Below are positions 1 through 64,000 of a stretch of 64,000 bases of DNA, in pieces. The translations under genes and the position numbers were made by a program. The stretch lies in assembly GCF_030013205.1 (NCBI RefSeq), contig NZ_CP122648.1; one strand, given 5' to 3'. How positions within the stretch are numbered: position 1 is the first letter of the stretch; each line of letters opens with the position of its first letter. This stretch comes from Escherichia coli. Lineage in GTDB: Bacteria; Pseudomonadota; Gammaproteobacteria; Enterobacterales; Enterobacteriaceae. The notes beneath the pieces are model-generated. The model was given only the letters and a program-made list of their open reading frames with translations, was not told the origin of the DNA and did no database searches.

Positions 1-1441
1 TATCAGTAAGGGTTGTTTCGCTGTATCGTTCCTGGAAAAACAGTTGCTGCCATTGTCGAACCATCCCTAACCGTTGGTTATCGAGTAAGACGATTTTCAA
101 CGGTAACTGCTTGCGTTTTACGGTGCCCAGCTCTTGCACATTCATCATGAAAGAGCCGTCACCGGAGATACAGACGACGGTATCGTTCGGTCGCGCGACT
201 TGCGCGCCAACCGCCGCAGGTAAACCAAAACCCATGGTACCTAAGCCGCTGGAGGTGATGAAATTTTCCGGACGAGTGTGGGCGATGTGCTGCGCAGCCC
301 ACATCTGGTGCTGCCCCACATCTGTGGTCACGACGCAATCCGCAGGTTTACGATCCGACAGTTGTTTTAACAACAACGGCGCGTAGATAGCGTCACCGGG
401 ATGGTCGTAGCGCCAGGTATGTTCATCAAGCAGCTGCGCGCAGTATTGCTGCCAGTCATTGATATTTAACGGCTGCTGTAATGCTGGTAACAGAGCATTT
501 AAATCACCCTGTAATGCCACATGTGCCTGACGCAGCTTGTTCATTTCTGCCGGGTCGATATCCATATGGATAACACTGGCGAGTGGTGCGAAGGTGTTCA
601 GTTTGCCGGTCACCCGGTCATCAAAACGTGCACCCACGGCGATCAGCAAGTCGCACTCCTGAACCGCGAAGTTCGCCGCTTTGGTGCCGTGCATTCCCAG
701 CATGCCCAGATAGTACGGATAATCTGCTTCAACTGCGCCCAGCCCTTTCAGCGTGCAGGTGGCAGGCATTTTTGTGGTAGCGAGAAATTCACGCAGAGCG
801 GGAACTGCCTGCGCCATGCCCACGCCACCGCCAACGTACAGCATCGGTTTTTGCGCCTTTGCCAGCATCTGGCGCGCTTGCTCGACTTCGGCATGTGGGA
901 AATTCACTTCGTTTTCAACGGTGGTGAACCATGGTTCCAGATCGCCGCTGGCTAACTGGATATCTTTTGGGATATCGACCAGAACCGGACCAGGACGACC
1001 TGAGCTGGCAACGTCGAATGCTTCAGCCATGATGCGCGGCAACTCTTCCAGCGACTGCACCAGAAAGCTGTGCTTGGTACAGGCTAATGACAATCCCAGT
1101 ACATCCACTTCCTGAAATGCGTCAGTGCCGATAAACGGTGCAGATACCTGACCGGTGATGGCAACGACAGGGATGGAATCTAACAGTGCGTCCGCAAGCC
1201 CGGTTATCAGGTTGGTTGCACCTGGACCAGACGTGGCGATACATACGCCAGTTTTGCCGGTAGCACGGGCATAACCGATAGCCGCCATTGCTGCACCTTG
1301 CTCGTGTCGGCACAGCAAGTGTTCCACGCCACCGTCATACAATGCATCGTAAACCGGCATAATTGCGCCACCCGGATAACCGAAAACGGTGTTCACACCC
1401 TGTGCCCGCAACGCATGTACCACCCACTGTGCGCCATTCAT
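1..1441 (-). CDS. ilvG: acetolactate synthase II large subunit, 5' portion (3' end lies beyond window start)
   Basis: Minus-strand translation from ATG at 1439-1441 begins [14 protein letters not shown]; lies directly downstream of ilvL/ilvX; no complete minus ORF is listed here, consistent with an open frame running off the window edge. Confidence 0.85.
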
Positions 1442-1443
1442 AG

Positions 1444-1494
1444 TTAGTTCCCCGTCCTGAATCTTGAGAAACAGAATTTTGTGCTGTTATTCAT
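1444..1494 (-). CDS. ilvX: ilvX small peptide (16 aa)
   Basis: Minus-strand ATG AAT AAC AGC ACA AAA TTC TGT TTC TCA AGA TTC AGG ACG GGG AAC TAA = [16 protein letters not shown], immediately upstream of ilvG start. Confidence 0.6.
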
Positions 1495-1523
1495 TGTCTG
1501 CTCCTCAGTTATGTTTTTAAGGT

Positions 1524-1558
1524 CAAAAAAAACCCCCGGACCTTTCGGTGCGGGGGTC
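1524..1558 (-). terminator. ilvL attenuator terminator (GC-rich hairpin followed by U-run on minus strand)
   Basis: Plus strand aaaaaaaacccccggacctttcggtgcggggg; on the minus strand this is a cccccgcacc..ggtccggggg hairpin followed by eight U, located between ilvL and ilvX. Confidence 0.7.
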
Positions 1559-1580
1559 TTAGTTCGTTAAGGCTTGATCT

Positions 1581-1679
1581 CTAAGCCTTTCCTCGTCCAA
1601 GTGCAGCCCCGCACGGTGGGATAATAATCACCACCACGCTAATCACGACCAGGCTAATCACTCGTAGAAGGACTGTCAT
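1581..1679 (-). CDS. ilvL: ilvGMEDA leader peptide
   Basis: Minus-strand ORF translating MTVLLRVISLVVISVVVIIIPPCGAALGRGKA (Ile/Val/Leu-rich leader); stop TAG at 1581-1583. Confidence 0.8.
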   Translation of the reverse strand: MTVLLRVISLVVISVVVIIIPPCGAALGRGKA

Positions 1680-2031
1680 TTTGTCTTTTCTTGCATCTTG
1701 TTCGAAGGAATGCCTAAAGAGTTACCATAGATTTTGCGAATAGCACAAGATATTTTTTGGCCTATTTTTATGATGTCTTTAATAATTTCAAGAGAAATTG
1801 TTGTTTTTTAAAAAGAAAATAGTGAGTGAAAAAAATTCAATTTCAGTATGAATGTTGTTCCCTTCCTCGTAGTTCATCCTTTGCCCGCTGCATTTTTGCG
1901 AGCATCATTCCACCGCCAGAACAACTCAACTTCACTTACACAAATAAACCGGAATCAGCCACTAAAATTCACGAATTAGCGGGCTACAGCAGCGATATCT
2001 TATGCACATAATGGTGACTCAAGGAGGGCTT

Positions 2032-2211
2032 ATGTCACTGTCAATTGTTCATACCCGCGCAGCCCTGGGAGTAAATGCGCCCCCAATCACTGTTGAGGTA
2101 CATATCAGTAAAGGTCTACCCGGCTTAACGATGGTGGGCTTACCAGAAACAACGGTAAAAGAAGCCCGCGATCGCGTGCGCAGCGCCATTATCAATAGCG
2201 GATTTTTATAA
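2032..2211 (+). pseudogene. comM: comM (yifB) 5' fragment, truncated by island insertion after codon ~57
   Basis: Translation MSLSIVHTRAALGVNAPPITVEVHISKGLPGLTMVGLPETTVKEARDRVRSAIINSGF then diverges (L, stop) at the junction; the rest of the gene resumes at 16913. Confidence 0.85.
2194..2203. repeat. attL core copy (aatagcggat)
   Basis: Identical 10-mer at 16907..16916; lies at the exact point where the comM frame breaks. Confidence 0.5.
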
Positions 2212-2300
2212 ATTAGTGTTTTTTGCTGTTTCATAATGTGCCACGTTGTTCATTATGTTTTTGATTTTTAAGTCTATTACAATTTTCATTGTTCCAGCTT

Positions 2301-2353
2301 GTTCCACGTTGTACCCCTTTGTGCAATGATCGGTGTAGTCACTGGTGTAGTCA
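2301..2353. repeat. Subterminal left repeat (gttccacgttgt ... cggtgtagtcactggtgtagtca), candidate integrase arm-type site
   Basis: Imperfect ~55-bp direct repeat of 16781..16838 near the opposite island end. Confidence 0.45.
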
Positions 2354-2391
2354 TTTTTTTTGCAAACAGGGGAGGAAATGTGAGCAGAGCA

Positions 2392-3609
2392 ATGAACAAA
2401 CTGAGCGACACATTGTTAAGAAAACTTCATGGTAAGCCGGCGGAGAAAAATACGTTTTATAGCGATGGCGGAAATCTGAGCGTGAAATATTTAACATCAG
2501 GGAAATTGACCTGGTATTTCACTTACAGGGCGGGAACGGGAAGGGGTACACCACCGGAACGCCTGAAGCTGGGAAATTATCCTGATCTGAGCCTGAAAGC
2601 AGCCAGGGAAAAAGCAGCACAGTGTCGCGCATGGCTGGCAGAAGGAAAAAATCCACGCCATGAGCTTAATTACTCCATACAGGAAGCACTAAAGCCGGTA
2701 ACGGTGGGCGATGCGATCAGCTACTGGCTGGAAATGCACGTAAAGGAAAACCGTGTCGATTACGTATGCCTGAAAAGCCGCCTTAATAATCACGTCATAC
2801 AGCATATTGGCAATATGCCACTGGATAAATGCGAGTTACGTCACTGGCTGGCCTGTTTTGACCGGATACGCAAAAAATCACCCGTAACATCTGGCCACAT
2901 GATGCAGGCGTGTAAACAGGCGCTTAAGTTCTGCCGTAAACGTCGCTACGCAGTCAGTAACGTTCTGGATGATCTCAACGTGGTGGACGTTGGCAAAAAG
3001 CCGGGCATAAGCGAACGCGTGCTGAGCAACAAAGAACTGAGCGAATTATTACAGGCGCTGGATAAAAAAATATTCCCGCCCTACTACAGCGCACTAATCC
3101 GCCTCCTGATTGTGTTCGGCTGCCGGACCGGAGAACTGAGGCTGTCGGAGATCAGGGAGTGGGATTTTAAGGAAATGCTCTGGACAGTACCGAAAGAGCA
3201 CAGCAAAACGAAGGTCGCCATATTCAGGCCAATACCGGAAAGCATTTTGCCGTTCGTCACACAGCTGGTGGAGCAGAACAGGCACACAGGGCTATTACTC
3301 GGGGAACTGAAACAGGAAGCCAGCGTGTCGCAATACGGCAGATTCACGCACAAAAAATTAAACCATCCGCACTGGTCACTACACGATATACGGCGCACGT
3401 TTACCACGATGCTGAACGATTTAGGCGTGGATCCACATATTGTCGAACAACTCACCGCTCACCAGATGCCAGGGATGCAACGAGTCTATAACCACTCCCG
3501 TTATATCGATGCGAAACGTAATGCGCTGGATATGTGGACAGAGCGATTAGAGATACTGGCAGGTGCTCACGAAAACGTAACCACACTGCCAATAGCCAGA
3601 GAAATATAA
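2392..3609 (+). CDS. int: Tyrosine recombinase / phage integrase
   Basis: ORF 2299..3609; likely start ATG 2392 (MNKLSDT) after GGGAGGA at 2368-2376; C-terminal HDIRRTF...VYNHSRY region consistent with a tyrosine-recombinase catalytic domain; abuts attL. Confidence 0.85.
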   Translation: MNKLSDTLLRKLHGKPAEKNTFYSDGGNLSVKYLTSGKLTWYFTYRAGTGRGTPPERLKLGNYPDLSLKAAREKAAQCRAWLAEGKNPRHELNYSIQEALKPVTVGDAISYWLEMHVKENRVDYVCLKSRLNNHVIQHIGNMPLDKCELRHWLACFDRIRKKSPVTSGHMMQACKQALKFCRKRRYAVSNVLDDLNVVDVGKKPGISERVLSNKELSELLQALDKKIFPPYYSALIRLLIVFGCRTGELRLSEIREWDFKEMLWTVPKEHSKTKVAIFRPIPESILPFVTQLVEQNRHTGLLLGELKQEASVSQYGRFTHKKLNHPHWSLHDIRRTFTTMLNDLGVDPHIVEQLTAHQMPGMQRVYNHSRYIDAKRNALDMWTERLEILAGAHENVTTLPIAREI

Positions 3610-3627
3610 TTTTTTTCGCGATTTTTC

Positions 3628-3690
3628 AGAACGGACACAACGTGAAACAACGAGACACAACGACGAACAACGGCGAACAATCTGGAACAA
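3628..3690 (+). repeat. Array of six ~10-bp direct repeats (RAACAACG family) downstream of int
   Basis: acacaacg tgaaacaacg agacacaacg acgaacaacg gcgaacaatc tggaacaaac read directly from sequence. Confidence 0.4.
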
Positions 3691-3976
3691 ACTTGATTAT
3701 CATCTGACCGACACCCTAAAAAGTTGATTTTCAGTCGTTTTACTGGCTTTTTGTACATTGGCGAATCACTCTTAAAAACATGTAAAAAAGGCGTAAAAAC
3801 AGAATTTTACGCTACCGCATCACAATGAATTAAAAGAGTTTTTATTCTCATTACCCCACTTCTGTAAAACGACCGCCACCAGTGTTTGCCATTCCATAAA
3901 CACCCTGACACAATCCGACCCAACCCAACCCAATAATCCACCCAATGACTCTTTAAGAAACAACAAAGGGGGAATT

Positions 3977-4165
3977 GTGTTAAGCACAGATCGCTTTATA
4001 CGTGAAAAAGAATGTCAGCAACTTACAGGCCTGAGCCGTTCATGCCGCTACCGCCTGGAAAAAGCCGGACAATTCCCATCACGGCGTAAACTCGGTGGTC
4101 GTTCCGTTGGCTGGTCTTTATCCGAAGTTCTGGCATGGAAGGACAGCCGCGAGGCAGTTCACTAA
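3977..4165 (+). CDS. alpA: AlpA-family phage transcriptional regulator (62 aa)
   Basis: GTG start after AAAGGGGGA; translation LTGLSRSCRYRLEKAGQFPSRRKLGGRSVGWSLSEVLAW resembles the AlpA/prophage CP4-57 regulator HTH. Confidence 0.7.
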   Translation: MLSTDRFIREKECQQLTGLSRSCRYRLEKAGQFPSRRKLGGRSVGWSLSEVLAWKDSREAVH

Positions 4166-4217
4166 TCAGGCTGGCGGCACACAGCCGCCTCCCATCCACT
4201 AATACAGAGATTTAACC

Positions 4218-5018
4218 ATGAATACTGGATATACGCCTGTACAGGGGCGGGGCTTCGTTCGGCCTGAAAAACAGAATCTGCAAAATTTCGCTGAAATTAT
4301 TCCGGTTATTTCCGGCGTTATTGGTGGGCGTGAAACCACTATTGTTAGCGCCAGAGCGTTACATAAGGCGTTAGGTGTAGGGCGCGTTTTCCGTTCGTGG
4401 ATCAAGGGGCGCATTGAAGAATACGGGTTCACGGAAGGCGTGGATTATGAGGTTGTTGAATATTTGAGCCGACCCGATCCGGTGAGCGCAAAATCTCGCC
4501 AGCAAACCGCTCTTGAGTACATCATCACAGTGAACATGGCGAAAGAACTGGCGATGGTCGAACGTACCGAACAGGGCCGCGCCGTTCGCCAGTACTTTAT
4601 CAAATGCGAGGAGGAGCTACACAAGGTAGCGCCAGTGCGTTCCGCAGCGTTACGCCGGGAACTGAAAGCCCGTATCACCGTTGCCAGCTACTTTAAGCCA
4701 ATGTGTGCCGCGCTGGAGGCGTACCGGGCTGAACTGGGTAAAAACACGTTCCAGCACCACTACACCACGGAAGCCAATATGCTGGCGCGTATCGTGCTGG
4801 GTGGCATGACTGCAAAACAGTGGGCGCAGGCGAACGGCATCACAGGCGAACCACGCGACCACATGAGCACGTTGCAGCTTGAGCACCTTTCTTACCTTGA
4901 GCAGAGCAATATCACGCTGATTGAGTTAGGCCAGGGCTACCACCAGCGGAAAGCTGAATTAATTCGTCTTTCGCAGCGTTGGTTAGCCCGTCGCATGGAG
5001 GAAAACAGCCATGTGTAA
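4218..5018 (+). CDS. Phage antirepressor-like protein (266 aa)
   Basis: N-terminal ...TIVSARALHKALGVGRVFRSWIKGRIEEYGFTEGVDYEV resembles Bro-N/Rha/ORF6N-type antirepressor domains (recollection, unverified). Confidence 0.55.
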   Translation: MNTGYTPVQGRGFVRPEKQNLQNFAEIIPVISGVIGGRETTIVSARALHKALGVGRVFRSWIKGRIEEYGFTEGVDYEVVEYLSRPDPVSAKSRQQTALEYIITVNMAKELAMVERTEQGRAVRQYFIKCEEELHKVAPVRSAALRRELKARITVASYFKPMCAALEAYRAELGKNTFQHHYTTEANMLARIVLGGMTAKQWAQANGITGEPRDHMSTLQLEHLSYLEQSNITLIELGQGYHQRKAELIRLSQRWLARRMEENSHV

Positions 5019-5414
5019 CGCTCTGACCGTTACAAAAAGAGAAAGCGCCCCGTTGCCGGAGCGCCTTTGTGAACGAATAGCCTACTGCGCCATATTGCTT
5101 ACTGTCTACGAGGCAGATTATAGCGTTGTGGTCGCACAGAGTGAAGGCGCTGATCACCGTTACTACAGCACGCCAGAAATGCAGAATATTTTGCTGCAAA
5201 ATGCCGTTGGTCACGCCGTCCGGAAAGCAAAAAATTTTGCTGGTGGCGCGACTGATGCGATTTTGTCAGGTCGCCAGGTGCTGATCAATCTGATGTCTGA
5301 TTTCGTTCTGGATAAAACAAAGGCGACCGCAGAGGGTCGCCAGTGGGTATTACGGCAAATCAAACTTGAACGCATCACCAACAATGCCACATTTGCGGCT
5401 GGTGGGCAATGTGA

Positions 5415-5603
5415 TCAGTCAGATTTGGTTCGTTCCAGGGTTTGCAACGAGAGCTTTTTCCTGCGCTCTTTAAGGAATTTCTCAAGAGCAAACGAACAAG
5501 GTGCGAATCTTTCTGATTCATGCTCTATCTTTCTGCGCCGTCTTTTCCGTGTCGGTGATAATGTTTTGGTCAATTCTTTATCGGTCATTGTGTTGTCCTG
5601 CAT
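5415..5603 (-). CDS. Small basic hypothetical protein (62 aa)
   Basis: Minus-strand ORF with Arg/Lys-rich segment TRKRRRRKIEHESERF; downstream of the RHH gene on the same strand; no clear SD. Confidence 0.35.
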   Translation of the reverse strand: MQDNTMTDKELTKTLSPTRKRRRRKIEHESERFAPCSFALEKFLKERRKKLSLQTLERTKSD

Positions 5604-5645
5604 AGCAATGCGCCGTAGTTACTCACACCACGGCGCTGATAGTGA

Positions 5646-5843
5646 TTATTCTGATTCTTTGGCCTTCCGGCGCTGTTCATATTTTAATTTGCGTCCACAG
5701 GCATCTAAGACCCATGCGGAAAAATTAGCACTAGGATTAGTTAATTTTTCTTGTTCAACGCTGGCATCAATCCCATCTATAAGCTCATGTGGGAATCGAA
5801 TATTTTTCTTTGCTGATTTGTTGTTTGTGTTACCGCTAGACAT
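5646..5843 (-). CDS. Ribbon-helix-helix (CopG/Arc-like) putative repressor (65 aa)
   Basis: KKNIRFPHELIDGIDASV (beta strand) followed by NFSAWVLDACGRKL (helix) pattern; GAGG SD 7 nt upstream; start abuts the palindromic operator cluster. Confidence 0.55.
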   Translation of the reverse strand: MSSGNTNNKSAKKNIRFPHELIDGIDASVEQEKLTNPSANFSAWVLDACGRKLKYEQRRKAKESE

Positions 5844-5870
5844 TGATGCACCTCACTTAAATGGACTTTA

Positions 5871-5951
5871 TGGGCGCACACAATACAGCAAAAAAAATGA
5901 GATGTTAAGTATTGACATGTGCGCACACATGATTTTAATCTGTGCGCACAG
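5871..5951. promoter_or_regulatory. Divergent promoter/operator region with three TGTGCGCACA palindromes
   Basis: tgggcgcaca 5871-5880, tgtgcgcaca 5918-5927, ctgtgcgcacag 5940-5951; TTGACA at 5912-5917 with a 17-bp spacer and ttaatc as candidate -10, so operators sit in the spacer and just downstream. Confidence 0.5.
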
Positions 5952-6048
5952 TTTGAGTTTTGTCACTCAAATTAAGCAACGCCCCGCAGTGCTCGCAACA
6001 CATGCAGGGCGTCTAACCACCAACGATAGCAAGAGTATCGAGGTAGCT

Positions 6049-6252
6049 ATGAGAAATCATACCACACACCCGCAAGGGCGGGACTCGCACAACCTGAATA
6101 AATATATCTGGCGTTTTATCGCCCTGAGCACCGCACAACCGCGCGTGATTCACATCGTGGCCACCAGCGAACAGGAAGCACGCCAGCAATCTCCTGATGG
6201 CTGCGTGATGGTATTCGCTGCCCGTATTCGTCAGGGGGTAAGTCATGCATAA
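6049..6252 (+). CDS. Hypothetical small protein (67 aa), first gene of early operon
   Basis: Internal ATG of the long stop-free frame, preceded by GAGGTAG; 3' end overlaps the next start (ATG 6245). Confidence 0.4.
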   Translation: MRNHTTHPQGRDSHNLNKYIWRFIALSTAQPRVIHIVATSEQEARQQSPDGCVMVFAARIRQGVSHA

Positions 6253-6610
6253 CCTGTCAATTTCTGACCTTAACTGCATTCAGTTTGACGAGAAATTTAC
6301 CGGGCAGCTACTGGTCCATGTGGAGAACGGGCGCATAGTGCGTAATTACCACCTGCCGGATGGTGCAATTGCCGGAAGTGTTGAAGCATTGCTGGAACTG
6401 GCAGAGCGTGCGCGACTGATTAATCCGTCAACGTGCTATCACGATGATGATCTGCATTTTACCGGACGCATGGTGAGCCATTATGAAAACGGCGTTGAGG
6501 TATCCCGCGAACGTATGCGTGATGATTGCTGTTTCGGCACACTGCCGGAATTTATCGAGTTGCTGACCAGTTGCGGTTATCAGGTTATTCAGGGGGTGAA
6601 TTATGGATAA
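6245..6610 (+). CDS. Hypothetical protein (121 aa) with two copies of a ~50-aa repeat module
   Basis: FTGQLLVHVENGRIV...GSVEALLELAERA and FTGRMVSHYENGVEV...GTLPEFIELLTSCG within one ORF; overlaps neighbours at both ends. Confidence 0.6.
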   Translation: MHNLSISDLNCIQFDEKFTGQLLVHVENGRIVRNYHLPDGAIAGSVEALLELAERARLINPSTCYHDDDLHFTGRMVSHYENGVEVSRERMRDDCCFGTLPEFIELLTSCGYQVIQGVNYG

Positions 6611-6803
6611 TCAGCAAGCAACAATGACAATTACCCTGAGTGCGCCAGATGATTTCACCGGACGCATACTGGTTTACCTGGATAAAGGAAAAGTGAAATC
6701 ACAATGCCGACTGAAAAGTAATGAGATTGTTGGTTCTCCTGAATTTTTTTCTGAACTCTGTATTCGTGCGGAAATAAAACCGGAACTGCTGACAGGAAAA
6801 TAA
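6603..6803 (+). CDS. Hypothetical protein (66 aa), single copy of the same repeat module
   Basis: FTGRILVYLDKGKV...GSPEFFSELCIRAEI; start overlaps the previous stop. Confidence 0.6.
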   Translation: MDNQQATMTITLSAPDDFTGRILVYLDKGKVKSQCRLKSNEIVGSPEFFSELCIRAEIKPELLTGK

Positions 6804-6807
6804 AACC

Positions 6808-7098
6808 ATGAAAAAGAAAAATTCTGGCTTTACTGCCAGCGGCCTCTCTCGGCCTGAAATCCGCCCCGGTGATATTTTCCGGGACACCAGACGCGGGGGA
6901 CGGGTGGTTATTCGTCACGTTACGCCAGGCAATATCACCTACCGCCGTGAGGCTTACGAATATGACTGCGTAATGCCGCGCCGTCAGTTTGATCGTGATT
7001 TTATTCTGGTGGAAAACAAACAACTGGCAGTGGCGAGACGTGCAGCCACGAATATTAAAAAAATCCGGGCAATGTTGGTTGCGGGAGGTAAGAAGTGA
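6808..7098 (+). CDS. Hypothetical basic protein (96 aa)
   Basis: ORF with stop overlapping the GTG start of the helicase gene (GTGA at 7095-7098). Confidence 0.5.
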   Translation: MKKKNSGFTASGLSRPEIRPGDIFRDTRRGGRVVIRHVTPGNITYRREAYEYDCVMPRRQFDRDFILVENKQLAVARRAATNIKKIRAMLVAGGKK

Positions 7099-8507
7099 AA
7101 AACGCACCGAGTCTAAAATATCAGCCGAAGGATAAATTCACTGAGGTAATCATTTTTGCCGGGACGGATGCTTACGCCCATGCTCAACACTGGATTGAAA
7201 GTGAAGGACGAAAACACGGCGATAACGTGCCTCCTGTTTACCTGGGGCCAAAGCAACTGGCAGACCTGGCGAATATCCGCATTATTGACGAGAAACGCCG
7301 TTTTGCGCGTGTCTATATCGCGGGGGAGATAGAGCCAATCCAGATCAATACTATCGCTGAAAAGCTGGCGCTGGCTGGCGTACAGGAGGCGAAATTATAC
7401 AAAGGTATCACCGACCAGGAACCGGAGAACTGGCGCGACTACCTGCAACGGATCCGCGAACAGGCTGAGCGCGAAGAAATGCTTACTGACGAGCAATACA
7501 GCCAGCGAAAAACCACGCTACCAATGAGCATTGGATCGGAAGGATACGATTCACAGCTTAGCTATGTGGTTAAGGGTGTGATTCCGGCTAATTCGTTGTG
7601 CAGCACATACGGTGCGAGCGGTTCTTATAAGTCGTTCCTTGCGTGTTCGTGGGCGTGTCATGTTGCTACCGGTATCCCGTGGGGAGGTCGCAGGGTTGTA
7701 CATGGTGCGGTGATGTATGTCGTTGGTGAGGGCGGGATCGGTGTTCCTCGTCGTATCAAGGCATGGGAACTGGTGAACAGTGAGCAGGTGAAAAATCTGT
7801 ACCTGGTAAATCGTCCAATTTTTCCGGCCGCACCGAGTGATGTTGATGAAATGGTTATTGCTGCCCGACAGGTTGAGCAGGAAACGGGTAAACCTGTACG
7901 CATGATTATTCTGGATACTCTGGCGCGTTGCTTTGGTGGCAGCGATGAAAATGATGCGCGGGATATGGGGGCATTTGTCCATGGATGTGACGAACTGAAA
8001 CGGCGTACAGGCGCTACAGTGCTGGTAATTCACCATTCCGGCAAGGATGAAACAAAGGGTGCGCGCGGTTCCAGTGCGTTTCGTGCAGCACTGGATGCAG
8101 AGTACCGGATACGCCGTGAAGGTGCAGGCAGTGAAGCCCTGGTTATCGCATGTACCAAGATGAAGGATGCGGAGGAACTGAAAGAAATGGCTTGCGATTT
8201 GCGCGAGGTTGAGCTTTTCAAGGATGAAGGCGGGGAGTTAATCACGTCATTGGTGCTGGAGGATAAGCCCCGTCCGCCAGTTGAACTGGAGCGCATCGAG
8301 TACGCTGCTAACAAGACAGAGAATCACGTCGCGCTATGGGGCTGTATCCGTTCACGCACGCAACGCGGAGATAAATGCACTATCCCGTTGTTGCGCGATG
8401 ACATGAAAAAGCTGGGGTATGAGATGAAACACTTCCGGCGCTGGCTGTACAAGCTGGAAGGTGACGGCGTAATCACTATTGACGGTGATGACGTGCGCCC
8501 ACTGTAA
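7095..8507 (+). CDS. Replication helicase/primase-like protein, RecA-fold (AAA_25/RepA-like) ATPase (470 aa)
   Basis: GASGSYKSF Walker-A-like motif, MIILDTLARCFGG and LVIHHSGKDETKGARGSSAF motifs typical of RepA/DnaB-like helicases; iterons immediately downstream. Confidence 0.65.
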   Translation: MKNAPSLKYQPKDKFTEVIIFAGTDAYAHAQHWIESEGRKHGDNVPPVYLGPKQLADLANIRIIDEKRRFARVYIAGEIEPIQINTIAEKLALAGVQEAKLYKGITDQEPENWRDYLQRIREQAEREEMLTDEQYSQRKTTLPMSIGSEGYDSQLSYVVKGVIPANSLCSTYGASGSYKSFLACSWACHVATGIPWGGRRVVHGAVMYVVGEGGIGVPRRIKAWELVNSEQVKNLYLVNRPIFPAAPSDVDEMVIAARQVEQETGKPVRMIILDTLARCFGGSDENDARDMGAFVHGCDELKRRTGATVLVIHHSGKDETKGARGSSAFRAALDAEYRIRREGAGSEALVIACTKMKDAEELKEMACDLREVELFKDEGGELITSLVLEDKPRPPVELERIEYAANKTENHVALWGCIRSRTQRGDKCTIPLLRDDMKKLGYEMKHFRRWLYKLEGDGVITIDGDDVRPL

Positions 8508-16916: not shown

Positions 16917-18265
16917 ATGAATATCCGGCGAAAAAAATCACCATCAACCTTGCTCCAGCCGATCTGCCAAAAGAAGGGGGACGATATGATTTACCTATCG
17001 CCATTGCGTTGCTGGCGGCCTCAGAACAGCTTACAGCCAATAAATTAGATGAATATGAATTAGTCGGAGAACTGGCGCTTACAGGCGCTCTGCGTGGCGT
17101 TCCCGGCGCAATCTCCAGTGCAACTGAAGCTATTAAGTCGGGCAGAAAAATTATCGTCGCGAAAGATAACGAAGATGAAGTGGGGCTAATTAACGGTGAA
17201 GGATGCCTGATAGCCGATCATCTGCAGGCTGTCTGTGCGTTTCTGGAAGGTAAGCACGCTCTCGAACGCCCGAAACCAACTGATGCAGTATCCCGGGCAC
17301 AACAACATGATCTCAATGATGTTGTCGGTCAGGAGCAAGGAAAGCGAGGACTGGAAATTACCGCCGCTGGCGGGCACAACCTTTTACTGATTGGGCCGCC
17401 GGGAACAGGTAAAACAATGCTCGCCAGCCGTATTAATGGCCTGTTGCCAGATTTAAGCAATGAAGAGGCACTGGAGAGCGCGGCGATATTAAGTCTGGTA
17501 AATGCTGAATCAGTACAAAAACAATGGCGGCAGCGCCCGTTCCGCTCACCGCATCACAGTGCGTCGTTAACTGCGATGGTGGGCGGTGGTGCAATTCCAG
17601 GGCCAGGTGAAATTTCGCTGGCACATAACGGCGTGCTTTTTCTTGATGAGCTACCTGAATTTGAACGGCGTACACTGGATGCCTTGCGAGAGCCGATTGA
17701 ATCCGGGCAGATCCATCTTTCACGCACACGAGCAAAAATAACCTATCCAGCCCGTTTCCAACTTGTTGCGGCGATGAATCCCAGCCCTACCGGACATTAT
17801 CAGGGAAACCATAACCGCTGCACACCAGAACAGACATTACGTTATCTCAACCGGCTCTCGGGGCCCTTTCTCGACCGCTTCGATCTCTCACTGGAGATCC
17901 CATTACCGCCCCCCGGCATTTTGAGTAAAACGGTAGTGCCGGGAGAAAACAGCACCACCGTTAAACAACGCGTAATGGCCGCCAGAGAGCGCCAATTTAA
18001 GCGGCAGAATAAACTGAATGCCTGGCTGGATAGTCCGGAAATACGCCAATTCTGCAAGCTTGAGAGCGAAGATGCGCAGTGGCTGGAAGAAACGCTGATC
18101 CATCTGGGGTTATCGATTCGTGCCTGGCAGCGGTTACTGAAAGTAGCACGAACCATTGCTGATATTGATCAGTCCGACATTATCACACGTCAGCATTTGC
18201 AGGAGGCAGTTAGCTATCGTGCCATTGACCGTTTGCTCATCCATCTGCAAAAACTACTGACATAA
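16913..18265 (+). pseudogene. comM: comM (yifB) 3' portion, Mg-chelatase-like AAA+ ATPase, separated from its 5' end by the island
   Basis: In-frame continuation G(Y)EYPAKKITINLAPADLPKEGG...; Walker A LLIGPPGTGKTM; ends ...LIHLQKLLT. Confidence 0.85.
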
Positions 18266-18288
18266 AAAAGGGCATTTCGCCCTTTTTA
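18265..18288. terminator. Bidirectional intrinsic terminator between comM and maoP
   Basis: aaaaagggcatttcgccctttttatt hairpin with A/T runs on both sides. Confidence 0.6.
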
Positions 18289-18322
18289 TTAATCGTCAGA
18301 ATCGGTGTAGTCTTCAGCACCT

Positions 18323-18628
18323 TCAACCTGCGGTTTTACCGCCGGAAAGGGTGTGAAAACGTTTTGGACGCTTGATACGCGTCATATACTTGGACCACAC
18401 GCGTTCTGCTTCTGTCACTGGCTCACGTTCGCCACGGCATACTGCTACGAAGAGTTTCTCTTCCTCGGTAACCGGCTCGCGTTTGCCAAGATCCAACTCA
18501 TTGAAGGCATAACCATGACGCTCAAGCAGTTGTGCCTCTTTGATGGTGAAATCACCATGACGAGAGAATCCACGTGGATAATGTTTATTGTCGAAATATC
18601 GATTAGTCGTCGTAAAGCTTTCCGCCAT
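18323..18628 (-). CDS. maoP: MaoP (YifE), with an apparent C-terminal frameshift
   Basis: [21 protein letters not shown]...HTLSGGK then TAG-stop; the +1 frame encodes an acidic tail [14 protein letters not shown] ending at 18289. Confidence 0.8.
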
Positions 18629-18746
18629 CCTGCACGCTCCTAATTCTTTGACCGAGCTAGTTATGGCGCGGAGTATTAGTTACGCTTGACAGAGTGTAAA
18701 ACAAAACATTTAAATCATAACGACAAATAATTTTGCGGAGAGCACT

Positions 18747-19586
18747 GTGGATACGGAATTGTTAAAAACTTTCCTGGAAGTTAGCCGAACGCGTCACTTT
18801 GGTCGAGCAGCTGAATCGCTCTATCTGACCCAATCAGCCGTGAGCTTTCGAATCAGACAACTGGAAAATCAACTGGGTGTGAATCTTTTCACCCGCCACA
18901 GAAACAATATCCGTTTAACCGCTGCCGGTGAAAAACTACTGCCTTATGCAGAAACGCTCATGAGCACCTGGCAGGCCGCCCGTAAGGAGGTGGCGCATAC
19001 CTCACGACATAACGAGTTTTCTATCGGTGCCAGCGCCTCATTGTGGGAATGTATGCTTAATCAGTGGCTGGGACGTTTGTATAAAAATCAGGATGCCCAT
19101 ACAGGCTTACAGTTCGAAGCGCGAATTGCCCAACGGCAGTCTCTGGTAAAACAGCTGCATGAACGCCAGCTTGATCTTCTTATTACTACTGAAGCGCCCA
19201 AAATGGACGAATTTAGCAGTCAGTTGCTCGGGTATTTCACTTTAGCGCTTTATACCAGTGCCCCTTCCAAACTAAAGGGAGATCTTAACTATCTGCGACT
19301 GGAATGGGGGCCAGATTTTCAACAGCATGAGGCAGGTTTGATCGGTGCTGACGAAGTTCCCATTCTGACAACCAGTTCTGCTGAACTGGCACAGCAACAG
19401 ATTGCGACGCTTAATGGTTGCACCTGGCTACCCGTCAGTTGGGCGCGTAAAAAGGGCGGCCTGCATACCGTTGTCGATAGCACAACACTTTCACGGCCGC
19501 TTTATGCCATATGGCTGCAAAATAGCGATAAAAATGCGTTGATTCGCGATCTATTGAAAATTAACGTGCTGGATGAAGTGTATTAA
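18747..19586 (+). CDS. hdfR: LysR-family transcriptional regulator HdfR
   Basis: GTG start; [40 protein letters not shown] LysR HTH; 279 aa. Confidence 0.9.
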
Positions 19587-19646
19587 TCTGAATGGCTGGC
19601 AAGGATGCCGGTAGAAGGATTTACTTCTGAGAGGTTATTTCAGATA

Positions 19647-19672
19647 AAAAAAATCCTTAGCTTTCGCTAAGG
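19647..19672 (-). terminator. rrnC operon terminator
   Basis: atccttagctttcgctaaggat hairpin preceded by an A-run on the plus strand (U-run on minus). Confidence 0.6.
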
Positions 19673-19680
19673 ATGATTTC

Positions 19681-19756
19681 TGGCAGGGGCGGAGAGACTC
19701 GAACTCCCAACACCCGGTTTTGGAGACCGGTGCTCTACCAATTGAACTACGCCCCT
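19681..19756 (-). tRNA. trpT: tRNA-Trp
   Basis: Reverse complement reads AGGGGCGTAGTTCAATTGGTAGAGCACCGGTCTCCAAAACCGG...GCCCCTGCCA. Confidence 0.92.
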
Positions 19757-19764
19757 AATTAGGG

Positions 19765-19841
19765 TGGCGGAACGGACGGGACTCGAACCCGCGACCCCCT
19801 GCGTGACAGGCAGGTATTCTAACCGACTGAACTACCGCTCC
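19765..19841 (-). tRNA. aspT: tRNA-Asp
   Basis: Reverse complement reads GGAGCGGTAGTTCAGTCGGTTAGAATACCTGCCTGTCACGCAGG...CCGCCA. Confidence 0.92.
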
Positions 19842-19893
19842 ACCGAATTCTTTTACAACCACCGGTTTTATGACCGGCTTACTGCTTAATTTG

Positions 19894-20013
19894 ATGCCTG
19901 GCAGTTCCCTACTCTCGCATGGGGAGACCCCACACTACCATCGGCGCTACGGCGTTTCACTTCTGAGTTCGGCATGGGGTCAGGTGGGACCACCGCGCTA
20001 AGGCCGCCAGGCA
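19894..20013 (-). rRNA. rrfC: 5S ribosomal RNA
   Basis: 120 nt; reverse complement begins TGCCTGGCGGCC and ends AACTGCCAGGCAT. Confidence 0.92.
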
Positions 20014-20105
20014 AATTCTGTTTCATCAGACCGCTTCTGCGTTCTGATTTAATCTGTATCAGGCTGAAAATCTTCTCTCATCCGCCAAAACATCTTCGGC
20101 GTTGT

Positions 20106-23010
<2,905 letters not shown>

Positions 23011-23203
23011 TCACAACCCGAAGATGTTTCTTTCGATTCATCATCGTGTTGCGAAAATTTGAGAGACTCACGAACAACTTTCGTTGTTCAGTGTTTCAAT
23101 TTTCAGCTTGATCCAGATTTTTAAAGAGCAAATATCTCAAACATCACCCGAAGATGAGTTTTGAGATATCAAGGCAGGTGACTTTCACTCACAAACCAGC
23201 AAG

Positions 23204-23279
23204 TGGCGTCCCCTAGGGGATTCGAACCCCTGTTACCGCCGTGAAAGGGCGGTGTCCTGGGCCTCTAGACGAAGGGGAC
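23204..23279 (-). tRNA. gltU: tRNA-Glu (16S-23S spacer)
   Basis: Reverse complement reads GTCCCCTTCGTCTAGAGGCCCAGGACACCGCCCTTTCACGGCGG...GGGACGCCA. Confidence 0.92.
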
Positions 23280-23364
23280 GTGTCAGTCTGCTTCGCAAGA
23301 CGCCTTGCTTTTCACTTTCTATCAGACAATCTGTGTGAGCACTTCAAAGAACGCTTCTTTAAGG

Positions 23365-24906
<1,542 letters not shown>

Positions 24907-25085
24907 AAAAGTTTGATGCTCAAAGAATTAAACTTCGTAATGAATTACGTGTTCACTCTTGAGACTTGGTATTCATTTTTCGTCTTGCGACGTTAAGAAT
25001 CCGTATCTTCGAGTGCCCACACAGATTGTCTGATAAATTGTTAAAGAGCAGTGCCGCTTCGTTTTTTCTCAGCGGCGCGGGGTGT

Positions 25086-25236
25086 GCATAATACGCTTTC
25101 CCGCTACAGAGTCAAGCATTTATTTTTGCTTTCTCTGCCGAAGTTCTCAGGAGAACCCCTCTGACCCGGCGGCGTGTTTGCCGTTGTTCCGTGTCAGTGG
25201 TGGCGCATTATAGGGAGTTATTCCGGCCTGACAAGA
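25086..25236 (-). promoter_or_regulatory. rrnC tandem promoters P2 (~25086-25116) and P1 (~25195-25236)
   Basis: Minus strand has TTGACT..17 bp..TATTAT (P2) and TTGTCAGGCCGGAATAACTCCCTATAAT (P1); AT-rich UP region upstream. Confidence 0.65.
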
Positions 25237-25386
25237 GGAAATTTAAAATAATTTTCTGACCGCGCATTTTTTCAGCAAAAGCCCCGTTAATGTGCCATAA
25301 AACAAGCAATTTGCCGTTTTTGCAACCGTAATCACACTTCCTGGTGGCATACTAAGGAGGAATAAAAAGAAAAAGGAAGATTAGTA

Positions 25387-26079
25387 ATGCCTTTAAGCGC
25401 ACAACAGTTAGCTGCACAGAAAAACCTTTCGTATGTTCTGGCTGAGAAGCTGGCGCAACGCATCTTAAAAGGTGAATATGAACCCGGCACCATTTTGCCT
25501 GGTGAGATTGAGCTGGGCGAGCAATTTGGAGTGAGTCGTACAGCGGTACGCGAAGCGGTCAAAACGTTAACGGCAAAAGGGATGGTTTTACCGCGACCGC
25601 GAATTGGTACCCGGGTCATGCCACAATCAAACTGGAATTTTCTTGATCAGGAATTGCTTACCTGGTGGATGACAGAAGAGAACTTTCATCAGGTCATCGA
25701 TCACTTTCTGGTTATGCGTATCTGTCTGGAGCCGCAAGCTTGCCTACTGGCTGCAACGGTTGGCACCGCGGAACAGAAGGCGCATCTCAATACGTTAATG
25801 GCCGAAATGGTGGCATTAAAAGAGAACTTTCGCCGTGAACGCTGGATTGAGGTCGATATGGCTTGGCATGAGCATATCTATGAAATGAGCGCCAATCCGT
25901 TTTTGACCTCATTCGCCTCGCTATTCCATTCGGTTTATCACACTTACTTCACGTCAATTACCAGCGACACAGTGATAAAGCTGGATCTGCACCAGGCGAT
26001 TGTTGACGCGATTATCCAAAGCGATGGCGACGCGGCATTTAAAGCTTGTCAGGCGCTGCTACGCTCACCTGATAAGTGA
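25387..26079 (+). CDS. yieP: GntR/FadR-family transcriptional regulator YieP
   Basis: 230-aa ORF with N-terminal winged-HTH LPGEIELGEQFGVSRTAVREAVKTL. Confidence 0.9.
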   Translation: MPLSAQQLAAQKNLSYVLAEKLAQRILKGEYEPGTILPGEIELGEQFGVSRTAVREAVKTLTAKGMVLPRPRIGTRVMPQSNWNFLDQELLTWWMTEENFHQVIDHFLVMRICLEPQACLLAATVGTAEQKAHLNTLMAEMVALKENFRRERWIEVDMAWHEHIYEMSANPFLTSFASLFHSVYHTYFTSITSDTVIKLDLHQAIVDAIIQSDGDAAFKACQALLRSPDK

Positions 26080-26101
26080 CACCCCGATAACAGGACATTG
26101 A

Positions 26102-27529
26102 ATGAGCGATAAAAAGAAGCGCAGTATGGCGGGTTTGCCGTGGATCGCGGCGATGGCCTTCTTCATGCAGGCACTTGATGCCACTATTCTGAATACCGCC
26201 TTACCCGCAATCGCTCATAGCCTTAATCGTTCTCCTCTCGCGATGCAATCAGCCATCATCAGTTATACGCTGACGGTGGCGATGCTTATTCCGGTAAGCG
26301 GATGGCTAGCCGATCGCTTCGGTACGCGTCGCATATTTACCCTTGCCGTGAGTCTGTTCACGTTGGGTTCTCTGGCCTGCGCACTTTCTAACTCGCTACC
26401 ACAGCTGGTTGTCTTCCGGGTTATTCAGGGGATAGGCGGCGCAATGATGATGCCTGTTGCTCGGCTGGCCTTACTGCGCGCTTATCCTCGTAATGAGCTT
26501 CTTCCTGTATTGAATTTTGTCGCCATGCCGGGTCTGGTGGGGCCAATTTTAGGCCCCGTTCTTGGCGGCGTGCTGGTCACCTGGGCAACCTGGCACTGGA
26601 TATTTTTAATCAATATCCCCATAGGTATTGCGGGCCTTCTTTACGCGCGCAAACATATGCCCAATTTCACCACCGCACGACGCAGATTCGATATCACTGG
26701 CTTTTTGCTGTTTGGCCTTAGCCTTGTTCTCTTCTCAAGCGGAATAGAGCTATTCGGGGAAAAGATTGTCGCCAGTTGGATTGCCTTGACGGTAATTGTC
26801 ACCAGCATCGGGTTACTGCTTCTCTATATTCTCCATGCACGACGCACGCCAAACCCATTAATTTCATTAGATTTATTTAAAACCCGCACTTTCTCGATCG
26901 GTATCGTAGGCAATATTGCAACCCGTCTGGGGACCGGCTGTGTACCGTTCCTTATGCCATTGATGTTACAGGTAGGATTTGGTTATCAGGCGTTTATTGC
27001 CGGCTGTATGATGGCACCGACAGCGTTAGGTTCCATTATTGCAAAATCGATGGTTACCCAAGTCTTACGTCGTCTGGGCTATCGCCATACGTTAGTGGGG
27101 ATCACGGTGATTATTGGGCTAATGATCGCTCAGTTCTCTTTGCAATCACCAGCAATGGCGATATGGATGCTGATCTTGCCGTTGTTTATATTAGGGATGG
27201 CTATGTCGACGCAATTTACCGCAATGAATACCATCACACTTGCCGATCTGACCGATGACAACGCCAGCAGCGGTAACAGTGTTCTGGCGGTCACGCAGCA
27301 ACTGTCTATCAGTTTAGGCGTTGCTGTAAGTGCGGCCGTCCTTCGCGTTTATGAAGGGATGGAAGGCACAACGACAGTCGAACAATTCCACTATACGTTT
27401 ATCACGATGGGCATTATTACTGTTGCTTCAGCAGCAATGTTCATGCTTCTGAAAACAACCGATGGTAATAATTTGATCAAAAGACAGCGTAAATCTAAGC
27501 CGAACCGCGTTCCATCAGAATCGGAGTAA
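26102..27529 (+). CDS. hsrA: MFS transporter HsrA (YieO)
   Basis: 475-aa ORF with multiple hydrophobic TM segments; synteny yieP-hsrA-rbsR. Confidence 0.9.
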
Positions 27530-28487
27530 GTTGTAATCGTTGTTGCTGAAGGGTCGGCTGGGTTATCCGATGGATGAGTACATCAATCGCCAGCTCCCCC
27601 AGTTCATCTTTCGGTTGGTGGATAGTGGTTAATGGTGGCGTCATAAAGCTTGCCAGTTCGATATCGTCATAGCCAATCACCGCGATATCCTGCGGAACCT
27701 GTAACTCTGCCTGATACAGCGCCTGGTAAACGCCAACAGCCATAGCGTCATTTCCGGTAAAGACGGCCTGAGGACGCAGCGGATGTGATAACAGTTGGCG
27801 CATGGCGTCAAACCCGCCGTTAAATTCAAAATCACCAGTGACTTCATAGCCATCAGGAATGTTGAGGCCCGCACGTTTCATCGCCGCCCGATAACCTTCC
27901 AACCGCAGGCGCGCCGGAGTTTTATCCAGCGGACCGGTAATACAGGCGATACGGGTATGACCTTTATCGATCAGATATTGCGTTGCTAAGTCTCCGCCCA
28001 GCAACGAGTTATCCTGAATAAGATCGCTGTCGCCATCGAACGGAGCCCAGTCCATCATCACAGTAGGCACTGTCGGATAACGTTGCATGATTTCACGCGA
28101 AGGTTGATGCGTTTCGGTGCACAGTAACAGCAAGCCATCAACGCGTTTTTGCATCAGCGTTTCCAGATTGCGATTCATCCGCTGTTCATCGCCTTCGGTA
28201 TTGCAAAGGACGAGACTATAACCGCGTTCGAAGCAGCTGCGTTCAACGCCACGCACTAGTTCTGAATAGAAAGGATTGGTACTGGCAGTGATCAACATGC
28301 CAATGGTATGTGTTTGATTGAGCTTGAGGCTACGCGCCAGAGCTGATGGCGCGTAATTGAGTTCTTTAATCGCCGCTTCAACTTTGGCGGTAATCGCTTC
28401 ACTGACGAAGCGATCTTTATTGATAACGTGAGAAACTGTTGAGGTAGAAACGCCCGCCAGGCGGGCAACATCTTTCATTGTAGCCAA
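27495..28487 (-). CDS. rbsR: Ribose operon repressor (LacI family)
   Basis: [23 protein letters not shown] LacI-type HTH; 330 aa; 3' end overlaps hsrA 3' end by 35 bp. Confidence 0.9.
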
Positions 28488-28490
28488 GCG

Positions 28491-29420
28491 TCACCTCTGC
28501 CTGTCTAAAAATGCGTCGATCTCTTCACGCCACGGTACGGAAGGTTGTGCGCCTTTACGTGTTACGGCAATCGCAGCGGCGGCATGGGCAAAACGAATCG
28601 CCTCTGGCAATGGTTTTTCTTCCAGCAACGCCGTGATTAACGCGCCGTTAAAGGTATCTCCGGCAGCAATGGTATCGACAGCCTGCACCCGGAATCCAGG
28701 AACGCGCTGACCTTCACCATTCACGCTAGCCCATACACCACGACTTCCTAAAGTAATCAGTACAGTACGGATACCTTTTTCATGCAGTACCTGCGCCGCC
28801 TTCGCTGCATCTTCATCATTTTCAACACGAATACCGGTGAGCTTTTCTGCTTCCGTTTCGTTTGGCGTAATAATGTCCACCAGCGCCAGCAGTTCGTCAG
28901 GAAGTTCGCGAGCCGGAGCCGGGTTAAGCGCAACGATAGTCTTATTTTGATGGGCGATTTTCGCCGCTGCGATCACACTTTCGAGTGGTGATTCCAGCTG
29001 CATTAATAATGCTGACGCGTTGGCAATACGCTCACGTTGCGCTTCCACCAGCGCAGGGGAAAGGGCAGCATTAGCGCCGGCATGAATACCAATGACATTC
29101 TCACCTTCGCCATTAACAAAAATCAGCGCCACACCTGTTGATTCGCCTTTGATCACGCTGACCGGAGAAATATCAATGTTATCAGTGGCGAGCTGCTGGC
29201 GAACGCTCTCACCAATACTGTCATCACCCGTACAGGCAATAAACGCGATATTCGCACCGCTACGCCCAGCAGCCACAGCCTGATTAGCGCCTTTGCCGCC
29301 AAATGCAACCTGATAGTGGTTACCGGTTACGGTTTCGCCTGGAGTAGGAAAAGATTGAAGATTAAGAATGTGGTCAGCATTAATGCTGCCAAGAACAACG
29401 AGGCTGCCTGCGTTTTGCAT
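28491..29420 (-). CDS. rbsK: Ribokinase
   Basis: ORF 28491..29447; preferred start at MQNAGSLVVLGSINADH giving 309 aa. Confidence 0.9.
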   Translation of the reverse strand: MQNAGSLVVLGSINADHILNLQSFPTPGETVTGNHYQVAFGGKGANQAVAAGRSGANIAFIACTGDDSIGESVRQQLATDNIDISPVSVIKGESTGVALIFVNGEGENVIGIHAGANAALSPALVEAQRERIANASALLMQLESPLESVIAAAKIAHQNKTIVALNPAPARELPDELLALVDIITPNETEAEKLTGIRVENDEDAAKAAQVLHEKGIRTVLITLGSRGVWASVNGEGQRVPGFRVQAVDTIAAGDTFNGALITALLEEKPLPEAIRFAHAAAAIAVTRKGAQPSVPWREEIDAFLDRQR

Positions 29421-29545
29421 ATTCGGGATGTCCATAAAATGCGCCACCGTGTTAGGGTGGCGCGTGCCCTGCTTTTCTTTATATTACACGTTCATCTGTC
29501 GATGCCGTATTTATGTCACCATCAGGTCATACAACCTGATTAAAA

Positions 29546-30436
29546 CTACTGCTTAACAACCAGTTTCAGATCAACCGGATACTTAGCCTGAACTTTCTCG
29601 CCTTTCAGTACTTTATCTGCGGTTTCGACGCCTTTCGCGCCAATCTGATCGGGTAGCTGAGCGATAGTCGCTGCTAGTTTGCCATCATTCACCGCTTTTT
29701 CGCCATCCGGTGTACCATCAAATCCGACGACCATCACATCCGATTTACCGGCAGTTTGCAGTGCGCGCAGCGCGCCCAGCGCCATTTCATCATTCTGCGC
29801 GAATACAGCCTGAACATCCGGATGTGCGGTCAACAGGTTCTGCATTACGTTCAAACCTTTAGTGCGATCAAAATCTGCTGGCTGGCTGGCAAGAACATTA
29901 AACTTGTGAGCAGCAACAGCCTGCTGGAAGCCTTCGCCACGTTCACGGGCTGCGGATGTACCGGCAATGCCTTGCAGCTCGATAACTTTGGCACCTTCAC
30001 CCGCTTTCTTCGCGATGTAATCACCGGCGATTTTGCCGCCCAGTACGTTATCAGAAGCAATGTGGCTCACCACTTCACCTTTCGTTGCCTGGCGGTCAAG
30101 AGTGATAACCGGGATGTTCGCCTGGTTAGCCATCTTCACAGCATTACCCACTGCGTCGGAGTCGGTCGGGTTAATCAGCAGAATTTTGGTGCCGCGAACG
30201 GTTAAGTCCTGCACGTTCGCCAGCTCTTTCGCCGGGTTGTTCTGGGAGTCCAGCACCACCAGGTTATAGCCAAGTTTATCCGCCTCTTTCTGCGCGCCAT
30301 CTTTCAGCGATACAAAGAACGGGTTGTTAAGCGTGGAGACCACCAGCGCGATGGTGTCTTTTGCCATCGCATTCGCACTGACGGTGGCGCTTAGCGCAAC
30401 AGCGGAAACCAGGGTAGCCAGTTTTTTCATGTTCAT
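29546..30436 (-). CDS. rbsB: Ribose ABC transporter periplasmic binding protein
   Basis: [25 protein letters not shown] signal peptide; 296 aa. Confidence 0.9.
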
Positions 30437-30460
30437 ATTCAAGATGTCCTGTAGTCGTTA

Positions 30461-31426
30461 TTACTGCTTTTTGTTGTCTACCAGCACCGCCAGCAAAATC
30501 ACCACCGCTTTGACGATCATCTGGTAATAGGAGGAAACACCTAACAAATTCAATCCATTATTAAGGAAGCCAAGAATTAATGCGCCGATCAACGTCCCAA
30601 CAATGCGACCTTTTCCGCCCGCCAGACTCGTACCGCCCAGAACCACCGCAGCAATAGCATCCAGCTCATAGCCAGTCCCCGCCGTGGGTTGTGCGGAGGA
30701 GAGACGCGCCACTTCAATGATCCCGGCCAGCGATGCCAGCAGACCACAAAGAGAATAGACGATGATTTTGATTTTATTGACGTTGATACCAGAAAGACGC
30801 GTTGCCGCTTCGTTGCCGCCCAGCGCGTAGATGTAACGCCCCAAACGCGTGTGATGCAGCATGTACCAGGCCGCGAGGAACACAATCCCCATGATCCAGA
30901 CTGGCGTCGGTACGCCCAGCGGACGACCGATCCCAAACCAGCCAAACAGATCGGCGTTCTCAGTAAAGCCGGTATTCACTGGGCTACCGTTGGTATAAAC
31001 CATGGTCACGCCGCGCAGTAAAAGCATCATAACCAGCGTAGCGATAAACGCCTGGACGCGACCTTTCGCTACAATCACCCCGGTTACCGCACCAATTGCG
31101 GCACCTAACGCGAGAGCGGCAGCGACAGCCACCAGCGCATTGACTTCAATGCCGACGATAGATGCAGCAACTGCGCCGGTCAGCGCCAATAGAGAACCTA
31201 CCGACAAGTCGATGCCCGACGTCAGGATCACCAGCGTCATCCCGACTGCCATAATGGCGTTCACCGAGGTTTGCTGGAGAATATTGAATAAGTTATTGAT
31301 GGTGAAAAAGTTCGGGCTTAACGTCGAGACAATCGCGATCAGCACCAGCAGAGCGATAAGCGATTTCTGCTCCATCAGCCACGCTTTCGTGAAATAACGG
31401 CGACCAGAGACAGTCTGGGTTGTCAT
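30461..31426 (-). CDS. rbsC: Ribose ABC transporter permease
   Basis: 321-aa polytopic membrane protein; operon position. Confidence 0.9.
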   Translation of the reverse strand: MTTQTVSGRRYFTKAWLMEQKSLIALLVLIAIVSTLSPNFFTINNLFNILQQTSVNAIMAVGMTLVILTSGIDLSVGSLLALTGAVAASIVGIEVNALVAVAAALALGAAIGAVTGVIVAKGRVQAFIATLVMMLLLRGVTMVYTNGSPVNTGFTENADLFGWFGIGRPLGVPTPVWIMGIVFLAAWYMLHHTRLGRYIYALGGNEAATRLSGINVNKIKIIVYSLCGLLASLAGIIEVARLSSAQPTAGTGYELDAIAAVVLGGTSLAGGKGRIVGTLIGALILGFLNNGLNLLGVSSYYQMIVKAVVILLAVLVDNKKQ

Positions 31427-31430
31427 TTTT

Positions 31431-32936
31431 TTACTCCTGATTCACGCGATTAAGCTTGCCCACAGCGGCAGCCATTAACACTTCCTGGGTGGCCTGCTCA
31501 CGAGTAAATTCCCCGCTGAGATGCCCTTCATGCATGACGATGATGCGATCGCTCATGCCTAATACTTCTGGCATCTCCGATGACACCAGAATGATGCTCA
31601 AGCCATCGGCTTTGAACTGGTTAATCAGTTGATAGATCTCTTTTTTCGCGCCGACATCTACGCCACGGGTAGGCTCATCGAGGATCAACACTTTGGGGCG
31701 TGTCATCAGACCACGGGCAATCGCCACTTTTTGCTGATTGCCACCGGAAAGCAGACCAATTGCCTGTTCCATCGACGGCGTTTTCACATTAAACAGACGA
31801 ATGAAATCACTTACTGCCTGCTGTTCATCGGCATGCTTCAAACTGCCGCCAGCGCGGCTGAAGTAGCGCAGCGCGGTCAGCGACATATTCTCTTTTACTG
31901 ACATGCCCAGCACTAAACCGTCACGTTTACGGTCTTCGGAGATATACACAATGCCGTTTGCCAGGCCATCCTGCGGTGAACGGGTAACAACTTCATGCCC
32001 ATCCAGGGTGACGTAACCGCTGGTGCGCGGCAGTGCGCCGTAGAGCACTTTCATCAGTTCGGTACGACCTGCGCCCATCAAACCAGAGACGCCAAGAATT
32101 TCGCCTTTGCGTAAAGTAAAAGAGACATCGTTAACGCCAGGTCCGCAGAGATTATCGACTTTCAGGCGAATATCTCCTGGCGCTTTGTCCAGGTGCGGAT
32201 ATTGATCTTCCAGCTTGCGGCCCACCATCATCTCAATCAGCGAATCTTCGGTCAGTGATGCTACTTCACGCTCAGCAATAAATTGCCCATCACGAAAAAC
32301 GGTAACGTCATCGCAAATCTCGAAGATTTCTTTCATGCGGTGGGAAATATAGACAATACCGCGGCCTTGCGATTTCAGCTCGCGGATGACGCGGAACAAG
32401 GATTCGGTTTCGGTATCGGTCAGCGCATCGGTCGGTTCATCCATAATGATGACTTTCGACTCAAAGCTCAGCACTTTGGCTATTTCAACCATTTGCTGGT
32501 CACCGATGGAAAGATCGCCCACTAACTTGTCGCTTTTAAAGCGCAGGTTAAGTTTAGCCAGCAATTTATCCGCTTCGGCATACATGGTTTTCCAGTCAAT
32601 TTTGCCAAAGCGATTAACAAACTCACGACCGAGGAAAATGTTTTCGGCAATGGTCAACTGCGGGATCAGGTTCAGTTCCTGATGGATAATCCCAATCCCG
32701 GCTTCCTGGGAAGATTTCGGCCCGGTAAACGTCGTTTCTTTCCCCAGCCATAAAAGCGTACCGGCATCGCGAGTATAGATACCCGTAAGCACTTTCATCA
32801 TGGTGGATTTACCCGCACCGTTTTCGCCCACCAGCGCCATCACGCGGCCAGGATAGACATTTAACGCTGCACCCGAGAGGGCTTTTACGCCCGGGAAGGC
32901 TTTATCGATGCCTTTAAGCTGAAGTAATGCTTCCAT
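31431..32936 (-). CDS. rbsA: Ribose ABC transporter ATP-binding protein (tandem ABC domains)
   Basis: Two Walker A motifs ([18 protein letters not shown]); 501 aa. Confidence 0.9.
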
Positions 32937-32943
32937 GACGGCC

Positions 32944-33363
32944 TCAGAACGTCACGCCAGCACAGAGAATGATATTCGCATACGGAGAACATTCTCCGCT
33001 GCGAATTACCGCCTGACTTTCTGCGGTTTGTTGTTTGAATTGTTCATGCGTGGTGTAACGAATTTCAATGGTATTTCCCTGGTGTTTTTGCAGCTGCTCA
33101 AGGTGAGTGAGCAACGTTTCGTGGAGTTGCGGATTATGTTGTTTGATCTCTTCCGCGATAATGGCTGCCTCGACCTGCATTTCATTTGTGACGACGCCCA
33201 GCACCTGCATAAAAGAAGGTACACCCTGGGTTAATGCCATATCGATACGCGTTGTACTTTTGGGGATGGGTAAACCTGCATCACACACCACCAGCGTATC
33301 GGTATGTCCCAGTCGGGAGATCACCGATGAAATATCAGAATTAAGAACGGTGCCTTTTTTCAT
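32944..33363 (-). CDS. rbsD: D-ribose pyranase
   Basis: ORF 32944..33375; preferred start [14 protein letters not shown] giving 139 aa. Confidence 0.9.
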
Positions 33364-33529
33364 TTTTTTCTCCATCAGCGAAACGTTTCGCTGACCCGCA
33401 GTTTAATCCTGACTGAGTTGGGAAAACCATCGTGAAGTTACGGAAATGTGATCAACCTCGAAACGTTTTACATGGTGATTAACCATGAAAACAAAAACGC
33501 CCCCTTATGGAGAAAGGAGGCGTCTGGCG

Positions 33530-35398
33530 TTAGATTTCGACCTGAGTACCCAGTTCGATAACCCTGTTTGGTGGGATTTCAAATTGATCCGGCGCACGCA
33601 GCGCATTACGTTGCAGCAGCAAGTACAGCTTGCCGCGCAGACGCAAATACCACGGGCGTTTGCCGAGGATCAACGACTCATGCGACATAAAGAAGGAGGT
33701 TTCCATCATCCGGCAACTTAATCCTTCCAGACCGCAGCGGTGGAATACTTCTTCCACGTTTGGCGTTTCTCGCCAACCATAACTTGCCACCACGCGCCAG
33801 AACGTGGGCGACAGTTGTTCAATCTGTACCCGACGGACGTTATGGACATAAGGCGCGTCTTCGGTGCGCAGAGTTAACAGAATCACCCGCTCATGCAATA
33901 CCTTGTTATGTTTAAGGTTATGCATCAGCGCAAAGGGAATGACGTTGATTGCACGCGACATATACACCGCGGTCCCGGGCACGCGAACGGGCGGTGATTT
34001 CTCCAGCGAAGCAATCATCGCCTCCAGAGAGTTACCATGTTCATGCATCCGCCGCAGCAAACGGAAACGTTCGCTCTTCCAGGTGGTCATCACGATAAAC
34101 ATCACCGTACCGAGGCTCAATGGCAACCAGCCGCCGGAGAGCAGTTTATCGAGGTTAGCGGTGAACAATGGAATATCGACACAAAGGAAAGCAATCAGGA
34201 TCAGCGCAACAAAATACTTATTCCAGTGCCAGTTCTGACGCGCCACGGTAGTCGAGAGAATAGACGTCAGCACCATGGTTCCGGTCACCGCAATCCCGTA
34301 CGCCGCCGCCAGGTTGCTGGAGTGCTCAAAGCTGACAATCACAATCACGACCGCGACATAGAGCATCCAGTTCACAAACGGAATATAGATTTGCCCTGAC
34401 TCCATTTCGGAGGTGTGAATAATGCGCATCGGCGACAAATATCCCAGACGTACCGCCTGACGCGTCAATGAGAAGACGCCAGAGATAACCGCCTGCGAGG
34501 CAATTACCGTCGCCAGTGCGGCGATGATCAGCAGCGGGATCAGCGCCCAGTCCGGTGCCAACAGGAAGAACGGGTTCTTAATCGCTTCCGGGTTCTTTAA
34601 CAACAACGCTCCCTGACCGAAGTAATTAAGGGTCAAGGAAGGTAATACGACGGTGAACCACGCCAGGCGAATAGGGAACTTACCAAAGTGCCCCATATCA
34701 GCATACAGCGCCTCGACCCCCGTAATCGACAGCACCACTGCCCCTAATGCAATAAAAGAAACCGTTTTGTATTCAAGGAAGAAATGCACCGCCCACATCG
34801 GATTCAGCGCATGCAGCACTTCCGGGTTAGCAATAATGCTACGTAACCCCAGTACTGCCAGAATCAAAAACCAGGTCAGCATGATCGGCGCAAACAGCTT
34901 ACCGACCATAGCCGTGCCATGTTTTTGAATCATAAATAGTAAAGTGAGAACGATGATTGAGAGGGGAACTATCCAGGTATCCAGCTGCGGGGCGACGATT
35001 TCCAGACCTTCAATGGCTGACATCACCGAAATAGCGGGTGTTATGACGACTTCACCATAGAAAAAGCTGCCGCCGATTAGCCCCATAATCACCAGCATTG
35101 ATGTGGTTCGCGCCGACGTATTACGCCCGGCAAGCGACATCAACGTCAGGATCCCCCCTTCACCGGCGTTATCTGCCCGCATCACGAAGGTGAGATATTT
35201 AATGGAAACCACAAAGATTAGCAGCCAGAAGATCAGCGATAAAAAGCCAAACACGGCATCGCGTTCAACGCCAAAACCAAACTGGCCGGACAAACATTCA
35301 CGAAGTGTATATAACGGGCTGGTACCAATATCGCCGTAGACAACTCCAATCGCCGCGAGGGTAATCGCGGGCAATGATTGCTTATTATCAGTGCTCAT
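33530..35398 (-). CDS. kup: Potassium uptake protein Kup (TrkD)
   Basis: 622-aa membrane protein starting [31 protein letters not shown]. Confidence 0.9.
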
Positions 35399-35620
35399 AG
35401 ACTAGTCTTTCGTTGAAATATGAAATGTGTGCTTAGTCCCTTGGCCCACAAAAAAGCGCACAGTATGCACGATTAACGGCAAAATCGTACTCCTAAATGC
35501 GGCCACATTAACCTGGCTCAAAGAAAAATACCCCCCCTTTGAGACTATTTTAGCCACCAGCAAGAAACGTCTATACTCGCAATTTACGCAGAACTTTTGA
35601 CGAAAGGACGCCACTTCATT

Positions 35621-37117
35621 ATGGCTCACCCTCATTTATTAGCGGAAAGAATTTCCCGCCTGAGCAGTTCGTTGGAAAAGGGGCTTTATGAACGTAGCCA
35701 CGCCATCCGCTTGTGTTTATTAGCGGCATTAAGTGGTGAAAGTGTGTTCCTCCTTGGCCCGCCAGGCATTGCCAAAAGTTTGATCGCCCGGCGCTTAAAA
35801 TTCGCCTTTCAGAATGCCCGCGCGTTTGAATATCTGATGACCCGCTTCTCCACGCCGGAAGAGGTTTTTGGTCCCCTTTCTATTCAGGCGCTAAAAGATG
35901 AAGGGCGCTATGAACGTTTAACCAGCGGTTACCTGCCGGAAGCAGAAATCGTCTTTCTGGATGAGATCTGGAAAGCGGGCCCGGCAATTCTTAATACCTT
36001 GCTCACCGCCATTAACGAGCGCCAGTTCCGCAACGGTGCACACGTAGAAAAAATCCCGATGCGCCTGCTGGTGGCGGCCTCCAACGAGCTGCCGGAAGCA
36101 GACAGCAGTCTGGAAGCGTTATATGACCGCATGCTGATTCGTCTGTGGTTAGATAAAGTGCAGGATAAAGCGAATTTCCGCTCCATGCTGACCAGTCAAC
36201 AGGATGAAAACGACAATCCGGTTCCTGCCTCCTTGCAGGTCACAGATGAAGAATATGAACGCTGGCAGAAAGAGATTGGTGAAATTACGCTGCCCGATCA
36301 TGTATTTGAGCTGATTTTTATGCTGCGCCAGCAACTGGATAAATTACCGGATGCGCCTTATGTCTCGGATCGTCGCTGGAAAAAAGCGATCCGCTTATTG
36401 CAGGCCAGCGCCTTTTTTAACGGTCGCAGTGCTGTTGCCCCGGTTGATCTCATTTTGCTGAAAGATTGCCTGTGGTATGACGCGCAAAGCCTGAATTTGA
36501 TACAACAACAAATTGATGTATTGATGACCGGTCATGCCTGGCAACAGCAAGGGATGTTGACCCGCCTGGGCGCGATTGTGCAACGTCACCTGCAACTACA
36601 GCAGCAACAAAGCGATAAAACAGCCTTAACGGTAATTCGTCTGGGCGGCATTTTCAGCCGTCGTCAGCAGTATCAACTCCCTGTTAACGTTACTGCTTCC
36701 ACTCTGACTCTGCTGCTGCAAAAACCGTTAAAACTGCATGATATGGAAGTGGTTCATATCTCCTTTGAGCGTAACGCGCTGGAACAGTGGCTGAGTAAAG
36801 GTGGTGAAATTCGCGGCAAACTGAACGGTATCGGCTTTGCTCAGAAATTGAATCTGGAAGTGGATAGCGCCCAACATCTTGTTGTACGCGATGTAAGTTT
36901 ACAAGGCAGTACGTTGGCACTTCCCGGTTCATCGGCTGAAGGTCTGCCAGGTGAAATAAAACAACAACTGGAAGAGCTTGAAAGCGACTGGCGCAAGCAA
37001 CACGCTTTATTCAGCGAACAGCAAAAATGTCTGTTTATCCCTGGCGACTGGTTAGGTCGCATTGAAGCCAGCCTACAGGATGTCGGCGCACAGATTCGCC
37101 AGGCACAACAATGCTAA
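35621..37117 (+). CDS. ravA: AAA+ ATPase RavA
   Basis: [14 protein letters not shown]... with Walker [11 protein letters not shown]; 498 aa from ATG 35621. Confidence 0.9.
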
Positions 37118-38562
37118 CGCTGGATACGCTTAATGTGATGCTGGCCGTCAGCGAAGAGGGATTGATCGAAGAGATGATCATCGCGCTGCTGGCCTCACCG
37201 CAGCTGGCAGTCTTCTTTGAAAAATTCCCACGACTGAAGGCGGCAATCACTGATGATGTTCCCCGCTGGCGTGAGGCGCTGCGCAGTCGGCTGAAAGATG
37301 CCCGAGTCCCGCCGGAACTCACCGAAGAGGTGATGTGCTATCAGCAAAGCCAGCTCCTCTCCACGCCGCAGTTTATTGTGCAGCTACCACAGATCCTGGA
37401 CTTACTGCATCGTCTGAATTCCCCATGGGCAGAACAAGCCCGACAGTTGGTTGATGCTAACAGCACGATCACTTCAGCGTTACACACGCTTTTTCTCCAG
37501 CGTTGGCGTTTAAGTCTGATCGTGCAAGCAACGACGTTAAATCAACAGCTATTAGAAGAAGAACGCGAACAACTGTTGAGTGAAGTTCAGGAACGCATGA
37601 CGCTGAGCGGACAACTTGAACCGATTCTCGCAGATAACAATACCGCAGCTGGTCGTCTGTGGGATATGAGCGCCGGTCAGCTTAAACGTGGCGACTATCA
37701 GTTGATTGTGAAATACGGTGAATTTCTTAACGAACAGCCGGAACTGAAACGCCTGGCAGAACAGCTGGGGCGTTCCCGGGAAGCCAAATCAATACCGCGC
37801 AACGATGCGCAGATGGAAACCTTCCGCACCATGGTGCGCGAACCGGCGACGGTTCCTGAGCAGGTTGATGGTCTGCAACAAAGCGATGATATTTTACGTC
37901 TCCTGCCGCCAGAACTGGCGACACTAGGGATAACAGAACTGGAGTATGAGTTTTACCGTCGGCTGGTGGAAAAACAGTTGCTCACCTATCGCCTGCACGG
38001 TGAGTCGTGGCGAGAAAAAGTGATCGAACGTCCGGTGGTACATAAAGATTACGACGAACAGCCGCGCGGACCGTTTATTGTCTGTGTGGATACTTCCGGC
38101 TCAATGGGCGGCTTTAATGAACAGTGTGCGAAAGCGTTCTGCCTGGCCTTGATGCGCATTGCTCTCGCTGAAAACCGGCGCTGCTATATTATGCTATTTT
38201 CCACCGAGATCGTCCGTTATGAGCTTTCAGGCCCACAAGGCATCGAACAAGCGATCCGCTTTTTAAGTCAGCAGTTTCGTGGCGGCACCGATCTGGCCAG
38301 TTGTTTTCGCGCCATTATGGAACGCTTGCAAAGTCGGGAGTGGTTTGACGCCGATGCGGTGGTGATTTCTGATTTTATCGCCCAGCGGTTGCCTGACGAC
38401 GTGACGAGCAAAGTGAAAGAGTTGCAGCGGGTACATCAGAATCGCTTTCATGCCGTGGCGATGTCGGCACATGGCAAACCCGGCATCATGCGCATTTTCG
38501 ATCATATCTGGCGCTTTGATACCGGGATGCGAAGCCGCCTGCTCAGACGCTGGCGGCGATAA
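37111..38562 (+). CDS. viaA: VWA-domain protein ViaA (YieM)
   Basis: 483-aa ORF overlapping the ravA stop; C-terminal VWA-like DTSGSM motif. Confidence 0.9.
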
Positions 38563-38566
38563 ACAA

Positions 38567-39559
38567 TTACAGCAGAGAAGGGACGCTCTCGCGAACAGCT
38601 GCCGGCCATACACCACACTGAACCTGGCCGATATGCGGCAGTTGCAGCAGCAGCATGGTCAAACGAGACTGGCCGATACCGCCGCCGATGGTCTGCGGCA
38701 TTTCACCGCGCAGCAGCGCCTGATGCCACTCCAGCTGCAGACGATCTTCATCACCGGTCAGCGCCAGCTGATGCTTCAACGTATCGGCATCCACGCGGAT
38801 CCCCATGGAAGAAAGCTCAAACGCATCTTCCAGTACCGGGTTCCATACCAGAATATCGCCGTTCAGACCCGCATGGCCCAGCTCTGACGGGGTGCTCCAG
38901 TCATCATAATCCGGTGCGCGCACGTCGTGACGATGACCATCACTCAACTTGCCGCCAATCCCGACGAGGAATACCGCGCCAAGATCTTTCGCAATCGCCC
39001 GCTCACGCCCTTTGGCATCGAGATCCGGATAACGAGACAGTAACTCCTGGCTGTGTACGAAGTGGATCTGATCCGGCAGGAACGGTGCCAGGCCAAACTC
39101 TTCGCTAACCGCAGCTTCGGTTGCTTTAATTCCCGCCCAGATCGCCTCTACCGTGCTTTTCAGAGTCGAGAATTGACGCTCGCCGTCGCCCATTACGCGT
39201 TCCCAGTCCCACTGGTCTACATAGACCGAGTGCAACGGAGAAAGACGGTCTTCATCGGGGCGAAGGGCTTTCATGTGCGTGTACAGCCCTTCGCCCGCGC
39301 TGAAGTCGTGTTGCCCTAAGGTCTGACGTTTCCACTTCGCCAGTGAATGAACCACTTCGAACTGGGCATCAGGCAGAGCTTTTACTTTTACCTGCACCGC
39401 TTTTTCACAGCCCGACAAGTTATCCTGCGTGCCATCCCCCACACGGCTAAGAATCGGCGCCTGGACTTCGATCAGCCCCAGACGTTCTTCCAGTTGACGA
39501 GAAAAGTGAGATTTCACGAAGCTAATTTGGCGTTGTTTGGCAATGTAAGCGGTTTTCAT
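38567..39559 (-). CDS. asnA: Aspartate--ammonia ligase (asparagine synthetase A)
   Basis: 330-aa ORF starting [35 protein letters not shown]. Confidence 0.9.
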
Positions 39560-39710
39560 TTTTTATACTCCTGCGTCCTGTTGCTTATGATTAAGCAACA
39601 AAAACCGGCACACATGCAATAATCATTCAATAAAAAGCCTAACTCACTTTTGATTCATTAAAAAAGAAGGCTAAAATAGAATGAATCATCAATCCGCATA
39701 AGAAAATCCT

Positions 39711-40169
39711 ATGGAAAATTATCTAATCGACAATCTGGACCGTGGCATCCTGGAAGCATTAATGGGCAATGCGCGCACCGCTTACGCCGAACTGGCGAAA
39801 CAATTTGGCGTCAGTCCGGGGACGATTCACGTTCGAGTAGAGAAAATGAAGCAGGCGGGAATCATTACCGGGGCGCGTATTGATGTCAGCCCGAAGCAGC
39901 TTGGTTATGACGTAGGCTGCTTTATCGGCATTATATTAAAGAGCGCCAAAGACTATCCTTCCGCGCTGGCAAAGCTGGAAAGCCTCGATGAAGTCACTGA
40001 AGCCTATTACACAACCGGCCACTACAGCATCTTTATAAAAGTGATGTGCCGTTCGATCGATGCTCTCCAGCATGTACTTATCAACAAGATCCAAACAATT
40101 GATGAAATTCAGTCCACCGAGACACTGATCGTCCTGCAGAACCCGATCATGCGTACCATTAAGCCCTGA
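39711..40169 (+). CDS. asnC: Lrp/AsnC-family regulator AsnC
   Basis: 152-aa ORF divergent from asnA. Confidence 0.9.
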   Translation: MENYLIDNLDRGILEALMGNARTAYAELAKQFGVSPGTIHVRVEKMKQAGIITGARIDVSPKQLGYDVGCFIGIILKSAKDYPSALAKLESLDEVTEAYYTTGHYSIFIKVMCRSIDALQHVLINKIQTIDEIQSTETLIVLQNPIMRTIKP

Positions 40170-40258
40170 TCGGCTTTTTTAATCCCATACTTTTCCACAG
40201 GTAGATCCCAACGCGTTCACAGCGTACAATACGCCACTCTTAATAAAGGTGGCGGTTT

Positions 40259-40702
40259 ATGGCAGATATCACTCTTATCAGCGGCAGCACCCTCGGCGGT
40301 GCCGAATATGTGGCAGAACACCTGGCTGAAAAGCTGGAAGAGGCGGGTTTTACCACCGAAACGCTGCACGGTCCGCTGTTGGAAGATTTATCTGCCTCGG
40401 GGATCTGGCTGGTTATCAGCTCAACCCACGGTGCCGGAGATATTCCGGATAACCTTTCTCCTTTCTATGAAGCATTGCAGGAACAGAAGCCCGATCTTTC
40501 TGCGGTCCGCTTTGGCGCTATCGGTATTGGCAGTCGTGAATATGACACCTTTTGTGGGGCTATCGATAAACTCGAGGCAGAACTCAAAAATTCCGGTGCA
40601 AAACAGACAGGCGAAACACTGAAGATCAACATTCTTGATCACGACATTCCGGAAGATCCGGCAGAAGAATGGCTGGGATCGTGGATTAATTTACTCAAAT
40701 AA
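40259..40702 (+). CDS. mioC: Flavodoxin-like protein MioC
   Basis: 147-aa ORF immediately upstream of oriC. Confidence 0.9.
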   Translation: MADITLISGSTLGGAEYVAEHLAEKLEEAGFTTETLHGPLLEDLSASGIWLVISSTHGAGDIPDNLSPFYEALQEQKPDLSAVRFGAIGIGSREYDTFCGAIDKLEAELKNSGAKQTGETLKINILDHDIPEDPAEEWLGSWINLLK

Positions 40703-40710
40703 GTATACAG

Positions 40711-40992
40711 ATCGTGCGATCTACTGTGGATAACTCTGTCAGGAAGCTTGGATCAACCGGTAGTTATCCAAAGAACAACCGTTGTTCAGTTTTTGAGTTG
40801 TGTATAACCCCTCATTCTGATCCCAGCTTATACGGTCCAGGATCACCGATCATTCACAGTTAATGATCCTTTCCAGGTTGTTGATCTTAAAAGCCGGATC
40901 CTTGTTATCCACAGGGCAGTGCGATCCTAATAAGAGATCACAATAGAACAGATCTCTAAATAAATAGATCTTCTTTTTAATACCCAGGATCC
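40711..40992. other. oriC: Chromosomal replication origin oriC (DnaA boxes, AT-rich 13-mers, clustered GATC sites)
   Basis: TGTGGATAA/TTATCCACA DnaA boxes at ~40725 and ~40905; 13-mers gatctnttnttt at ~40930-40980; more than 10 GATC within ~280 bp; sits between mioC and mnmG. Confidence 0.9.
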
Positions 40993-41080
40993 CAGGTCTT
41001 TCTCAAGCCGACAAAGTTGAGTAGAATCCACGGCCCGGGCTTCAATCCATTTTCATACCGCGTTATGCGAGGCAATCACC

Positions 41081-42970
41081 ATGTTTTATCCGGATCCTTT
41101 TGACGTCATCATCATTGGCGGGGGTCATGCAGGCACCGAGGCCGCGATGGCCGCGGCGCGTATGGGTCAACAGACTCTGCTTTTGACACACAATATCGAC
41201 ACTCTGGGGCAGATGAGCTGCAACCCGGCGATCGGCGGTATTGGGAAGGGACATCTGGTAAAAGAAGTGGATGCACTCGGCGGTCTGATGGCGAAAGCGA
41301 TCGATCAGGCGGGTATCCAGTTTAGGATACTAAACGCAAGCAAGGGGCCAGCGGTTCGCGCTACCCGTGCTCAGGCGGATCGTGTGCTCTACCGGCAGGC
41401 GGTACGTACGGCGCTGGAGAACCAACCGAACCTGATGATCTTCCAGCAGGCGGTTGAAGATCTTATTGTCGAAAACGATCGCGTGGTCGGTGCTGTTACC
41501 CAAATGGGACTGAAGTTCCGTGCCAAAGCCGTCGTGCTCACCGTTGGGACGTTCCTCGACGGTAAAATTCATATCGGTCTGGATAACTACAGCGGTGGCC
41601 GTGCTGGTGATCCGCCGTCCATTCCGCTCTCTCGCCGTTTGCGTGAACTGCCGCTGCGCGTTGGTCGTCTGAAAACCGGGACACCGCCGCGTATTGATGC
41701 GCGTACTATCGACTTCAGCGTGCTGGCGCAACAGCATGGCGATAACCCAATGCCGGTATTCTCGTTTATGGGCAATGCGTCCCAGCATCCACAGCAGGTG
41801 CCGTGTTATATCACCCATACCAACGAGAAAACCCATGATGTGATCCGCAGTAACCTCGATCGTAGCCCAATGTATGCAGGGGTGATCGAAGGTGTCGGCC
41901 CACGCTACTGCCCGTCGATCGAAGACAAAGTCATGCGCTTCGCCGACAGAAATCAGCATCAGATCTTCCTTGAACCGGAAGGGCTGACCTCAAACGAAAT
42001 TTATCCGAACGGTATCTCCACCAGCCTGCCGTTCGATGTGCAGATGCAAATCGTCCGCTCCATGCAGGGGATGGAAAACGCGAAGATCGTACGTCCGGGT
42101 TATGCCATTGAGTATGACTTCTTCGATCCACGCGACCTGAAACCGACGCTGGAGAGCAAGTTTATCCAGGGGCTGTTCTTTGCTGGTCAGATTAACGGCA
42201 CTACCGGTTACGAAGAAGCCGCTGCGCAAGGTTTGCTGGCTGGTCTTAACGCTGCCCGTCTGTCTGCTGACAAAGAAGGTTGGGCTCCGGCGCGTTCTCA
42301 GGCGTATCTCGGCGTACTGGTTGATGACCTGTGCACTTTAGGAACCAAAGAACCGTATCGTATGTTTACTTCGCGCGCAGAATATCGTCTGATGCTGCGC
42401 GAAGATAATGCGGATCTGCGTTTGACTGAAATCGGTCGTGAACTGGGCCTGGTGGATGACGAACGTTGGGCGCGCTTTAACGAGAAACTTGAGAATATCG
42501 AGCGTGAGCGTCAGCGTCTGAAATCGACCTGGGTAACCCCGTCGGCGGAAGCTGCAGCCGAAGTGAATGCTCACCTGACTGCGCCGCTTTCCCGTGAAGC
42601 CAGTGGTGAAGATCTGCTGCGTCGTCCGGAAATGACTTATGAAAAATTAACCACGCTGACGCCGTTTGCCCCTGCGTTGACAGACGAACAGGCGGCGGAA
42701 CAGGTTGAGATTCAGGTTAAATACGAAGGTTATATCGCGCGCCAGCAAGATGAGATCGAAAAGCAGCTGCGTAACGAGAACACCCTGCTACCAGCGACGC
42801 TGGATTACCGCCAGGTATCCGGTCTTTCTAACGAAGTGATCGCCAAACTTAACGATCACAAACCGGCCTCTATCGGCCAGGCTTCGCGTATTTCTGGCGT
42901 CACGCCTGCGGCCATCTCCATTCTGCTGGTATGGCTGAAAAAACAGGGTATGCTGCGTCGTAGCGCATAA
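41081..42970 (+). CDS. mnmG: tRNA uridine 5-carboxymethylaminomethyl modification enzyme MnmG (GidA)
   Basis: 629 aa; FAD-binding [13 protein letters not shown] motif. Confidence 0.9.
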
Positions 42971-43033
42971 CGCATTAAAAATGCCTGGTAAGCACCCGCT
43001 TACCGGGCAACGCATCAAGAACAGGTAATCACC

Positions 43034-43657
43034 GTGCTCAACAAACTCACCTCTCTGCTGAAAGACGCAGGAATTTCGCTTACCGATCACCAGAAAAACC
43101 AGCTAATTGCCTACGTGAATATGCTGCATAAATGGAATAAAGCGTACAACCTGACTTCGGTCCGCGATCCTAATGAGATGCTGGTACGCCATATTCTCGA
43201 TAGCATTGTGGTGGCACCGTATCTGCAAGGTGAACGGTTTATCGATGTCGGCACCGGACCAGGACTGCCTGGCATTCCACTCTCTATCGTGCGTCCTGAA
43301 GCCCACTTCACGTTGTTGGATAGCCTTGGTAAACGCGTGCGTTTCCTTCGTCAGGTGCAACATGAGCTTAAACTGGAGAATATTGAGCCAGTACAGAGCA
43401 GGGTAGAAGAGTTTCCTTCAGAGCCGCCATTTGATGGCGTAATTAGCCGCGCTTTTGCCTCTCTGAACGATATGGTGAGCTGGTGCCACCATCTTCCTGG
43501 TGAGCAAGGTCGTTTCTACGCGCTGAAAGGCCAAATGCCGGAAGATGAAATCGCTTTGTTGCCCGAAGAATATCAGGTCGAATCAGTGGTTAAACTTCAC
43601 GTTCCGGCCCTGGATGGCGAACGTCATCTGGTGGTGATTAAAGCAAATAAAATTTAA
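43034..43657 (+). CDS. rsmG: 16S rRNA m7G527 methyltransferase RsmG (GidB)
   Basis: 207 aa; SAM-binding [10 protein letters not shown] motif. Confidence 0.9.
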
Positions 43658-44273
43658 TTTTTATCAAAAAAATCATAAAAAATTGACCGGTTAGACTGTT
43701 AACAACAACCAGGTTTTCTACTGATATAACTGGTTACATTTAACGCCACGTTCACTCTTTTGCATCAACAAAGTAACGTGGCTTTTTTTGGTAAGCAGAA
43801 AATAAGTCATAAGTGAAAATATCAGTCTGCTAAAAATCGGCGCTAAGAATCATCATTTGCTGTTAAAACATTATTAAAAATGTCAATGGGTGGTTTTTGT
43901 TGTGTAAGTGTCATTTATTAAAACAGTATCTGTTTTTAGACTGAAATATCATAAACTTGCAAAGGCATCATTTGCCAAGTAAATAAATATGCTGTGCGCG
44001 AACATGCTCAATATGTGATCTGAAGCACGCTTTATCACCAGTGTTTACGCGTTATTTACAGTTTTTCATGATCGAACAGGGTTTGCAGAAAAGTCGCAAT
44101 TGTATGCACTGGAAAAATATTTAAACATTTATTCACCTTTTGGCTACTTATTGTTTGAAATCACGGGGGCGCACCGTATAATTTGACCGCTTTTTGATGC
44201 TTGACTCTAAGCCTTAAAGAAAGTTTTATACGACACGCGGCATACCTCGAAGGGAGCAGGAGTGAAAAACGTG

Positions 44274-45478
<1,205 letters not shown>

Positions 45479-45506
45479 TTTACCAACACTACTACGTTTT
45501 AACTGA

Positions 45507-45781
<275 letters not shown>

Positions 45782-45825
45782 TAAAGAGCAATATCAGAAC
45801 GTTAACTAAATAGAGGCATTGTGCT

Positions 45826-46296
45826 GTGAATCTTAACGCAACAATCCTCGGCCAGGCCATCGCGTTTGTCCTGTTCGTTCTGTTCTGCATGAAGTACGTA
45901 TGGCCGCCATTAATGGCAGCCATCGAAAAACGTCAAAAAGAAATTGCTGACGGCCTTGCTTCCGCAGAACGAGCACATAAGGACCTTGACCTTGCAAAGG
46001 CCAGCGCGACCGACCAGCTGAAAAAAGCGAAAGCGGAAGCCCAGGTAATCATCGAGCAGGCTAACAAACGCCGCTCGCAGATTCTGGACGAAGCGAAAGC
46101 TGAGGCAGAACAGGAACGTACTAAAATCGTGGCCCAGGCGCAGGCGGAAATTGAAGCCGAGCGTAAACGTGCCCGTGAAGAGCTGCGTAAGCAAGTTGCT
46201 ATCCTGGCTGTTGCTGGCGCCGAGAAGATCATCGAACGTTCCGTGGATGAAGCTGCTAACAGCGACATCGTGGATAAACTTGTCGCTGAACTGTAA
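45826..46296 (+). CDS. atpF: F0F1 ATP synthase subunit b
   Basis: 156 aa; N-terminal TM helix then charged coiled coil. Confidence 0.9.
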
Positions 46297-46310
46297 GGAG
46301 GGAGGGGCTG

Positions 46311-46844
46311 ATGTCTGAATTTATTACGGTAGCTCGCCCCTACGCCAAAGCAGCTTTTGACTTTGCCGTCGAACACCAAAGTGTAGAACGCTGGCAGGAC
46401 ATGCTGGCGTTTGCCGCCGAGGTAACCAAAAACGAACAAATGGCAGAGCTTCTCTCTGGCGCGCTTGCGCCAGAAACGCTCGCCGAGTCGTTTATCGCAG
46501 TTTGTGGTGAGCAACTGGACGAAAACGGTCAGAACCTGATTCGGGTAATGGCCGAAAATGGTCGTCTTAACGCGCTCCCGGATGTTCTGGAGCAGTTTAT
46601 TCACCTGCGTGCCGTGAGTGAGGCTACCGCTGAGGTAGACGTCATTTCCGCTGCCGCATTGAGTGAACAACAGCTCGCGAAAATTTCTGCTGCGATGGAA
46701 AAACGTCTGTCACGCAAAGTTAAGCTGAATTGCAAAATCGATAAGTCTGTAATGGCAGGCGTTATCATCCGAGCGGGTGATATGGTCATTGATGGCAGCG
46801 TACGCGGTCGTCTTGAGCGCCTTGCAGACGTCTTGCAGTCTTAA
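46311..46844 (+). CDS. atpH: F0F1 ATP synthase subunit delta
   Basis: 177 aa; operon order. Confidence 0.9.
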
Positions 46845-46856
46845 GGGGACTGGAGC

Positions 46857-48398
46857 ATGCAACTGAATTCCACCGAAATCAGCGAACTGATCAAGCAGCG
46901 CATTGCTCAGTTCAATGTTGTGAGTGAAGCTCACAACGAAGGTACTATTGTTTCTGTAAGTGACGGTGTTATCCGCATCCACGGCCTGGCCGATTGTATG
47001 CAGGGTGAAATGATCTCCCTGCCGGGTAACCGTTACGCTATCGCACTGAACCTCGAGCGCGACTCTGTAGGTGCGGTTGTTATGGGTCCGTACGCTGACC
47101 TTGCCGAAGGCATGAAAGTTAAGTGTACTGGCCGTATCCTGGAAGTTCCGGTTGGCCGTGGCCTGCTGGGCCGTGTGGTTAACACTCTGGGTGCACCAAT
47201 CGATGGTAAAGGTCCGCTGGATCACGACGGCTTCTCTGCTGTAGAAGCAATCGCTCCGGGCGTTATCGAACGTCAGTCCGTAGATCAGCCGGTACAGACC
47301 GGTTATAAAGCCGTTGACTCCATGATCCCAATCGGTCGTGGTCAGCGTGAATTGATCATCGGTGACCGTCAGACCGGTAAAACCGCACTGGCTATCGATG
47401 CCATCATCAACCAGCGCGATTCCGGTATCAAATGTATCTATGTCGCTATCGGCCAGAAAGCGTCCACCATTTCTAACGTGGTACGTAAACTGGAAGAGCA
47501 CGGCGCACTGGCTAACACCATCGTTGTGGTAGCAACCGCGTCTGAATCCGCTGCACTGCAATACCTGGCACCGTACGCTGGTTGCGCAATGGGCGAATAC
47601 TTCCGTGACCGCGGTGAAGATGCGCTGATCATTTACGATGACCTGTCTAAACAGGCTGTTGCTTACCGTCAGATCTCCCTGCTGCTCCGTCGTCCGCCAG
47701 GACGTGAAGCATTCCCGGGCGACGTATTCTACCTCCACTCTCGTCTGCTGGAGCGTGCTGCGCGTGTTAACGCCGAATACGTTGAAGCCTTCACCAAAGG
47801 TGAAGTGAAAGGGAAAACCGGTTCTCTGACCGCGCTGCCGATTATCGAAACTCAGGCGGGTGACGTTTCTGCGTTCGTTCCAACCAACGTAATCTCCATT
47901 ACCGATGGTCAGATCTTCCTGGAAACCAACCTGTTCAACGCCGGTATTCGTCCTGCGGTTAACCCGGGTATTTCCGTATCCCGTGTTGGTGGTGCAGCAC
48001 AGACCAAGATCATGAAAAAACTGTCCGGTGGTATCCGTACCGCTCTGGCACAGTATCGTGAACTGGCAGCGTTCTCTCAGTTTGCATCCGACCTTGACGA
48101 TGCAACACGTAAGCAGCTTGACCACGGTCAGAAAGTGACCGAACTGCTGAAACAGAAACAGTATGCGCCGATGTCCGTAGCGCAACAGTCTCTGGTTCTG
48201 TTCGCAGCAGAACGTGGTTACCTGGCGGATGTTGAACTGTCGAAAATCGGCAGCTTCGAAGCCGCTCTGCTGGCTTACGTCGACCGTGATCACGCTCCGT
48301 TGATGCAAGAGATCAACCAGACCGGTGGCTACAACGACGAAATCGAAGGCAAGCTGAAAGGCATCCTCGATTCCTTCAAAGCAACCCAATCCTGGTAA
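46857..48398 (+). CDS. atpA: F0F1 ATP synthase subunit alpha
   Basis: 513 aa; Walker [10 protein letters not shown]. Confidence 0.9.
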
Positions 48399-48448
48399 CG
48401 TCTGGCGGCTTGCCTTAGGGCAGGCCGCAAGGCATTGAGGAGAAGCTC

Positions 48449-50721
<2,273 letters not shown>

Positions 50722-50741
50722 CGCCTTAATCGGAGGGTGAT

Positions 50742-51161
50742 ATGGCAATGACTTACCACCTGGACGTCGTCAGTGCAGAGCAACAAATGTTCTCTGGTCT
50801 GGTCGAGAAAATCCAGGTAACGGGTAGCGAAGGTGAACTGGGGATCTACCCTGGCCACGCACCGCTGCTCACCGCCATTAAGCCTGGTATGATTCGCATC
50901 GTGAAACAGCACGGTCACGAAGAGTTTATCTATCTGTCTGGCGGCATTCTTGAAGTGCAGCCTGGCAACGTGACCGTTCTGGCCGACACCGCAATTCGCG
51001 GCCAGGATCTCGACGAAGCGCGAGCCATGGAAGCGAAACGTAAGGCTGAAGAGCACATTAGCAGCTCTCACGGCGACGTAGATTACGCTCAGGCGTCTGC
51101 GGAACTGGCCAAAGCGATCGCGCAGCTGCGCGTTATCGAGTTGACCAAAAAAGCGATGTAA
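50742..51161 (+). CDS. atpC: F0F1 ATP synthase subunit epsilon
   Basis: 139 aa; operon order. Confidence 0.9.
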
Positions 51162-51180
51162 CACCGGCTTGAAAAGCACA

Positions 51181-51215
51181 AAAGCCAGTCTGGAAACAGG
51201 CTGGCTTTTTTTTAC
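51181..51215 (+). terminator. atp operon intrinsic terminator
   Basis: agccagtctggaaacaggctggc hairpin followed by a T run. Confidence 0.7.
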
Positions 51216-51511
51216 GCGTTGCCCCGTCCTGAATAGCGTTCACATAGATCCTGCTGATATAAAACACCCTGTTTTCCCGTTTATTCATTGATCGAAATAA
51301 GAGCAAAAACATCCACCTGACGCTTAAATGAAGGTATTGCCTTATTTTTCTGCAGACAAAAGGCGTGACGATGGTCGAAAATGGCGCTTTCGTCAGCGGG
51401 GATAATCCGTTATTGAACAATTTATCCTCTGTCCATTTCACGATGAAAAAAATGTAGTTTTTTCAAGGTGAAGCGGTTTAAATTCGTTCTCAAATTACAG
51501 TCAGGACGCGT

Positions 51512-52882
51512 ATGTTGAATAATGCTATGAGCGTAGTGATCCTTGCCGCAGGCAAAGGCACGCGCATGTATTCCGATCTTCCGAAAGTGCTGCATACCCT
51601 TGCCGGGAAAGCGATGGTTCAGCATGTCATTGATGCTGCGAATGAATTAGGCGCGGCGCACGTTCACCTGGTGTACGGTCACGGCGGCGATCTGCTTAAA
51701 CAGGCGCTGAAAGATGACAACCTGAACTGGGTGCTTCAGGCAGAACAGCTGGGTACAGGTCATGCGATGCAGCAGGCCGCACTTTTCTTTGCCGATGATG
51801 AAGACATTTTAATGCTCTACGGCGACGTGCCGCTGATCTCTGTCGAAACACTCCAGCGCCTGCGTGATGCTAAACCGCAGGGTGGCATTGGTCTGCTGAC
51901 GGTAAAACTGGATGATCCGACCGGTTATGGACGTATCACCCGTGAAAACGGCAAAGTTACCGGCATTGTTGAGCACAAAGACGCCACCGACGAGCAGCGT
52001 CAGATTCAGGAGATCAACACCGGCATTCTGATTGCCAACGGCGCAGATATGAAACGCTGGCTGGCGAAGCTGACCAACAATAACGCTCAGGGTGAATACT
52101 ACATCACCGACATTATTGCGCTGGCGTATCAGGAAGGGCGTGAAATCGTCGCCGTTCATCCGCAACGTTTAAGCGAAGTAGAAGGCGTGAATAACCGCCT
52201 GCAACTCTCCCGACTGGAGCGCGTTTACCAGTCCGAACAGGCTGAAAAACTGCTGTTAGCAGGCGTTATGCTGCGCGATCCGGCGCGTTTTGATCTGCGC
52301 GGTACGCTTACTCACGGGCGCGATGTTGAAATTGATACTAACGTTATCATCGAGGGCAACGTGACTCTCGGTCATCGCGTGAAAATCGGCACCGGTTGCG
52401 TGATTAAAAACAGCGTGATTGGCGATGATTGCGAAATTAGCCCGTATACCGTTGTGGAAGATGCGAATCTGGCAGCGGCCTGTACCATTGGCCCGTTTGC
52501 CCGTCTGCGTCCTGGTGCTGAGTTGCTGGAAGGTGCACACGTCGGTAACTTCGTTGAGATGAAAAAAGCGCGTCTGGGTAAAGGCTCGAAAGCTGGTCAT
52601 CTGACTTACCTGGGCGATGCGGAAATTGGCGATAACGTTAACATCGGCGCGGGAACCATTACCTGCAACTACGATGGTGCGAATAAATTTAAGACCATTA
52701 TCGGTGACGATGTGTTTGTCGGTTCCGACACTCAGCTGGTGGCCCCGGTTACAGTAGGCAAAGGCGCGACCATTGCTGCGGGTACAACTGTGACGCGTAA
52801 TGTCGGCGAAAACGCCCTGGCGATCAGCCGTGTGCCGCAGACTCAAAAAGAAGGCTGGCGTCGTCCGGTAAAGAAAAAGTAA
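51512..52882 (+). CDS. glmU: Bifunctional GlcNAc-1-P uridylyltransferase / GlcN-1-P acetyltransferase
   Basis: 456 aa; N-terminal LAAGKGTRM nucleotidyltransferase motif and C-terminal hexapeptide repeats. Confidence 0.9.
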
Positions 52883-53043
52883 TTCTGGCCGGGTAATACG
52901 GTCATATGGGATGAGGAGATAACATAATCTCCCGCCCACAAGCAGTAACTATAAAAATAACCCCACTCTCTACAAGGCTCGGGGCGCCCGAAAAAACGGG
53001 CATACAGGTTGACCGACAACGATATAAATCGGAATCAAAAACT

Positions 53044-54873
53044 ATGTGTGGAATTGTTGGCGCGATCGCGCAACGTGATGTAGCAGAAATCCTTCTTGAA
53101 GGTTTACGTCGTCTTGAATACCGCGGATATGACTCTGCCGGTCTGGCCGTTGTTGATGCAGAAGGTCATATGACCCGCCTGCGTCGCCTCGGTAAAGTCC
53201 AGATGCTGGCTCAGGCAGCGGAAGAACATCCTCTGCATGGCGGCACCGGTATTGCTCATACTCGCTGGGCGACCCACGGTGAACCTTCAGAAGCTAACGC
53301 GCATCCGCATGTTTCTGAACACATTGTGGTGGTGCATAACGGCATCATCGAAAACCATGAACCGCTGCGTGAAGAGTTAAAAGCGCGTGGCTATACCTTC
53401 GTTTCTGAAACCGACACCGAAGTGATTGCCCATCTGGTGAACTGGGAGCTGAAACAAGGCGGTACTCTGCGTGAGGCTGTTCTGCGTGCTATCCCGCAAC
53501 TGCGTGGTGCGTACGGTACAGTGATCATGGACTCCCGTCACCCGGATACCCTGCTGGCGGCACGTTCTGGTAGCCCGCTGGTGATTGGTCTGGGCATGGG
53601 CGAAAACTTTATCGCTTCTGACCAGCTGGCGCTGTTGCCAGTGACCCGTCGCTTTATCTTCCTTGAAGAGGGCGATATTGCGGAAATCACTCGCCGTTCG
53701 GTAAACATCTTCGATAAAACTGGCGCGGAAGTAAAACGTCAGGATATCGAATCCAATCTGCAATATGACGCGGGCGATAAAGGTATTTACCGCCACTACA
53801 TGCAGAAAGAGATCTACGAACAACCGAACGCGATCAAAAACACCCTTACCGGGCGCATCAGCCACGGTCAGGTTGATTTAAGCGAGCTGGGACCGAACGC
53901 CGACGAACTGCTGTCGAAGGTTGAGCATATTCAGATCCTCGCCTGTGGTACTTCTTATAACTCCGGTATGGTTTCCCGCTACTGGTTTGAATCGCTGGCA
54001 GGTCTTCCGTGCGACGTCGAAATCGCCTCTGAATTCCGCTATCGCAAATCTGCCGTGCGCCGTAACAGCCTGATGATCACCTTGTCACAGTCTGGCGAAA
54101 CCGCGGATACCCTGGCTGGCCTGCGTCTGTCAAAAGAGCTGGGTTACCTTGGTTCACTGGCAATCTGTAACGTTCCGGGTTCTTCTCTGGTGCGCGAATC
54201 CGATCTGGCGCTGATGACCAATGCCGGTACGGAAATTGGCGTGGCGTCCACTAAAGCATTCACCACTCAGTTAACTGTGCTGTTGATGCTGGTGGCGAAG
54301 CTGTCTCGTCTGAAAGGTCTGGATGCCTCCATTGAACATGACATCGTGCATGGTCTGCAGGCGCTGCCGAGCCGTATTGAGCAGATGCTGTCTCAGGACA
54401 AACGCATTGAAGCGCTGGCAGAAGATTTCTCTGACAAACATCACGCACTGTTCCTGGGCCGTGGCGATCAGTACCCAATCGCGCTGGAAGGCGCATTGAA
54501 GCTGAAAGAGATCTCTTACATTCACGCTGAAGCCTACGCTGCAGGCGAACTGAAACACGGTCCGCTGGCGCTGATTGATGCCGATATGCCGGTTATCGTC
54601 GTTGCACCGAACAACGAATTGCTGGAAAAACTGAAATCCAACATTGAAGAAGTTCGCGCGCGTGGCGGTCAGTTGTATGTCTTCGCCGATCAGGATGCGG
54701 GTTTTGTAAGTAGCGATAACATGCACATCATCGAGATGCCGCATGTGGAAGAGGTGATTGCACCGATCTTCTACACTGTTCCGCTGCAACTACTGGCTTA
54801 CCACGTTGCGCTGATCAAAGGCACCGACGTTGACCAGCCGCGTAACCTGGCGAAATCGGTTACGGTTGAGTAA
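53044..54873 (+). CDS. glmS: Glutamine--fructose-6-phosphate aminotransferase
   Basis: 609 aa; MCGIVGAI N-terminal nucleophile; C-terminus ...NLAKSVTVE; the 3' end is the TnsD recognition region for attTn7. Confidence 0.9.
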
Positions 54874-54898
54874 TATCTCTCGTTGATAGAAAAGGGCT

Positions 54899-55032
54899 TG
54901 TGGGCGGACAATAAAGTCTTAAACTGAACAAAATAGATCTAAACTATGACAATAAAGTCTTAAACTAGACAGAATAGTTGTAAACTGAAATCAGTCCAGT
55001 TATGCTGTGAAAAAGCATACTGGACTTTTGTT
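54899..55032. repeat. Tn7 right end (Tn7-R) with multiple ~22-bp TnsB-binding repeats
   Basis: Repeated gacaataaagtcttaaactgaa / gacaataaagtcttaaactaga / cagaatagttgtaaactgaaat motifs. Confidence 0.8.
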
Positions 55033-55854
55033 ATGGCTAAAGCAAACTCTTCATTTTCTGAAGTGCAAATTGCCCGTCGTATTAAAGAGGGGCGTGGCCA
55101 AGGGCATGGTAAAGACTATATTCCATGGCTAACAGTACAAGAAGTTCCTTCTTCAGGTCGTTCCCACCGTATTTATTCTCATAAGACGGGACGAGTCCAT
55201 CATTTGCTATCTGACTTAGAGCTTGCTGTTTTTCTCAGTCTTGAGTGGGAGAGCAGCGTGCTAGATATACGCGAGCAGTTCCCCTTATTACCTAGTGATA
55301 CCAGGCAGATTGCAATAGATAGTGGTATTAAGCATCCTGTTATTCGTGGTGTAGATCAGGTTATGTCTACTGATTTTTTAGTGGACTGCAAAGATGGTCC
55401 TTTTGAGCAGTTTGCTATTCAAGTCAAACCTGCAGCAGCCTTACAAGACGAGCGTACCTTAGAAAAACTAGAACTAGAGCGTCGCTATTGGCAGCAAAAG
55501 CAAATTCCTTGGTTCATTTTTACTGATAAAGAAATAAATCCCGTAGTAAAAGAAAATATTGAATGGCTTTATTCAGTGAAAACAGAAGAAGTTTCTGCGG
55601 AGCTTTTAGCACAACTATCCCCATTGGCCCATATCCTGCAAGAAAAAGGAGATGAAAACATTATCAATGTCTGTAAGCAGGTTGATATTGCTTATGATTT
55701 GGAGTTAGGCAAAACATTGAGTGAGATACGAGCCTTAACCGCAAATGGTTTTATTAAGTTCAATATTTATAAGTCTTTCAGGGCAAATAAGTGTGCAGAT
55801 CTCTGTATTAGCCAAGTAGTGAATATGGAGGAGTTGCGCTATGTGGCAAATTAA
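55033..55854 (+). CDS. tnsA: Tn7 transposase subunit TnsA (endonuclease-like)
   Basis: 273 aa; MAKANSSFSEVQIARRIKEGRGQGHGKDYIPWLTVQEVPS. Confidence 0.9.
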   Translation: MAKANSSFSEVQIARRIKEGRGQGHGKDYIPWLTVQEVPSSGRSHRIYSHKTGRVHHLLSDLELAVFLSLEWESSVLDIREQFPLLPSDTRQIAIDSGIKHPVIRGVDQVMSTDFLVDCKDGPFEQFAIQVKPAAALQDERTLEKLELERRYWQQKQIPWFIFTDKEINPVVKENIEWLYSVKTEEVSAELLAQLSPLAHILQEKGDENIINVCKQVDIAYDLELGKTLSEIRALTANGFIKFNIYKSFRANKCADLCISQVVNMEELRYVAN

Positions 55855-57949
55855 TGAGGTTGTGCTATTTGATAATGATCCGTATCGCATTTTGGCTATA
55901 GAGGATGGCCAAGTTGTCTGGATGCAAATAAGCGCTGATAAAGGAGTTCCACAAGCTAGGGCTGAGTTGTTGCTAATGCAGTATTTAGATGAAGGCCGCT
56001 TAGTTAGAACTGATGACCCTTATGTACATCTTGATTTAGAAGAGCCGTCTGTAGATTCTGTCAGCTTCCAGAAGCGCGAGGAGGATTATCGAAAAATTCT
56101 TCCTATTATTAATAGTAAGGATCGTTTCGACCCTAAAGTCAGAAGCGAACTCGTTGAGCATGTGGTCCAAGAACATAAGGTTACTAAGGCTACAGTTTAT
56201 AAGTTGTTACGCCGTTACTGGCAGCGTGGTCAAACGCCTAATGCATTAATTCCTGACTACAAAAACAGCGGTGCACCAGGGGAAAGACGTTCAGCGACAG
56301 GAACAGCAAAGATTGGCCGAGCCAGAGAATATGGTAAGGGTGAAGGAACCAAGGTAACGCCCGAGATTGAACGCCTTTTTAGGTTGACCATAGAAAAGCA
56401 CCTGTTAAATCAAAAAGGTACAAAGACCACCGTTGCCTATAGACGATTTGTGGACTTGTTTGCTCAGTATTTTCCTCGCATTCCCCAAGAGGATTACCCA
56501 ACACTACGTCAGTTTCGTTATTTTTATGATCGAGAATACCCTAAAGCTCAGCGCTTAAAGTCTAGAGTTAAAGCAGGGGTATATAAAAAAGACGTACGAC
56601 CCTTAAGTAGTACAGCCACTTCTCAGGCGTTAGGCCCTGGGAGTCGTTATGAGATTGATGCCACGATTGCTGATATTTATTTAGTGGATCATCATGATCG
56701 CCAAAAAATCATAGGAAGACCAACGCTTTACATTGTGATTGATGTGTTTAGTCGGATGATCACGGGCTTTTATATCGGCTTTGAAAATCCGTCTTATGTG
56801 GTGGCGATGCAGGCTTTTGTAAATGCTTGCTCTGACAAAACGGCCATTTGTGCCCAGCATGATATTGAGATTAGTAGCTCAGACTGGCCGTGTGTAGGTT
56901 TGCCAGATGTGTTGCTAGCGGACCGTGGCGAATTAATGAGTCATCAGGTCGAAGCCTTAGTTTCTAGTTTTAATGTGCGAGTGGAAAGTGCTCCACCTAG
57001 ACGTGGCGATGCTAAAGGCATAGTGGAAAGCACTTTTAGAACACTACAAGCCGAGTTTAAGTCCTTTGCACCTGGCATTGTAGAGGGCAGTCGGATCAAA
57101 AGCCATGGTGAAACAGACTATAGGTTAGATGCATCTCTGTCGGTATTTGAGTTCACACAAATTATTTTGCGTACGATCTTATTCAGAAATAACCATCTGG
57201 TGATGGATAAATACGATCGAGATGCTGATTTTCCTACAGATTTACCGTCTATTCCTGTCCAGCTATGGCAATGGGGTATGCAGCATCGTACAGGTAGTTT
57301 AAGGGCTGTGGAGCAAGAGCAGTTGCGAGTAGCGTTACTGCCTCGCCGAAAGGTCTCTATTTCTTCATTTGGCGTTAATTTGTGGGGTTTGTATTACTCG
57401 GGGTCAGAGATTCTGCGTGAGGGTTGGTTGCAGCGGAGCACTGATATAGCTAGACCTCAACATTTAGAAGCGGCTTATGACCCAGTGCTGGTTGATACGA
57501 TTTATTTGTTTCCGCAAGTTGGCAGCCGTGTATTTTGGCGCTGTAATCTGACGGAACGTAGTCGGCAGTTTAAAGGTCTCTCATTTTGGGAGGTTTGGGA
57601 TATACAAGCACAAGAAAAACACAATAAAGCCAATGCGAAGCAGGATGAGTTAACTAAACGCAGGGAGCTTGAGGCGTTTATTCAGCAAACCATTCAGAAA
57701 GCGAATAAGTTAACGCCCAGTACTACTGAGCCCAAATCAACACGCATTAAGCAGATTAAAACTAATAAAAAAGAAGCCGTGACCTCGGAGCGTAAAAAAC
57801 GTGCGGAGCATTTGAAGCCAAGCTCTTCAGGTGATGAGGCTAAAGTTATTCCTTTCAACGCAGTGGAAGCGGATGATCAAGAAGATTACAGCCTACCCAC
57901 ATACGTGCCTGAATTATTTCAGGATCCACCAGAAAAGGATGAGTCATGA
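55841..57949 (+). CDS. tnsB: Tn7 transposase subunit TnsB (DDE transposase)
   Basis: 702 aa; overlaps the tnsA 3' end; central DDE/RNase-H-like region. Confidence 0.9.
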
Positions 57950-59613
57950 GTGCTACCCGGATTCAAGCAGTTTATCGTGATACGGGGGTAGAGGCTTATC
58001 GTGATAATCCTTTTATCGAGGCCTTACCACCATTACAAGAGTCAGTGAATAGTGCTGCATCACTGAAATCCTCTTTACAGCTTACTTCCTCTGACTTGCA
58101 AAAGTCCCGTGTTATCAGAGCTCATACCATTTGTCGTATTCCAGATGACTATTTTCAGCCATTAGGTACGCATTTGCTACTAAGTGAGCGTATTTCGGTC
58201 ATGATTCGAGGTGGCTACGTAGGCAGAAATCCTAAAACAGGAGATTTACAAAAGCATTTACAAAATGGTTATGAGCGTGTTCAAACGGGAGAGTTGGAGA
58301 CATTTCGCTTTGAGGAGGCACGATCTACGGCACAAAGCTTATTGTTAATTGGTTGTTCTGGTAGTGGGAAGACGACCTCTCTTCATCGTATTCTAGCCAC
58401 GTATCCTCAGGTGATTTACCATCGTGAACTCAATGTAGAGCAGGTGGTGTATTTGAAAATAGACTGCTCGCATAATGGTTCGCTAAAAGAAATCTGCTTG
58501 AATTTTTTCAGAGCGTTGGATCGAGCCTTGGGCTCGAACTATGAGCGTCGTTATGGCTTAAAACGTCATGGTATAGAAACCATGTTGGCTTTGATGTCGC
58601 AAATAGCCAATGCACATGCTTTAGGGTTGTTGGTTATTGATGAAATTCAGCATTTAAGCCGCTCTCGTTCGGGTGGATCTCAAGAGATGCTGAACTTTTT
58701 TGTGACGATGGTGAATATTATTGGCGTACCAGTGATGTTGATTGGTACCCCTAAAGCACGAGAGATTTTTGAGGCTGATTTGCGGTCTGCACGTAGAGGG
58801 GCAGGGTTTGGAGCTATATTCTGGGATCCTATACAACAAACGCAACGTGGAAAGCCCAATCAAGAGTGGATCGCTTTTACGGATAATCTTTGGCAATTAC
58901 AGCTTTTACAACGCAAAGATGCGCTGTTATCGGATGAGGTCCGTGATGTGTGGTATGAGCTAAGCCAAGGAGTGATGGACATTGTAGTAAAACTTTTTGT
59001 ACTCGCTCAGCTCCGTGCGCTAGCTTTAGGCAATGAGCGTATTACCGCTGGTTTATTGCGGCAAGTGTATCAAGATGAGTTAAAGCCTGTGCACCCCATG
59101 CTAGAGGCATTACGCTCGGGTATCCCAGAACGCATTGCTCGTTATTCTGATCTAGTCGTTCCCGAGATTGATAAACGGTTAATCCAACTTCAGCTAGATA
59201 TCGCAGCGATACAAGAACAAACACCAGAAGAAAAAGCCCTTCAAGAGTTAGATACCGAAGATCAGCGTCATTTATATCTGATGCTGAAAGAGGATTACGA
59301 TTCAAGCCTGTTAATTCCCACTATTAAAAAAGCGTTTAGCCAGAATCCAACGATGACAAGACAAAAGTTACTGCCTCTTGTTTTGCAGTGGTTGATGGAA
59401 GGCGAAACGGTAGTGTCAGAACTAGAAAAGCCCTCCAAGAGTAAAAAGGTTTCGGCTATAAAGGTAGTCAAGCCCAGCGACTGGGATAGCTTGCCTGATA
59501 CGGATTTACGTTATATCTATTCACAACGCCAACCTGAAAAAACCATGCATGAACGGTTAAAAGGGAAAGGGGTAATAGTGGATATGGCGAGCTTATTTAA
59601 ACAAGCAGGTTAG
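57946..59613 (+). CDS. tnsC: Tn7 transposition regulator TnsC (AAA+ ATPase)
   Basis: 555 aa; Walker [11 protein letters not shown]; ATGA overlap with tnsB. Confidence 0.9.
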
Positions 59614-59615
59614 CC

Positions 59616-61142
59616 ATGAGAAACTTTCCTGTTCCGTACTCGAATGAGCTGATTTATAGCACTATTGCACGGGCAGGCGTTTATCAAGGGATTGTTAGTC
59701 CTAAGCAGCTGTTGGATGAGGTGTATGGCAACCGCAAGGTGGTCGCTACCTTAGGTCTGCCCTCGCATTTAGGTGTGATAGCAAGACATCTACATCAAAC
59801 AGGACGTTACGCTGTTCAGCAGCTTATTTATGAGCATACCTTATTCCCTTTATATGCTCCGTTTGTAGGCAAGGAGCGCCGAGACGAAGCTATTCGGTTA
59901 ATGGAGTACCAAGCGCAAGGTGCGGTGCATTTAATGCTAGGAGTCGCTGCTTCTAGAGTTAAGAGCGATAACCGCTTTAGATACTGCCCTGATTGCGTTG
60001 CTCTTCAGCTAAATAGGTATGGGGAAGCCTTTTGGCAACGAGATTGGTATTTGCCCGCTTTGCCATATTGTCCAAAACACGGTGCTTTAGTCTTCTTTGA
60101 TAGAGCTGTAGATGATCACCGACATCAATTTTGGGCTTTGGGTCATACTGAGCTGCTTTCAGACTACCCCAAAGACTCCCTATCTCAATTAACAGCACTA
60201 GCTGCTTATATAGCCCCTCTGTTAGATGCTCCACGAGCGCAAGAGCTTTCCCCAAGCCTTGAGCAGTGGACGCTGTTTTATCAGCGCTTAGCGCAGGATC
60301 TAGGGCTAACCAAAAGCAAGCACATTCGTCATGACTTGGTGGCGGAGAGAGTGAGGCAGACTTTTAGTGATGAGGCACTAGAGAAACTGGATTTAAAGTT
60401 GGCAGAGAACAAGGACACGTGTTGGCTGAAAAGTATATTCCGTAAGCATAGAAAAGCCTTTAGTTATTTACAGCATAGTATTGTGTGGCAAGCCTTATTG
60501 CCAAAACTAACGGTTATAGAAGCGCTACAGCAGGCAAGTGCTCTTACTGAGCACTCTATAACGACAAGACCTGTTAGCCAGTCTGTGCAACCTAACTCTG
60601 AAGATTTATCTGTTAAGCATAAAGACTGGCAGCAACTAGTGCATAAATACCAAGGAATTAAGGCGGCAAGACAGTCTTTAGAGGGTGGGGTGCTATACGC
60701 TTGGCTTTACCGACATGACAGGGATTGGCTAGTTCACTGGAATCAACAGCATCAACAAGAGCGTCTGGCACCCGCCCCTAGAGTTGATTGGAACCAAAGA
60801 GATCGAATTGCTGTACGACAACTATTAAGAATCATAAAGCGTCTAGATAGTAGCCTTGATCACCCAAGAGCGACATCGAGCTGGCTGTTAAAGCAAACTC
60901 CTAACGGAACCTCTCTTGCAAAAAATCTACAGAAACTGCCTTTGGTAGCGCTTTGCTTAAAGCGTTACTCAGAGAGTGTGGAAGATTATCAAATTAGACG
61001 GATTAGCCAAGCTTTTATTAAGCTTAAACAGGAAGATGTTGAGCTTAGGCGCTGGCGATTATTAAGAAGTGCAACGTTATCTAAAGAGCGGATAACTGAG
61101 GAAGCACAAAGATTCTTGGAAATGGTTTATGGGGAAGAGTGA
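59616..61142 (+). CDS. tnsD: Tn7 target-site selector TnsD (attTn7/glmS recognition)
   Basis: 508 aa; MRNFPVPYSNELIYSTIARAG; Cys/His zinc-finger-like CPDC...CPKHG. Confidence 0.9.
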   Translation: MRNFPVPYSNELIYSTIARAGVYQGIVSPKQLLDEVYGNRKVVATLGLPSHLGVIARHLHQTGRYAVQQLIYEHTLFPLYAPFVGKERRDEAIRLMEYQAQGAVHLMLGVAASRVKSDNRFRYCPDCVALQLNRYGEAFWQRDWYLPALPYCPKHGALVFFDRAVDDHRHQFWALGHTELLSDYPKDSLSQLTALAAYIAPLLDAPRAQELSPSLEQWTLFYQRLAQDLGLTKSKHIRHDLVAERVRQTFSDEALEKLDLKLAENKDTCWLKSIFRKHRKAFSYLQHSIVWQALLPKLTVIEALQQASALTEHSITTRPVSQSVQPNSEDLSVKHKDWQQLVHKYQGIKAARQSLEGGVLYAWLYRHDRDWLVHWNQQHQQERLAPAPRVDWNQRDRIAVRQLLRIIKRLDSSLDHPRATSSWLLKQTPNGTSLAKNLQKLPLVALCLKRYSESVEDYQIRRISQAFIKLKQEDVELRRWRLLRSATLSKERITEEAQRFLEMVYGEE

Positions 61143-62759
61143 GTGGTTAGGCTAGCTACATTTAATGACAATGTGCAGGTTGTACATATTGGTCATTTAT
61201 TCCGTAACTCGGGTCATAAGGAGTGGCGTATTTTTGTTTGGTTTAATCCAATGCAAGAACGGAAATGGACTCGATTTACTCATTTGCCTTTATTAAGTCG
61301 AGCTAAGGTGGTTAACAGTACAACAAAGCAAATAAATAAGGCGGATCGTGTGATTGAGTTTGAAGCATCGGATCTTCAACGAGCCAAAATAATCGATTTT
61401 CCTAATCTCTCGTCCTTTGCTTCCGTACGCAACAAGGATGGAGCGCAGAGTTCATTTATTTACGAAGCTGAAACACCATATAGCAAGACTCGTTATCACA
61501 TCCCACAGTTAGAGCTAGCTCGGTCATTATTTTTAATTAACTCCTATTTCTGTCGAAGCTGTTTGAGCAGTACCGCTTTACAGCAAGAGTTCGACGTTCA
61601 GTATGAGGTTGAGCGAGATCATTTAGAGATAAGGATCTTACCCAGTTCATCGTTTCCTAAAGGGGCGTTAGAGCAGTCGGCCGTAGTGCAGCTTTTGGTT
61701 TGGTTGTTTTCGGATCAAGATGTTATGGATTCGTATGAAAGTATTTTTAGGCACTATCAACAAAATAGAGAAATTAAGAACGGCGTTGAAAGCTGGTGCT
61801 TTAGCTTTGACCCTCCGCCCATGCAGGGTTGGAAATTACATGTAAAAGGACGTTCTTCTAACGAGGATAAGGATTATTTAGTTGAGGAAATAGTAGGTTT
61901 AGAAATCAACGCTATGCTTCCTAGCACAACAGCTATTAGCCATGCCTCTTTTCAGGAAAAGGAGGCAGGTGATGGTAGTACGCAGCACATAGCGGTTTCA
62001 ACAGAGTCAGTTGTTGATGATGAGCATCTACAGTTGGACGATGAGGAAACAGCCAATATAGACACAGACACACGAGTCATAGAGGCTGAGCCGACATGGA
62101 TAAGTTTTAGTAGACCTAGTCGAATTGAAAAATCTCGCAGGGCAAGAAAAAGTAGCCAAACTATTTTAGAAAAAGAAGAAGCAACAACAAGTGAAAATAG
62201 TAATTTGGTTAGTACTGATGAGCCACACTTAGGTGGTGTCCTAGCAGCGGCAGATGTGGGTGGGAAGCAGGATGCAACCAATTACAACTCTATTTTTGCT
62301 AATCGATTTGCTGCTTTTGATGAGCTACTTTCAATTCTAAAAACTAAATTTGCATGTCGGGTGCTTTTTGAAGAAACCTTGGTTTTGCCAAAAGTTGGGC
62401 GTAGCCGATTACATCTGTGTAAAGATGGCTCACCAAGAGTGATTAAAGCCGTTGGGGTGCAACGTAATGGCAGTGAATTTGTATTGCTAGAGGTGGATGC
62501 ATCGGATGGGGTGAAAATGCTTTCTACCAAAGTGTTGAGTGGCGTTGATAGCGAAACATGGCGGAATGATTTTGAAAAGATACGGCGTGGAGTGGTGAAG
62601 AGCTCATTGAATTGGCCAAATAGTTTGTTTGATCAATTATATGGACAAGACGGGCATAGAGGGGTGAATCATCCAAAGGGGTTGGGGGAGCTGCAAGTAT
62701 CGAGAGAGGATATGGAAGGGTGGGCTGAGAGAGTGGTTAGAGAGCAATTTACGCATTAA
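61143..62759 (+). CDS. tnsE: Tn7 alternative target selector TnsE
   Basis: 538 aa; GTG start immediately after the tnsD stop. Confidence 0.85.
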   Translation: MVRLATFNDNVQVVHIGHLFRNSGHKEWRIFVWFNPMQERKWTRFTHLPLLSRAKVVNSTTKQINKADRVIEFEASDLQRAKIIDFPNLSSFASVRNKDGAQSSFIYEAETPYSKTRYHIPQLELARSLFLINSYFCRSCLSSTALQQEFDVQYEVERDHLEIRILPSSSFPKGALEQSAVVQLLVWLFSDQDVMDSYESIFRHYQQNREIKNGVESWCFSFDPPPMQGWKLHVKGRSSNEDKDYLVEEIVGLEINAMLPSTTAISHASFQEKEAGDGSTQHIAVSTESVVDDEHLQLDDEETANIDTDTRVIEAEPTWISFSRPSRIEKSRRARKSSQTILEKEEATTSENSNLVSTDEPHLGGVLAAADVGGKQDATNYNSIFANRFAAFDELLSILKTKFACRVLFEETLVLPKVGRSRLHLCKDGSPRVIKAVGVQRNGSEFVLLEVDASDGVKMLSTKVLSGVDSETWRNDFEKIRRGVVKSSLNWPNSLFDQLYGQDGHRGVNHPKGLGELQVSREDMEGWAERVVREQFTH

Positions 62760-62989
62760 AGGAATGACTGAAAGAGCCTGTAAACCCTTTTGTGTAAGTG
62801 CTTTTGCCGGTCAGTTAAAGGTGGCCATTTAAACGGTCACCAAATTCGATCATAAAACGGTTCATGGCCGGCTTCCAGTTGCGGATCGGCATCGTCCATT
62901 TCTTGGTCGCCGCCTGGATAGCCAGGTACACCACCTTCATCGCTGATTCGTCCGTAGGGAACACCTTGAGTTCATATTAATGGAATTTT

Positions 62990-63367
62990 CTACAAATAGC
63001 CTCCGTGGTTTTGAGGGGGGATTACAGACGATCCATAGTAGTAATCCAATGAGTTCTTGAGCGCGGCGACATGTTTGGACGCCTTGGCAAAAATTAGAGC
63101 CTGCTTGAAGTGCAGGCGAGCACGTGCTTGGACGATTGATCCATTCGCGGTCAAAAACTCAATCTTGGATGACAGCGTGTCAGGAAATCCAATATCGAAG
63201 TCCCGCCCCGTGTCAAAGTAGGGCATTTCATGATCAAAGGACGAAGCTTCCCAGGCCACTTCCCTAATATTCCAGCCGCTAGAAACAAGATTTCGTACGA
63301 CTTCATCAACTTTTTTGCTTTCCAACTTGTCACAAAGTGCATAGGCAAGAGCTTTGGCGGCAGACAC
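62990..63367 (-). CDS. Tn7-borne hypothetical protein (125 aa), convergent to tnsE
   Basis: GTG start with AAGAGGA SD; position matches the Tn7 backbone genes between tnsE and the cassette region. Confidence 0.5.
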   Translation of the reverse strand: MSAAKALAYALCDKLESKKVDEVVRNLVSSGWNIREVAWEASSFDHEMPYFDTGRDFDIGFPDTLSSKIEFLTANGSIVQARARLHFKQALIFAKASKHVAALKNSLDYYYGSSVIPPQNHGGYL

Positions 63368-63420
63368 GTGCGTTTCCTCTTAAACATAGGTCGAACGGAT
63401 ACCCGAGGCAAAGCGGAGCA

Positions 63421-63744
63421 TTAGTCCCAAAGCATCTCCGGTAGATCCGGAGGCTCCATACTGAAGGCATGGCATCTTGGGCATTGATATTTGAAACTTC
63501 TCTCTAGATAGCAGGGATTTCTTGGCCTTGCCTCATGCTGATAGCTTGTAAATATCACACGATCCTTAGCCCCACAAAGTGAGCATACTCCGTAGCTTTC
63601 ATTTATAGAAATCGTCGTTAGATTGTCGCAGCATGTGCACGTTCCGACTATTTGCTCAGGAAGCATCGCCATACCTTGGCCTAGGTAAAGAAGATCAGAC
63701 TCGTAGCCACATCGGTGGCAACTGAGCTTGTACGCAATGCCCAT
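63421..63744 (-). CDS. Tn7-borne Cys-rich (zinc-ribbon-like) hypothetical protein (107 aa)
   Basis: CHRCGYE...CTCC...CSLCG...CPRCH cysteine pairs; GGTGAGA SD. Confidence 0.5.
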   Translation of the reverse strand: MGIAYKLSCHRCGYESDLLYLGQGMAMLPEQIVGTCTCCDNLTTISINESYGVCSLCGAKDRVIFTSYQHEARPRNPCYLERSFKYQCPRCHAFSMEPPDLPEMLWD

Positions 63745-63776
63745 CTGGTTGTCTCACCTGAATCGTAACGTCAGAG

Positions 63777-64000
63777 CTATTCATCCATCCATTCGGCATC
63801 AATGTATGCCACTAAGCCGACCAGCTGACCGTTTGGACTGAAGTATGTTGCCTGCACCCCACTTGACATCTCATCAATACCACCGCACTGCGCTAGGCGC
63901 CGGTCCCACTTGCCCACAGAAGCGTCAGGATCGGCTGAGTTCCCCAAGACCCTTGTGAGCCATGCCTCCTTTAACTCAACCTCTCGAATGATTGCGTCGG
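63777..64000 (-). CDS. Tn7-borne hypothetical protein, 3' end only (ORF enters from beyond window end)
   Basis: Minus-strand frame open from 64000 down to TAG at 63777-63779; C-terminus ...GQLVGLVAYIDAEWMDE. Confidence 0.4.
   Translation of the reverse strand, partial: DAIIREVELKEAWLTRVLGNSADPDASVGKWDRRLAQCGGIDEMSSGVQATYFSPNGQLVGLVAYIDAEWMDE

Follow-up and report, generated by a model that had tools for sequence, protein, structure and literature searches.

The locus considered here raises the question of whether ilvG, the gene for the catalytic subunit of acetohydroxyacid (acetolactate) synthase II (AHAS II), is intact or carries the frameshift known from Escherichia coli K-12. AHAS II is composed of IlvG and the small subunit IlvM, and condenses pyruvate with a second pyruvate or with 2-ketobutyrate. 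Isozymes I and III are inhibited by valine, unlike AHAS II. The K-12 frameshift in ilvG is polar on ilvEDA. That other E. coli lack it has, like the frameshift itself, been textbook knowledge since 1981. The premature UGA of K-12 ilvG is located at gene nucleotides 982-984, and restoration of the frame in MG1655 leads to valine resistance, AHAS II being insensitive to valine (PMC8605374). In the B strains, ilvG is intact (PMC3446290).

The stretch of DNA analysed, referred to below as the window, comprises 64,000 nucleotides of the E. coli contig NZ_CP122648.1. Positions 1-1441 belong to a wild-type, uninterrupted ilvG encoding the AHAS II catalytic subunit, a reading given a probability of roughly 95% when the predicted enzyme function and valine resistance are included. 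In the ilvLXGMEDA operon it is the first gene that encodes an enzyme, and the strain is a porcine enterotoxigenic E. coli, essentially strain ETEC4079. The features of the locus are as follows.

Positions 1..1441, minus strand: ilvG, codons 1-480 of 548 (open translation; NF006524; start as in RefSeq for three genomes).
Positions 74..163, minus strand: ThDP/Mg2+-binding motif GDG...NQ, residues 427-456, conserved in the alignment to PDB 6lpi.
Positions 456..458, minus strand: the TGA triplet that forms the K-12 premature stop (codon 328), out of frame here (alignment).
Positions 462..465, minus strand: ATAT dinucleotide repeat with both units kept (MAFFT alignment; sequence read directly).
Positions 1301..1303, minus strand: codon of Glu47 (in RHEQGA), the conserved catalytic glutamate of ThDP-dependent enzymes; the same motif occurs in AHAS I, PDB 6lpi.
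Positions 1444..1494, minus strand: ilvX, gene of a 16-aa peptide (RefSeq WP_001387183.1), identical to K-12.
Positions 1525..1558, minus strand: ilv attenuator terminator, which acts in ilvGMEDA attenuation; a G+C-rich hairpin, GACCCCCGCACCGAAAGGTCCGGGGG, precedes T8, and the alignment shows no difference from K-12.
Positions 1581..1679, minus strand: ilvL, leader peptide of 32 aa rich in Val, Ile and Leu, MTVLLRVISLVVISVVVIIIPPCGAALGRGKA (ORF; RefSeq WP_063085300.1).

The ilvG frame starts with the ATG at 1441-1439, 2 nt from the end of ilvX, and translation of the minus strand yields 480 codons with zero stops up to window position 1. This bears out the sequence-only reading, which had claimed a stop-free frame from ATG 1441 to the window edge. 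The chance of finding 480 open codons in random sequence is about 1e-10, assuming uniform codon use. The same start is annotated in RefSeq for K_EC180, ETEC1748 and ETEC4079, three genomes that are identical here, and the window contains the 5' 87% of the gene.

The identity of the product was assessed with the NCBIfam models. With the equivalog NF006524 (acetolactate synthase 2 catalytic subunit), the 480-aa product reaches 942.5 bits, above the curated threshold of 738, and it is matched end to end along profile positions 1-480 of 548. The open reading frame could alternatively belong to a paralogue, such as ilvB, ilvI or the gene of another ThDP enzyme, and the protein is indeed matched by 55 NCBIfam families of ThDP enzymes. 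The AHAS II equivalog nevertheless clearly outscores all of them: the generic large-subunit model gives 649 bits for the same product, and the AHAS III models give no more than 570 bits. The surroundings of the gene also show exact synteny with ilvL, ilvX, yifB, maoP and hdfR. The paralogue is thus refuted by the combination of scores and synteny, and its probability is negligible. The operon context agrees with ilvG: ilvL, the attenuator and ilvX are present in the window, and ilvM is present in the three closest genomes.

The decisive site for the comparison with K-12 is the dinucleotide repeat. The window, K_EC180 and the K-12 ilvG (taken from the derivative JW5503, where RefSeq flags the gene as 'frameshifted') were aligned with MAFFT. 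The sole gap in the alignment is 2 bp absent from K-12 at gene positions 977-978, which correspond to window positions 465-464. The site reads GTTAAATATCAATGAC in the window and GTTAAATCAATGAC in K-12. The K-12 junction represents the loss of one unit of ATAT, and therefore the placement of the gap is ambiguous within window positions 465-462. The loss of one AT brings the TGA in frame as codon 328 and limits the K-12 product to 327 aa; in the window the same triplet, at 458-456, straddles codons N328 and D329. The ATAT to AT change after gene position 976, which defines the K-12-type pseudogene allele, is absent from the window. The alignment thereby confirms two further claims of the earlier reading, namely that the K-12 gene stops after about 327 codons, near position 460, and that the strain is not K-12-like at ilvG, since ATAT is retained and 52 substitutions separate the two sequences across the 1,647-nt gene, besides the 2-bp gap.

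An open frame could also be regained by a K-12-type gene through a secondary compensating mutation, as in the ilvO or ilvG+ revertants. Such K-12 revertants are well known, and 1-bp deletions at the premature TGA were found among those selected in laboratory evolution, with valine resistance demonstrated in the revertants (PMC8605374). They share the open ilvG frame with the window; the difference is that in the revertants, which are K-12 otherwise, an indel at a second site restores the frame, whereas the window has the ancestral sequence, with the canonical ATAT that at least 4,625 natural genomes share, and no compensating indel. The 52 other gene positions that differ from K-12, as well as the flanking island and Tn7, neither of which is in K-12, argue against this origin too. 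The alignment of the two genes refutes it, and a revertant is hardly credible here. An ilvG that was never broken remains the preferred reading: the strain, like nearly all natural E. coli, never had the 2-bp deletion of K-12, and since that deletion was never present, AHAS II and valine resistance would be expected.

The window can be placed beside two further known forms of the locus. The intact ilvG of natural and B-lineage strains (BL21(DE3), WP_001012606.1; O157:H7) is the same gene, with ATAT at the lesion site and likewise the operon order ilvL, ilvX, ilvG, ilvM, and the product in the genomes nearly identical to the window has 548 aa. The 1,647-nt ilvG of BL21 differs from that of the window by 46 nt and about 7 amino acids, and these differences are only allelic. 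The K-12 pseudogene (ilvG_1/ilvG_2) is the orthologous locus, with attenuator, ilvX and ilvM identical to those of the window lineage. In contrast to the window, it has one AT missing at 462-465 and ends at codon 328, and of its 52 substitutions 8 change an amino acid.

The distribution of the two junctions was determined in 5,426 complete E. coli genomes with three short queries, each having the lesion at its middle (41 nt for the K-12 junction), for each of which the other allele was unable to supply the 28-nt seed. The first two queries left 461 genomes unmatched, of which the third, carrying the O157-type SNP, explained 338. The genomes are divided as follows.

Intact junction: 4,625 of 5,426 genomes.
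Intact junction with one nearby SNP, O157:H7 type: 338 of 5,426 genomes.
K-12 junction: 340 of 5,426 genomes.
Unclassified: 123 of 5,426 genomes, in which other SNPs in the 28-nt seed or a missing locus are possible.

The intact junction is therefore present in at least 4,963 genomes, which is at least 91% of the complete genomes. All 40 of the 40 sampled genomes with the K-12 junction are laboratory K-12 derivatives (MG1655, DH5-alpha, JM109, HB101, MC4100, J53 and similar). Intact ilvG is the norm in E. coli and K-12 is the exception, and only the K-12 pedigree has the broken gene. The finding of an intact ilvG is true and already known; it serves only to confirm that the strain is a natural isolate, here of a porcine ETEC lineage, rather than a K-12 laboratory strain. 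A megablast search with window positions 1-1750 located the locus, always annotated as ilvL/ilvX/ilvG, in 5,425 of the 5,426 genomes, and identity to the window of at least 99% occurs in only 20 of them. A genome that may lack the locus is NCCP12480, in which the match covers the 1,750-nt query only up to base 1,266 and carries the annotation ilvA.

Codons 481-548 of ilvG, its stop and ilvM lie outside the window and were read from the near-identical assemblies ETEC4079, K_EC180 and ETEC1748, whose ilvG DNA is identical. The window aligns over its whole length of 64,000 bases to ETEC4079 (NZ_CP122643.1), a strain from pig faeces in Belgium, with 0 mismatches and one 1-nt indel. The sequence-only reading had named an in-frame stop just beyond the window start as the observation that would overturn it. 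No such stop just past window position 1 occurs in any of the three genomes; the frame stays open, in ETEC4079 as in the other two, for 68 further codons (NPDFLML...SEMLEKLS*) up to the normal stop, which results in a full product of 548 aa (WP_001600750.1). The stop is overlapped by ilvM, which is intact in all three genomes and encodes the same protein as in K-12 (WP_000983255.1). The next genes after ilvM are ilvE and ilvD. K_EC180 is 100% identical to the window over positions 1-1750, and its identity ends at 2203; by BLAST, the window differs from it by a 14.7-kb insertion and by a different sequence after glmS. ETEC1748 is closer to the window than K_EC180, yet it is without Tn7 and without 2.8 kb of the inserted island.

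The alternative is that the frame is open and the enzyme nevertheless inactive or absent, through a missense change of the lineage, through an unseen lesion of ilvM or of the 3' end of ilvG, or through a change in regulation. Both the catalytic glutamate and the ThDP/Mg2+ motif of ThDP-dependent enzymes are present and intact, and the full-length protein aligns to E. coli AHAS I (PDB 6lpi) with E = 4e-161. In comparison with an in-silico repaired K-12 IlvG, 8 differences are found (C146S, T180N, A222T, H287L, H333Y, R338L, S342T and H494P), seven of which recur in one or more of the other natural alleles in a comparison of seven. The exception is R338L, which is absent from the six other alleles and is thus unique among the seven; against a damaging role, residue 338 falls in a poorly conserved stretch that differs between the isozymes, and its counterpart in IlvB is Gln. 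In nucleotide sequence, the window ilvG differs from the other alleles at 20-74 positions. Other natural pairs differ at 21-72 nt, so that this is ordinary polymorphism.

The position of the gene end outside the window leaves room for a lesion there, which is countered by the intact 3' end and ilvM in the three genomes with identical ilvG. Altered regulation could be sought in the upstream region, where three positions are found only in the window in a sample of seven, and where the leader peptide carries a rare A3V change, present in 17 of 5,426 genomes. The leader and the attenuator are nevertheless intact, with the same attenuator hairpin as in K-12, and the allele has been kept intact in 17 independent isolates from pigs, among them K_EC180, ETEC1748 and ETEC4079. 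An inactive or absent enzyme is very unlikely. It is a reasonable conclusion, as the sequence-only reading proposed, that this strain would make a functional, valine-insensitive AHAS II, and the strain should be valine-resistant. In practical terms, it should resist valine and express ilvEDA without the polarity of K-12, and the state of ilvG is relevant only for choosing minimal-medium conditions or a metabolic model of the strain.

A3V in the leader results from GCC to GTC at window position 1672; it is the sole difference of the leader from the common form and introduces a seventh Val codon. Its 17 carriers among the 5,426 complete E. coli genomes are all from swine (17 of 17), O139:H1 strains and strains named ETEC among them. 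In the ilvL-yifB intergenic region, the substitutions at 1938 and 1950 are window-only in the sample of seven. This ilv allele occurs in one lineage only. As a lineage adaptation, A3V could conceivably shift the attenuation of ilvGMEDA towards a stronger dependence on the valine supply, a prospect of only slight probability; more probably the allele just marks the clone and is neutral.

A 14.7-kb integrative island (2204-16900) interrupts yifB, the homologue of comM, after about 170 nt of the gene. Imperfect direct repeats of 16 bp border the island on either side, at 2188-2203 (ATTATCAATAGCGGAT) and at 16901-16916 (ATTATAAATAGCGGAT). The following island features were assigned.

Positions 2380-3609: tyrosine integrase.
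Positions 4218-5018: AntA-like protein.
Positions 7095-8507: RepA/AAA_25 helicase.
Positions 12273-12890: 205-aa ORF, PHROG 11810, function unknown.
Positions 12955-14994: 679-aa ORF, PHROG 7694, with a C-terminal part resembling a lytic transglycosylase.
Positions 15046-15573: small-terminase-like HTH protein, a weak match.

The island also encodes a phage-repressor-like domain and, by RefSeq annotation, ProQ/FinO, PerC and NUDIX proteins, as well as phage-family proteins without known function; PHROGs assigns both the 205-aa and the 679-aa ORF to phage families of this kind. Neither Pfam nor PADLOC gave a match for the 205-aa and 679-aa ORFs. The island looks like a phage satellite or a PICI-like element. 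A single match covering at least 80% of window positions 1-4000, which include ilvG, the yifB stub and the integrase, is present in 26 of the 5,426 genomes. The cargo of the island varies between sister strains: ETEC1748 is without the stretch 12268-15045, and segment 5289-6095 also differs between it and the window.

The remaining landmarks of the window are listed below.

Positions ~19681-24905, minus strand: rRNA operon with 16S, tRNA-Glu, 23S, 5S, tRNA-Asp and tRNA-Trp, between hdfR and yieP.
Positions 40922-40954, minus strand: oriC M and R 13-mers GATCTGTTCTATTGTGATCTCTTATTAGGATCG, an exact single match between mioC and mnmG.
Positions 54899-64000: Tn7, with tnsA, B, C, D and E as ORFs of 273, 702, 555, 508 and 538 aa.

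The oriC 13-mers were matched with the exact K-12 M+R sequence, whereas the generic 13-mer consensus GATCTNTTNTTTT gave no match in the window. Since the 13-mers were matched exactly, the window spans the chromosomal replication origin. The position of the rRNA operon corresponds to rrnC of K-12.

The sole difference between the window and ETEC4079 is TTTT against TTT at about 18333-18336, in maoP (minus strand, about 18289-18628). The extra T in the window causes a frameshift, by which ...LSGGKPQVEG... becomes ...LSGGKTAG*, and the 112-aa MaoP would end at about residue 98-101. As the indel lies in a homopolymer, it may reflect faulty assembly rather than biology.

Tn7 occupies the canonical attTn7 site. 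Its right end, TGTGGGCGGACAATAAAGTC..., starts at 54899, which is 25 bp past the glmS stop (54871-54873). In K_EC180 and ETEC1748, which have no Tn7, lpfA-O113 of the lpf-O113 operon is found about 300 bp after the glmS stop. Past the end of the window, the Tn7 of ETEC4079 continues with an IS256 remnant, sat2, a frameshifted aadA1 and an intI2 with an internal stop.

What the first reader, a model, noticed from the sequence alone, without database searches (positions are those of the whole stretch)
2301..2353. ~55-bp imperfect direct repeats placed subterminally at both island ends
gttccacgttgt...cggtgtagtcactggtgtagtca at 2301..2353 recurs as gttccacgttgttgcatacag...cggtgtagttaatggtgtagtcaa at 16781..16838, about 100 bp inside each junction. 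A shorter ccacgttgtt copy lies at 2241-2250 on the comM side. These look like integrase arm-type binding sites and help define the attL/attR architecture.
Basis: seen in the sequence. Interest (0 to 1): 0.4.

Follow-up and report, generated by a model that had tools for sequence, protein, structure and literature searches.

The report
Integrase and excisionase docking sites at island ends
The two ~55-bp repeats are real and are most likely the accessory protein-docking sites that a phage-satellite island's integrase, and probably its AlpA helper protein, use to insert into and cut out of the comM gene; this layout is known for related islands and is not a new kind of system.

Summary
Window 2299-2357 and 16779-16837 are gap-free direct repeats (46/59 identical; local score 33 against 10.7±1.6 in shuffles). 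They lie 96-154 and 70-128 bp inside the junctions of a 14.7-kb satellite island that splits yifB/comM.

The repeat has two parts:
- 3-4 TTGTTC-type units phased every 10 bp.
- A doubled 12-mer, GGTGTAGTYANT x2.

The doubled 12-mer starts 132-133 bp after the centre of the inferred 7-bp overlap and ends 76-78 bp before it in six related elements. These use five different insertion sites and include the studied satellites EcCICFT073 and O157 Sp7. The Sp7 circular junction was sequenced by others and matches my reconstruction.

The 12-mer changes with the integrase, not with AlpA. The integrase has an arm-binding N-terminal domain. I therefore read the 12-mers as integrase arm sites. The phased units also occur as six inverted copies between int and alpA, which fits sites for AlpA (excision factor and self-activator). 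Nobody has tested binding.

The same doubled-motif geometry, with a different sequence, was published for a sister integrase clade. I rate this a new member of a known kind, of moderate-to-low interest.

The parts
2032..2203 (+). 5' fragment of yifB/comM, the left chromosomal flank. It runs in the same direction as int.
   Evidence: The identical record NZ_CP122643 annotates it as a truncated magnesium-chelatase-domain gene. The in-silico excision junction restores intact yifB.
2194..2203 (+). attL copy of the 10-bp identity block AATAGCGGAT. The inferred 7-bp overlap AGCGGAT is 2197-2203. It is flanked by the chromosomal half-site TTATCAAT (2189-2196) and the island half-site TTTTATAA (2204-2211).
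   Evidence: Read from the sequence. The half-site and overlap model comes from aligning attL and attR of six elements. The sequenced Sp7 attP supports it.
2226..2255 (+). Proximal array in the P' arm: three units phased at 10 bp (CTGTTTCATA, ATGTGCCACG, TTGTTCATTA).
   Evidence: families D1 and D3. Equivalent GTGTTCG/TGTTC units sit at the same place in relatives.
2289..2328 (+). Distal phased array in the P' arm: four 10-bp units (TTGTTCCAGC, TTGTTCCACG, TTGTACCCCT, TTGTGCAATG). Candidate AlpA (directionality factor) sites.
   Evidence: Phased TTGTTY pairs give 12 hits against 3.6 expected, and 9 of the 12 fall in the three arrays. The array is conserved in all relatives.
2332..2355 (+). Doubled 12-mer in the P' arm, GGTGTAGTCACT GGTGTAGTCATT. 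Candidate pair of integrase arm-type sites. It starts 132 bp after the overlap centre and ends 24 bp before the int start codon.
   Evidence: The 12-mer sequence tracks the integrase and not AlpA.
2380..3609 (+). int, a 409-aa tyrosine integrase with an N-terminal arm-binding domain.
   Evidence: Pfam hits: Arm-DNA-bind_3 (E 4.5e-18), Phage_int_M, Phage_integrase. The N-terminal domain matches the solved CP4-like integrase N-domain 3jtz.
3631..3690 (-). Six TTGTTC-type units phased at 10 bp, inverted relative to the arm arrays. They begin about 22 bp after the int stop codon and lie about 290 bp upstream of alpA. Candidate AlpA operator.
   Evidence: (I2-I4, D13). A comparable inverted array follows int in EcCICFT073 (six units) and O157 Sp7 (three clear units), and shorter phased arrays lie upstream of alpA in L006 and L008. 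The published alpA reporter fragments start at the 3' end of int and so include this array.
3977..4165 (+). alpA, a 62-aa AlpA-family winged-helix protein. One residue differs from EcCICFT073 AlpA by my reading.
   Evidence: Pfam Phage_AlpA, E 3e-18. Matches solved AlpA-family structure 8c3t. EcCICFT073 AlpA sequence.
16769..16808 (+). Phased array in the P arm: TTGTGTCTAT, TTGTTCCACG, TTGTTGCATA and a degenerate fourth unit CAGTGCACCG.
   Evidence: Nearly invariant among 17 and 14 distinct attR variants of two clades.
16812..16835 (+). Doubled 12-mer in the P arm, GGTGTAGTTAAT GGTGTAGTCAAT. Candidate pair of integrase arm-type sites. It ends 78 bp before the overlap centre.
16878..16890 (+). 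Weak IHF-like site ATTCAATAAATTA, one mismatch to WATCAANNNNTTR. Candidate bending site between the arm module and the core.
   Evidence: My own reading of the sequence. The aligned position in the roxA/phoQ clade carries a perfect consensus, AAATCAATGGGTTG, and is conserved within an otherwise variable spacer. No such site is evident in the cspD/clpS clade.
16902..16916 (+). attR core: island half-site TTATAAAT (16902-16909) plus overlap AGCGGAT (16910-16916). The identity block AATAGCGGAT is 16907-16916.
16917..18265 (+). 3' part of yifB/comM, the right chromosomal flank.
   Evidence: Annotation of the identical record.

Best explanation
The two repeats are the P-arm copy (next to attR) and the P'-arm copy (next to attL) of a composite accessory-site module. 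The module belongs to the recombination unit of an EcCICFT073-type phage-satellite island inserted in comM. Joining the two ends gives an attP of about 300 bp with this order: phased TTGTTC units, doubled 12-mer, a spacer of about 70 bp (with an IHF-like site in some clades), half-site T[TG]ATAAAW, a 7-bp overlap (AGCGGAT here), half-site TTTTATMA, a proximal phased array, a distal phased array, the doubled 12-mer, then int.

Inferred mechanism. The four GGTGTAGT half-sites, two per arm and all in one orientation, 232-233 bp apart (about 22 helical turns), are bound by the N-terminal arm-binding domains of the integrase tetramer. The C-terminal domains hold the core half-sites and exchange strands across the 7-bp overlap. 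The TTGTTC units phased at 10 bp are cooperative sites for AlpA. AlpA would bend the arms to drive excision and, at the inverted six-unit array after int, activate its own gene. The P' module ends only 22-36 bp before the int start codon. Proteins bound there probably also dampen int expression, as shown for KplE1 IntS/TorI and P4 Int/Vis.

Shown here: the repeats, their fixed geometry and conservation, the protein domains, and the junctions. Shown by others: the sequenced circular junction of a homologue, and the need for int and alpA for excision or transfer in EcCICFT073. Inferred: which protein binds which motif, and autoregulation of int.
For: - The repeat is statistically real.
- The island boundaries are exact and excision would restore comM.
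- The integrase carries Arm-DNA-bind_3, and AlpA is present.
- Geometry is invariant. The start-to-start distance between the doubled 12-mers in reconstructed attP is 232-233 bp in six elements at five insertion sites, with integrases 67-95% identical. Relative to the inferred overlap centre, the 12-mer starts at +132/133 and ends at -76 to -78.
- The module persists upstream of int at 52-55% integrase identity in Serratia, Erwinia and Raoultella.
- Within-clade footprint: 3 of 67 and 4 of 67 module columns are polymorphic, against 22 of 65 and 21 of 73 spacer columns (Fisher p 1.3e-5 and 3.8e-4).
- The 12-mer follows the integrase and not AlpA. L007 and L008 have AlpAs 90% identical but integrase N-domains 62% identical. 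L007 has GGTGTAGTYAAT, while all four L008 half-sites have TGTGTGGTCAKT.
- TTGTTC arrays occur in both arms and upstream of alpA in every clade examined.
- RDF operators are typically direct repeats one helical turn apart, found both at att sites and at regulated promoters (PMC7498355).
- An AlpA/Vis-type RDF binds both att regions of the ROD21 island (PMC8844411).
- In EcCICFT073, int and alpA mutants fail to transfer, AlpA overexpression induces excision that depends on int, and AlpA activates a reporter fragment that includes the array. [quoted passage not shown] The EcCICFT073 AlpA differs by one residue.
- The sequenced attP of O157 Sakai Sp7 equals my reconstruction (PMC2669165 Fig. S5).
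- A natural P-core-P' junction is present in metagenomic contig L050.
- The same doubled-motif geometry, 81±2 bp upstream and 132±2 bp downstream, is published for the sister HE-PICI integrase clade (PMC10111431).
Against: - No footprint, gel shift or mutational test exists for either motif in any member I could find.
- The 12-mer difference that tracks the integrase is small: one core position, A to G, plus flanking positions.
- It rests on one informative pair of elements.
- TTGTTC units are nearly the same across AlpA variants that are 60-66% identical and across integrases 52-95% identical. Their binder therefore cannot be assigned by covariation. A conserved integrase surface or a host protein would fit equally well.
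- RDF arrays in both arms are less usual than in one arm.
- The consensus scan found no sigma-70 promoter in the P' arm, so autoregulation of int is conjecture.
- In this window the P' half-sites (…TCACT, …TCATT) differ from the P half-sites at positions 9-11. The island's integrase N-domain is also a divergent allele. This shows some tolerance in the motif and weakens strict co-evolution arguments.
Confidence: 0.6

Rival explanations
1. The integrase binds the whole module, or the assignment is reversed. In this reading the phased TTGTTC units are the integrase arm-type sites, and the doubled 12-mer is bound by AlpA or another island factor.
For: The authors who described the sister-clade doubled motif left both options open, integrase arm domains or AlpA. 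TTGTTC units are tandem, like the lambda P'1-P'3 sites. They are conserved wherever the integrase family is found.
Against: L007 and L008 have nearly identical AlpAs but different 12-mers. The HE-PICI relatives keep a doubled motif at the same geometry but show no clear TTGTTC array in attR. An integrase arm site has no obvious role 1.4 kb from the core, just upstream of alpA, whereas AlpA is known to act on that region.
Confidence: 0.17
2. A host DNA-binding protein, for example an OmpR-family response regulator or another architectural factor, occupies the phased TTGTTC arrays. This would link excision and alpA expression to host physiology. Only the 12-mers would be island-specific sites.
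For: The unit sequence barely changes across divergent integrases and AlpAs and across four enterobacterial genera. A conserved host protein would explain that. The units loosely resemble direct-repeat response-regulator boxes; the tor box is CTGTTCATAT.
Against: No array unit in the window matches the tor box within two mismatches, and the window as a whole shows no enrichment (46 hits against 52 expected). The helix-turn-helix and wing region of AlpA is itself highly conserved, which accounts for the invariant units without invoking a host factor. Excision in EcCICFT073 can be driven by AlpA overexpression alone.
Confidence: 0.08
3. The repeats are transcriptional operators only. The attL copy controls int. 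The attR copy is a remnant or controls a right-end transcript. Neither has a role in recombination.
For: The P' copy lies directly upstream of int. Overlap of attL with the int promoter, giving autoregulation, is documented for KplE1 and P4.
Against: The attR copy keeps a fixed distance to the crossover although no gene follows it. It stays with the core while the island cargo changes completely, from classical PICI to capsid-forming PICI to this island type. In EcCICFT073, AlpA did not seem to control the int promoter.
Confidence: 0.05
4. The repeats are a chance similarity, replication iterons or packaging signals.
For: None beyond the fact that they are repeated sequence.
Against: The shuffle statistics exclude chance. 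The island has separate iteron-like repeats next to its helicase gene at about 8500-8830 and another repeat cluster at 15574-15865. The module travels with int and the core, not with replication or packaging genes.
Confidence: 0.02

Closest known systems
Doubled tgTGTATTGCa motif in attP of helper-embedded PICIs (PMC10111431)
   Same: A tandem doubled motif with a 12-bp period. There are two copies per attP in the same orientation, one upstream and one downstream of the crossover. The downstream copy lies about 132 bp from the attP centre (here +132/133) and the upstream copy about 80 bp (here the motif ends at -76 to -78). The integrases are related PICI integrases with an alpA gene next door. 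The two motifs share the letters GTGTA-T.
   Different: The sequence differs: GGTGTAGTYAAT, or TGTGTGGTCAGT in the rcnR/thiM clade. [quoted passage not shown] Here the 12-mer is preceded in both arms by TTGTTC arrays phased at 10 bp, which are not evident in HE-PICI attR. Binding has not been tested in either case.
Lambda-type heterobivalent integrase arm sites (lambda P1/P2 and P'1-P'3). From memory: P2, 186, HP1 and L5 have paired arm sites.
   Same: The integrase has a separate N-terminal arm-binding domain. Repeated motifs unlike the core sites lie about 70-150 bp to either side of a 7-bp overlap. The attP spans about 300 bp.
   Different: There are exactly two tandem half-sites per arm, all in one orientation. 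The arm-binding domain is the Arm-DNA-bind_3 (DUF4102, P4/CP4-57) type. No biochemical data exist.
KplE1 IntS/TorI and P4 Int/Vis recombination modules (PMC2951348, PMC3509656)
   Same: int lies next to attL and is transcribed away from it, so arm sites and RDF sites overlap the region upstream of int. The RDF is a small winged-helix protein with several cooperative sites. In those systems both Int and the RDF repress int.
   Different: TorI sites have been described only in attL. Here the phased arrays are in both arms and also upstream of the RDF gene. In EcCICFT073, AlpA was reported not to affect the int promoter.
Dual-purpose RDFs Apl (phage 186) and Cox (P2) (PMC7498355)
   Same: Operators are direct repeats one helical turn apart. 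They are present both at the att site and at a regulated promoter region. One small protein acts as both excisionase and transcription regulator.
   Different: Apl and Cox repress promoters, whereas AlpA activates its own promoter. They belong to a different protein family from AlpA/Vis.
EcCICFT073 (prototype Gram-negative PICI) and O157 Sakai Sp7 (roxA-phoQ element encoding capsid genes)
   Same: Same integrase family: about 84% amino-acid identity for the O157 roxA/phoQ element, and 83.6% nucleotide identity across attL-int-alpA for the element that carries the EcCICFT073 integrase. AlpA is 92-98% identical. The arm modules and the int-alpA array are the same. Excision and the attP junction have been shown experimentally for these elements.
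   Different: They insert between roxA and phoQ with overlap GGACATA. The window island inserts inside comM with overlap AGCGGAT. It also carries different cargo: antA, a RepA-type helicase, ProQ/FinO, PerC, NUDIX, DUF2213 and a 679-aa lytic transglycosylase-domain protein, with no capsid genes.

Membership tests
Arm-type sites of a heterobivalent tyrosine integrase | The integrase has a distinct N-terminal arm-binding domain. | tested here: met
   Pfam Arm-DNA-bind_3 covers aa 8-95, E 4.5e-18. The domain matches the solved CP4-like integrase N-domain 3jtz.
Arm-type sites of a heterobivalent tyrosine integrase | A repeated motif, unlike the core-type half-sites, is present in both arms of attP. 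| tested here: met
   GGTGTAGTYANT x2 lies at 2332-2355 and 16812-16835. The core half-sites are T[TG]ATAAAW and TTTTATMA.
Arm-type sites of a heterobivalent tyrosine integrase | The position relative to the crossover is conserved among relatives with different insertion sites. | tested here: met
   The start-to-start distance is 232-233 bp in six elements at five insertion sites.
Arm-type sites of a heterobivalent tyrosine integrase | The motif sequence changes together with the integrase arm-binding domain. | tested here: inconclusive
   There is one concerted change: all four L008 half-sites are GTGTGGT, and that element has the most divergent N-domain and an AlpA 90% identical to that of L007. 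Serratia, Erwinia and Raoultella relatives at 52-55% integrase identity still have GTGTAGTC.
Arm-type sites of a heterobivalent tyrosine integrase | The integrase N-domain binds the sites directly and they are required for recombination. | not testable with these tools
   This needs gel shift or footprinting and site mutagenesis.
PICI-integrase doubled attP motif (HE-PICI type) | A tandem doubled motif in two same-orientation copies, about 81 bp upstream and about 132 bp downstream of the attP centre. | tested here: met
   The motif starts at +132/133 and ends at -76 to -78 in all six elements (plus my overlap assignment).
PICI-integrase doubled attP motif (HE-PICI type) | The motif sequence is tgTGTATTGCa. 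| tested here: not met
   Here the motif is GGTGTAGTYAAT. HE-PICI loci with the published motif were retrieved for comparison.
RDF (excisionase) operator array | Three or more direct repeats spaced one helical turn apart within an att arm. | tested here: met
   Units phased at 10 bp lie at 2226-2255, 2289-2328 and 16769-16808. Phased pairs give 12 hits against 3.6 expected.
RDF (excisionase) operator array | The element encodes a cognate small winged-helix RDF. | tested here: met
   AlpA, Pfam PF05930, E 3e-18. In EcCICFT073, int and alpA mutants fail to transfer and AlpA overexpression induces excision.
RDF (excisionase) operator array | The same operators are present at a promoter regulated by the RDF (Apl/Cox-like dual role). 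| tested here: inconclusive
   An inverted six-unit array lies at 3631-3690, within the fragment that AlpA activates in EcCICFT073 reporters. Its contribution has not been tested.
RDF (excisionase) operator array | AlpA binds the units. | not testable with these tools
   I found no published AlpA footprint for this family.
TorR tor boxes (host response-regulator sites) | Units match CTGTTCATAT. | tested here: not met
   No array unit matches within two mismatches. The window has 46 hits against 52 expected.
Phage-inducible chromosomal island (Gram-negative PICI type) | int next to attL, alpA downstream, a primase or helicase replication module, genes transcribed in one direction, size about 10-15 kb, and a dedicated insertion site. 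| tested here: met
   Annotation of the identical record and Pfam hits. The island is 14,713 bp by my arithmetic. The integrase-alpA module is shared with EcCICFT073. Induction by a helper phage was not tested.

The most novel reading that the evidence does not exclude
In the whole EcCICFT073 / Sp7 / capsid-forming-PICI integrase family, one fixed arm scaffold does two jobs. Four integrase half-sites 232-233 bp apart are combined with AlpA arrays phased at 10 bp in both arms, and the same AlpA operator sits upstream of alpA. A single 62-aa protein would then couple its own switch-on directly to assembly of the excision complex. Because the scaffold is constant, insertion-site choice would be reprogrammed mainly by the 7-bp overlap and loosely matched core half-sites. 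The comM-targeting lineage illustrates this: its integrase is 99% identical from aa 101 onward to one that targets the abgR-smrA intergenic region.
Probability: 0.4. Interest if true: 0.45.

Novelty: new member of a known kind. Interest (0 to 1): 0.3.

Why it matters
The result gives a concrete base-level attP model for the recombination module shared by the best-studied E. coli phage satellites: EcCICFT073, O157 Sp7 and related capsid-encoding elements, and this comM island. The model comprises core half-sites, a 7-bp overlap, four candidate integrase arm sites, and candidate AlpA arrays. These elements are being developed as delivery vehicles, so knowing which ~300 bp must be kept and which 7 bp set the target is useful in practice. 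The result also extends a published observation: the doubled attP motif reported as unique to helper-embedded PICIs has a counterpart at the same geometry in other PICI integrase clades. As biology it is an expected feature of a lambda-type integrase system.

Tried and rejected
- **Excised forms in viral contigs.** I searched for two doubled motifs 204-222 nt apart. There were 0 hits. The first-motif half of the pattern needed 20 bases, which missed L050, where the first copy is cut by the contig end. A plain-motif search then found L050 with a P-core-P' junction.
- **Excised forms in metagenome contigs.** The same gapped search gave 0 hits.
- **Wider relatives.** The genome-contig search with the integrase alignment returned only three distant loci. 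Their attR ends were not reached.
- **Same AlpA with a different integrase.** I could not find such a pair to separate the two binders. The alpA allele is found in 882 genomes and the attL-int-alpA module in 877 at ≥80% coverage (1,223 with any match), so no case of this alpA allele with a different integrase turned up in the rows listed.
- **Tor-box resemblance of the phased units.** Tested and not supported.
- **Rfam.** No RNA family was found in the island.
- **Promoter scan.** No consensus sigma-70 promoter was found in the P' arm. One candidate lies upstream of alpA at 3886-3914.
- **Literature string searches.** The motif sequences gave only irrelevant hits.
- **IHF sites.** A perfect consensus is present only in the roxA/phoQ clade, so I list it as weak for this window.

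Full report
**Context**

The window is identical over 15.1 kb to the chromosome of pig enterotoxigenic E. coli ETEC4079. A 14.7-kb island splits yifB/comM. The gene order is int, alpA, antA-type antirepressor, icd-like, RepA-type helicase, ProQ/FinO, PerC, NUDIX, DUF2213 and a 679-aa lytic transglycosylase-domain protein, nearly all on the + strand.

The 10-bp block AATAGCGGAT is present at both junctions, at 2194-2203 and 16907-16916. Joining the flanks across one copy gives a 300-nt sequence 100% identical to intact yifB. That site is uninterrupted in 5,398 of 5,426 complete E. coli genomes. The element is therefore a precise site-specific insertion.

**The observation**

The repeat is real.
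- 2299-2357 and 16779-16837 align without gaps at 78% identity over 59 nt.
- The local alignment score is 33, against 10.7±1.6 for shuffles.
- The exact decamer GGTGTAGTYA occurs four times in 64 kb, all within these two blocks, as pairs 12 bp apart.

The module has two parts:
- Three or four units of TTGTTC type phased every 10 bp (2289-2328 and 16769-16808).
- After a 3-nt gap following the last unit, a doubled 12-mer (2332-2355 and 16812-16835).

That array lies inside the island.

A fourth array of six units, in inverted orientation, lies at 3631-3690, between the int stop codon and alpA. Phased TTGTTY pairs give 12 hits in the window against 3.6 expected, and nine of the twelve fall in these arrays.

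**Relatives**

The attL-int-alpA segment matches at ≥80% coverage in 877 of 5,426 E. coli genomes, with identities from about 78% upward in the rows listed. I examined elements at five other sites:
- abgR-smrA
- roxA-phoQ, in O157:H7 and in CFT073
- cspD-clpS, two elements
- rcnR-thiM
- a second comM insertion, diverged from this one, in a baboon isolate

The cargo differs completely among them. Some are classical PICIs, some encode capsid genes, and this window's island is a third type. All have the same arm modules.

In reconstructed attP the doubled 12-mers are 232-233 bp apart, start to start, in all six elements measured.

Aligning the junctions suggests a common core layout: half-site T[TG]ATAAAW, a 7-bp overlap, then half-site TTTTATMA. 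The overlaps are:

| Insertion site | 7-bp overlap |
|---|---|
| comM (this window) | AGCGGAT |
| abgR-smrA | ATCGTGA |
| roxA-phoQ | GGACATA |
| cspD-clpS | GATAGTT |
| rcnR-thiM | ACCCGTA |

On that assignment the P' 12-mer starts at +132/133 from the overlap centre and the P 12-mer ends at -76 to -78 in every case.

Relatives in Serratia, Erwinia and Raoultella, at 52-55% integrase identity, keep phased TGTTC units followed by a doubled GTGTAGTC motif just upstream of int.

Within two clades that have many distinct attR variants, the module is nearly invariant while the spacer is variable. Polymorphic columns number 3 of 67 and 4 of 67 in the module, against 22 of 65 and 21 of 73 in the spacer.

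**Experimental anchors from the literature**

- The roxA-phoQ element of O157 Sakai is Sp7. Its circular junction was amplified and sequenced. The published L, P and R sequences match my reconstruction around GGACATATTT (PMC2669165 Fig. S5).
- EcCICFT073 carries the same integrase allele as locus L005, an AlpA that differs from the window's by one residue, both arm modules and the six-unit array after int.
- For EcCICFT073, int and alpA mutants failed to transfer. AlpA overexpression induced excision and replication, and this depended on int. AlpA activates its own promoter, and it did not seem to control the int promoter. The alpA reporter fragments start at the 3' end of int, so they include the inverted array.
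- A metagenomic contig, L050, contains a natural P-core-P' junction of the cspD-clpS clade.

**Which protein binds what**

The integrase has an Arm-DNA-bind_3 domain.

The doubled 12-mer follows the integrase and not AlpA. L007 and L008 encode AlpAs that are 90% identical, but their integrase N-domains are 62% identical. L007 has GGTGTAGTYAAT, whereas all four half-sites of L008 read TGTGTGGTCAKT.

A sister integrase clade, the helper-embedded PICIs, was reported to have a doubled tgTGTATTGCa motif. It lies 81±2 bp upstream and 132±2 bp downstream of the attP centre. The authors suggested it is bound by the four arm domains of an integrase tetramer, or alternatively by AlpA. I retrieved such loci. 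They keep the doubled motif but show no clear TTGTTC array in attR. This suggests the two components are separable.

The phased units have the form typical of directionality-factor operators: direct repeats one helical turn apart, found both at att sites and at regulated promoters. A related AlpA/Vis-type factor binds both att regions of the ROD21 island.

I therefore assign the 12-mers to the integrase arm domain and the phased units to AlpA. Confidence in the full assignment is about 0.6. Confidence that the repeats are accessory recombination sites of some kind is considerably higher (my estimate, about 0.85).

The P' module ends 22-36 bp before the int start codon. Proteins bound there may therefore also limit int expression, as shown for KplE1 and P4. 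I found no consensus promoter there.

**Rivals and rejected leads**

- The reversed assignment, or integrase binding the whole module, remains possible.
- A host factor on the phased units is possible. The tor-box resemblance failed a direct test.
- Operator-only, iteron, packaging-signal and chance explanations are disfavoured. The attR copy is tied to the crossover across cargo changes, and separate iteron clusters exist elsewhere in the island.

**Verdict**

This is a new member of a known kind: arm sites of a lambda-type integrase, with the doubled-motif geometry already described for a sister clade. Interest is moderate to low.

Noticed in passing
window 2380-3609, compared with L002 2192-3421: The integrase is a mosaic. 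Amino acids 101-409 are 99% identical to the integrase of islands inserted between abgR and smrA, but aa 1-100 are only 83% identical. The divergent patch appears to start near the second half of the P' doubled 12-mer and includes the region just upstream of int. A second, diverged comM island (PapRG-04-4) has the usual N-terminal allele and usual 12-mers.
   Followed up: partly
window 2189-2211 and 16902-16924; L002/L003 junctions: The comM target (CATTATCAAT-AGCGGAT-ATGAATATCC) matches the abgR-smrA target (CATTATTAAT-ATCGTGA-ATGAATAATC) at 20 of 27 positions. Both comM islands carry AGCGGAT at both junctions. This looks like a lineage that has been retargeted mainly through the 7-bp overlap, with an almost unchanged catalytic domain.
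   Followed up: partly
window 8500-8830: A cluster of AAAAGTGGG(T/G)A repeats lies just downstream of the RepA-type helicase gene. It includes a perfect 38-nt inverted repeat (8564-8601 and 8788-8825) around an AT-rich stretch. This is probably the island's replication origin.
   Followed up: no
window 15574-15865: A dense set of other repeats lies upstream of a small ORF that starts at 15868. There are about six copies of AAAAGTGTCAA, some inverted, and three copies of TAAG(G/A)TTT..TAAGGT. It is an unassigned regulatory or packaging-type region.
   Followed up: no
window 16640-16712; L004, L006, L008, L068 and HE-PICI right ends: A conserved segment lies just inside the right end of many PICIs, including the sister clade. 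It contains a Chi sequence GCTGGTGG paired with CCACCAGC about 50 nt downstream and a GGGGATCCCC palindrome. There is no Rfam match and its function is unknown.
   Followed up: no
window 4166-4217: A GC-rich hairpin (ggcggcacacagccgcc) lies in the 52-nt gap between alpA and the antA-type gene. From memory, a Pseudomonas AlpA acts as an antiterminator, so this could be a terminator that AlpA-modified polymerase reads through. The terminator scan did not call it.
   Followed up: no
window 2032-2380: The island sits in comM in the same orientation as the gene. Transcription from the comM promoter could therefore read through attL into int. The insertion truncates ComM after about 57 residues.
   Followed up: no
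L050 1-300 and 10380-10600 (IMGVR_UViG_3300019373_000108): This contig starts with a P-core-P' (attP) junction and ends with an attR junction into clpS-side DNA. Either two islands are integrated in tandem, or the assembly mixes circular and integrated forms.
   Followed up: partly
L080, L108 and L144, attL regions: Helper-embedded PICI attL carries a third TGTGTATTGCAA half-site 18 bp after the doubled motif, just before int. The window's family has no such third site.
   Followed up: no
window 1461-1750 (- strand): An Rfam match to Rev39_5p_UTR (157 bits) lies in the ilvL/ilvX leader region upstream of ilvG, next to comM. It is unrelated to the island.
   Followed up: no

What the first reader, a model, noticed from the sequence alone, without database searches (positions are those of the whole stretch)
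3628..3690. Array of six RAACAACG repeats just downstream of the integrase stop
acacaacg / aaacaacg / acacaacg / gaacaacg / gaacaatc / gaacaaac in tandem at roughly 10-bp phasing, in the int-alpA intergenic region. This could be a regulator binding array for AlpA or an excision-directionality factor, or part of a small RNA.
Basis: seen in the sequence. Interest (0 to 1): 0.35.

Follow-up and report, generated by a model that had tools for sequence, protein, structure and literature searches.

The report
Likely AlpA operator array in PICI
Six short DNA repeats spaced exactly one helical turn apart, just after the integrase gene of an E. coli phage satellite (PICI), are real and conserved, and are most likely the unmapped docking site of AlpA, the small protein that switches the island on and helps cut it out.

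Summary
Six units (ACACAACG, AAACAACG, ACACAACG, GAACAACG, GAACAATC, GAACAAAC) sit at exact 10-bp phase at 3635-3692, starting 26 bp after the int stop. The host element is a 14.7-kb PICI-type satellite inserted in yifB/comM. No comparable run arose in 300 random 64-kb sequences.

All 52 distinct int-alpA spacers I collected have 5-6 units. The ACAA core is kept, the spacers vary, and unit number changes only in 10-bp steps. EcCICFT073, the experimentally studied PICI, carries the array inside the 456-bp fragment that AlpA is reported to activate.

The same motif lies inverted and phased in both att arms: four units plus one in attL and three in attR. There it sits next to a different doubled 12-bp motif that matches the layout of the P4 integrase arm repeats. 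Across island lineages the phased motif changes with AlpA and the doubled motif changes with Int.

My best reading (confidence about 0.55) is an operator for cooperative head-to-tail binding of AlpA, a winged-helix excisionase-type regulator. This parallels the 186 Apl, P2 Cox and TorI sites. Binding itself is inferred, not shown. The small-RNA idea finds no support. It is a new member of a known kind and of moderate interest.

The parts
3635..3694 (+). Distal array, the finding itself: six 10-bp units ACACAACGtg AAACAACGag ACACAACGac GAACAACGgc GAACAATCtg GAACAAACtt
   Evidence: conserved in 52 of 52 distinct spacers
2285..2324 (-). attL-arm block of four units of the same motif at exact 10-bp phase, inverted relative to the array (minus strand GCACAAAGGG GTACAACGTG GAACAAGCTG GAACAATGAA). 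It lies between the att core and the doubled motif A.
2242..2251 (-). Isolated unit GAACAACGTG, the best PWM score in the region, 39 bp from the attL core
16765..16794 (-). attR-arm block of three phased units (minus strand CAACAACGTG GAACAAATAG ACACAAGCGA)
2332..2353 (+). Motif A, GGTGTAGTCA twice at 12-bp period, 26 bp upstream of the int start. Inferred Int arm-type sites of the P' arm.
   Evidence: P4 arm-repeat architecture; HE-PICI doubled motif
16812..16833 (+). Motif A, GGTGTAGTTA/GGTGTAGTCA at 12-bp period. Inferred Int arm-type sites of the P arm.
2194..2203 (.). attL copy of the 10-bp identity block AATAGCGGAT inside yifB/comM (left island border)
16907..16916 (.). attR copy of AATAGCGGAT (right island border)
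2380..3609 (+). int: P4-type tyrosine integrase, 409 aa, with Arm-DNA-bind_3 and Phage_integrase domains
3977..4165 (+). alpA: 62 aa, PF05930. The predicted fold is an excisionase-type winged helix-turn-helix.
3886..3914 (+). Predicted alpA promoter: -35 TTGCCA, 17-bp spacer, TG-extended -10 CACAAT. Its position is conserved in all variants. The transcription start is not mapped.
3898..3947 (+). Proximal degenerate 10-bp periodic block (AAACACCCTG ACACAATCCG ACCCAACCCA ACCCAATAAT CCACCCAATG). It overlaps the promoter spacer, the -10 and the leader, in the same orientation as the distal array.
3791..3812 (.). Conserved hairpin GCGTAAAA-N6-TTTTACGC between the array and the promoter. It is terminator-like on the minus strand; G-U pairs in relatives fit the plus strand.

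Best explanation
The array is a cis-acting DNA element of a Gram-negative phage-inducible chromosomal island (PICI). It is a row of six head-to-tail binding sites, one per helical turn, for AlpA. AlpA is the island's 62-aa winged-helix protein and serves both as recombination directionality factor and as activator of the island's own cycle. AlpA protomers are proposed to load cooperatively on the six good sites and bend the DNA. From there they raise transcription of alpA from the promoter about 200 bp downstream. They could do this by looping to, or spreading toward, the weaker phased sites that overlap that promoter, or by opening the AT-rich and possibly silenced spacer. The result would be a sharp positive-feedback switch. 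The same protein would use shorter blocks of the same motif beside the integrase arm sites in attL and attR to direct excision. What is shown: the array, its phase and its conservation; the shared motif in the att arms; covariation with the AlpA allele; its inclusion in the AlpA-responsive fragment of EcCICFT073; and the excisionase-type fold of AlpA. What is inferred: that AlpA is the protein that binds, that binding is cooperative, and how binding changes promoter activity.
For: (1) The array is real, unique in the window and non-random.
(2) It is conserved at the DNA level. All 52 distinct int-alpA spacers from E. coli genomes and IMG/VR contigs have 5-6 units at exact 10-bp phase. The cores are kept while the spacers vary. 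One variant gains a clean 10-bp unit and one carries a single core mutation. The alpA allele occurs in 882 of 5426 complete E. coli genomes.
(3) The motif also occurs as phased blocks, inverted, in attL (four units plus one) and attR (three units). The only 8-mers shared by both att arms and the int-alpA spacer are ACAACGTG and TGGAACAA.
(4) A second motif, GGTGTAGTNA doubled at 12-bp period, occurs only in the two arms. It has the layout of the annotated P4 attP arm repeats and of the doubled motif of HE-PICIs. The integrase arm sites are therefore already accounted for.
(5) Covariation. Where AlpA is 61% identical, the phased motif shifts its invariant core from ACAA to CGAAC, both in attL and upstream of alpA, while the doubled motif is unchanged. 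Where AlpA is 92% identical but the Int N-domain is only 60% identical, the phased motif is unchanged and the doubled motif changes.
(6) Published experiments on EcCICFT073 show that AlpA activates a PalpA-lacZ fusion. They also show that AlpA over-expression triggers int-dependent excision and replication without raising Pint (PMC6092414). That fusion fragment is L194 9128-9583 and contains the six-unit array at 9187-9246.
(7) AlpA is PF05930. Its model (pLDDT 87) best matches excisionases: GIsul2 Xis 8c3t with TM 0.83, RdfS, TorI and Pukovnik Xis, plus BldC.
(8) Precedent. RDFs bind head-to-tail to tandem repeats one DNA turn apart. Apl of phage 186 has seven operators at pR-pL and five at attP (PMC7498355). 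TorI sites are 8 bp plus a 2-bp spacer, with three in tandem next to PintS (PMC2951348). RdfS binds attP and its own promoter (PMC11963761).
Against: No binding data exist, and neither a footprint nor a gel shift can be run here. The array ends 196-200 bp upstream of the predicted -35. That is far for a simple activator, and the real alpA transcription start is unmapped. The known dual-purpose RDF arrays (Apl, Cox, TorI) overlap promoters and repress them, whereas AlpA is reported to activate. AlpA had no significant effect on the Pint fusion, although that fragment appears to include the attL block. The covariation rests on three lineages only. The two motif versions overlap (both include GAAC / TTGTTC), so the shift in specificity is modest. 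RDF sites on both att arms are unusual. P4 Vis (46% identical) and CP4-57 AlpA show no comparable ACAA arrays. In P. aeruginosa, AlpA works as an antiterminator from a site between -35 and -10, which is a different mode.
Confidence: 0.55

Rival explanations
1. The units are integrase arm-type sites. The N-terminal arm-binding domain of Int binds the array, either to regulate alpA or int (for example Int acting as the missing PICI repressor) or to titrate Int. The doubled GGTGTAGTCA motif would then be the AlpA site.
For: Arm-type sites of lambda-type integrases are also tandem direct repeats about one turn apart. The motif occurs in both att arms, and sites on both arms are more typical of Int than of an RDF. 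Int carries an Arm-DNA-bind_3 domain. IntS represses its own promoter through arm sites.
Against: The array lies 1.43 kb from the core, outside any intasome. The doubled 12-bp motif has exactly the position, copy number and period of the P4 arm repeats and the HE-PICI doubled motif. The covariation pattern pairs the doubled motif with Int and the phased motif with AlpA. Eight or more phased units in the arms exceed what four Int protomers can use.
Confidence: 0.12
2. The array is the input for another winged-helix protein. One candidate is a helper-phage factor such as its excisionase, which would switch alpA on. Another is a host OmpR-family response regulator, since those also use 10-bp phased direct repeats (TorR boxes CTGTTCATAT, OmpR half-sites GAAACA).
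For: Helper phages induce alpA independently of SOS, and in EcCIMP1 partly independently of AlpA; the inducer is not identified in the papers read. Excisionase cross-talk between a PICI AlpA paralogue and its helper is reported. Units 1 and 3 share the 7-mer ACACAAC with the lambda X1 Xis site (about 0.05 expected by chance, my estimate). Six 10-bp half-sites equal the footprint of three response-regulator dimers (from my own knowledge of OmpR sites).
Against: The PWM of the array gives no hit of 6 bits or more in the lambda att region. Helpers as different as lambda, phi80 and Kapi1 would need a common protein specificity. The motif's presence beside the arm sites in both att arms, and its shift with the island's own AlpA allele, argue for an island-encoded partner.
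Confidence: 0.12
3. It acts as RNA. The CA-rich repeat would be part of the int 3' UTR or of a small RNA and would bind Hfq, ProQ or CsrA, or affect int mRNA stability.
For: There is no intrinsic terminator between the int stop and the array, so int transcripts probably read through it to the hairpin at 3791-3812. The stretch is strongly A-rich on the sense strand (AT skew 0.8). The island encodes a ProQ/FinO-family protein.
Against: There is no Rfam match. The fold is no better than shuffles (z = +0.25) and the array is predicted to be largely unstructured. The exact 10-nt period and gain of units in 10-nt steps have no rationale in RNA. The same motif is used in the opposite orientation upstream of int and in attR. 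Each unit offers only two consecutive A-R-N triplets.
Confidence: 0.05
4. It has no function. It is a minisatellite made by replication slippage and carried along by recent common descent of these islands.
For: One variant shows a unit duplication (L042), so slippage does occur. All the islands sampled are fairly close relatives (Int at least 82% identical within the main group).
Against: Spacers that are only about 75% identical overall still keep the ACAA cores and the phase while the spacer bases differ. The units are not identical copies, as fresh slippage products would be. The motif recurs in non-homologous positions (att arms). A lineage with a different AlpA has a different phased array upstream of alpA.
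Confidence: 0.04

Closest known systems
Apl operators of coliphage 186 and Cox boxes of P2 (dual-purpose RDF and transcription regulator)
   Same: Both are tandem direct repeats about one helical turn apart. One set lies at the attachment site and a larger set (seven for Apl) at a regulatory region. They are bound cooperatively head-to-tail by a small winged-helix RDF that also regulates transcription (PMC7498355).
   Different: Apl and Cox arrays lie between or over face-to-face promoters and repress them. This array ends about 200 bp upstream of the promoter it presumably serves, and AlpA is reported to activate. Apl and Cox are not sequence relatives of AlpA. Binding is not shown here.
TorI sites in attL of prophage KplE1/CPS-53
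   Same: The sites are 8 bp with 2-bp spacers. Three sit in tandem next to the -35 of the integrase promoter, between the core and the Int arm sites (PMC2951348). This is the same layout as the four-unit block at 2285-2324. The sister lineage L081 even carries CAGTTCGCC units like TorI's CAGTTCGC.
   Different: TorI is only 23% identical to this AlpA and does not reach the PF05930 threshold. No distal array near the RDF gene is described for KplE1, and TorI represses intS.
P4 Vis and the P4 attP arm repeats
   Same: Vis is the closest characterised homologue (46% identity). It is an RDF that also regulates promoters, and it is the first gene of its operon. P4 attP has doubled 12-bp arm repeats on both sides of the core, one pair just upstream of int, like motif A here.
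   Different: P4 has no ACAA-type phased array. Its arm repeat sequence is GGGGGCAYA. The P4 int gene is not followed by vis.
AlpA of EcCICFT073 and other Gram-negative PICIs
   Same: This is the same island family and the same array (L194 9187-9246). AlpA is the master activator, activates its own promoter fragment and triggers int-dependent excision (PMC6092414).
   Different: The papers I could read do not map any AlpA binding site or mention the repeats. The link between AlpA and the array is my inference.
RdfS (ICEMlSym R7A) and BldC filaments
   Same: Both are winged-helix proteins of the same fold class. They oligomerise head-to-tail with one DNA turn per protomer. RdfS binds both attP and its own promoter (PMC11963761). 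Both appear among the structural matches of the AlpA model.
   Different: RdfS shows no clear consensus motif and represses its own promoter. Here there is a clear ACAA core, and autoactivation is reported.
AlpA of Pseudomonas aeruginosa (processive antiterminator)
   Same: Same Pfam family name. It is a positive regulator that needs a DNA element at the promoter (PMC7969949). One weak unit here (3898-3907) lies in the -35/-10 spacer of the predicted alpA promoter.
   Different: Its element is a single GGGACGN5GGTA between -35 and -10, not a distal six-unit array. No antitermination evidence exists for PICI AlpA.

Membership tests
RDF (excisionase) operator arrays: lambda Xis X1-X1.5-X2, P2 Cox boxes, 186 Apl operators, TorI sites | Three or more direct (head-to-tail) repeats spaced one helical turn (10-11 bp) apart | tested here: met
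   Six units at exact 10-bp phase; 5-6 units in all 52 relatives
RDF (excisionase) operator arrays: lambda Xis X1-X1.5-X2, P2 Cox boxes, 186 Apl operators, TorI sites | The same motif is present in an att arm, adjacent to integrase arm-type sites | tested here: met
   attL 2285-2324 and 2242-2251, attR 16765-16794, next to the doubled motif A
RDF (excisionase) operator arrays: lambda Xis X1-X1.5-X2, P2 Cox boxes, 186 Apl operators, TorI sites | A small basic winged-helix RDF is encoded by the element | tested here: met
   alpA is PF05930 at E = 3e-18. The model best matches excisionases 8c3t, 8dgl, 1z4h and 4j2n. AlpA-driven int-dependent excision is published for EcCICFT073.
RDF (excisionase) operator arrays: lambda Xis X1-X1.5-X2, P2 Cox boxes, 186 Apl operators, TorI sites | The motif co-varies with the RDF, not with the integrase | tested here: met
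   2x2 pattern over three lineages. The sample is small and the motif versions overlap.
RDF (excisionase) operator arrays: lambda Xis X1-X1.5-X2, P2 Cox boxes, 186 Apl operators, TorI sites | The RDF binds the repeats cooperatively and bends the DNA | not testable with these tools
   Needs a gel shift, footprint or bending assay
RDF (excisionase) operator arrays: lambda Xis X1-X1.5-X2, P2 Cox boxes, 186 Apl operators, TorI sites | For the dual-purpose type: the non-att array controls a promoter | tested here: inconclusive
   The array lies inside the AlpA-responsive fragment of EcCICFT073 but 196-200 bp upstream of the predicted -35. No deletion data exist.
Integrase arm-type binding sites | Located in the att arms within roughly 200 bp of the crossover core | tested here: not met
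   The array is 1.43 kb from the attL core
Integrase arm-type binding sites | Matches the repeat that flanks the core on both sides in the layout known for P4-family integrases (tandem pairs, one pair just upstream of int) | tested here: not met
   That layout is filled by GGTGTAGTNA x2, not by the ACAA units
Replication-origin iterons of PICIs | Sets of repeats flanking an AT-rich stretch downstream of pri/rep, with the same sequence as the island's iterons | tested here: not met
   The iterons AAAAGTGGGKAG lie at 8506-8700 after repA and differ in sequence (PMC6092414)
Small or structured RNA | A match to a described family, or a structure more stable than shuffled sequence, with strand-specific conservation | tested here: not met
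   No Rfam hit; z = +0.25; the motif is used on both strands
P. aeruginosa AlpA binding element (antiterminator loading site) | A single element GGGACGN5GGTA between -35 and -10 of the target promoter | tested here: not met
   The sequence and position differ. Only a weak unit at 3898-3907 lies in the spacer.
Gram-negative PICI (context of the array) | int, alpA and pri/rep co-oriented, ori after rep, about 10-15 kb, specific att site | tested here: met
   the same family as EcCICFT073

The most novel reading that the evidence does not exclude
The array is the sensing input of Gram-negative PICIs rather than only an autoregulatory site. In this reading a helper-phage winged-helix protein, for example its own excisionase made early after induction, nucleates on the six sites and turns alpA on. 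AlpA then takes over the same sites for feedback. That would identify the long-sought helper signal and explain how helpers as different as lambda, phi80 and Kapi1 induce these islands. A variant of this reading has the filament spreading from the array to lift H-NS silencing of the AT-rich spacer.
Probability: 0.1. Interest if true: 0.7.

Novelty: new member of a known kind. Interest (0 to 1): 0.4.

Why it matters
PICIs are widespread satellites; this alpA allele alone is present in 882 of 5426 complete E. coli genomes. AlpA is their master switch, yet none of the papers I could read maps where AlpA binds or how helper phages turn alpA on. A defined 60-bp candidate operator, with matching blocks in attL and attR, makes both questions directly testable by gel shifts, reporter deletions and ChIP. 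It would also give a cis-element for engineering PICI-based delivery vehicles. Conceptually it adds little. It extends the Apl/Cox/TorI principle, one winged-helix protein and one repeat type used both for excision and for transcription, to another family. The unusual feature is that the main array sits about 200 bp from the promoter it presumably activates.

Tried and rejected
Replication iterons: rejected. The island's iterons are at 8506-8700 and have another sequence.

Small RNA or structured RNA: rejected. Rfam finds nothing in the spacer, and the two weak hits at 10534 and 11480 are far below their gathering scores. The fold is indistinguishable from shuffles.

Phage collection: no DNA match to the spacer.

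Genome-contig scan with Int: the peptide patterns were too specific and nothing was confirmed. The second scan, with an AlpA alignment, returned mostly very distant alpha-proteobacterial AlpA loci that were useless for motif covariation. I used them only to deepen the alignment for structure prediction.

CP4-57 (the original AlpA) and P4: no ACAA-type phased arrays, so the motif is specific to this AlpA lineage.

Sigma-70 promoters next to or over the array: none convincing on either strand, whether by the scan or by eye. The only conserved promoter-like site is at 3886-3914.

Lambda Xis site similarity: a shared 7-mer (ACACAAC), but no PWM hit of 6 bits or more in lambda att. I kept it only as a low-probability lead.

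TorI as an 'AlpA-family' protein: corrected. It does not reach PF05930 in Pfam and is a fold-level analogue only.

PDB entry 8c3t: no paper in the library describes it.

Full report
CONTEXT. The window is E. coli chromosome. A 100% match lies in strain ETEC1748, with ilv genes on one side and yifB, maoP, hdfR and an rRNA operon on the other. The finding sits in a 14.7-kb island inserted in yifB/comM. The 5' fragment of yifB ends at about 2203 and the rest resumes at about 16917. A 10-bp identity block, AATAGCGGAT, marks both junctions (2194-2203 and 16907-16916).

The island has the gene order of a Gram-negative phage-inducible chromosomal island (PICI). It encodes int (2380-3609, with Arm-DNA-bind_3 and Phage_integrase domains), alpA (3977-4165, PF05930), an AntA/Bro-type gene, Icd-like and DUF4222 genes, and a RepA-type helicase (7095-8507). 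The helicase gene is followed by iterons (AAAAGTGGGKAG, 8506-8700). All these genes are co-oriented.

The prototype EcCICFT073 belongs to the same family, with the same alpA allele as the roxA-site islands.

THE OBSERVATION. Six units lie at exact 10-bp phase: ACACAACGtg, AAACAACGag, ACACAACGac, GAACAACGgc, GAACAATCtg and GAACAAACtt. They span 3635-3694 and start 26 bp after the int stop. Tandem Repeats Finder reports period 10. It is the only run of four or more identical 5-mers at 9-12-bp spacing in the 64 kb. None of 300 Markov-1 random sequences of the same length produced such a run at 10-bp spacing.

CONSERVATION. The spacer is found by megablast in 167 of 5426 complete E. coli genomes. 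The alpA gene is found in 882 of them, at several insertion sites (yifB, roxA, allE, tqsA and others).

I collected 52 distinct int-alpA spacers from these genomes and from 69 IMG/VR contigs. All have the array. It has five or six units, always in exact 10-bp register. One variant has a clean extra unit, and one has a single ACAA to ATAA change. In spacers that are only about 75% identical overall, the ACAA cores are invariant while the two spacer bases and the flanks vary. The per-position statistics are partly circular, because arrays were found through ACAA; the blind alignments show the same pattern.

The distance from the last unit to the predicted -35 of alpA is 196-200 bp in 49 of the 51 variants with an intact array, and 208 bp in the other two.

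THE SAME MOTIF IN THE att ARMS. A weight matrix built from the six units finds no other cluster in the island except in the two arms.

- attL has four units at exact 10-bp phase on the opposite strand (2285-2324). It also has the best-scoring single unit of the whole region (2242-2251, GAACAACGTG).
- attR has three phased units (16765-16794).
- The attL block is at the same position relative to int in every island examined.
- The only 8-mers shared by the attL arm, the attR arm and the int-alpA spacer are ACAACGTG and TGGAACAA.

Next to these blocks lies a second, unrelated motif, GGTGTAGTNA. It occurs four times in the 64 kb, as two pairs 12 bp apart: one pair 26 bp upstream of int and one in attR.

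Phage P4 has the closest characterised relatives of both proteins (Vis is 46% identical to AlpA). Its GenBank record annotates 'attP arm sequence repeats' with precisely this layout: tandem 12-bp pairs on both sides of the core, one pair just before int. A doubled motif with the same geometry is described for helper-embedded PICIs and tentatively assigned to the Int arm domains (PMC10111431). I therefore assign the doubled motif to Int. This is inference by architecture. It leaves the phased ACAA motif to another protein.

WHICH PROTEIN. Three lines of evidence point to AlpA.

(a) Logic from published experiments on EcCICFT073. AlpA over-expression causes int-dependent excision and replication although it does not raise Pint, so AlpA must act at the att sites. 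AlpA also activates a PalpA-lacZ fusion, so it must act in the int-alpA spacer (PMC6092414). The primers of that fusion place the fragment at L194 9128-9583. This fragment contains the six-unit array at 9187-9246. The phased motif is the only specific sequence common to the arms and the spacer.

(b) Covariation.
- In a sister lineage (L081, L164, L167, L190) AlpA is 61% identical, with a changed recognition helix (SRSCRYR becomes CRTTRYE). The Int N-domain is 74% identical. The doubled motif is unchanged. The phased attL block reads cTTGTTCGcc cTTGTTCGtc acaGTTCGcc cTTGTACGat, so its invariant part is (G)TTCG rather than TTGT. Upstream of alpA there is a conserved phased array of CGAAC units instead of ACAA units.
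- In a third lineage (L151, L154-159) AlpA is 92% identical to the second lineage, but the Int N-domain is only 60% identical. The phased motif stays the same, and the doubled motif changes to TGTGTGGTCAGT.
- This is the pattern expected if AlpA reads the phased motif and Int reads the doubled one. It rests on only three lineages, and the two versions of the phased motif overlap.

(c) Protein type. AlpA is PF05930. Its AlphaFold model (pLDDT 87) is a winged helix-turn-helix. The best solved matches are excisionases (GIsul2 Xis 8c3t with TM 0.83, RdfS, TorI, Pukovnik Xis) and the filament-forming BldC.

RDFs characteristically bind head-to-tail and cooperatively to tandem repeats one DNA turn apart. 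Several also regulate transcription through a second set of the same repeats. Apl of phage 186 has seven operators at pR-pL and five at attP (PMC7498355). TorI sites in KplE1 attL are 8-bp sites with 2-bp spacers, three in a row beside the -35 of PintS (PMC2951348). RdfS binds attP and its own promoter (PMC11963761).

HOW IT MAY WORK (inferred). The only conserved sigma-70-like promoter in the spacer is TTGCCA-17-CACAAT with a TG extension (3886-3914).

A second, degenerate 10-bp periodic block runs from the promoter spacer through the -10 into the leader (3898-3947), in the same orientation as the array. The -10 itself is the ACAA core of a unit. Four sequence-divergent variants all show lag-10 autocorrelation of 0.55-0.57, against about 0.3 at other lags (p of 0.002 or less).

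Between the two blocks lies an AT-rich stretch (28-37% G+C). It contains a conserved hairpin (3791-3812) that looks like a terminator for minus-strand transcripts.

My working model has three steps. First, AlpA made after helper-phage induction loads cooperatively on the six strong distal sites. Second, it bends the DNA and communicates with the weak promoter-proximal sites, either by looping or by spreading (spreading into non-specific DNA is documented for Apl). Third, it may also relieve silencing of the AT-rich spacer; H-NS silencing of an alpA promoter is documented in Shewanella CP4So (PMC5148205). The outcome would be the reported positive autoregulation with a sharp threshold. None of these steps is shown. 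The distance of about 200 bp and the activating sign differ from the known Apl, Cox and TorI cases.

RIVALS.
- Int arm sites (0.12): disfavoured by the position, the P4-type architecture and the covariation.
- Another winged-helix protein, from the helper phage or the host (0.12). It cannot be excluded, because the helper-derived inducer of alpA is unidentified in the papers read. There is also a weak resemblance to the lambda X1 site, a shared 7-mer with no PWM hit.
- RNA-level function (0.05): no Rfam hit, no structure, the motif on both strands, and a period in multiples of 10.
- Neutral minisatellite (0.04): contradicted by core-versus-spacer conservation and by the recurrence of the motif at non-homologous sites.

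LITERATURE. Full-text searches on PICI and AlpA, AlpA binding, and excisionase direct repeats found no description of these repeats or of an AlpA binding site in E. coli PICIs. The library does not cover subscription journals, so prior description elsewhere cannot be excluded.

VERDICT. This is a real, conserved, DNA-level element. It is most likely the AlpA operator of this PICI family, and part of a three-site system (spacer array, attL block, attR block) that shares one motif. It is a new member of a known kind (RDF tandem-repeat operators) and of moderate interest. Its main value is that it makes AlpA binding and helper sensing directly testable.

Noticed in passing
window 2332-2353 and 16812-16833: GGTGTAGTNA occurs only four times in the 64 kb, as two tandem pairs with a 12-bp period: one pair 26 bp upstream of int and one in the attR arm. 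The layout matches the annotated P4 attP arm repeats and the HE-PICI doubled motif, so these are probably the Int arm-type sites.
   Followed up: yes
window 3898-3947: A degenerate 10-bp periodic block (AAACACCCTG ACACAATCCG ACCCAACCCA ...) overlaps the spacer, the -10 and the leader of the predicted alpA promoter. The periodicity is kept in four sequence-divergent variants (lag-10 autocorrelation about 0.56, p of 0.002 or less). It may be a set of weak proximal sites for the same protein.
   Followed up: partly
window 3791-3812: A conserved hairpin, GCGTAAAA-N6-TTTTACGC, has an A-run before it and a T-run on the minus strand. It scores as a minus-strand intrinsic terminator, yet G-U pairs in relatives fit the plus strand. 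Which transcript it ends is unknown.
   Followed up: partly
window 3851-3868 and 8506-8700: The ori iterons (AAAAGTGGGKAG, in two sets) lie just after repA. An iteron-like box in reverse (TTACCCCACTTCTG, with conserved CTTCTGTAAA) sits about 20 bp upstream of the -35 of the predicted alpA promoter. This hints at a link between the replication protein and alpA control.
   Followed up: no
window 15574-15835: A cluster of direct repeats (CGCGAAAAAGTGTCAA, AAAAGTGTCAAGTTG, ATGYTAAGRTTTGWTAAGGT) lies just downstream of a 175-aa ORF with an N-terminal HTH-like start (15046-15573), near the right end of the island. It could be a packaging or regulatory site.
   Followed up: no
window 12955-14994: A 679-aa ORF lies in the right part of the island. 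This part is absent from the otherwise identical island of strain ETEC1748 (L001), so the cargo differs between islands sharing the same int-alpA module.
   Followed up: no
L081 2535-2572 (E. coli UTAK-13, cspD-site island): In a sister lineage the alpA start is preceded by a terminator-like hairpin (CGTCCTCG-N12-CGAGGACG followed by T7). The hairpin contains the Shine-Dalgarno sequence and two CGTTCG units 10 bp apart. An extra ORF lies between int and alpA.
   Followed up: partly
L164 about 1283-1322 and 1500-1535: Islands with the second AlpA allele have a different 10-bp array (GAATATCGGA AAATATCTGC AAATATCTTC) right after the int stop; its copy number varies. They also have a conserved array of CGAAC units at 11-bp spacing about 150 bp upstream of alpA.
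   Followed up: partly
L196 (P4) 4100-4150 and L195 (lambda) attP P arm: The P4 stretch between its arm repeats and the core (CATTGTTGTGTTTTATTATTTGTTTTTTAT) resembles the lambda Xis X1/X2 region (ATGTTGTGTTTTA...TGTTTTTTAT). Units 1 and 3 of the array share ACACAAC with lambda X1.
   Followed up: partly
window 2002-2211 and about 16917-18265: The island splits yifB/comM and is co-oriented with it, so read-through from the yifB promoter could contribute to int transcription at this insertion site.
   Followed up: no

What the first reader, a model, noticed from the sequence alone, without database searches (positions are those of the whole stretch)
5011..5414. About 400 bp between the antirepressor gene and the repressor operon lacks a clean gene model
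A plus-strand ATG at 5011 with a good SD overlaps the antirepressor stop and opens a protein-like frame for ~130 codons, but that frame has no stop until 6252. It would run antisense through two minus-strand genes and the operator region, where its composition becomes Ser/Leu/Arg/Cys-rich. Either a real short gene has lost its stop, or the start is spurious and the space holds a non-coding element.
Basis: seen in the sequence. Interest (0 to 1): 0.3.

Follow-up and report, generated by a model that had tools for sequence, protein, structure and literature searches.

The report
Stop-free read-through frame, like P4 eta
The 400 bp that seems to lack a gene is the start of a long reading frame kept free of stop codons, but not conserved as protein, across a satellite island's repressor genes into its Icd/Kil gene, as in phage P4's eta/kil pair, whose translation lets upstream transcription read through.

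Summary
ATG 5011 has a GGAGGA Shine-Dalgarno, overlaps the antA stop, and opens a frame with no stop until 6252.

In 43 of 44 relatives the same frame stays open to the stop of the Icd-like gene, although at least 10 different repressor cassettes lie between (ORFs of 258-598 codons). Within 5011-5414 substitutions fall equally on all three codon positions (41/47/41; antA 34/38/88), so no protein sequence is conserved. Stops are nevertheless avoided (0 of 2000 permutations) and indels are 3 or 6 nt.

Phage P4 has the same layout. Its eta frame starts at the vis/alpA stop, spans the immunity region and ends as kil, which is in the same family as the gene here (NF033153). Published work summarised in PMC10111431 says eta translation prevents termination of upstream-promoter transcripts.

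The difference here is that P4's immunity RNAs are absent. Protein genes (YlcI/YnfO-type plus a 62-aa ORF) lie antisense inside the frame, sharing wobble positions with it.

The 400 bp also carries two minus-strand intrinsic terminators. Translation and the antitermination role are inferred, not shown.

The parts
4218..5018 (+). antA (AntA/AntB antirepressor family) gene. Its stop codon is overlapped by the start of the long frame.
   Evidence: PF08346, E 2.5e-23. PGAP annotation of the identical ETEC4079 record. Third-position excess 34/38/88 shows ordinary coding.
4997..5013 (+). Shine-Dalgarno GGAGGA (4997-5002) and ATG (5011-5013) of the long frame. The layout (ATGTGTAA) suggests translational coupling to antA.
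   Evidence: Sequence. Invariant in all relatives that carry antA.
5011..6252 (+). Eta-like read-through ORF of 413 codons, whose last 67 codons are the Icd/Kil-like gene.
   Evidence: ORF list. Open to the Icd-like stop in 43 of 44 relatives despite different cassettes. The other plus frames carry 13-35 stops. P4 has the equivalent frame.
5011..5414 (+). The finding itself: the 5' segment of the ORF. It evolves like non-coding DNA but is kept stop-free and in frame.
   Evidence: Variable columns by codon position 41/47/41. 0 of 2000 column permutations keep all 25 distinct sequences stop-free. Indels are only 3 or 6 nt. No Pfam, NCBIfam or PHROG match.
5032..5067 (-). Intrinsic terminator T2 on the minus strand: an 11-bp stem at 5067-5042, then CUCUUUUUGU.
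   Evidence: Terminator scan. Fold. The stem is 100% conserved, and a T-tract is present in three different flanking contexts. Two G-U pairs exist only in the minus-strand RNA.
5117..5145 (-). Promoter-like site TTCACT-17-TATAAT on the minus strand. With T2 it would give an antisense RNA of about 80 nt (about 5110 to 5032). This is a candidate only.
   Evidence: Scan, 10 of 12 matches. The hexamers and the 17-nt spacing are kept in three variants whose spacers diverged. It is absent from the short L004/L048 variants. Expression was not tested.
5229..5238 (+). A6T4 run, a frameshift hot spot. Some database relatives lose one base here and stop at TGA 5282-5284.
   Evidence: Proteins P0019, P0023 and P0025. 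ORF 5126-5284.
5312..5341 (-). Intrinsic terminator T1 of the leftward (YlcI-type) operon: GGCGACC-CUCUGC-GGUCGCC, then UUUGUUUUAU.
   Evidence: Scan. Fold. Variant stems stay paired through G-U only on the minus strand.
5415..5603 (-). 62-aa basic ORF, the second gene of the leftward operon. The long frame crosses it antisense.
   Evidence: phrog_21027, E 2e-13. A homolog is annotated by PGAP in relatives.
5646..5843 (-). YlcI/YnfO-family (DUF3950) gene, the presumed repressor. The long frame crosses it antisense in the phase that shares third codon positions.
   Evidence: NF041551, E 3.5e-16; PF13132. 18 of 19 minus-strand ORFs in 10 cassette types sit in this same phase.
5871..5950 (.). Divergent promoter/operator region with three copies of the palindrome TGTGCGCACA (5871, 5918, 5941). 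The rightward promoter TTGACA(5912)-16-TTTAAT(5934) is my own reading. The leftward promoter-like site is at 5908-5880.
   Evidence: This intergenic stretch has 0 stops in the long frame against 7 and 4 in the other two; P(open) 0.037 on shuffles.
6049..6252 (+). Icd-like / Kil-family gene (67 aa), nested as the 3' end of the long frame. Its stop overlaps the ATG of the next gene (6245).
   Evidence: NF033153, 71.8 bits. P4 Eta residues 146-193 hit the same model at 73.3 bits. Third-position excess 22/20/37.

Best explanation
The stretch 5011-5414 is the first third of an eta-like read-through reading frame (5011-6252).

Proposed mechanism. Transcripts from the upstream, helper-inducible alpA-antA operon continue rightward across the island's immunity cassette. 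Ribosomes that finish antA re-initiate at the overlapping ATG. They translate through the two leftward terminators, through the antisense of the two repressor-operon genes, and through the operator/promoter region. They terminate at the Icd/Kil-like stop, which overlaps the next start codon. Continuous translation would keep this transcript from premature, Rho-type termination. That would let the upstream promoter express Icd/Kil and the replication genes independently of the repressible promoter at about 5912-5939.

What seems to matter is that the frame is translated, not what it encodes.

Shown here:
- the frame and its coupled start;
- its conservation as an open frame across many cassette types;
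- the lack of amino-acid constraint;
- homology of the nested gene to P4 kil;
- the identical layout in P4.

Inferred:
- that the frame is translated;
- that translation prevents termination (by analogy with P4 eta);
- that the driving promoter is that of alpA.
For: 1. The frame is open in relatives. It runs from the same ATG to the Icd-like stop in 39 of 40 IMG/VR and E. coli relatives, with ORFs of 258-598 codons. It is also open in 4 relatives with other upstream genes. The other plus frames carry 13-35 stops over the same span.

2. At least 10 distinct cassettes lie between the start and the Icd-like gene. Their promoter/leader stretches are stop-free in this frame only, with P(open) 0.01-0.04 each on shuffles for the stretches of about 200 nt.

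3. 18 of 19 minus-strand genes sit in the one phase that shares wobble positions with the plus frame.

4. Region 5011-5414 shows no third-position excess (41/47/41), against antA 34/38/88 and Icd 22/20/37. Its substitutions still avoid stops (0 of 2000 permutations), and its indels are 3 or 6 nt.

5. In a sample anchored only on Icd-like, the median open run is 333 codons. The frame crosses the whole YlcI-like gene in 63 of 85 unique loci, and in 41 of 45 where the T2 element is present.

6. In P4 the frame ending at the kil stop is open for 217 codons, back to ATGs that overlap the vis stop. Both nested genes hit NF033153.

7. PMC10111431, citing Forti et al. [quoted passage not shown]

8. 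Relatives L033 and L038 carry P4-type isrK and C4 RNAs inside the same long ORF, which links the two systems.

9. [quoted passage not shown]
Against: - No expression, ribosome or Rho data exist for this element. The function rests on analogy with P4.
- The open frame is not universal. 22 of 85 YlcI/Icd loci have it closed. L033 is interrupted. The protein database holds truncated or frameshifted versions of 89-236 aa.
- The antisense-of-gene parts are cheap to keep open in this phase: P 0.15-0.79 under synonymous recoding.
- Relatives are mosaic and related, so they are not fully independent.
- In E. coli 042 (L004) the frame starts 136 nt after the upstream gene, without obvious coupling.
- No C-rich, G-poor stretch suggesting a Rho loading site stands out.
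- No P2-type late-promoter motif is present.
Confidence: 0.6

Rival explanations
1. The stretch is a purely non-coding spacer. It holds the convergent terminators of the leftward repressor operon, and perhaps a small antisense RNA. On this reading the ATG is not used and the long open frame is an inherited accident.
For: Two good minus-strand intrinsic terminators are present, with G-U-compatible variation only on the minus strand. A conserved promoter-like site lies between them. No codon-position signature is seen in any frame. PGAP calls no intact gene here in any relative. The antisense phase used is one that tends to stay open.
Against: Stop avoidance within 5011-5414 is significant (0 of 2000 permutations) and indels are multiples of 3. 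The frame stays open and in register through at least 10 different cassettes and their AT-rich promoter regions. The start overlaps the upstream stop in different gene contexts. P4 has the same layout, with a published function. The terminators and the read-through frame are not mutually exclusive.
Confidence: 0.17
2. A real small protein gene (about 90-135 aa) follows antA. In this strain it has lost its stop through a frameshift, for example in the A6T4 run at 5229-5238.
For: The start signals are good. Database proteins of 89-124 aa begin with the same MCNALTVTKRE sequence, and several end at TGA 5282-5284 after a one-base change in the A-run.
Against: There is no third-position excess. There is no family or distant homolog; all 92 hits are Escherichia or Shigella, at variable lengths. 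In the unbiased DNA samples the A6T4 form, with the frame running on to the Icd-like stop, is the rule. The short forms are heterogeneous frameshift products rather than a shared gene end.
Confidence: 0.05
3. The whole 413-aa product is a functional multi-domain 'Bro-network/Ash' protein whose N-terminal segments matter as protein.
For: PMC10111431 treats P4 eta as a Bro-network gene with swapped segments. PGAP names 214-236-aa versions 'Icd-like protein'. If the frame is translated, an N-terminally extended Icd/Kil is made.
Against: There is no amino-acid constraint in 5011-5414. The middle third is antisense to genes with curated family matches and to a promoter/operator region. The segments between are non-homologous among relatives. 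Only the last 67 residues match any family.
Confidence: 0.08

Closest known systems
Bacteriophage P4 eta/kil nested genes (Forti et al. 1999, J Bacteriol 181:5225, as summarised in PMC10111431)
   Same: A long ORF starts at the stop of the upstream gene (vis, the alpA homolog, in P4; antA here; an alpA-like HTH gene in relatives L003/L031). It spans the immunity region and the repressible promoter. It ends as a nested Kil/Icd-family gene of 65-67 aa, which is followed directly by the replication-operon genes.
   Different: P4's eta contains same-strand immunity RNAs (C4/CI at 8420-8507, isrK/seqA at 8615-8705). The window has none. Instead it has two protein-coding genes and their terminators on the opposite strand, plus palindromic operators. 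It has no P2-type late-promoter motif and no sid/delta/psu genes. The start is coupled to antA rather than to alpA.
'Bro zone' of Gram-negative phage-inducible chromosomal islands (PMC10111431; PMC6092414)
   Same: The order is int - alpA - Bro/AntA-type gene(s) - Ash/Icd-like - replication genes. The element is an island of about 14.7 kb integrated in a chromosomal gene.
   Different: Published descriptions call these islands unidirectionally transcribed with no known repressor. This island and most relatives sampled here carry a leftward YlcI/YnfO-type cassette with operators, embedded antisense in the long frame. No capsid or packaging genes are annotated here.
P1/P7 immI region (c4 RNA - icd - ant)
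   Same: An Icd-family gene lies next to an antirepressor-family gene, in a region where translation of icd controls downstream expression (established knowledge, from memory).
   Different: No c4-type RNA is present. The gene order is reversed (antA upstream of the Icd-like gene). The long frame crosses opposite-strand genes.
'Shadow' antisense ORFs opposite real genes
   Same: Across 5415-5843 the plus frame lies in the antisense phase that shares third positions with the minus-strand genes. That phase stays open easily.
   Different: The frame also stays open through about 400 nt of non-genic sequence on one side and about 200 nt of promoter/leader on the other. It joins a real gene in frame, has a coupled start, and does so across many cassette types.

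Membership tests
P4-type eta/kil nested-gene module | The 3'-terminal nested gene belongs to the Kil/Icd-like family. | tested here: met
   Window 6049-6252 hits NF033153 at 71.8 bits. P4 Eta residues 146-193 hit the same model at 73.3 bits. Both hit phrog_1743.
P4-type eta/kil nested-gene module | A longer ORF in the same frame begins upstream of the immunity-controlled promoter. | tested here: met
   The frame is open from 5011 to 6252, across the promoter/operator region 5871-5950. P4's frame is open 217 codons upstream of the kil stop.
P4-type eta/kil nested-gene module | The start of the long ORF overlaps, and so may be coupled to, the stop of the upstream gene (the alpA homolog in P4). 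| tested here: met
   ATG 5011 overlaps the antA stop at 5016-5018. GTGA overlaps the stop of an alpA-like HTH gene in L003/L031. In the window the upstream partner is antA, not alpA. Coupling itself was not tested.
P4-type eta/kil nested-gene module | The open frame is maintained by selection rather than by chance. | tested here: met
   43 of 44 relatives are open. 0 of 2000 permutations stay stop-free. Promoter stretches have P(open) 0.01-0.04. However, 22 of 85 YlcI/Icd loci lack it.
P4-type eta/kil nested-gene module | Translation of the long ORF prevents premature (Rho-dependent) termination of upstream-promoter transcripts. | not testable with these tools
   This is known for P4 only, through PMC10111431's summary of Forti 1999. 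The composition profile gave no clear Rho-site signal.
P4-type RNA immunity (CI/C4 RNA with seqA/isrK targets inside eta) | C4-family and isrK/c4-a1b1 RNA elements lie on the same strand within the long ORF. | tested here: not met
   The positive control, P4, gives C4 at 74.9 bits and isrK at 60.8 bits. The window gives nothing above chance at E up to 10. Relatives L033 and L038 do carry both.
P4-like satellite (in the SatelliteFinder sense) | Presence of psu, delta and sid together with an alpha-type primase. | tested here: not met
   PGAP annotation of the whole island lists a RepA-family helicase, ProQ/FinO, PerC, NUDIX, DUF2213 and a lytic transglycosylase-domain protein, but no psu, delta or sid. 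This rests on annotation only, not on profile searches.
Ordinary protein-coding gene in 5011-5414 | Excess of third-position substitutions, a family match, and a consistent stop among relatives. | tested here: not met
   Variable columns 41/47/41, against antA 34/38/88. No Pfam, NCBIfam or PHROG hit. ORF ends among relatives are variable or absent.
Rho-independent terminators (T1, T2) on the minus strand | A GC-rich stem followed by a U-tract, with variation that keeps pairing on the transcribed strand. | tested here: met
   Scan. Folds. G-U-only-compatible variants and a T-tract kept in three flanking contexts. Termination itself was not measured.

The most novel reading that the evidence does not exclude
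A conserved, sequence-agnostic 'translation corridor' runs antisense through the island's own repressor genes and operators. When a helper phage switches on alpA, ribosome-coupled transcription from the left would override the repressible promoter and, by convergent collision, also shut down repressor synthesis. This would be an induction switch not yet described for Gram-negative satellite islands, which are currently said to have no repressor. The conserved promoter-plus-T2 unit (about 5110 to 5032, minus strand) would make a cis-antisense RNA against the first codons of the corridor. That RNA would keep the corridor shut in the quiescent state, playing the part that CI RNA plays in P4.
Probability: 0.25. 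Interest if true: 0.7.

Novelty: new variant of a known kind. Interest (0 to 1): 0.5.

Why it matters
It explains a recurrent annotation problem. PGAP calls fragments of this frame 'pseudo Icd-like, missing C-terminus' or 214-236-aa 'Icd-like proteins', and calls nothing in the 400 bp.

It ties a large group of E. coli satellite-type islands to the best-studied regulatory trick of phage P4. Sequence from this region matched 1814 of 5426 complete genomes.

It shows that these islands carry a leftward repressor cassette, although the family is described as unidirectional and without a known repressor.

It gives a directly testable prediction: a single nonsense codon in a stretch with no protein-level conservation should be polar on the replication genes in a Rho-dependent way.

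It is also a clean natural example of selection for 'being translated' without selection on the product.

Tried and rejected
- Pfam, NCBIfam and PHROG searches of the 137-aa translation and of the whole 413-aa ORF found nothing outside the Icd-like end.
- The protein homolog search found only Escherichia/Shigella hits of variable length, with no distant family. The one 33%-identity hit, P0040, is a truncated antA fused in frame.
- Rfam on 3400-7400 and on 5000-6260 gave only chance-level matches.
- I looked for a Rho loading site through GC skew; nothing was clear.
- I looked for a P2 Ogr/Delta-type late-promoter motif (TGT-N12-ACA); none lies in the island.
- Third-position analysis cannot tell which strand is coding in 5415-5843, because the two frames share wobble positions. 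I relied on curated family matches instead.
- A three-round jackhmmer for YlcI-like ORFs over-expanded. I replaced it with a single-pass phmmer search.
- Forti et al. 1999 (PMC94026) is not held in the library. I used the summary in PMC10111431 and my own recollection.
- Two literature searches on eta/PLL/timm and on YlcI/YnfO/DUF3950 returned nothing relevant.
- I tried to locate the experimentally studied EcCICFT073 island in CFT073 by coordinates and failed.
- I rejected the idea that L004 (E. coli 042) is the published EcCIO42, because the marker gene cited for that island lies elsewhere.

Full report
**Context.** The window is 100% identical to E. coli ETEC4079. The region lies in an island of about 14.7 kb inserted in comM/yifB, at roughly window 2212-16900. 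The rightward gene order is:
- integrase, 2299-3609;
- alpA, 3977-4165 (PF05930);
- antA, 4218-5018 (PF08346);
- the finding, 5011-5414;
- two leftward ORFs, 5415-5603 (62 aa, phrog_21027) and 5646-5843 (YlcI/YnfO, NF041551 / DUF3950);
- a divergent promoter region with three TGTGCGCACA palindromes;
- the Icd-like gene, 6049-6252 (NF033153);
- small ORFs, a DUF4222 gene and a RepA-family helicase.

No sid, psu, delta or capsid genes are annotated.

**The observation.** It is correct in every detail. GGAGGA lies at 4997-5002. ATG 5011 overlaps the antA stop (ATGTGTAA). The frame has no stop until TAA 6250-6252, a run of 413 codons. The last 67 codons are the Icd-like gene itself. Its stop overlaps the ATG of the next gene (6245). 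Over the same span the other plus frames carry 24 and 29 stops.

**What relatives show.** The first 137 residues have no family match. Their 92 database homologs are all from Escherichia or Shigella and range from 80 to 236 aa. That pattern could be read as decay.

DNA samples chosen without regard to ORF length say otherwise. Forty IMG/VR loci were found with the 137-aa query, and several complete genomes were added. In 39 of the 40 loci with the same start, the frame runs from that ATG to the Icd-like stop. The ORFs span 258-598 codons, because one to three different leftward genes and different operator regions lie between. The only exception is L033.

Four relatives with another upstream gene are also open to the Icd-like stop:
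- L003 and L031 have an alpA-like HTH gene, with the start GTG overlapping its TGA;
- L004 has a BRO-N gene;
- L048 has a truncated antA fused in frame.

At least 10 distinct cassette types are crossed.

**Is the frame kept by selection?** Four lines of evidence bear on this.

First, 25 distinct sequences of 5011-5414 have variable columns spread 41/47/41 over the three codon positions. antA shows 34/38/88 and the Icd-like core shows 22/20/37. Because the three classes are equal, no frame on either strand is under amino-acid constraint.

Second, the same substitution patterns were moved to random columns with the same consensus base. None of 2000 trials left all 25 sequences stop-free; on average 12 sequences gained a stop. 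The only indels in this stretch are 3 and 6 nt, and a 45-nt insertion in L005 is also in frame.

Third, the promoter/leader stretches of about 200 nt have 0 stops in this frame against 2-8 in the others. P(open) on dinucleotide shuffles is 0.009-0.037. Roughly five of these stretches are unrelated in their operator part.

Fourth, 18 of 19 leftward ORFs sit in one phase relative to the plus frame. From the coordinates, this is the phase in which the third positions of both strands coincide, and it is cheap to keep open (P 0.15-0.79 under synonymous recoding). The antisense-of-gene part is therefore weak evidence on its own. The constant phase, the flanking non-genic parts and the in-frame junction with Icd-like carry the argument.

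**How general is it?** I sampled loci by the Icd-like gene alone.
- Clade 1 (73 unique loci): the median open run is 333 codons, and 54 loci have 250 or more. Often the first start codon lies within a few nt of the stop of an upstream plus-strand gene of varied family.
- Clade 2, a second Icd-like clade: the distribution is bimodal. Twenty-two loci have 250 or more codons, and 31 have fewer than 125.

With strict YlcI detection, the frame crosses the whole leftward gene in 63 of 85 unique loci. Where the conserved T2 element is present upstream, the count is 41 of 45. The arrangement does not by itself force an open frame, and the feature belongs to a large subset, not to all.

**The known parallel.** In P4 (NC_001609) the frame that ends at the stop of the old 'cI ORF' (8168) is open for 217 codons. 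It reaches back to three ATGs overlapping the stop of vis/ORF88, the alpA homolog. Its C-terminus hits the same NCBIfam model as the window's gene: NF033153, 73.3 against 71.8 bits.

PMC10111431, citing Forti et al. 1999, describes the function:
- Kil is the truncated form made from the internal constitutive promoter;
- eta translation prevents termination, so the upstream late promoter reads through eta and the downstream genes.

Rfam finds P4's CI RNA (C4) and its seqA region (isrK / c4-a1b1) inside eta. The window has neither. Relatives L033 and L038 have both RNAs inside the same long ORF, downstream of a YlcI cassette, which links the two designs.

[quoted passage not shown] The same paper calls these islands unidirectional and without a known repressor.

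**Most likely mechanism (inferred).** Transcription from the alpA-antA operon continues rightward. Ribosomes leaving antA re-initiate at 5011 and translate without interruption to 6252, then hand over to the next gene. Continuous translation would protect this transcript from premature termination. That would let the upstream promoter express Icd/Kil and the replication genes regardless of the repressor-controlled promoter (TTGACA 5912 - 16 nt - TTTAAT 5934, my reading, with operators in and after the spacer).

The layout, the conservation of the open frame and the homology are shown. Translation, Rho dependence and the identity of the driving promoter are not.

**Non-coding elements in the 400 bp.** Two minus-strand intrinsic terminators are present.
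- T1 lies at 5341-5322 with a U-tract to 5312. It probably ends the leftward operon.
- T2 lies at 5067-5042 (an 11-bp stem) with a U-tract to 5032.

These come from the scan and folds. Variant T1 stems, and two pairs in T2, are G-U pairs that exist only in the minus-strand RNA. The T-tract after T2 is kept in three unrelated flanking contexts.

Between the terminators, a minus-strand promoter-like site (5145-5117) keeps its hexamers and its 17-nt spacing in three variants whose spacers diverged. With T2 it could give an RNA of about 80 nt antisense to codons 8-33 of the frame. This is a lead only. It is absent from the short variants L004 and L048.

**Caveats.**
- The relatives are mosaic and share ancestry.
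- Truncated forms exist, including frameshifts at the A6T4 run (5229-5238) that stop at 5282-5284.
- About a quarter of YlcI/Icd loci have the frame closed.
- In L004 no coupled start is evident.
- All functional statements rest on analogy with P4.

**Verdict.** It is best described as an eta/kil-type nested read-through frame. This is a known kind, in a variant that carries an opposite-strand protein-repressor cassette instead of P4's immunity RNAs.

Noticed in passing
window 5871-5950: Three copies of the 10-bp palindrome TGTGCGCACA (one with a mismatch) lie within 80 bp between the divergent YlcI-type and Icd-like genes. One sits in the spacer of a TTGACA-16-TTTAAT rightward promoter and one just after its -10 element. 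This looks like an operator set for a protein repressor.
   Followed up: partly
window 5946-6052 (+): The presumed leader of the Icd-like gene folds into three hairpins (-33.5 kcal/mol, z -3.3, 0 of 200 shuffles as good). The last hairpin abuts the ribosome-binding site. The final 65 nt or so are shared among otherwise different cassettes. No Rfam family matches.
   Followed up: partly
window 5032-5145 (-): A conserved promoter-like site plus terminator T2 could make a cis-antisense RNA of about 80 nt covering the first codons of the long frame. Its 3' 60 nt are invariant among relatives, while its 5' 20 nt vary.
   Followed up: partly
L033 3652-3837; L038 3674-3859: Two relatives carry P4-type immunity RNAs (isrK at 80 bits, C4 at 76 bits) inserted inside the Icd-like reading frame, in addition to a YlcI-type cassette. 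In L038 the long frame stays open through both.
   Followed up: partly
L033, L036, L038, L043, L044, L047 (about 320-550): The Rfam 'int-alpA RNA' (RF02996) is present between int and alpA in several relatives. It was not detected in the window's int-alpA spacer (3610-3976), even at E up to 1.
   Followed up: no
window 5293-5650 (+): PGAP annotates a pseudogene here in the identical ETEC4079 record ('Icd-like protein, missing C-terminus'), overlapping the 62-aa leftward ORF, which it leaves uncalled. Similar pseudo calls occur in ETEC4090 and 042. They appear to be a by-product of long-frame proteins sitting in the reference set.
   Followed up: partly
window 5415-5843 and relatives: All leftward immunity genes lie in the one antisense phase that shares third codon positions with the long plus frame. 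The spacers between them measure 42, 48, 57 or 69 nt, all multiples of three.
   Followed up: partly
window 2002-2211 and about 16901-18265: comM/yifB is split by the island. The N-terminal fragment lies at the left end and the C-terminal part at the right end. The attachment-site repeats were not mapped.
   Followed up: no
window 5160-5245: Short internal similarity between 'ATATTTTGCTGCAAAATG' and 'AAAAATTTTGCTGGTGG'. One database relative (P0017) looks like a slip or duplication between them.
   Followed up: no

What the first reader, a model, noticed from the sequence alone, without database searches (positions are those of the whole stretch)
5844..6048. Compact genetic switch: three TGTGCGCACA palindromes between an RHH repressor gene and the replication operon
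A perfect 10-bp palindrome occurs at 5918-5927 and 5941-5950 (extended to ctgtgcgcacag), with a one-mismatch copy at 5871-5880. The two perfect copies sit in the spacer of a TTGACA-17 bp-TTAATC promoter-like element and just downstream of it, facing the early operon that ends in the helicase. The third overlaps the likely promoter of the divergent ribbon-helix-helix gene. This looks like the island's master repressor and operators, the point where a helper phage would have to act to induce it.
Basis: seen in the sequence. Interest (0 to 1): 0.55.

Follow-up and report, generated by a model that had tools for sequence, protein, structure and literature searches.

The report
Satellite-island repressor switch with antisense RNA
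The three palindromes are very probably the operators of a small, previously uncharacterised repressor (YlcI/DUF3950) that shuts off the replication genes of a phage-satellite island. The same 200 bases also appear to encode a small antisense RNA, and they lie inside a long reading frame that lets upstream transcripts be translated straight through the switch.

Summary
TGTGCGCACA occurs exactly at 5918 and 5941 and with one mismatch at 5871, and nowhere else exactly in 64 kb.

- **Repressor.** The 65-aa gene is a YlcI/YnfO (DUF3950) protein with a ribbon-helix-helix fold.
- **Conserved layout.** In 77 related loci (Enterobacterales, Pasteurella, Orbaceae) the layout is kept: a -35 TTGACR, a 12-mer xTG-N6-CAx abutting it (O1), a second 23 bp downstream over the -10 and start site (O2), and a third about 47 bp upstream on the ylcI -10 (O3).
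- **Co-variation.** The central 6 bp change together within a locus. They co-vary with the 12 residues before IRFP in YlcI (Mantel r 0.5-0.57, p<=0.0005). They do not co-vary with the rest of YlcI, the flanking spacers or the next gene.

Two layers were missed.

- **Antisense RNA.** The "leader" hairpins belong to a minus-strand transcript: a roughly 78-nt antisense RNA over the ribosome-binding site of the Icd-like gene, resembling SymR and R1162 RNAs.
- **Long ORF.** The whole switch, including ylcI in antisense, lies in a stop-free plus-strand ORF (5011-6252) that ends in the Icd-like gene. This is the phage P4 eta/kil arrangement.

The element is therefore a protein-plus-antisense-RNA variant of the P4/PICI immunity region. 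Nothing here has been tested experimentally.

The parts
5646..5843 (-). ylcI: 65-aa YlcI/YnfO (DUF3950) protein, predicted ribbon-helix-helix repressor
5870..5881 (.). O3: ATGGGCGCACAC (core 5871-5880, one mismatch to the palindrome). It overlaps the -10 and start site of the ylcI promoter and is the predicted autoregulatory site.
   Evidence: A site is kept 46-47 bp from O1 in 30 of 42 unique loci. It is closer to its own O1 than to other loci's O1 (3.21 vs 2.46 of 6, p=0.015).
5880..5908 (-). P(ylcI): -35 TTAACA (5908-5903), 17-bp spacer, -10 TATTGT (5885-5880)
   Evidence: Promoter scan. Relatives carry TATAGT/TATACA-type hexamers at the same place.
5912..5941 (+). P(R), the rightward early promoter: -35 TTGACA (5912-5917), -10 TAATCT (5936-5941, 18-bp spacer) or TTTAAT (5934-5939)
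   Evidence: Sequence. TTGACR is fixed in nearly all relatives, with TAAGGT/TAATGT/TATGGT 18 bp downstream. The simple scan did not call this promoter.
5917..5928 (.). O1: ATGTGCGCACAC (palindrome core 5918-5927). It fills the -35/-10 spacer of P(R).
   Evidence: A position-anchored 12-mer xTG-N6-CAx is present in all loci. It co-varies with the YlcI N-terminal segment (r 0.51, p 0.0002).
5940..5951 (.). O2: CTGTGCGCACAG (core 5941-5950). It overlaps the end of the -10 and the start site of P(R).
   Evidence: Spacing to O1 is 23 bp in 35 of 42 unique loci. Identity of the central 6 bp to the locus's own O1 is 4.79, against 2.34 to other loci's (p 9e-8).
5952..5971 (+). Short hairpin, TTTGAGT-N6-ACTCAAA, directly after O2. 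Its role is unknown; it could be a 5' mRNA stem.
   Evidence: RNA fold. Relatives have analogous CTTG...CAAG hairpins at the same place.
5970..6049 (-). Predicted cis-antisense RNA of about 78 nt. It comprises the anti-SD hairpin (complement of 6024-6040), a single-stranded stretch (complement of CUAACCACCAAC), the terminator hairpin (5979-6012) and a U-rich tail. It covers the SD (6040-6043) and the start codon of the Icd-like gene.
   Evidence: 13 of 17 pairs show compensatory changes, and 88% of cells are paired against 34-42% when slid. There are 54 A.C cells against 4 G.U cells on the + strand. The hairpin is more stable as minus-strand RNA in 28 of 29 sequences, and the tail has 5.4 against 1.4 U in 10 nt. 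Weak Rfam hits: RF00043 at 18.4 bits here and 26 bits in L010, and SymR at 34.6 bits on the antisense strand in L006.
6056..6064 (-). Candidate promoter of the antisense RNA: extended -10 TGgTATGAT, read on the minus strand
   Evidence: A TAnnnT hexamer lies exactly 4 or 10 nt before the complement of the start codon in 47 of 50 unique loci. This is a consensus match only.
6049..6252 (+). Icd-like (P4 Kil-like) 67-aa gene, the first gene translated from P(R)
   Evidence: NF033153, 71.8 bits. phrog_6196/1743. Weak direct similarity to P4 Kil (E 0.05). P4 Kil sequence.
5011..6252 (+). Eta-like long ORF (413 codons), in frame with and ending at the Icd-like gene. It runs through the antisense of orf62 and ylcI, all three operators, both promoters and the antisense-RNA region. 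Its ATG overlaps the stop of the upstream antA/B gene.
   Evidence: A stop-free frame is present in 50 of 50 unique loci, against about 0.02 expected per locus for the intergenic part alone. Coupling-type overlaps with the upstream gene are seen. The N-terminal part has no Pfam or PHROG match.
6245..8507 (+). Rest of the early operon: two phrog_340 ORFs, a DUF4222 protein and a RepA-family helicase (7095-8507)

Best explanation
The interval is the immunity/early-control region of a P4/PICI-type satellite island inserted in yifB (comM). It appears to work in three layers.

1. **Repressor and operators (inferred from co-variation).** YlcI, a ribbon-helix-helix dimer, reads the 12-bp sites xTG-N6-CAx with its N-terminal arm and beta-strand. 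Residues about 4-6, 12 and 14 would read the variable centre. The invariant R16 would plausibly read the invariant TG/CA, though that step is my inference. O1 fills the spacer of the rightward promoter and O2 covers its -10 end and start site, so bound YlcI would exclude RNA polymerase from the Icd-like-to-helicase operon. O3, the weakest site, covers the -10 and start of ylcI itself and would give negative autoregulation.

2. **Antisense RNA (inferred from structure conservation).** A constitutive antisense RNA of about 78 nt starts at the first codons of the Icd-like gene and ends at the hairpin/U-run just before O2. It would pair with the SD and start codon of any P(R) transcript that escapes repression. 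That would block translation and probably expose the transcript to termination or decay.

3. **Read-through bypass (by analogy with P4).** Transcripts coming from upstream (int-alpA-ant side) carry the long eta-like ORF. Ribosomes translating it would cross the operators and the antisense-RNA target, making such transcripts insensitive to layer 2. This is how P4 late-promoter transcripts escape CI-RNA immunity.

What the sequence shows directly is the sites, their positions and the open frame. Binding, transcription starts, the existence of the RNA and the bypass are all inferred. The stated confidence (0.7) applies to layer 1, the core claim. My estimates for the other layers are about 0.7 for layer 2 and about 0.55 for layer 3.
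For: **Sites and positions.**

**RHH fold.**
- NF041551 and DUF3950 match.
- The monomer model has pLDDT 75.
- The tandem model has pTM 0.67 and forms a strand at 10-18 in each copy; the two strands have no other partner than each other.

**Conserved architecture.** Seen in 77 loci from Serratia to Orbus/Gilliamella and Pasteurella, and in the packaged 16.5-kb element vB_KppS-Ant.

**Specificity co-variation.**
- Operator similarity against the YlcI N-terminal 12 aa: r 0.57 (0.51 with position-anchored O1 only), p<=0.0005.
- Against the YlcI C-terminus: -0.03.
- Against the Icd-like protein: 0.05.
- Against the spacers: 0.14-0.29.
- Partial r, controlling for all spacers: 0.59.
- The N-terminal segment against the 5'UTR that lies between it and the operators: -0.003.
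- Re-assortment: L002/L003 and L059/L060 share YlcI and operators but carry different Icd-like genes, and one Icd-like type occurs with four operator types.
- Mutual information peaks between residues 4-6, 12 and 14 and operator positions 4-9.

**Antisense RNA.**

**Long ORF.**. For the P4 parallel, searches show eta at 8168-8812 with Kil as its C-terminal 65 aa, and PMC10111431 gives the mechanism.
Against: - There are no binding, transcription-start or RNA-abundance data.
- The Mantel tests treat loci as exchangeable. Shared descent inflates significance, although the contrast with the physically closer spacers argues against simple linkage.
- Several different arm sequences (KKN, KKG, KKY) go with the same operator, and ATKG goes with two operators, so the recognition code is not simple.
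- The simple scans call neither P(R) nor the antisense terminator.
- The Rfam matches to SymR and R1162 are all below gathering scores.
- The N-terminal 340 residues of the long ORF match no protein family, so its product may have no function of its own.
- O3 is only weakly concerted with O1 (p 0.015).
Confidence: 0.7

Rival explanations
1. The palindromes are binding sites for some other protein (a host regulator, the helper phage's repressor, AlpA, or the Icd-like protein that PHROGs labels 'transcriptional repressor'). YlcI would merely be a neighbour.
For: No direct binding data exist. phrog_6196/1743 carry the label 'transcriptional repressor'. CTGT...ACAG superficially recalls LexA half-sites.
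Against: - The site centre differs from locus to locus and tracks the YlcI N-terminal segment only. It does not track the Icd-like protein (r 0.05). A host factor could not follow such changes across genera.
- The PHROG label traces to the obsolete P4 'cI' ORF, which is Kil/Eta.
- The 4-bp spacing between CTGT and ACAG does not fit the E. coli LexA box CTGT-N8-ACAG (my own knowledge).
Confidence: 0.08
2. YlcI is the RHH antitoxin of a small toxin-antitoxin pair with the downstream 62-aa ORF (5415-5603). The palindromes would only autoregulate that pair.
For: RHH antitoxins dominate the structural hits. There is a weak HicB-like Pfam trace. A conserved small ORF follows ylcI in the window (phrog_21027).
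Against: - The 62-aa ORF is found only in close E. coli relatives and is absent from the rest of the family.
- The two best sites lie on the divergent promoter, not on ylcI's own.
- The ylcI-switch-Icd-like unit is what is conserved.
Confidence: 0.04
3. The repeats are iterons of the island's replication origin, recognised by the helicase/initiator rather than by a transcription factor.
For: The repeated 10-12-mers have helical-turn-like spacing and lie next to a replication operon. PICI and P4 origins do contain short repeats (P4 ori repeats are annotated).
Against: - Each site is locked to a promoter element: it abuts the -35 or overlaps a -10, and this holds in every locus.
- There are only three sites.
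- Co-variation is with YlcI. Co-variation with the helicase was not tested.
- PICI origins are described downstream of the primase gene (PMC10111431).
Confidence: 0.04
4. The stop-free plus-strand frame is a by-product of the amino-acid and codon composition of the minus-strand genes and of conserved regulatory DNA. It is never translated, and the switch is a plain intergenic switch.
For: - The antisense register is the one in which third codon positions coincide. In it, stops arise only next to Tyr, His or Gln codons of ylcI, so some openness comes for free (my derivation).
- The N-terminal part of the ORF matches no protein family.
Against: - The intergenic part alone is open in 43 of 50 loci in the Icd frame, and in a different single frame in the remaining 7. 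Other frames carry 4-6 stops, and shuffles are open about 2% of the time.
- The spacers and operators have diverged too far for this to be inherited by chance.
- Start codons overlap the upstream stop (ATGA/TAATG) in about 20 loci.
- P4 has the same nested arrangement with demonstrated translation (PMC10111431 citing Forti 1999).
Confidence: 0.15

Closest known systems
Phage P4 immunity region (PLE promoter inside eta, nested kil, CI RNA/seqA; Forti et al. 1999, as summarised in PMC10111431)
   Same: - The position in the element is the same: after int/alpA and the Bro-type genes, and before the replication operon.
- An early promoter lies inside a long ORF that starts upstream and is coupled to the preceding gene.
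- The first gene after the promoter is a roughly 65-aa Icd/Kil-like protein in frame with, and ending, the long ORF.
- An RNA targets the translation start region of that small gene.
   Different: - P4 has no protein repressor. Its immunity factor is the sense-strand CI RNA (Rfam C4) acting on seqA/seqC.
- C4, isrK and c4-a1b1 are found in P4 but not here.
- Here a divergent RHH gene with three operators sits antisense inside the long ORF, and the RNA is a true cis-antisense transcript.
Lambda OR (three operators between divergent PRM and PR)
   Same: Three related sites lie between back-to-back promoters: two on the lytic/early promoter and one on the repressor's own promoter. Neighbouring sites are about 23 bp apart. 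Specificity comes in 'immunity types' that differ between relatives.
   Different: The repressor is a 65-aa RHH protein, not an HTH protein with a cleavable C-terminal domain. No Cro counterpart was identified. O3 lies 47 bp, not 23 bp, from its neighbour. There is no evidence for RecA-dependent induction.
RHH phage/plasmid repressors (P22 Arc and Mnt, CopG of pMV158, omega of pSM19035)
   Same: These are small beta-alpha-alpha dimers that read short palindromic or repeated sites overlapping promoters and autoregulate. CopG, like this switch, works together with a roughly 50-80-nt countertranscript on a replication operon.
   Different: There is no detectable sequence similarity; YlcI belongs to its own family, DUF3950. 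The predicted 12-bp unit with invariant TG/CA ends and a variable centre, and the involvement of the N-terminal arm, are inferred here and have not been demonstrated.
SymR (antisense to symE) and the R1162/RSF1010 75-nt countertranscript (RF01809, RF00043)
   Same: The length is similar (about 75-78 nt). Both start within the first codons of the target gene and cover the start codon and SD. Both have an anti-SD hairpin, a single-stranded stretch and a terminator hairpin. The UAACCACCAAC motif is shared with RF00043. In R1162 the target operon also encodes a RepA helicase.
   Different: Scores are far below the gathering thresholds (18-35 bits against 55-61), so membership is not established. 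The target gene here is Icd/Kil-like, not symE or repA.
SaPI Stl master repressor
   Same: A repressor is transcribed divergently from the island's excision/replication operon and keeps the island silent.
   Different: Stl proteins are HTH proteins relieved by helper-phage anti-repressors. No such partner is known here. Gram-negative PICIs are described as AlpA-activated rather than Stl-repressed (PMC6092414 and PMC10111431 were listed; the AlpA point is my reading plus my own knowledge).

Membership tests
YlcI/YnfO family (NF041551; Pfam DUF3950) | Match to the family HMM above the curated cutoff | tested here: met
   NF041551 scores 59 bits against a cutoff of 30. PF13132 has E 1.6e-6. phrog_949 has E 1e-27.
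Ribbon-helix-helix (Arc/MetJ/CopG) superfamily | beta-alpha-alpha topology with a short N-terminal strand | tested here: met
Ribbon-helix-helix (Arc/MetJ/CopG) superfamily | Dimer held by an intersubunit two-stranded antiparallel sheet | tested here: inconclusive
   In the linker-joined tandem model each copy has one strand, and DSSP calls both E, which requires them to pair with each other (pTM 0.67). Coordinates were not inspected, and a fused chain is a surrogate for a real dimer.
Ribbon-helix-helix (Arc/MetJ/CopG) superfamily | Sequence-specific DNA binding through the sheet | not testable with these tools
   Support is indirect only: residues 12 and 14 (outward-facing strand positions) and 4-6 co-vary with the operator centre.
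P4-type immunity region | Small Icd/Kil-like gene as the first gene after the early promoter | tested here: met
   NF033153 scores 71.8 bits. The gene is present in 67 of 77 loci, 125-150 nt after the -35. P4 Kil is the C-terminal 65 aa of ORF 8168-8812. Direct BLASTP to the window protein gives only E 0.05.
P4-type immunity region | Longer in-frame ORF (eta) that starts upstream of the early promoter and is coupled to the preceding gene | tested here: met
   The ORF is 5011-6252. A frame is open in 50 of 50 unique loci. ATGA/TAATG overlaps with the upstream gene are seen. Translation itself was not tested.
P4-type immunity region | CI RNA (Rfam C4) and its seqA target (isrK / c4-a1b1) inside eta | tested here: not met
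   There are no C4, isrK or c4-a1b1 matches in the window at gathering threshold, nor at E<=10 in 5500-6400. The P4 positive control gives 74.9, 60.8 and 44.1 bits.
SymR / R1162-like cis-antisense RNAs | Rfam covariance-model score at or above gathering | tested here: not met
   RF00043 scores 18.4 bits (window) and 26 bits (L010) against 55. RF01809 scores 34.6 bits (L006, antisense strand) against 61.
SymR / R1162-like cis-antisense RNAs | Roughly 75-nt transcript antisense to the SD and start codon, ending in an intrinsic terminator | tested here: inconclusive
   The structure is conserved with compensatory changes. The G.U asymmetry, stability and U-tail all point to the minus strand. A -10 hexamer is fixed in 47 of 50 loci. 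There are no expression data, and the simple terminator scan is negative.
Gram-negative PICI / P4-like satellites | Ordered zones: int-AlpA, Bro-type/immunity, replication, accessory/late; size about 10-17 kb; inserted at a specific site | tested here: met
   The RefSeq annotation shows a 14.7-kb insert splitting yifB, with int, an HTH(AlpA-like) gene, AntA/B, Icd-like, RepA helicase and PerC. The zones are described in PMC10111431.
Gram-negative PICI / P4-like satellites | Induction and packaging by a helper phage | not testable with these tools
   The evidence is circumstantial only: vB_KppS-Ant, a 16.5-kb element with the same switch, was deposited as an 'induced prophage'.

The most novel reading that the evidence does not exclude
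DUF3950 (YlcI/YnfO; also present in lambda and Stx phages) is a new family of RHH immunity repressors with many operator specificities. In satellites, its gene, its operators and a SymR-like antisense RNA are all embedded inside a translated 'eta-like' ORF on the opposite strand. The same 600 bp would then encode a repressor on one strand and, on the other, a ribosome track whose translation overrides both the repressor's roadblock region and the antisense RNA when upstream (helper-triggered) transcription arrives. This would be a three-layer switch with antisense-overlapping, functionally opposed reading frames.
Probability: 0.45. Interest if true: 0.72.

Novelty: new variant of a known kind. 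Interest (0 to 1): 0.6.

Why it matters
- **Function for an uncharacterised family.** It gives a testable function (operator-specific RHH repressor) to a family with no characterised member. I found no functional study of YlcI, YnfO or DUF3950 in the searchable literature. The family includes two E. coli K-12 y-genes and a lambda ORF.
- **Alternative immunity module.** It shows that many Gram-negative satellite islands (PICI, cfPICI and P4-like; Enterobacterales, Pasteurellaceae, Orbaceae) carry a different module at the place where P4 keeps its RNA-only immunity: protein plus antisense RNA.
- **Readable specificity types.** The immunity types can be read from the sequence. This could predict which islands cross-repress one another, and it supplies a natural set of orthogonal repressor/operator pairs.
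- **Annotation corrections.** It corrects two recurring errors. 'Icd-like pseudogene' is really a fragment of the long ORF. The 'transcriptional repressor' label on Kil/Icd-like proteins is inherited from the obsolete P4 cI ORF.
- **Selection for dual-strand coding.** The strict maintenance of an open frame antisense to a repressor gene and across its operators is an unusually clear case of selection for dual-strand coding, or for translation as such.

Tried and rejected
- **Rfam at gathering threshold over the whole window.** Nothing in the interval. At E<=10 there was only a chance mir-27 match, caused by the two palindromes pairing with each other, and the weak R1162 hit.
- **RNA hairpin formed by O1+O2.** Rejected. 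O1 lies upstream of the start site, and in loci where the two sites are direct repeats of an asymmetric sequence (for example L024, GTGGGTTCACAC twice) no hairpin can form.
- **RNAalifold on the raw MAFFT alignment.** It recovered only 8 pairs. The lower stem had to be specified by hand and was then tested by pair counting.
- **PDB sequence profile search with the YlcI alignment.** No hit, even at E 10.
- **Pfam and PHROGs on the 413-aa ORF and on six long ORFs from relatives.** Only the C-terminal Icd-like part matches.
- **tblastn of the Icd-like protein against phages.** It found only vB_KppS-Ant, not P4 or P1.
- **The Forti et al. 1999 paper** is not held. I relied on its summary in PMC10111431 and on my own recollection.
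- **Literature searches** for YlcI/YnfO/DUF3950, 'Icd-like', and PICI plus ribbon-helix-helix gave no description of this switch.
- **Simple promoter/terminator scans** on L010 and L024 did not call the antisense terminator or P(R). The hairpin has internal loops that the scan does not allow.
- **The 62-aa ORF as a conserved partner of YlcI.** Rejected.
- **My first ORF-picking scripts** for the Icd-like gene were too crude and were replaced by an HMM-based pick.
Full report
**1. Where we are**

The window is an E. coli chromosome that is 100% identical over 5600-6300 to strain ETEC4079. RefSeq annotation of that strain shows a 14.7-kb insert, about 2205-16900 in window coordinates, that splits yifB/comM. 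In order it carries:
- a tyrosine integrase;
- an AlpA-like HTH gene (3977-4165);
- an AntA/AntB-type gene (4218-5018);
- an 'Icd-like pseudogene' (5293-5650);
- a YlcI/YnfO family gene on the opposite strand (5646-5843);
- an Icd-like gene (6049-6252);
- three small ORFs and a RepA-family helicase (7095-8507);
- ProQ/FinO, PerC, NUDIX and other genes.

This is the zone order described for Gram-negative PICI/P4-like satellites: integration, Bro/immunity, replication, accessory (PMC10111431). A PerC-bearing E. coli PICI of similar build is described in PMC11773190.

**2. The observation**

The palindrome TGTGCGCACA is exact at 5918-5927 and 5941-5950 and has one mismatch at 5871-5880. The number of matches with up to one mismatch in the window (4) is about what shuffles give (3.2). 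The clustering of three within 80 bp is not.

- TTGACA (5912-5917) abuts the first copy.
- The second copy follows a -10-like TAATCT/TTTAAT (5934-5941).
- The third touches TATTGT, the -10 of a TTAACA-17-TATTGT promoter that points at ylcI.

**3. The protein**

The 65-aa product matches NF041551 (YlcI_YnfO_N) and Pfam DUF3950. I found no functional study of the family.

The alignment of 39 homologues shows the pattern K-x-IRFP-HELI-x-x-ID...NFSAWVLDAC, which reads as a short strand followed by two helices.
- An AlphaFold monomer (pLDDT 75) has helices 19-35 and 41-63 after an extended N-terminus.
- A linker-joined tandem built on a self-concatenated alignment gives strand 10-18, helix 19-32 and helix 41-61 in both halves (pTM 0.67). 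Each half has a single strand, so the two strands can only pair with each other, as in an RHH dimer.

**4. Comparative test of the operator idea**

I collected 25 loci from one-genome-per-species contigs and 52 from viral contigs.

*Architecture.* Every locus keeps the same layout:
- a -35 TTGACR;
- a 12-mer xTG-N6-CAx starting at its last base (O1);
- a second copy 23 bp downstream in 35 of 42 unique loci (the others at 22, 24, 26, 33 or 34 bp);
- a third copy 46-47 bp upstream in 30 of 42, overlapping the -10 of the ylcI promoter.

The outer TG/CA(C) are nearly invariant. The six central bases differ between loci but agree within a locus. Examples are TGTGCGCACA here and in Rahnella, GTGGGTGCACAC, GTGTATATGCAC, GTGTTTAAACAC, GTGCCCCAACAC, GTGTGGCCGCAC and TGTGCGGACA.

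*Concerted change, using fixed offsets only.*

| Comparison (central 6 bp) | Same locus | Loci of another type | p |
|---|---|---|---|
| O1 vs the 12-mer at +23 | 4.79 of 6 | 2.34 of 6 | 9e-8 |
| O1 vs the 12-mer at -47 | 3.21 of 6 | 2.46 of 6 | 0.015 |

*What the operator tracks, across 42 unique loci.*

| Operator similarity compared with | Mantel r |
|---|---|
| 12 residues preceding IRFP in YlcI | 0.57 (p<=0.0005) |
| Rest of YlcI | -0.03 |
| Icd-like protein | 0.05 |
| Transcribed leader | 0.015 |
| Three adjacent spacers | 0.14-0.29 |

Controlling for all spacers leaves r at 0.59. With position-anchored O1 alone, r is 0.51 (p 0.0002). The N-terminal segment does not correlate with the 5'UTR that physically separates it from the operators (-0.003), so linkage is not the explanation.

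*Re-assortment.* L002 and L003, and L059 and L060, share YlcI and operators but have different Icd-like genes. One Icd-like type (MAMYKSTQTHPKF...) occurs with four operator types.

*Residues.* Mutual information is concentrated between residues 4-6, 12 and 14 and operator positions 4-9. Residues 12, 14 and 16 are the outward-facing positions of the predicted strand, since I15 and F17 are hydrophobic. R16 is invariant, as are the TG/CA ends.

*Caveat.* These are correlations on related sequences, and the code is not one-to-one: KKN, KKG and KKY all go with TGTGCGCACA.

**5. A second layer: an antisense RNA**

Between O2 and the Icd-like start all loci share two hairpins separated by CUAACCAC(C)AAC. 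On a 29-sequence alignment:
- 13 of 17 pairs show compensatory changes, and 88% of cells pair, against 34-42% when the partner is slid by 1-3 columns.
- The non-Watson-Crick cells are lopsided: 54 are A.C on the plus strand (that is, G.U on the minus strand) and 4 are G.U on the plus strand.
- The large hairpin is more stable as minus-strand RNA in 28 of 29 sequences (mean -20.9 against -15.8 kcal/mol).
- On the minus strand the hairpin is followed by 5.4 U in 10 nt, against 1.4 on the plus strand.
- A TAnnnT hexamer (TATAAT, TATGAT, TATCAT, TAGACT, TATGCT) sits exactly 4 or 10 nt before the complement of the start codon in 47 of 50 unique loci. In the window it is TGgTATGAT at 6064-6056.

Together these predict a roughly 78-nt minus-strand RNA, about 6049 to 5972. 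It would start in the first codons of the Icd-like gene, carry CCUC in the loop or stem of its first hairpin, and end in an intrinsic terminator just short of O2.

Infernal gives only sub-threshold matches, but to the right kind of RNA: R1162-like plasmid antisense RNA (18.4 bits here, 26 bits in L010) and SymR on the antisense strand in L006 (34.6 bits, E 5e-5 locally). No C4/CI, isrK or c4-a1b1 element is present, whereas all three are found in P4.

**6. A third layer: the switch lies inside a long ORF**

The ORF list shows a 413-codon plus-strand ORF, 5011-6252, in frame with the Icd-like gene. It runs through the antisense of a 62-aa ORF and of ylcI, the three operators, both promoters and the antisense-RNA region. 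This is not a quirk of one sequence.
- In 43 of 50 unique loci the Icd-like frame has no stop anywhere in the 'intergenic' 130-230 nt. In 44 of 50 it has none in the antisense of ylcI.
- In the remaining loci a different single plus-strand frame is open through both.
- The other plus frames carry 4-6 and 3.5-3.8 stops respectively.
- Shuffled intergenic sequences are open about 2% of the time.
- The register is the one in which third codon positions of the two strands coincide (my derivation from the coordinates).
- The open stretch usually extends 500-1400 nt. In about 20 loci it has a start codon overlapping the stop of the upstream gene (ATGA or TAATG). In the window, the ATG at 5011 overlaps the antA/B stop at 5016-5018.
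- The N-terminal part matches no Pfam or PHROG family.

P4 has the same anatomy. ORF 8168-8812 (eta) overlaps the end of the alpA-like ORF88. It contains the C4/CI and seqA elements and ends with the 65-aa Kil, [26 protein letters not shown]...[22 protein letters not shown], which is clearly of the Icd-like family.

According to PMC10111431, summarising Forti et al. 1999:
- the early promoter is internal to eta;
- Kil is the first gene translated from it;
- full-length Eta is translated only from the upstream late promoter;
- that translation prevents immunity-specific termination.

I therefore read 5011-6252 as an eta analogue and P(R) as the PLE analogue. That the long ORF is translated here is an inference.

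**7. Mechanism proposed**

- In the silent island, YlcI dimers occupy O1 and O2 and exclude RNA polymerase from P(R). O3 limits ylcI expression.
- Any escaping P(R) transcript is caught at its SD and start codon by the antisense RNA.
- After a signal that drives transcription from upstream (AlpA- or helper-dependent; not identified here), ribosomes on the eta-like ORF travel through the region. They keep the antisense RNA off its target and the transcript protected, so the Icd-like-to-helicase operon is expressed without first removing the repressor.
- Convergent transcription would also interfere with ylcI expression.

A bypass is at least as likely.

**8. Rivals**

- *Another binding protein.* This is contradicted by the co-variation pattern.
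- *A toxin-antitoxin reading.* This fails because the downstream 62-aa ORF is confined to close relatives and because the strong sites sit on the divergent promoter.
- *An iteron/origin reading.* This is unlikely because each site is locked to a promoter hexamer. Co-variation with the helicase was not tested.
- *The long ORF as a compositional by-product.* This is hard to reconcile but cannot be excluded without translation data.

**9. Novelty and verdict**

A repressor with operators between divergent promoters is a classical device, and the eta/kil nesting is known from P4. Three things appear to be undescribed:
- the assignment of DUF3950/YlcI as an RHH immunity repressor with many sequence-readable specificities;
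- its coupling with a SymR/R1162-like antisense RNA;
- the placement of the repressor gene and its operators antisense inside a maintained ORF.

The module is widespread. It occurs in 61 E. coli genomes with this exact type and in 115 protein clusters at 90% identity across Enterobacterales and beyond. It is present in vB_KppS-Ant, a cfPICI-like element deposited as an 'induced prophage', and in Pasteurella Pmp7.

I rate it a new variant of a known kind, of moderate to good interest. Everything rests on sequence comparison.

Noticed in passing
window 5415-5603 (-), with hairpins at 5399-5386 and 5341-5322 (-): An unannotated 62-aa basic ORF (MQDNTMTDKELTKTLSPTRKRRRRK...) lies 42 bp downstream of ylcI and matches phrog_21027 (E 2e-13). 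It is followed by two minus-strand terminator-like hairpins. It is found only in close E. coli relatives of this island.
   Followed up: partly
window 5293-5650 (+): RefSeq calls this an 'Icd-like protein, incomplete' pseudogene. It is an internal piece of the long ORF 5011-6252. The call probably comes from similarity to long ORFs annotated elsewhere, not from gene decay.
   Followed up: yes
L042 (IMGVR_UViG_2874945390_000001) and L035 (IMGVR_UViG_2534681673_000006), just upstream of the ylcI homologue: These are natural rearrangements between the two identical operators. L042 has O1 and O2 fused by a 23-bp deletion that removes the -10, and its Icd-like gene is also disrupted. L035 has the 23-bp operator-plus-(-10) unit duplicated, giving three tandem sites.
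   Followed up: no
window 5952-5971 (+): A short hairpin, TTTGAGT-N6-ACTCAAA, lies immediately after O2, at the predicted 5' end of the P(R) transcript. Other loci have CTTG...CAAG hairpins at the same place. Its function is unknown.
   Followed up: no
L010 7042-7108, L021 4331-4399, L024 7542-7611: The int-alpA RNA (RF02996) is found above the gathering score in three related islands. It is not found in the window's island.
   Followed up: no
P4 (L081) 8168-8584; phrog_6196 / phrog_1743: The PHROG label 'transcriptional repressor' on Icd/Kil-like proteins appears to descend from the obsolete P4 'cI gene product' ORF. The real P4 CI is the RNA at 8420-8507. The label is misleading wherever it is propagated, for example on Pmp7_0008.
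   Followed up: partly
phage collection: Lambda, lambda hybrids and many Stx-converting phages encode a YlcI homologue (43% identity) near the right end of the genome, often unannotated. I did not look at whether it has operators there.
   Followed up: no
window 12308-12317: A fourth one-mismatch copy, TGTGCGCACT, lies inside a gene of the island's accessory region. It is isolated and consistent with chance (3.2 such matches expected).
   Followed up: no
window 1461-1750 (-), 51271-51428 (-), 19684-24906 (-): These are ordinary chromosomal RNA features outside the island: a Rev39 5'UTR-type leader upstream of the ilv region, the sRNA STnc410, and an rRNA operon with tRNA-Glu, tRNA-Asp and tRNA-Trp.
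   Followed up: no
L006 5450-5812: In Pectobacterium fontis the related island lies next to tmRNA (ssrA), a classical satellite/prophage insertion site. This contrasts with the yifB/comM site used in the window.
   Followed up: no

What the first reader, a model, noticed from the sequence alone, without database searches (positions are those of the whole stretch)
6245..6803. Three copies of a ~50-aa module spread over two overlapping small genes in the early operon
The 121-aa protein contains two copies and the 66-aa protein one copy of a module with the signature D-x-FTG-(Q/R)-hydrophobic-V-x(2)-(E/D)-(N/K)-G followed about 20 residues later by G-(S/T)-x-E-(A/F)-x(2)-EL. The genes are translationally coupled to the replication helicase. 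Repeated small proteins expressed immediately on derepression are typical of helper-phage interference or host takeover factors, and I do not recognise the family.
Basis: seen in the sequence. Interest (0 to 1): 0.55.

Follow-up and report, generated by a model that had tools for sequence, protein, structure and literature searches.

The report
Three antirepressor modules in a phage satellite
The two small overlapping genes really do carry three copies of one ~50-residue module, and that module belongs to the Rem/FsoA family of small prophage antirepressors, so this E. coli phage satellite probably uses them to switch off the repressors of resident prophages.

Summary
ORF121 (6245-6610) has two copies and ORF66 (6603-6803) one copy of a ~50-aa module. 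All three pairwise similarities beat 5000 shuffles. Each module separately matches PHROG family phrog_340 and an independent profile built from distant homologues.

The family is recognisable. phrog_340 overlaps Pfam PF27490 'Rem' and contains two tested antirepressors. E. coli Qin Rem relieves DicA repression. Salmonella Fels-1 FsoA inactivates the Gifsy-2 repressor GtgR; I confirmed its identity from the published primers.

The genes lie in a 14.5-kb satellite inserted in yifB. Their operon runs Icd-like, ORF121, ORF66, DUF4222, RepA-type helicase. A small divergent gene and three palindromes sit upstream, and there is no LexA box. This resembles FsoA, which is also controlled by its own element's repressor.

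Rem-like genes sit directly upstream of DUF4222 and the replicase in five satellites with three replicase types. This is the slot that the helper-derepression gene epsilon occupies in P4, though epsilon is not homologous.

Best reading: trans-acting antirepressors of DicA/GtgR-type prophage repressors. Family membership is solid. The function and target are inferred. I class these as new members of a known, poorly annotated family, of moderate interest.

The parts
6245..6610 (+). ORF121: a tandem two-module Rem/FsoA-like protein. Module 1 is roughly residues 1-63 (nt 6245-6433) and module 2 roughly residues 64-121 (nt 6434-6607).
   Evidence: phrog_340 E=2.4e-29 with two stretches. The independent HMM gives two domains, 12-57 and 72-116. 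BLASTP against FsoA gives 4e-7 for M1 and 9e-7 for M2. dN/dS is 0.13-0.35. The AF2 model shows a beta-hairpin, short strand and helix twice, at pLDDT 64.
6603..6803 (+). ORF66: a single-module Rem/FsoA-like protein.
   Evidence: phrog_340 E=1.6e-16. BLASTP against FsoA gives 2e-8. The AF2 model has pLDDT 88, with a hairpin at 21-37 and a helix at 46-55. AFDB matches are family members only, TM up to 0.85. dN/dS is 0.26-0.45.
6049..6252 (+). Icd-like small ORF, the first gene of the operon. It overlaps the ORF121 start by 8 nt.
   Evidence: NCBIfam NF033153 phage_ICD_like, E=3.5e-20. phrog_6196, E=8.7e-44. RefSeq annotation.
6233..6252 (+). Conserved cassette junction AGGGGGTAAGTCATGCATAA: a Shine-Dalgarno-like run followed by an overlapping stop and start.
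   Evidence: The 20-nt degenerate pattern occurs only at the two gene starts in 64 kb, with 0 expected by chance.
6591..6610 (+). Second copy of the cassette junction, AGGGGGTGAATTATGGATAA, at the ORF121/ORF66 overlap.
6808..7098 (+). DUF4222 gene, the conserved partner between the Rem-like genes and the replicase.
   Evidence: phrog_285, E=3.4e-22. RefSeq annotates it as DUF4222. PF13973 lies directly downstream of Rem-like genes in four other satellites.
7095..8507 (+). RepA-family (AAA_25) helicase. Its GTG start overlaps the DUF4222 stop (GTGA).
   Evidence: Pfam AAA_25, E=7.7e-44, residues 150-319. RefSeq annotation.
5646..5843 (-). Divergent YlcI/YnfO-family small protein. It is the putative ribbon-helix-helix repressor of the early operon.
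   Evidence: NCBIfam NF041551, E=3.5e-16. phrog_949. The ribbon-helix-helix assignment is my reading of the sequence, not a tool result.
5871..5950 (.). Divergent promoter and operator region. It has three TGTGCGCACA-type palindromes (5871, 5918, 5941) around a TTGACA-N17/18-TAATCT-like promoter.
   Evidence: The window contains no LexA box.

Best explanation
ORF121 and ORF66 are members of the Rem/FsoA family of small prophage antirepressors (phrog_340, overlapping Pfam PF27490).

Proposed mechanism:
1. The satellite's early operon is switched on. It is controlled by the element's own divergent small repressor, not by LexA.
2. The three modules are made together with the replicase.
3. They bind short, non-cleavable DicA/GtgR/RacR-type repressors of co-resident lambdoid prophages or cryptic prophages and pull them off their operators.
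4. This derepresses those prophages. For a satellite the likely benefit is induction of a potential helper, or keeping it in the lytic cycle. That is the role epsilon plays for P4 on P2.

The three diverged modules (about 30-35% identical where they align) would widen the range of repressors recognised. The two-module ORF121 could act as a covalent version of the antirepressor dimer.

What is shown: the repeat, family membership, the operon context and the conserved synteny. What is inferred: antirepressor activity of these particular proteins, the identity of their targets, and the benefit to the satellite.
For: Family membership:
- Each module matches phrog_340 and an independent family HMM.
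- E. coli K-12 Rem (sequence) matches phrog_340 at 4.4e-21. It aligns to the family profile at hhalign probability 95%, E=3.8e-8.
- Precomputed Pfam labels give PF27490 'Rem' on close and distant relatives.

Experimental precedent in the family:
- Rem gives 165-fold derepression of the DicA-controlled dicB promoter, and dicBF-dependent filamentation (bioRxiv 10.1101/2023.04.14.536235 = PMC10448788).
- Fels-1 FsoA is STM0898.2n. The published primers encode MNSQQMM... and ...EAGIRFEEISNVG. It matches phrog_340 at 1.1e-26 and aligns to all three modules.
- FsoA inactivates the Gifsy-2 repressor. [quoted passage not shown] This is the same regulatory logic as in the window, which has no LexA box.

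Domain fusions:
- The module is the C-terminal domain of Bro-N proteins that PHROGs labels anti-repressor (P0129 carries PF02498 + PF27490; phrog_2379 and phrog_4792; AFDB hits).

Position:
- P4 has cI-ORF, epsilon (helper derepression), orf151, orf106, alpha. Its first two junctions (cI-ORF/epsilon and epsilon/orf151) are 8-nt overlaps, like the two junctions here.
- Rem-like genes occupy that slot in five satellites with three unrelated replicase types.

Dimer precedent:
- Gifsy repressor-antirepressor complexes behave as A2B2, which is compatible with a tandem two-module protein.

Selection:
- dN/dS is 0.13-0.45.
Against: - No experiment exists on these proteins or on any satellite copy.
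- Identity to FsoA is only 29-35% over 40-57 residues. Antirepressor specificity is known to be narrow and unpredictable.
- No DicA/GtgR-type repressor was identified as a partner, either in the element or in the window. I did not survey the host genome's prophages.
- The strict adjacency to DUF4222 and the replicase in satellites is not explained by an antirepressor role. It could point to a replication-linked function.
- Rem's action on DicA was shown genetically. Direct binding was not shown in what I read.
- The two-module structure model is weak (pLDDT 64, pTM 0.51), so the pseudo-dimer idea is untested.
- PF27490 could not be run locally. ORF121's closest database clusters mostly carry no precomputed PF27490 hit.
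Confidence: 0.55

Rival explanations
1. The same family and the same biochemistry (binding a repressor), but a different target. The modules would act on the satellite's own small YlcI/YnfO-type repressor as positive feedback, or on the repressor of an incoming helper so that it cannot establish lysogeny. They would not induce resident prophages.
For: The genes are the first real cargo of the operon that the divergent repressor controls. The element itself has no XRE-type repressor. FsoA likewise acts on a non-cognate repressor, so targets are hard to predict.
Against: The known targets of the family, DicA and GtgR, are helix-turn-helix repressors of about 135 aa. They are not ~65-aa YlcI/YnfO-type proteins. 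Positive feedback would not need three diverged modules.
Confidence: 0.15
2. A replication accessory. The Rem-like proteins would work with DUF4222 and the replicase, for example as a loader or adaptor, or as a modulator of host replication proteins.
For: A Rem-like gene lies directly upstream of DUF4222 and the replicase in 5 of 5 satellites examined, whatever the replicase type. One relative, P0167, is fused to a primase CHC2 zinc finger. The chain of overlapping and closely abutting genes runs down to the helicase.
Against: In prophages the family is not next to replication genes. It sits in the early-left operon of Fels-1 and Klebsiella phages, in the nin region of Qin and a Serratia prophage, and beside a lysis cassette as a Bro-N fusion. 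In other satellites the slot holds unrelated small genes. The two tested family members are antirepressors.
Confidence: 0.12
3. One reading: helper-phage interference, anti-defence or host-takeover factors unrelated to repressor binding.
For: The genes sit in a variable array of small early genes that shuffle between satellites. This is typical of accessory or arms-race loci. The neighbouring gene is an Icd-like putative division inhibitor.
Against: There is no PADLOC match. The specific family match is to tested antirepressors. No toxin-like or enzymatic features are present.
Confidence: 0.1
4. Decaying or selfish cassettes with no current function in this element.
For: Many truncated and out-of-register hybrid variants exist in databases (P0033, P0039, P0045 and others). 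Cassette content varies between satellites.
Against: dN/dS is 0.13-0.45. Full-length forms are found across 194 complete E. coli genomes. The ribosome-binding-site and overlap junctions are conserved. Two-module relatives at 21-41% identity occur in other lineages.
Confidence: 0.05

Closest known systems
FsoA, the antirepressor of Salmonella prophage Fels-1 (STM0898.2n; Lemire et al. 2011, PMC3121763)
   Same: It belongs to the same PHROG (phrog_340, E=1.1e-26). The core aligns without gaps to all three modules, with the FTGR...ENG hairpin and the ...F.E(L/M) helix. It sits in an early operon controlled by its own element's repressor, not by LexA, and acts in trans on another prophage's repressor.
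   Different: FsoA is a single 78-aa module in a full temperate phage. Here there are three diverged modules, two of them fused in one chain, in a satellite and directly upstream of DUF4222 and the replicase. Identity is only 29-35%, and activity is untested.
Rem of the E. coli K-12 Qin cryptic prophage (b1561; Pfam PF27490; Ragunathan & Vanderpool 2023, PMC10448788)
   Same: It matches phrog_340 at 4.4e-21. Its C-terminal 43 residues align to the module profile at hhalign probability 95%. It is an experimentally supported antirepressor of DicA.
   Different: Rem is 83 aa, with an extra N-terminal hairpin. It lies in the nin/Q region next to hokD, and its inducing signal is unknown. The window proteins are more FsoA-like.
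P4 epsilon, the helper derepression protein that binds the P2 C repressor
   Same: It holds the same position in a satellite early operon: after the cI/Icd-like ORF, with an 8-nt overlap, and upstream of small ORFs and the replicase. The proposed role is the same, namely inactivating a non-cleavable helper repressor.
   Different: No sequence relationship was detected (hhalign probability 0.1%). Only one copy is present in P4.
GftA/GfoA/GfhA, the LexA-controlled antirepressors of Gifsy prophages
   Same: They are small (about 73 aa) and have the same overall pattern of hairpin, acidic turn and helix. Lemire et al. aligned them with FsoA. They bind dimeric repressors as A2B2.
   Different: They belong to a separate PHROG (phrog_4847) and are only marginally similar to the module profile (hhalign E=1.7e-3, probability 15%). 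They lie in a dinI-gftA-irsA operon behind a LexA box, whereas the window has no LexA box.
Bro-N domain 'anti-repressor' proteins (phrog_2379, phrog_4792)
   Same: Their C-terminal domain is this module.
   Different: ORF121 and ORF66 have no Bro-N domain. A separate AntA/AntB protein is encoded upstream at 4218-5018.

Membership tests
Rem/FsoA small antirepressors (phrog_340 / Pfam PF27490) | Significant match of each module to the family profile | tested here: met
   phrog_340 gives M1 1e-19, M2 2.7e-8 and ORF66 1.6e-16. An independent HMM gives 46.9-76.3 bits. Rem and FsoA hit the same PHROG.
Rem/FsoA small antirepressors (phrog_340 / Pfam PF27490) | Passing Pfam's own PF27490 model | tested here: inconclusive
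   PF27490 is absent from the local Pfam-A library. Precomputed hits exist for homologues P0022 and P0023 (78-83% identical to ORF121) and for distant relatives. Other relatives carry 'weak' or 'faint' marks. Most close clusters show none.
Rem/FsoA small antirepressors (phrog_340 / Pfam PF27490) | Small stand-alone protein of about 60-85 aa with one module | tested here: met
   ORF66 fits (66 aa). ORF121 departs from this with two modules in tandem, as do relatives P0101, P0104, P0105, P0108 and P0121.
Rem/FsoA small antirepressors (phrog_340 / Pfam PF27490) | Shared fold | tested here: met
   The AF2 model has a beta-hairpin and helix at pLDDT 88. Foldseek against AFDB returns only family members, TM 0.75-0.85. 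No solved structure exists for comparison. This compares predictions with predictions.
Rem/FsoA small antirepressors (phrog_340 / Pfam PF27490) | Binds and inactivates a DicA/GtgR-type non-cleavable repressor | not testable with these tools
   Needs reporter, pull-down or co-folding experiments.
Rem/FsoA small antirepressors (phrog_340 / Pfam PF27490) | Expression from an SOS (LexA) promoter, as in Gifsy, or from the element's own repressed early operon, as for FsoA | tested here: met
   There is no LexA box in the window. The genes lie in an operon behind a divergent operator region, which is the FsoA-type arrangement.
P4 epsilon (helper derepression protein) | Sequence homology to epsilon | tested here: not met
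   hhalign probability 0.1%.
P4 epsilon (helper derepression protein) | Position in the satellite early operon, between the cI/Icd-like ORF and the replicase, with overlapping starts | tested here: met
   The same slot is used in four further satellites.
P1 immI-type module (c4 RNA, icd, ant) | An Icd-like ORF translationally coupled to a downstream antirepressor, plus a C4/CI-type antisense RNA | tested here: inconclusive
   The Icd-like ORF is present and overlaps ORF121. No C4/CI-like RNA was found in Rfam, even at E<=1. The P1 layout itself is from my own knowledge and was not checked here.
Bro-N / Ant antirepressors | A Bro-N or ANT domain | tested here: not met
   No Pfam hit on ORF121 or ORF66. 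Only relatives are fused to Bro-N.
MORN-variant / YwqK repeat proteins | Arrays of ~23-aa hairpin repeats without the helix | tested here: not met
   The large multi-stretch hits match only profile positions of about 15-45, which is the hairpin. The window modules have a hairpin plus a helix. I treat this as motif-level resemblance.

The most novel reading that the evidence does not exclude
Enterobacterial PICI and cfPICI-type satellites carry, in a fixed slot just upstream of DUF4222 and the replicase, shufflable arrays of Rem/FsoA antirepressor modules. With these they actively induce resident prophages that have non-cleavable DicA/GtgR/RacR-type repressors, or prevent them from establishing lysogeny. 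This would be a P4-epsilon-like 'wake the helper' function that arose from an unrelated protein family. Module number and tandem fusion would set the range of helpers.
Probability: 0.3. Interest if true: 0.7.

Novelty: new member of a known kind. Interest (0 to 1): 0.42.

Why it matters
PICI-type satellites are usually described as passive until a helper phage activates them. P4 is the classic exception, because its epsilon protein derepresses P2.

If the Rem/FsoA-like modules work as their family precedent suggests, many E. coli satellites would be able to trigger or reinforce induction of lambdoid prophages whose repressors cannot be cleaved after DNA damage. Close copies of this locus occur in 354 of 5426 complete genomes.

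That would add satellites to the 'prophage crosstalk' network described for Salmonella. It would affect how prophage-borne toxins and virulence genes are mobilised in strains such as this porcine ETEC. It would also give a function to a family that the RefSeq and GenBank records examined here annotate as hypothetical.

The practical point is that the two genes can be annotated as Rem/FsoA-family putative antirepressors rather than as an unknown family.

Tried and rejected
Searches that found nothing useful:
- Local Pfam-A on ORF121, ORF66 and P0022 gave only a chance-level SCP2 hit (E=0.17).
- NCBIfam and PADLOC gave no hits for the two proteins.
- The PDB sequence profile search gave only weak phototropin LOV matches (E=0.02 over 30 residues), which I rejected as insignificant.
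- tblastn of ORF121 against the phage collection found nothing. A more consensus-like family member was needed to find Fels-1 and the Klebsiella prophages.

Ideas tested and rejected:
- Homology to P4 epsilon: negative.
- Relationship of the Icd-like ORF to the P4 'cI ORF': only E=0.053.
- A C4/CI-type regulatory RNA upstream: none in Rfam.
- A LexA box: none.
- MORN/YwqK repeat proteins and a low-complexity 876-aa translation appeared in the exhaustive search. I rejected them as hairpin-motif or compositional matches.

Other dead ends:
- The cfPICI vB_KppS-Ant has unrelated small genes in the same slot.
- One literature search was wasted through loose settings.
- A search for 'PF27490' in papers found nothing.
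- I did not survey the host genome for candidate target repressors.

Full report
**Where the finding sits**

The window matches the chromosome of porcine E. coli ETEC4079 at 100% identity. The finding lies inside a 14.5-kb integrative element. The element is bounded by an imperfect 59-nt direct repeat (2299-2357 and 16779-16837) and is inserted in yifB next to the ilv operon. Its gene order is:
- integrase
- AlpA-type HTH protein
- AntA/AntB protein
- a divergent YlcI/YnfO-family small gene (5646-5843, minus strand)
- the operon Icd-like (6049-6252), ORF121 (6245-6610), ORF66 (6603-6803), DUF4222 (6808-7098), RepA/AAA_25 helicase (7095-8507)
- iterons
- ProQ/FinO and PerC genes
- a protease-like gene, a transglycosylase-like gene and a weak TerS-like gene

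This is the layout of an enterobacterial phage satellite of the PICI type, such as EcCIMP1 (PMC11773190).

**Checking the observation**

The three modules are significantly similar:
- BLASTP gives 8e-7 for M1/M2 and 9e-9 for M1/M3, and nothing for M2/M3.
- By Smith-Waterman score, no shuffle out of 5000 reaches the observed score for any pair, M2/M3 included.
- Each module on its own matches PHROG family phrog_340 (1e-19, 2.7e-8, 1.6e-16).
- Each also matches an HMM that I built only from distant single-module homologues (46.9-76.3 bits).
- Database variants include in-register M1/M2 and M1/M3 hybrids (P0048, P0065). This shows that the copies recombine as homologous units.

dN/dS against three related loci is 0.13-0.45, compared with 0.11 for the helicase, so both are real genes under selection.

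Two details need correcting. The written signature is approximate, because module 2 is shifted by a residue in both motifs. And the coupling to the helicase is indirect, through DUF4222.

**Identifying the family**

The local Pfam, NCBIfam and PADLOC libraries gave nothing. An exhaustive profile search found 121 representatives. They are mostly 60-90-aa single-module proteins with the consensus L.V.PdFTGRVlvyvENGkV.s...L.ddE.vatl..F.ELA..AGy.V, mostly from Enterobacterales where the source organism is given.

The precomputed domain labels on relatives name the family as PF27490 'Rem'. I took the E. coli K-12 rem gene from the Qin prophage. Its product hits phrog_340 at 4.4e-21 and aligns to the module profile at hhalign probability 95%.

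Rem has been tested. Ectopic expression derepresses the DicA-controlled dicB promoter 165-fold and causes dicBF-dependent filamentation (PMC10448788 / bioRxiv 10.1101/2023.04.14.536235). Those authors found Rem by homology to the Salmonella antirepressors GfoA and FsoA.

A tblastn search with a family member had already hit Fels-1 gene STM0898.2n. The primers in Table S1 of Lemire et al. 2011 encode that protein's N- and C-termini, so STM0898.2n is FsoA. FsoA matches phrog_340 at 1.1e-26. It aligns to M1, M2 and M3 at 4e-7, 9e-7 and 2e-8, with a gap-free core.

FsoA inactivates the Gifsy-2 repressor GtgR. It is controlled by the Fels-1 repressor rather than by LexA, and it has no apparent role in Fels-1's own induction (PMC3121763).

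GftA of Gifsy-2 is only marginally similar.

The module also forms the C-terminal domain of Bro-N proteins that PHROGs labels anti-repressor.

**Structure**

The ORF121 model repeats the hairpin-strand-helix unit twice, but its confidence is low (pLDDT 64, pTM 0.51). The relative placement of the two modules is therefore unknown.

**Context and regulation**

The intergenic region between the divergent YlcI/YnfO gene and the Icd-like gene holds three TGTGCGCACA-type palindromes around a promoter-like TTGACA...TAATCT. The window contains no LexA box.

Both Rem-like genes begin at a conserved junction, AGGGGGT.A.T.ATG.ATAA. It combines a Shine-Dalgarno-like run with an overlapping stop and start, and it occurs nowhere else in the window.

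In related E. coli satellites the slot between Icd-like and DUF4222 holds variable sets of small cassettes: phrog_1478, 5146, 340, 24341 and 2196. Some satellites have no Rem-like gene there at all.

Where a Rem-like gene is present, it is the last cassette, directly upstream of DUF4222 and the replicase. This holds in five satellites with three unrelated replicase types:
- AAA_25 RepA
- Zn_Ribbon_Prim/Toprim_3/DUF927
- D5_N/Pox_D5

In prophages the family sits elsewhere:
- the early-left operon of Fels-1 and Klebsiella phages
- the nin region next to hok in Qin and a Serratia prophage
- beside a lysis cassette, as a Bro-N fusion

P4 has the same operon logic: cI-ORF, epsilon (helper derepression), orf151, orf106, alpha. 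Its first two junctions are 8-nt overlaps. Epsilon is not homologous to the module.

**Mechanism proposed**

Family membership is shown. Function is inferred from the two tested relatives, the Bro-N fusions and the epsilon-like position.

I propose that once the satellite's early operon is on, the three modules bind and inactivate short, non-cleavable DicA/GtgR/RacR-type repressors of co-resident lambdoid prophages, and so derepress them. This would supply the satellite with a helper or keep one in lytic growth.

Three diverged modules would broaden the target range. Because Gifsy complexes are A2B2, the tandem ORF121 may be a single-chain dimer. This last point is speculative.

I put about 0.9 on family membership, about 0.55 on trans-acting antirepression and about 0.3 on helper induction as the selected role.

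The rivals are:
- a target that is the satellite's own repressor or an incoming helper's repressor
- a replication accessory working with DUF4222 and the replicase, which is the one feature the antirepressor model does not explain
- generic interference or takeover
- decay

**Novelty and interest**

The module belongs to a known and experimentally supported family. That family is poorly annotated: the RefSeq and GenBank records examined call these proteins hypothetical.

I found no paper that places Rem/FsoA-type antirepressors in satellites. The satellite context, the three-module dosage and the tandem fusion therefore appear to be undescribed.

Close DNA copies of the locus occur in 354 of 5426 complete E. 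coli genomes, and 194 of them have most of the locus.

I class the finding as new members of a known kind, of moderate interest. It would be higher if helper induction by the satellite were demonstrated.

Noticed in passing
window 2299-2357 and 16779-16837: An imperfect 59-nt direct repeat (78% identity) 14,480 bp apart. It probably marks the attL/attR ends of the satellite inserted in yifB (comM). The yifB fragments flank the element in the RefSeq annotation.
   Followed up: partly
window 8506-8531, 8590-8603, 8674-8699: AAAAGTGGG(G/T)AG iterons immediately downstream of the RepA helicase gene. This is probably the satellite's replication origin.
   Followed up: no
window 15574-15810: A cluster of AAAAAGTGTCAAG repeats just after a 175-aa ORF (15046-15573) whose N-terminus weakly matches small terminase (phrog_57, 5.4e-7). 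It may be a packaging site or a regulatory site.
   Followed up: no
window 5871-5950: Three TGTGCGCACA-type palindromes (5871 with one mismatch, 5918, 5941) lie between the divergent YlcI/YnfO gene and the Icd-like gene. They overlap a TTGACA...TAATCT promoter-like site and are probably operators of the satellite's own small repressor.
   Followed up: partly
window 6233-6252 and 6591-6610; L002 2927-3927; L015 2064-3315: Small early genes in this slot are joined by a conserved AGGGGGT.A.T.ATG.ATAA junction. It explains the recurrent M(H/I/D)N N-termini and the ...SHA/...HG C-termini. Cassette content differs between satellites (phrog_1478, 5146, 340, 24341, 2196). This suggests shuffling at the junctions.
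   Followed up: partly
window 6808-7098; L010 6204-6446; L020 5303-5599; L022 556-858; L023 5368-5691: DUF4222 always lies between the Rem-like gene and the replicase, whichever of three unrelated replicase types the satellite uses. DUF4222 has no known function, and this linkage is unexplained.
   Followed up: partly
window 10944-11528 and 11593-12276: Two adjacent ORFs, annotated NUDIX hydrolase and DUF2213, match different parts of one 545-position PHROG (phrog_6216: positions 405-545 and 115-326). The second also weakly matches a head maturation protease. This may be a rearranged or split morphogenesis gene.
   Followed up: no
window 12955-14994: A 679-aa protein (phrog_7694) with a C-terminal lytic transglycosylase region similar to tail-injection or tape-measure transglycosylases. 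This is unusual cargo for a small satellite and a hint to the helper type.
   Followed up: no
window 5011-6252 (+ strand): A 413-aa open frame runs through the whole regulatory region, antisense across the YlcI/YnfO gene, into the Icd-like ORF. RefSeq annotates an Icd-like pseudogene fragment upstream. It is probably a remnant of duplicated Icd-like sequence rather than a gene.
   Followed up: no
proteins P0033, P0039, P0045, P0047 (E. coli relatives of ORF121): Out-of-register deletions between the two modules give 73-91-aa hybrids in several genomes. This indicates frequent intragenic recombination or decay of the tandem gene.
   Followed up: partly
ETEC4079 chromosome NZ_CP122643.1: The same genome has three places matching the ORF121-ORF66 DNA and five matching the wider operon, so several related satellites coexist in this strain.
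   Followed up: no
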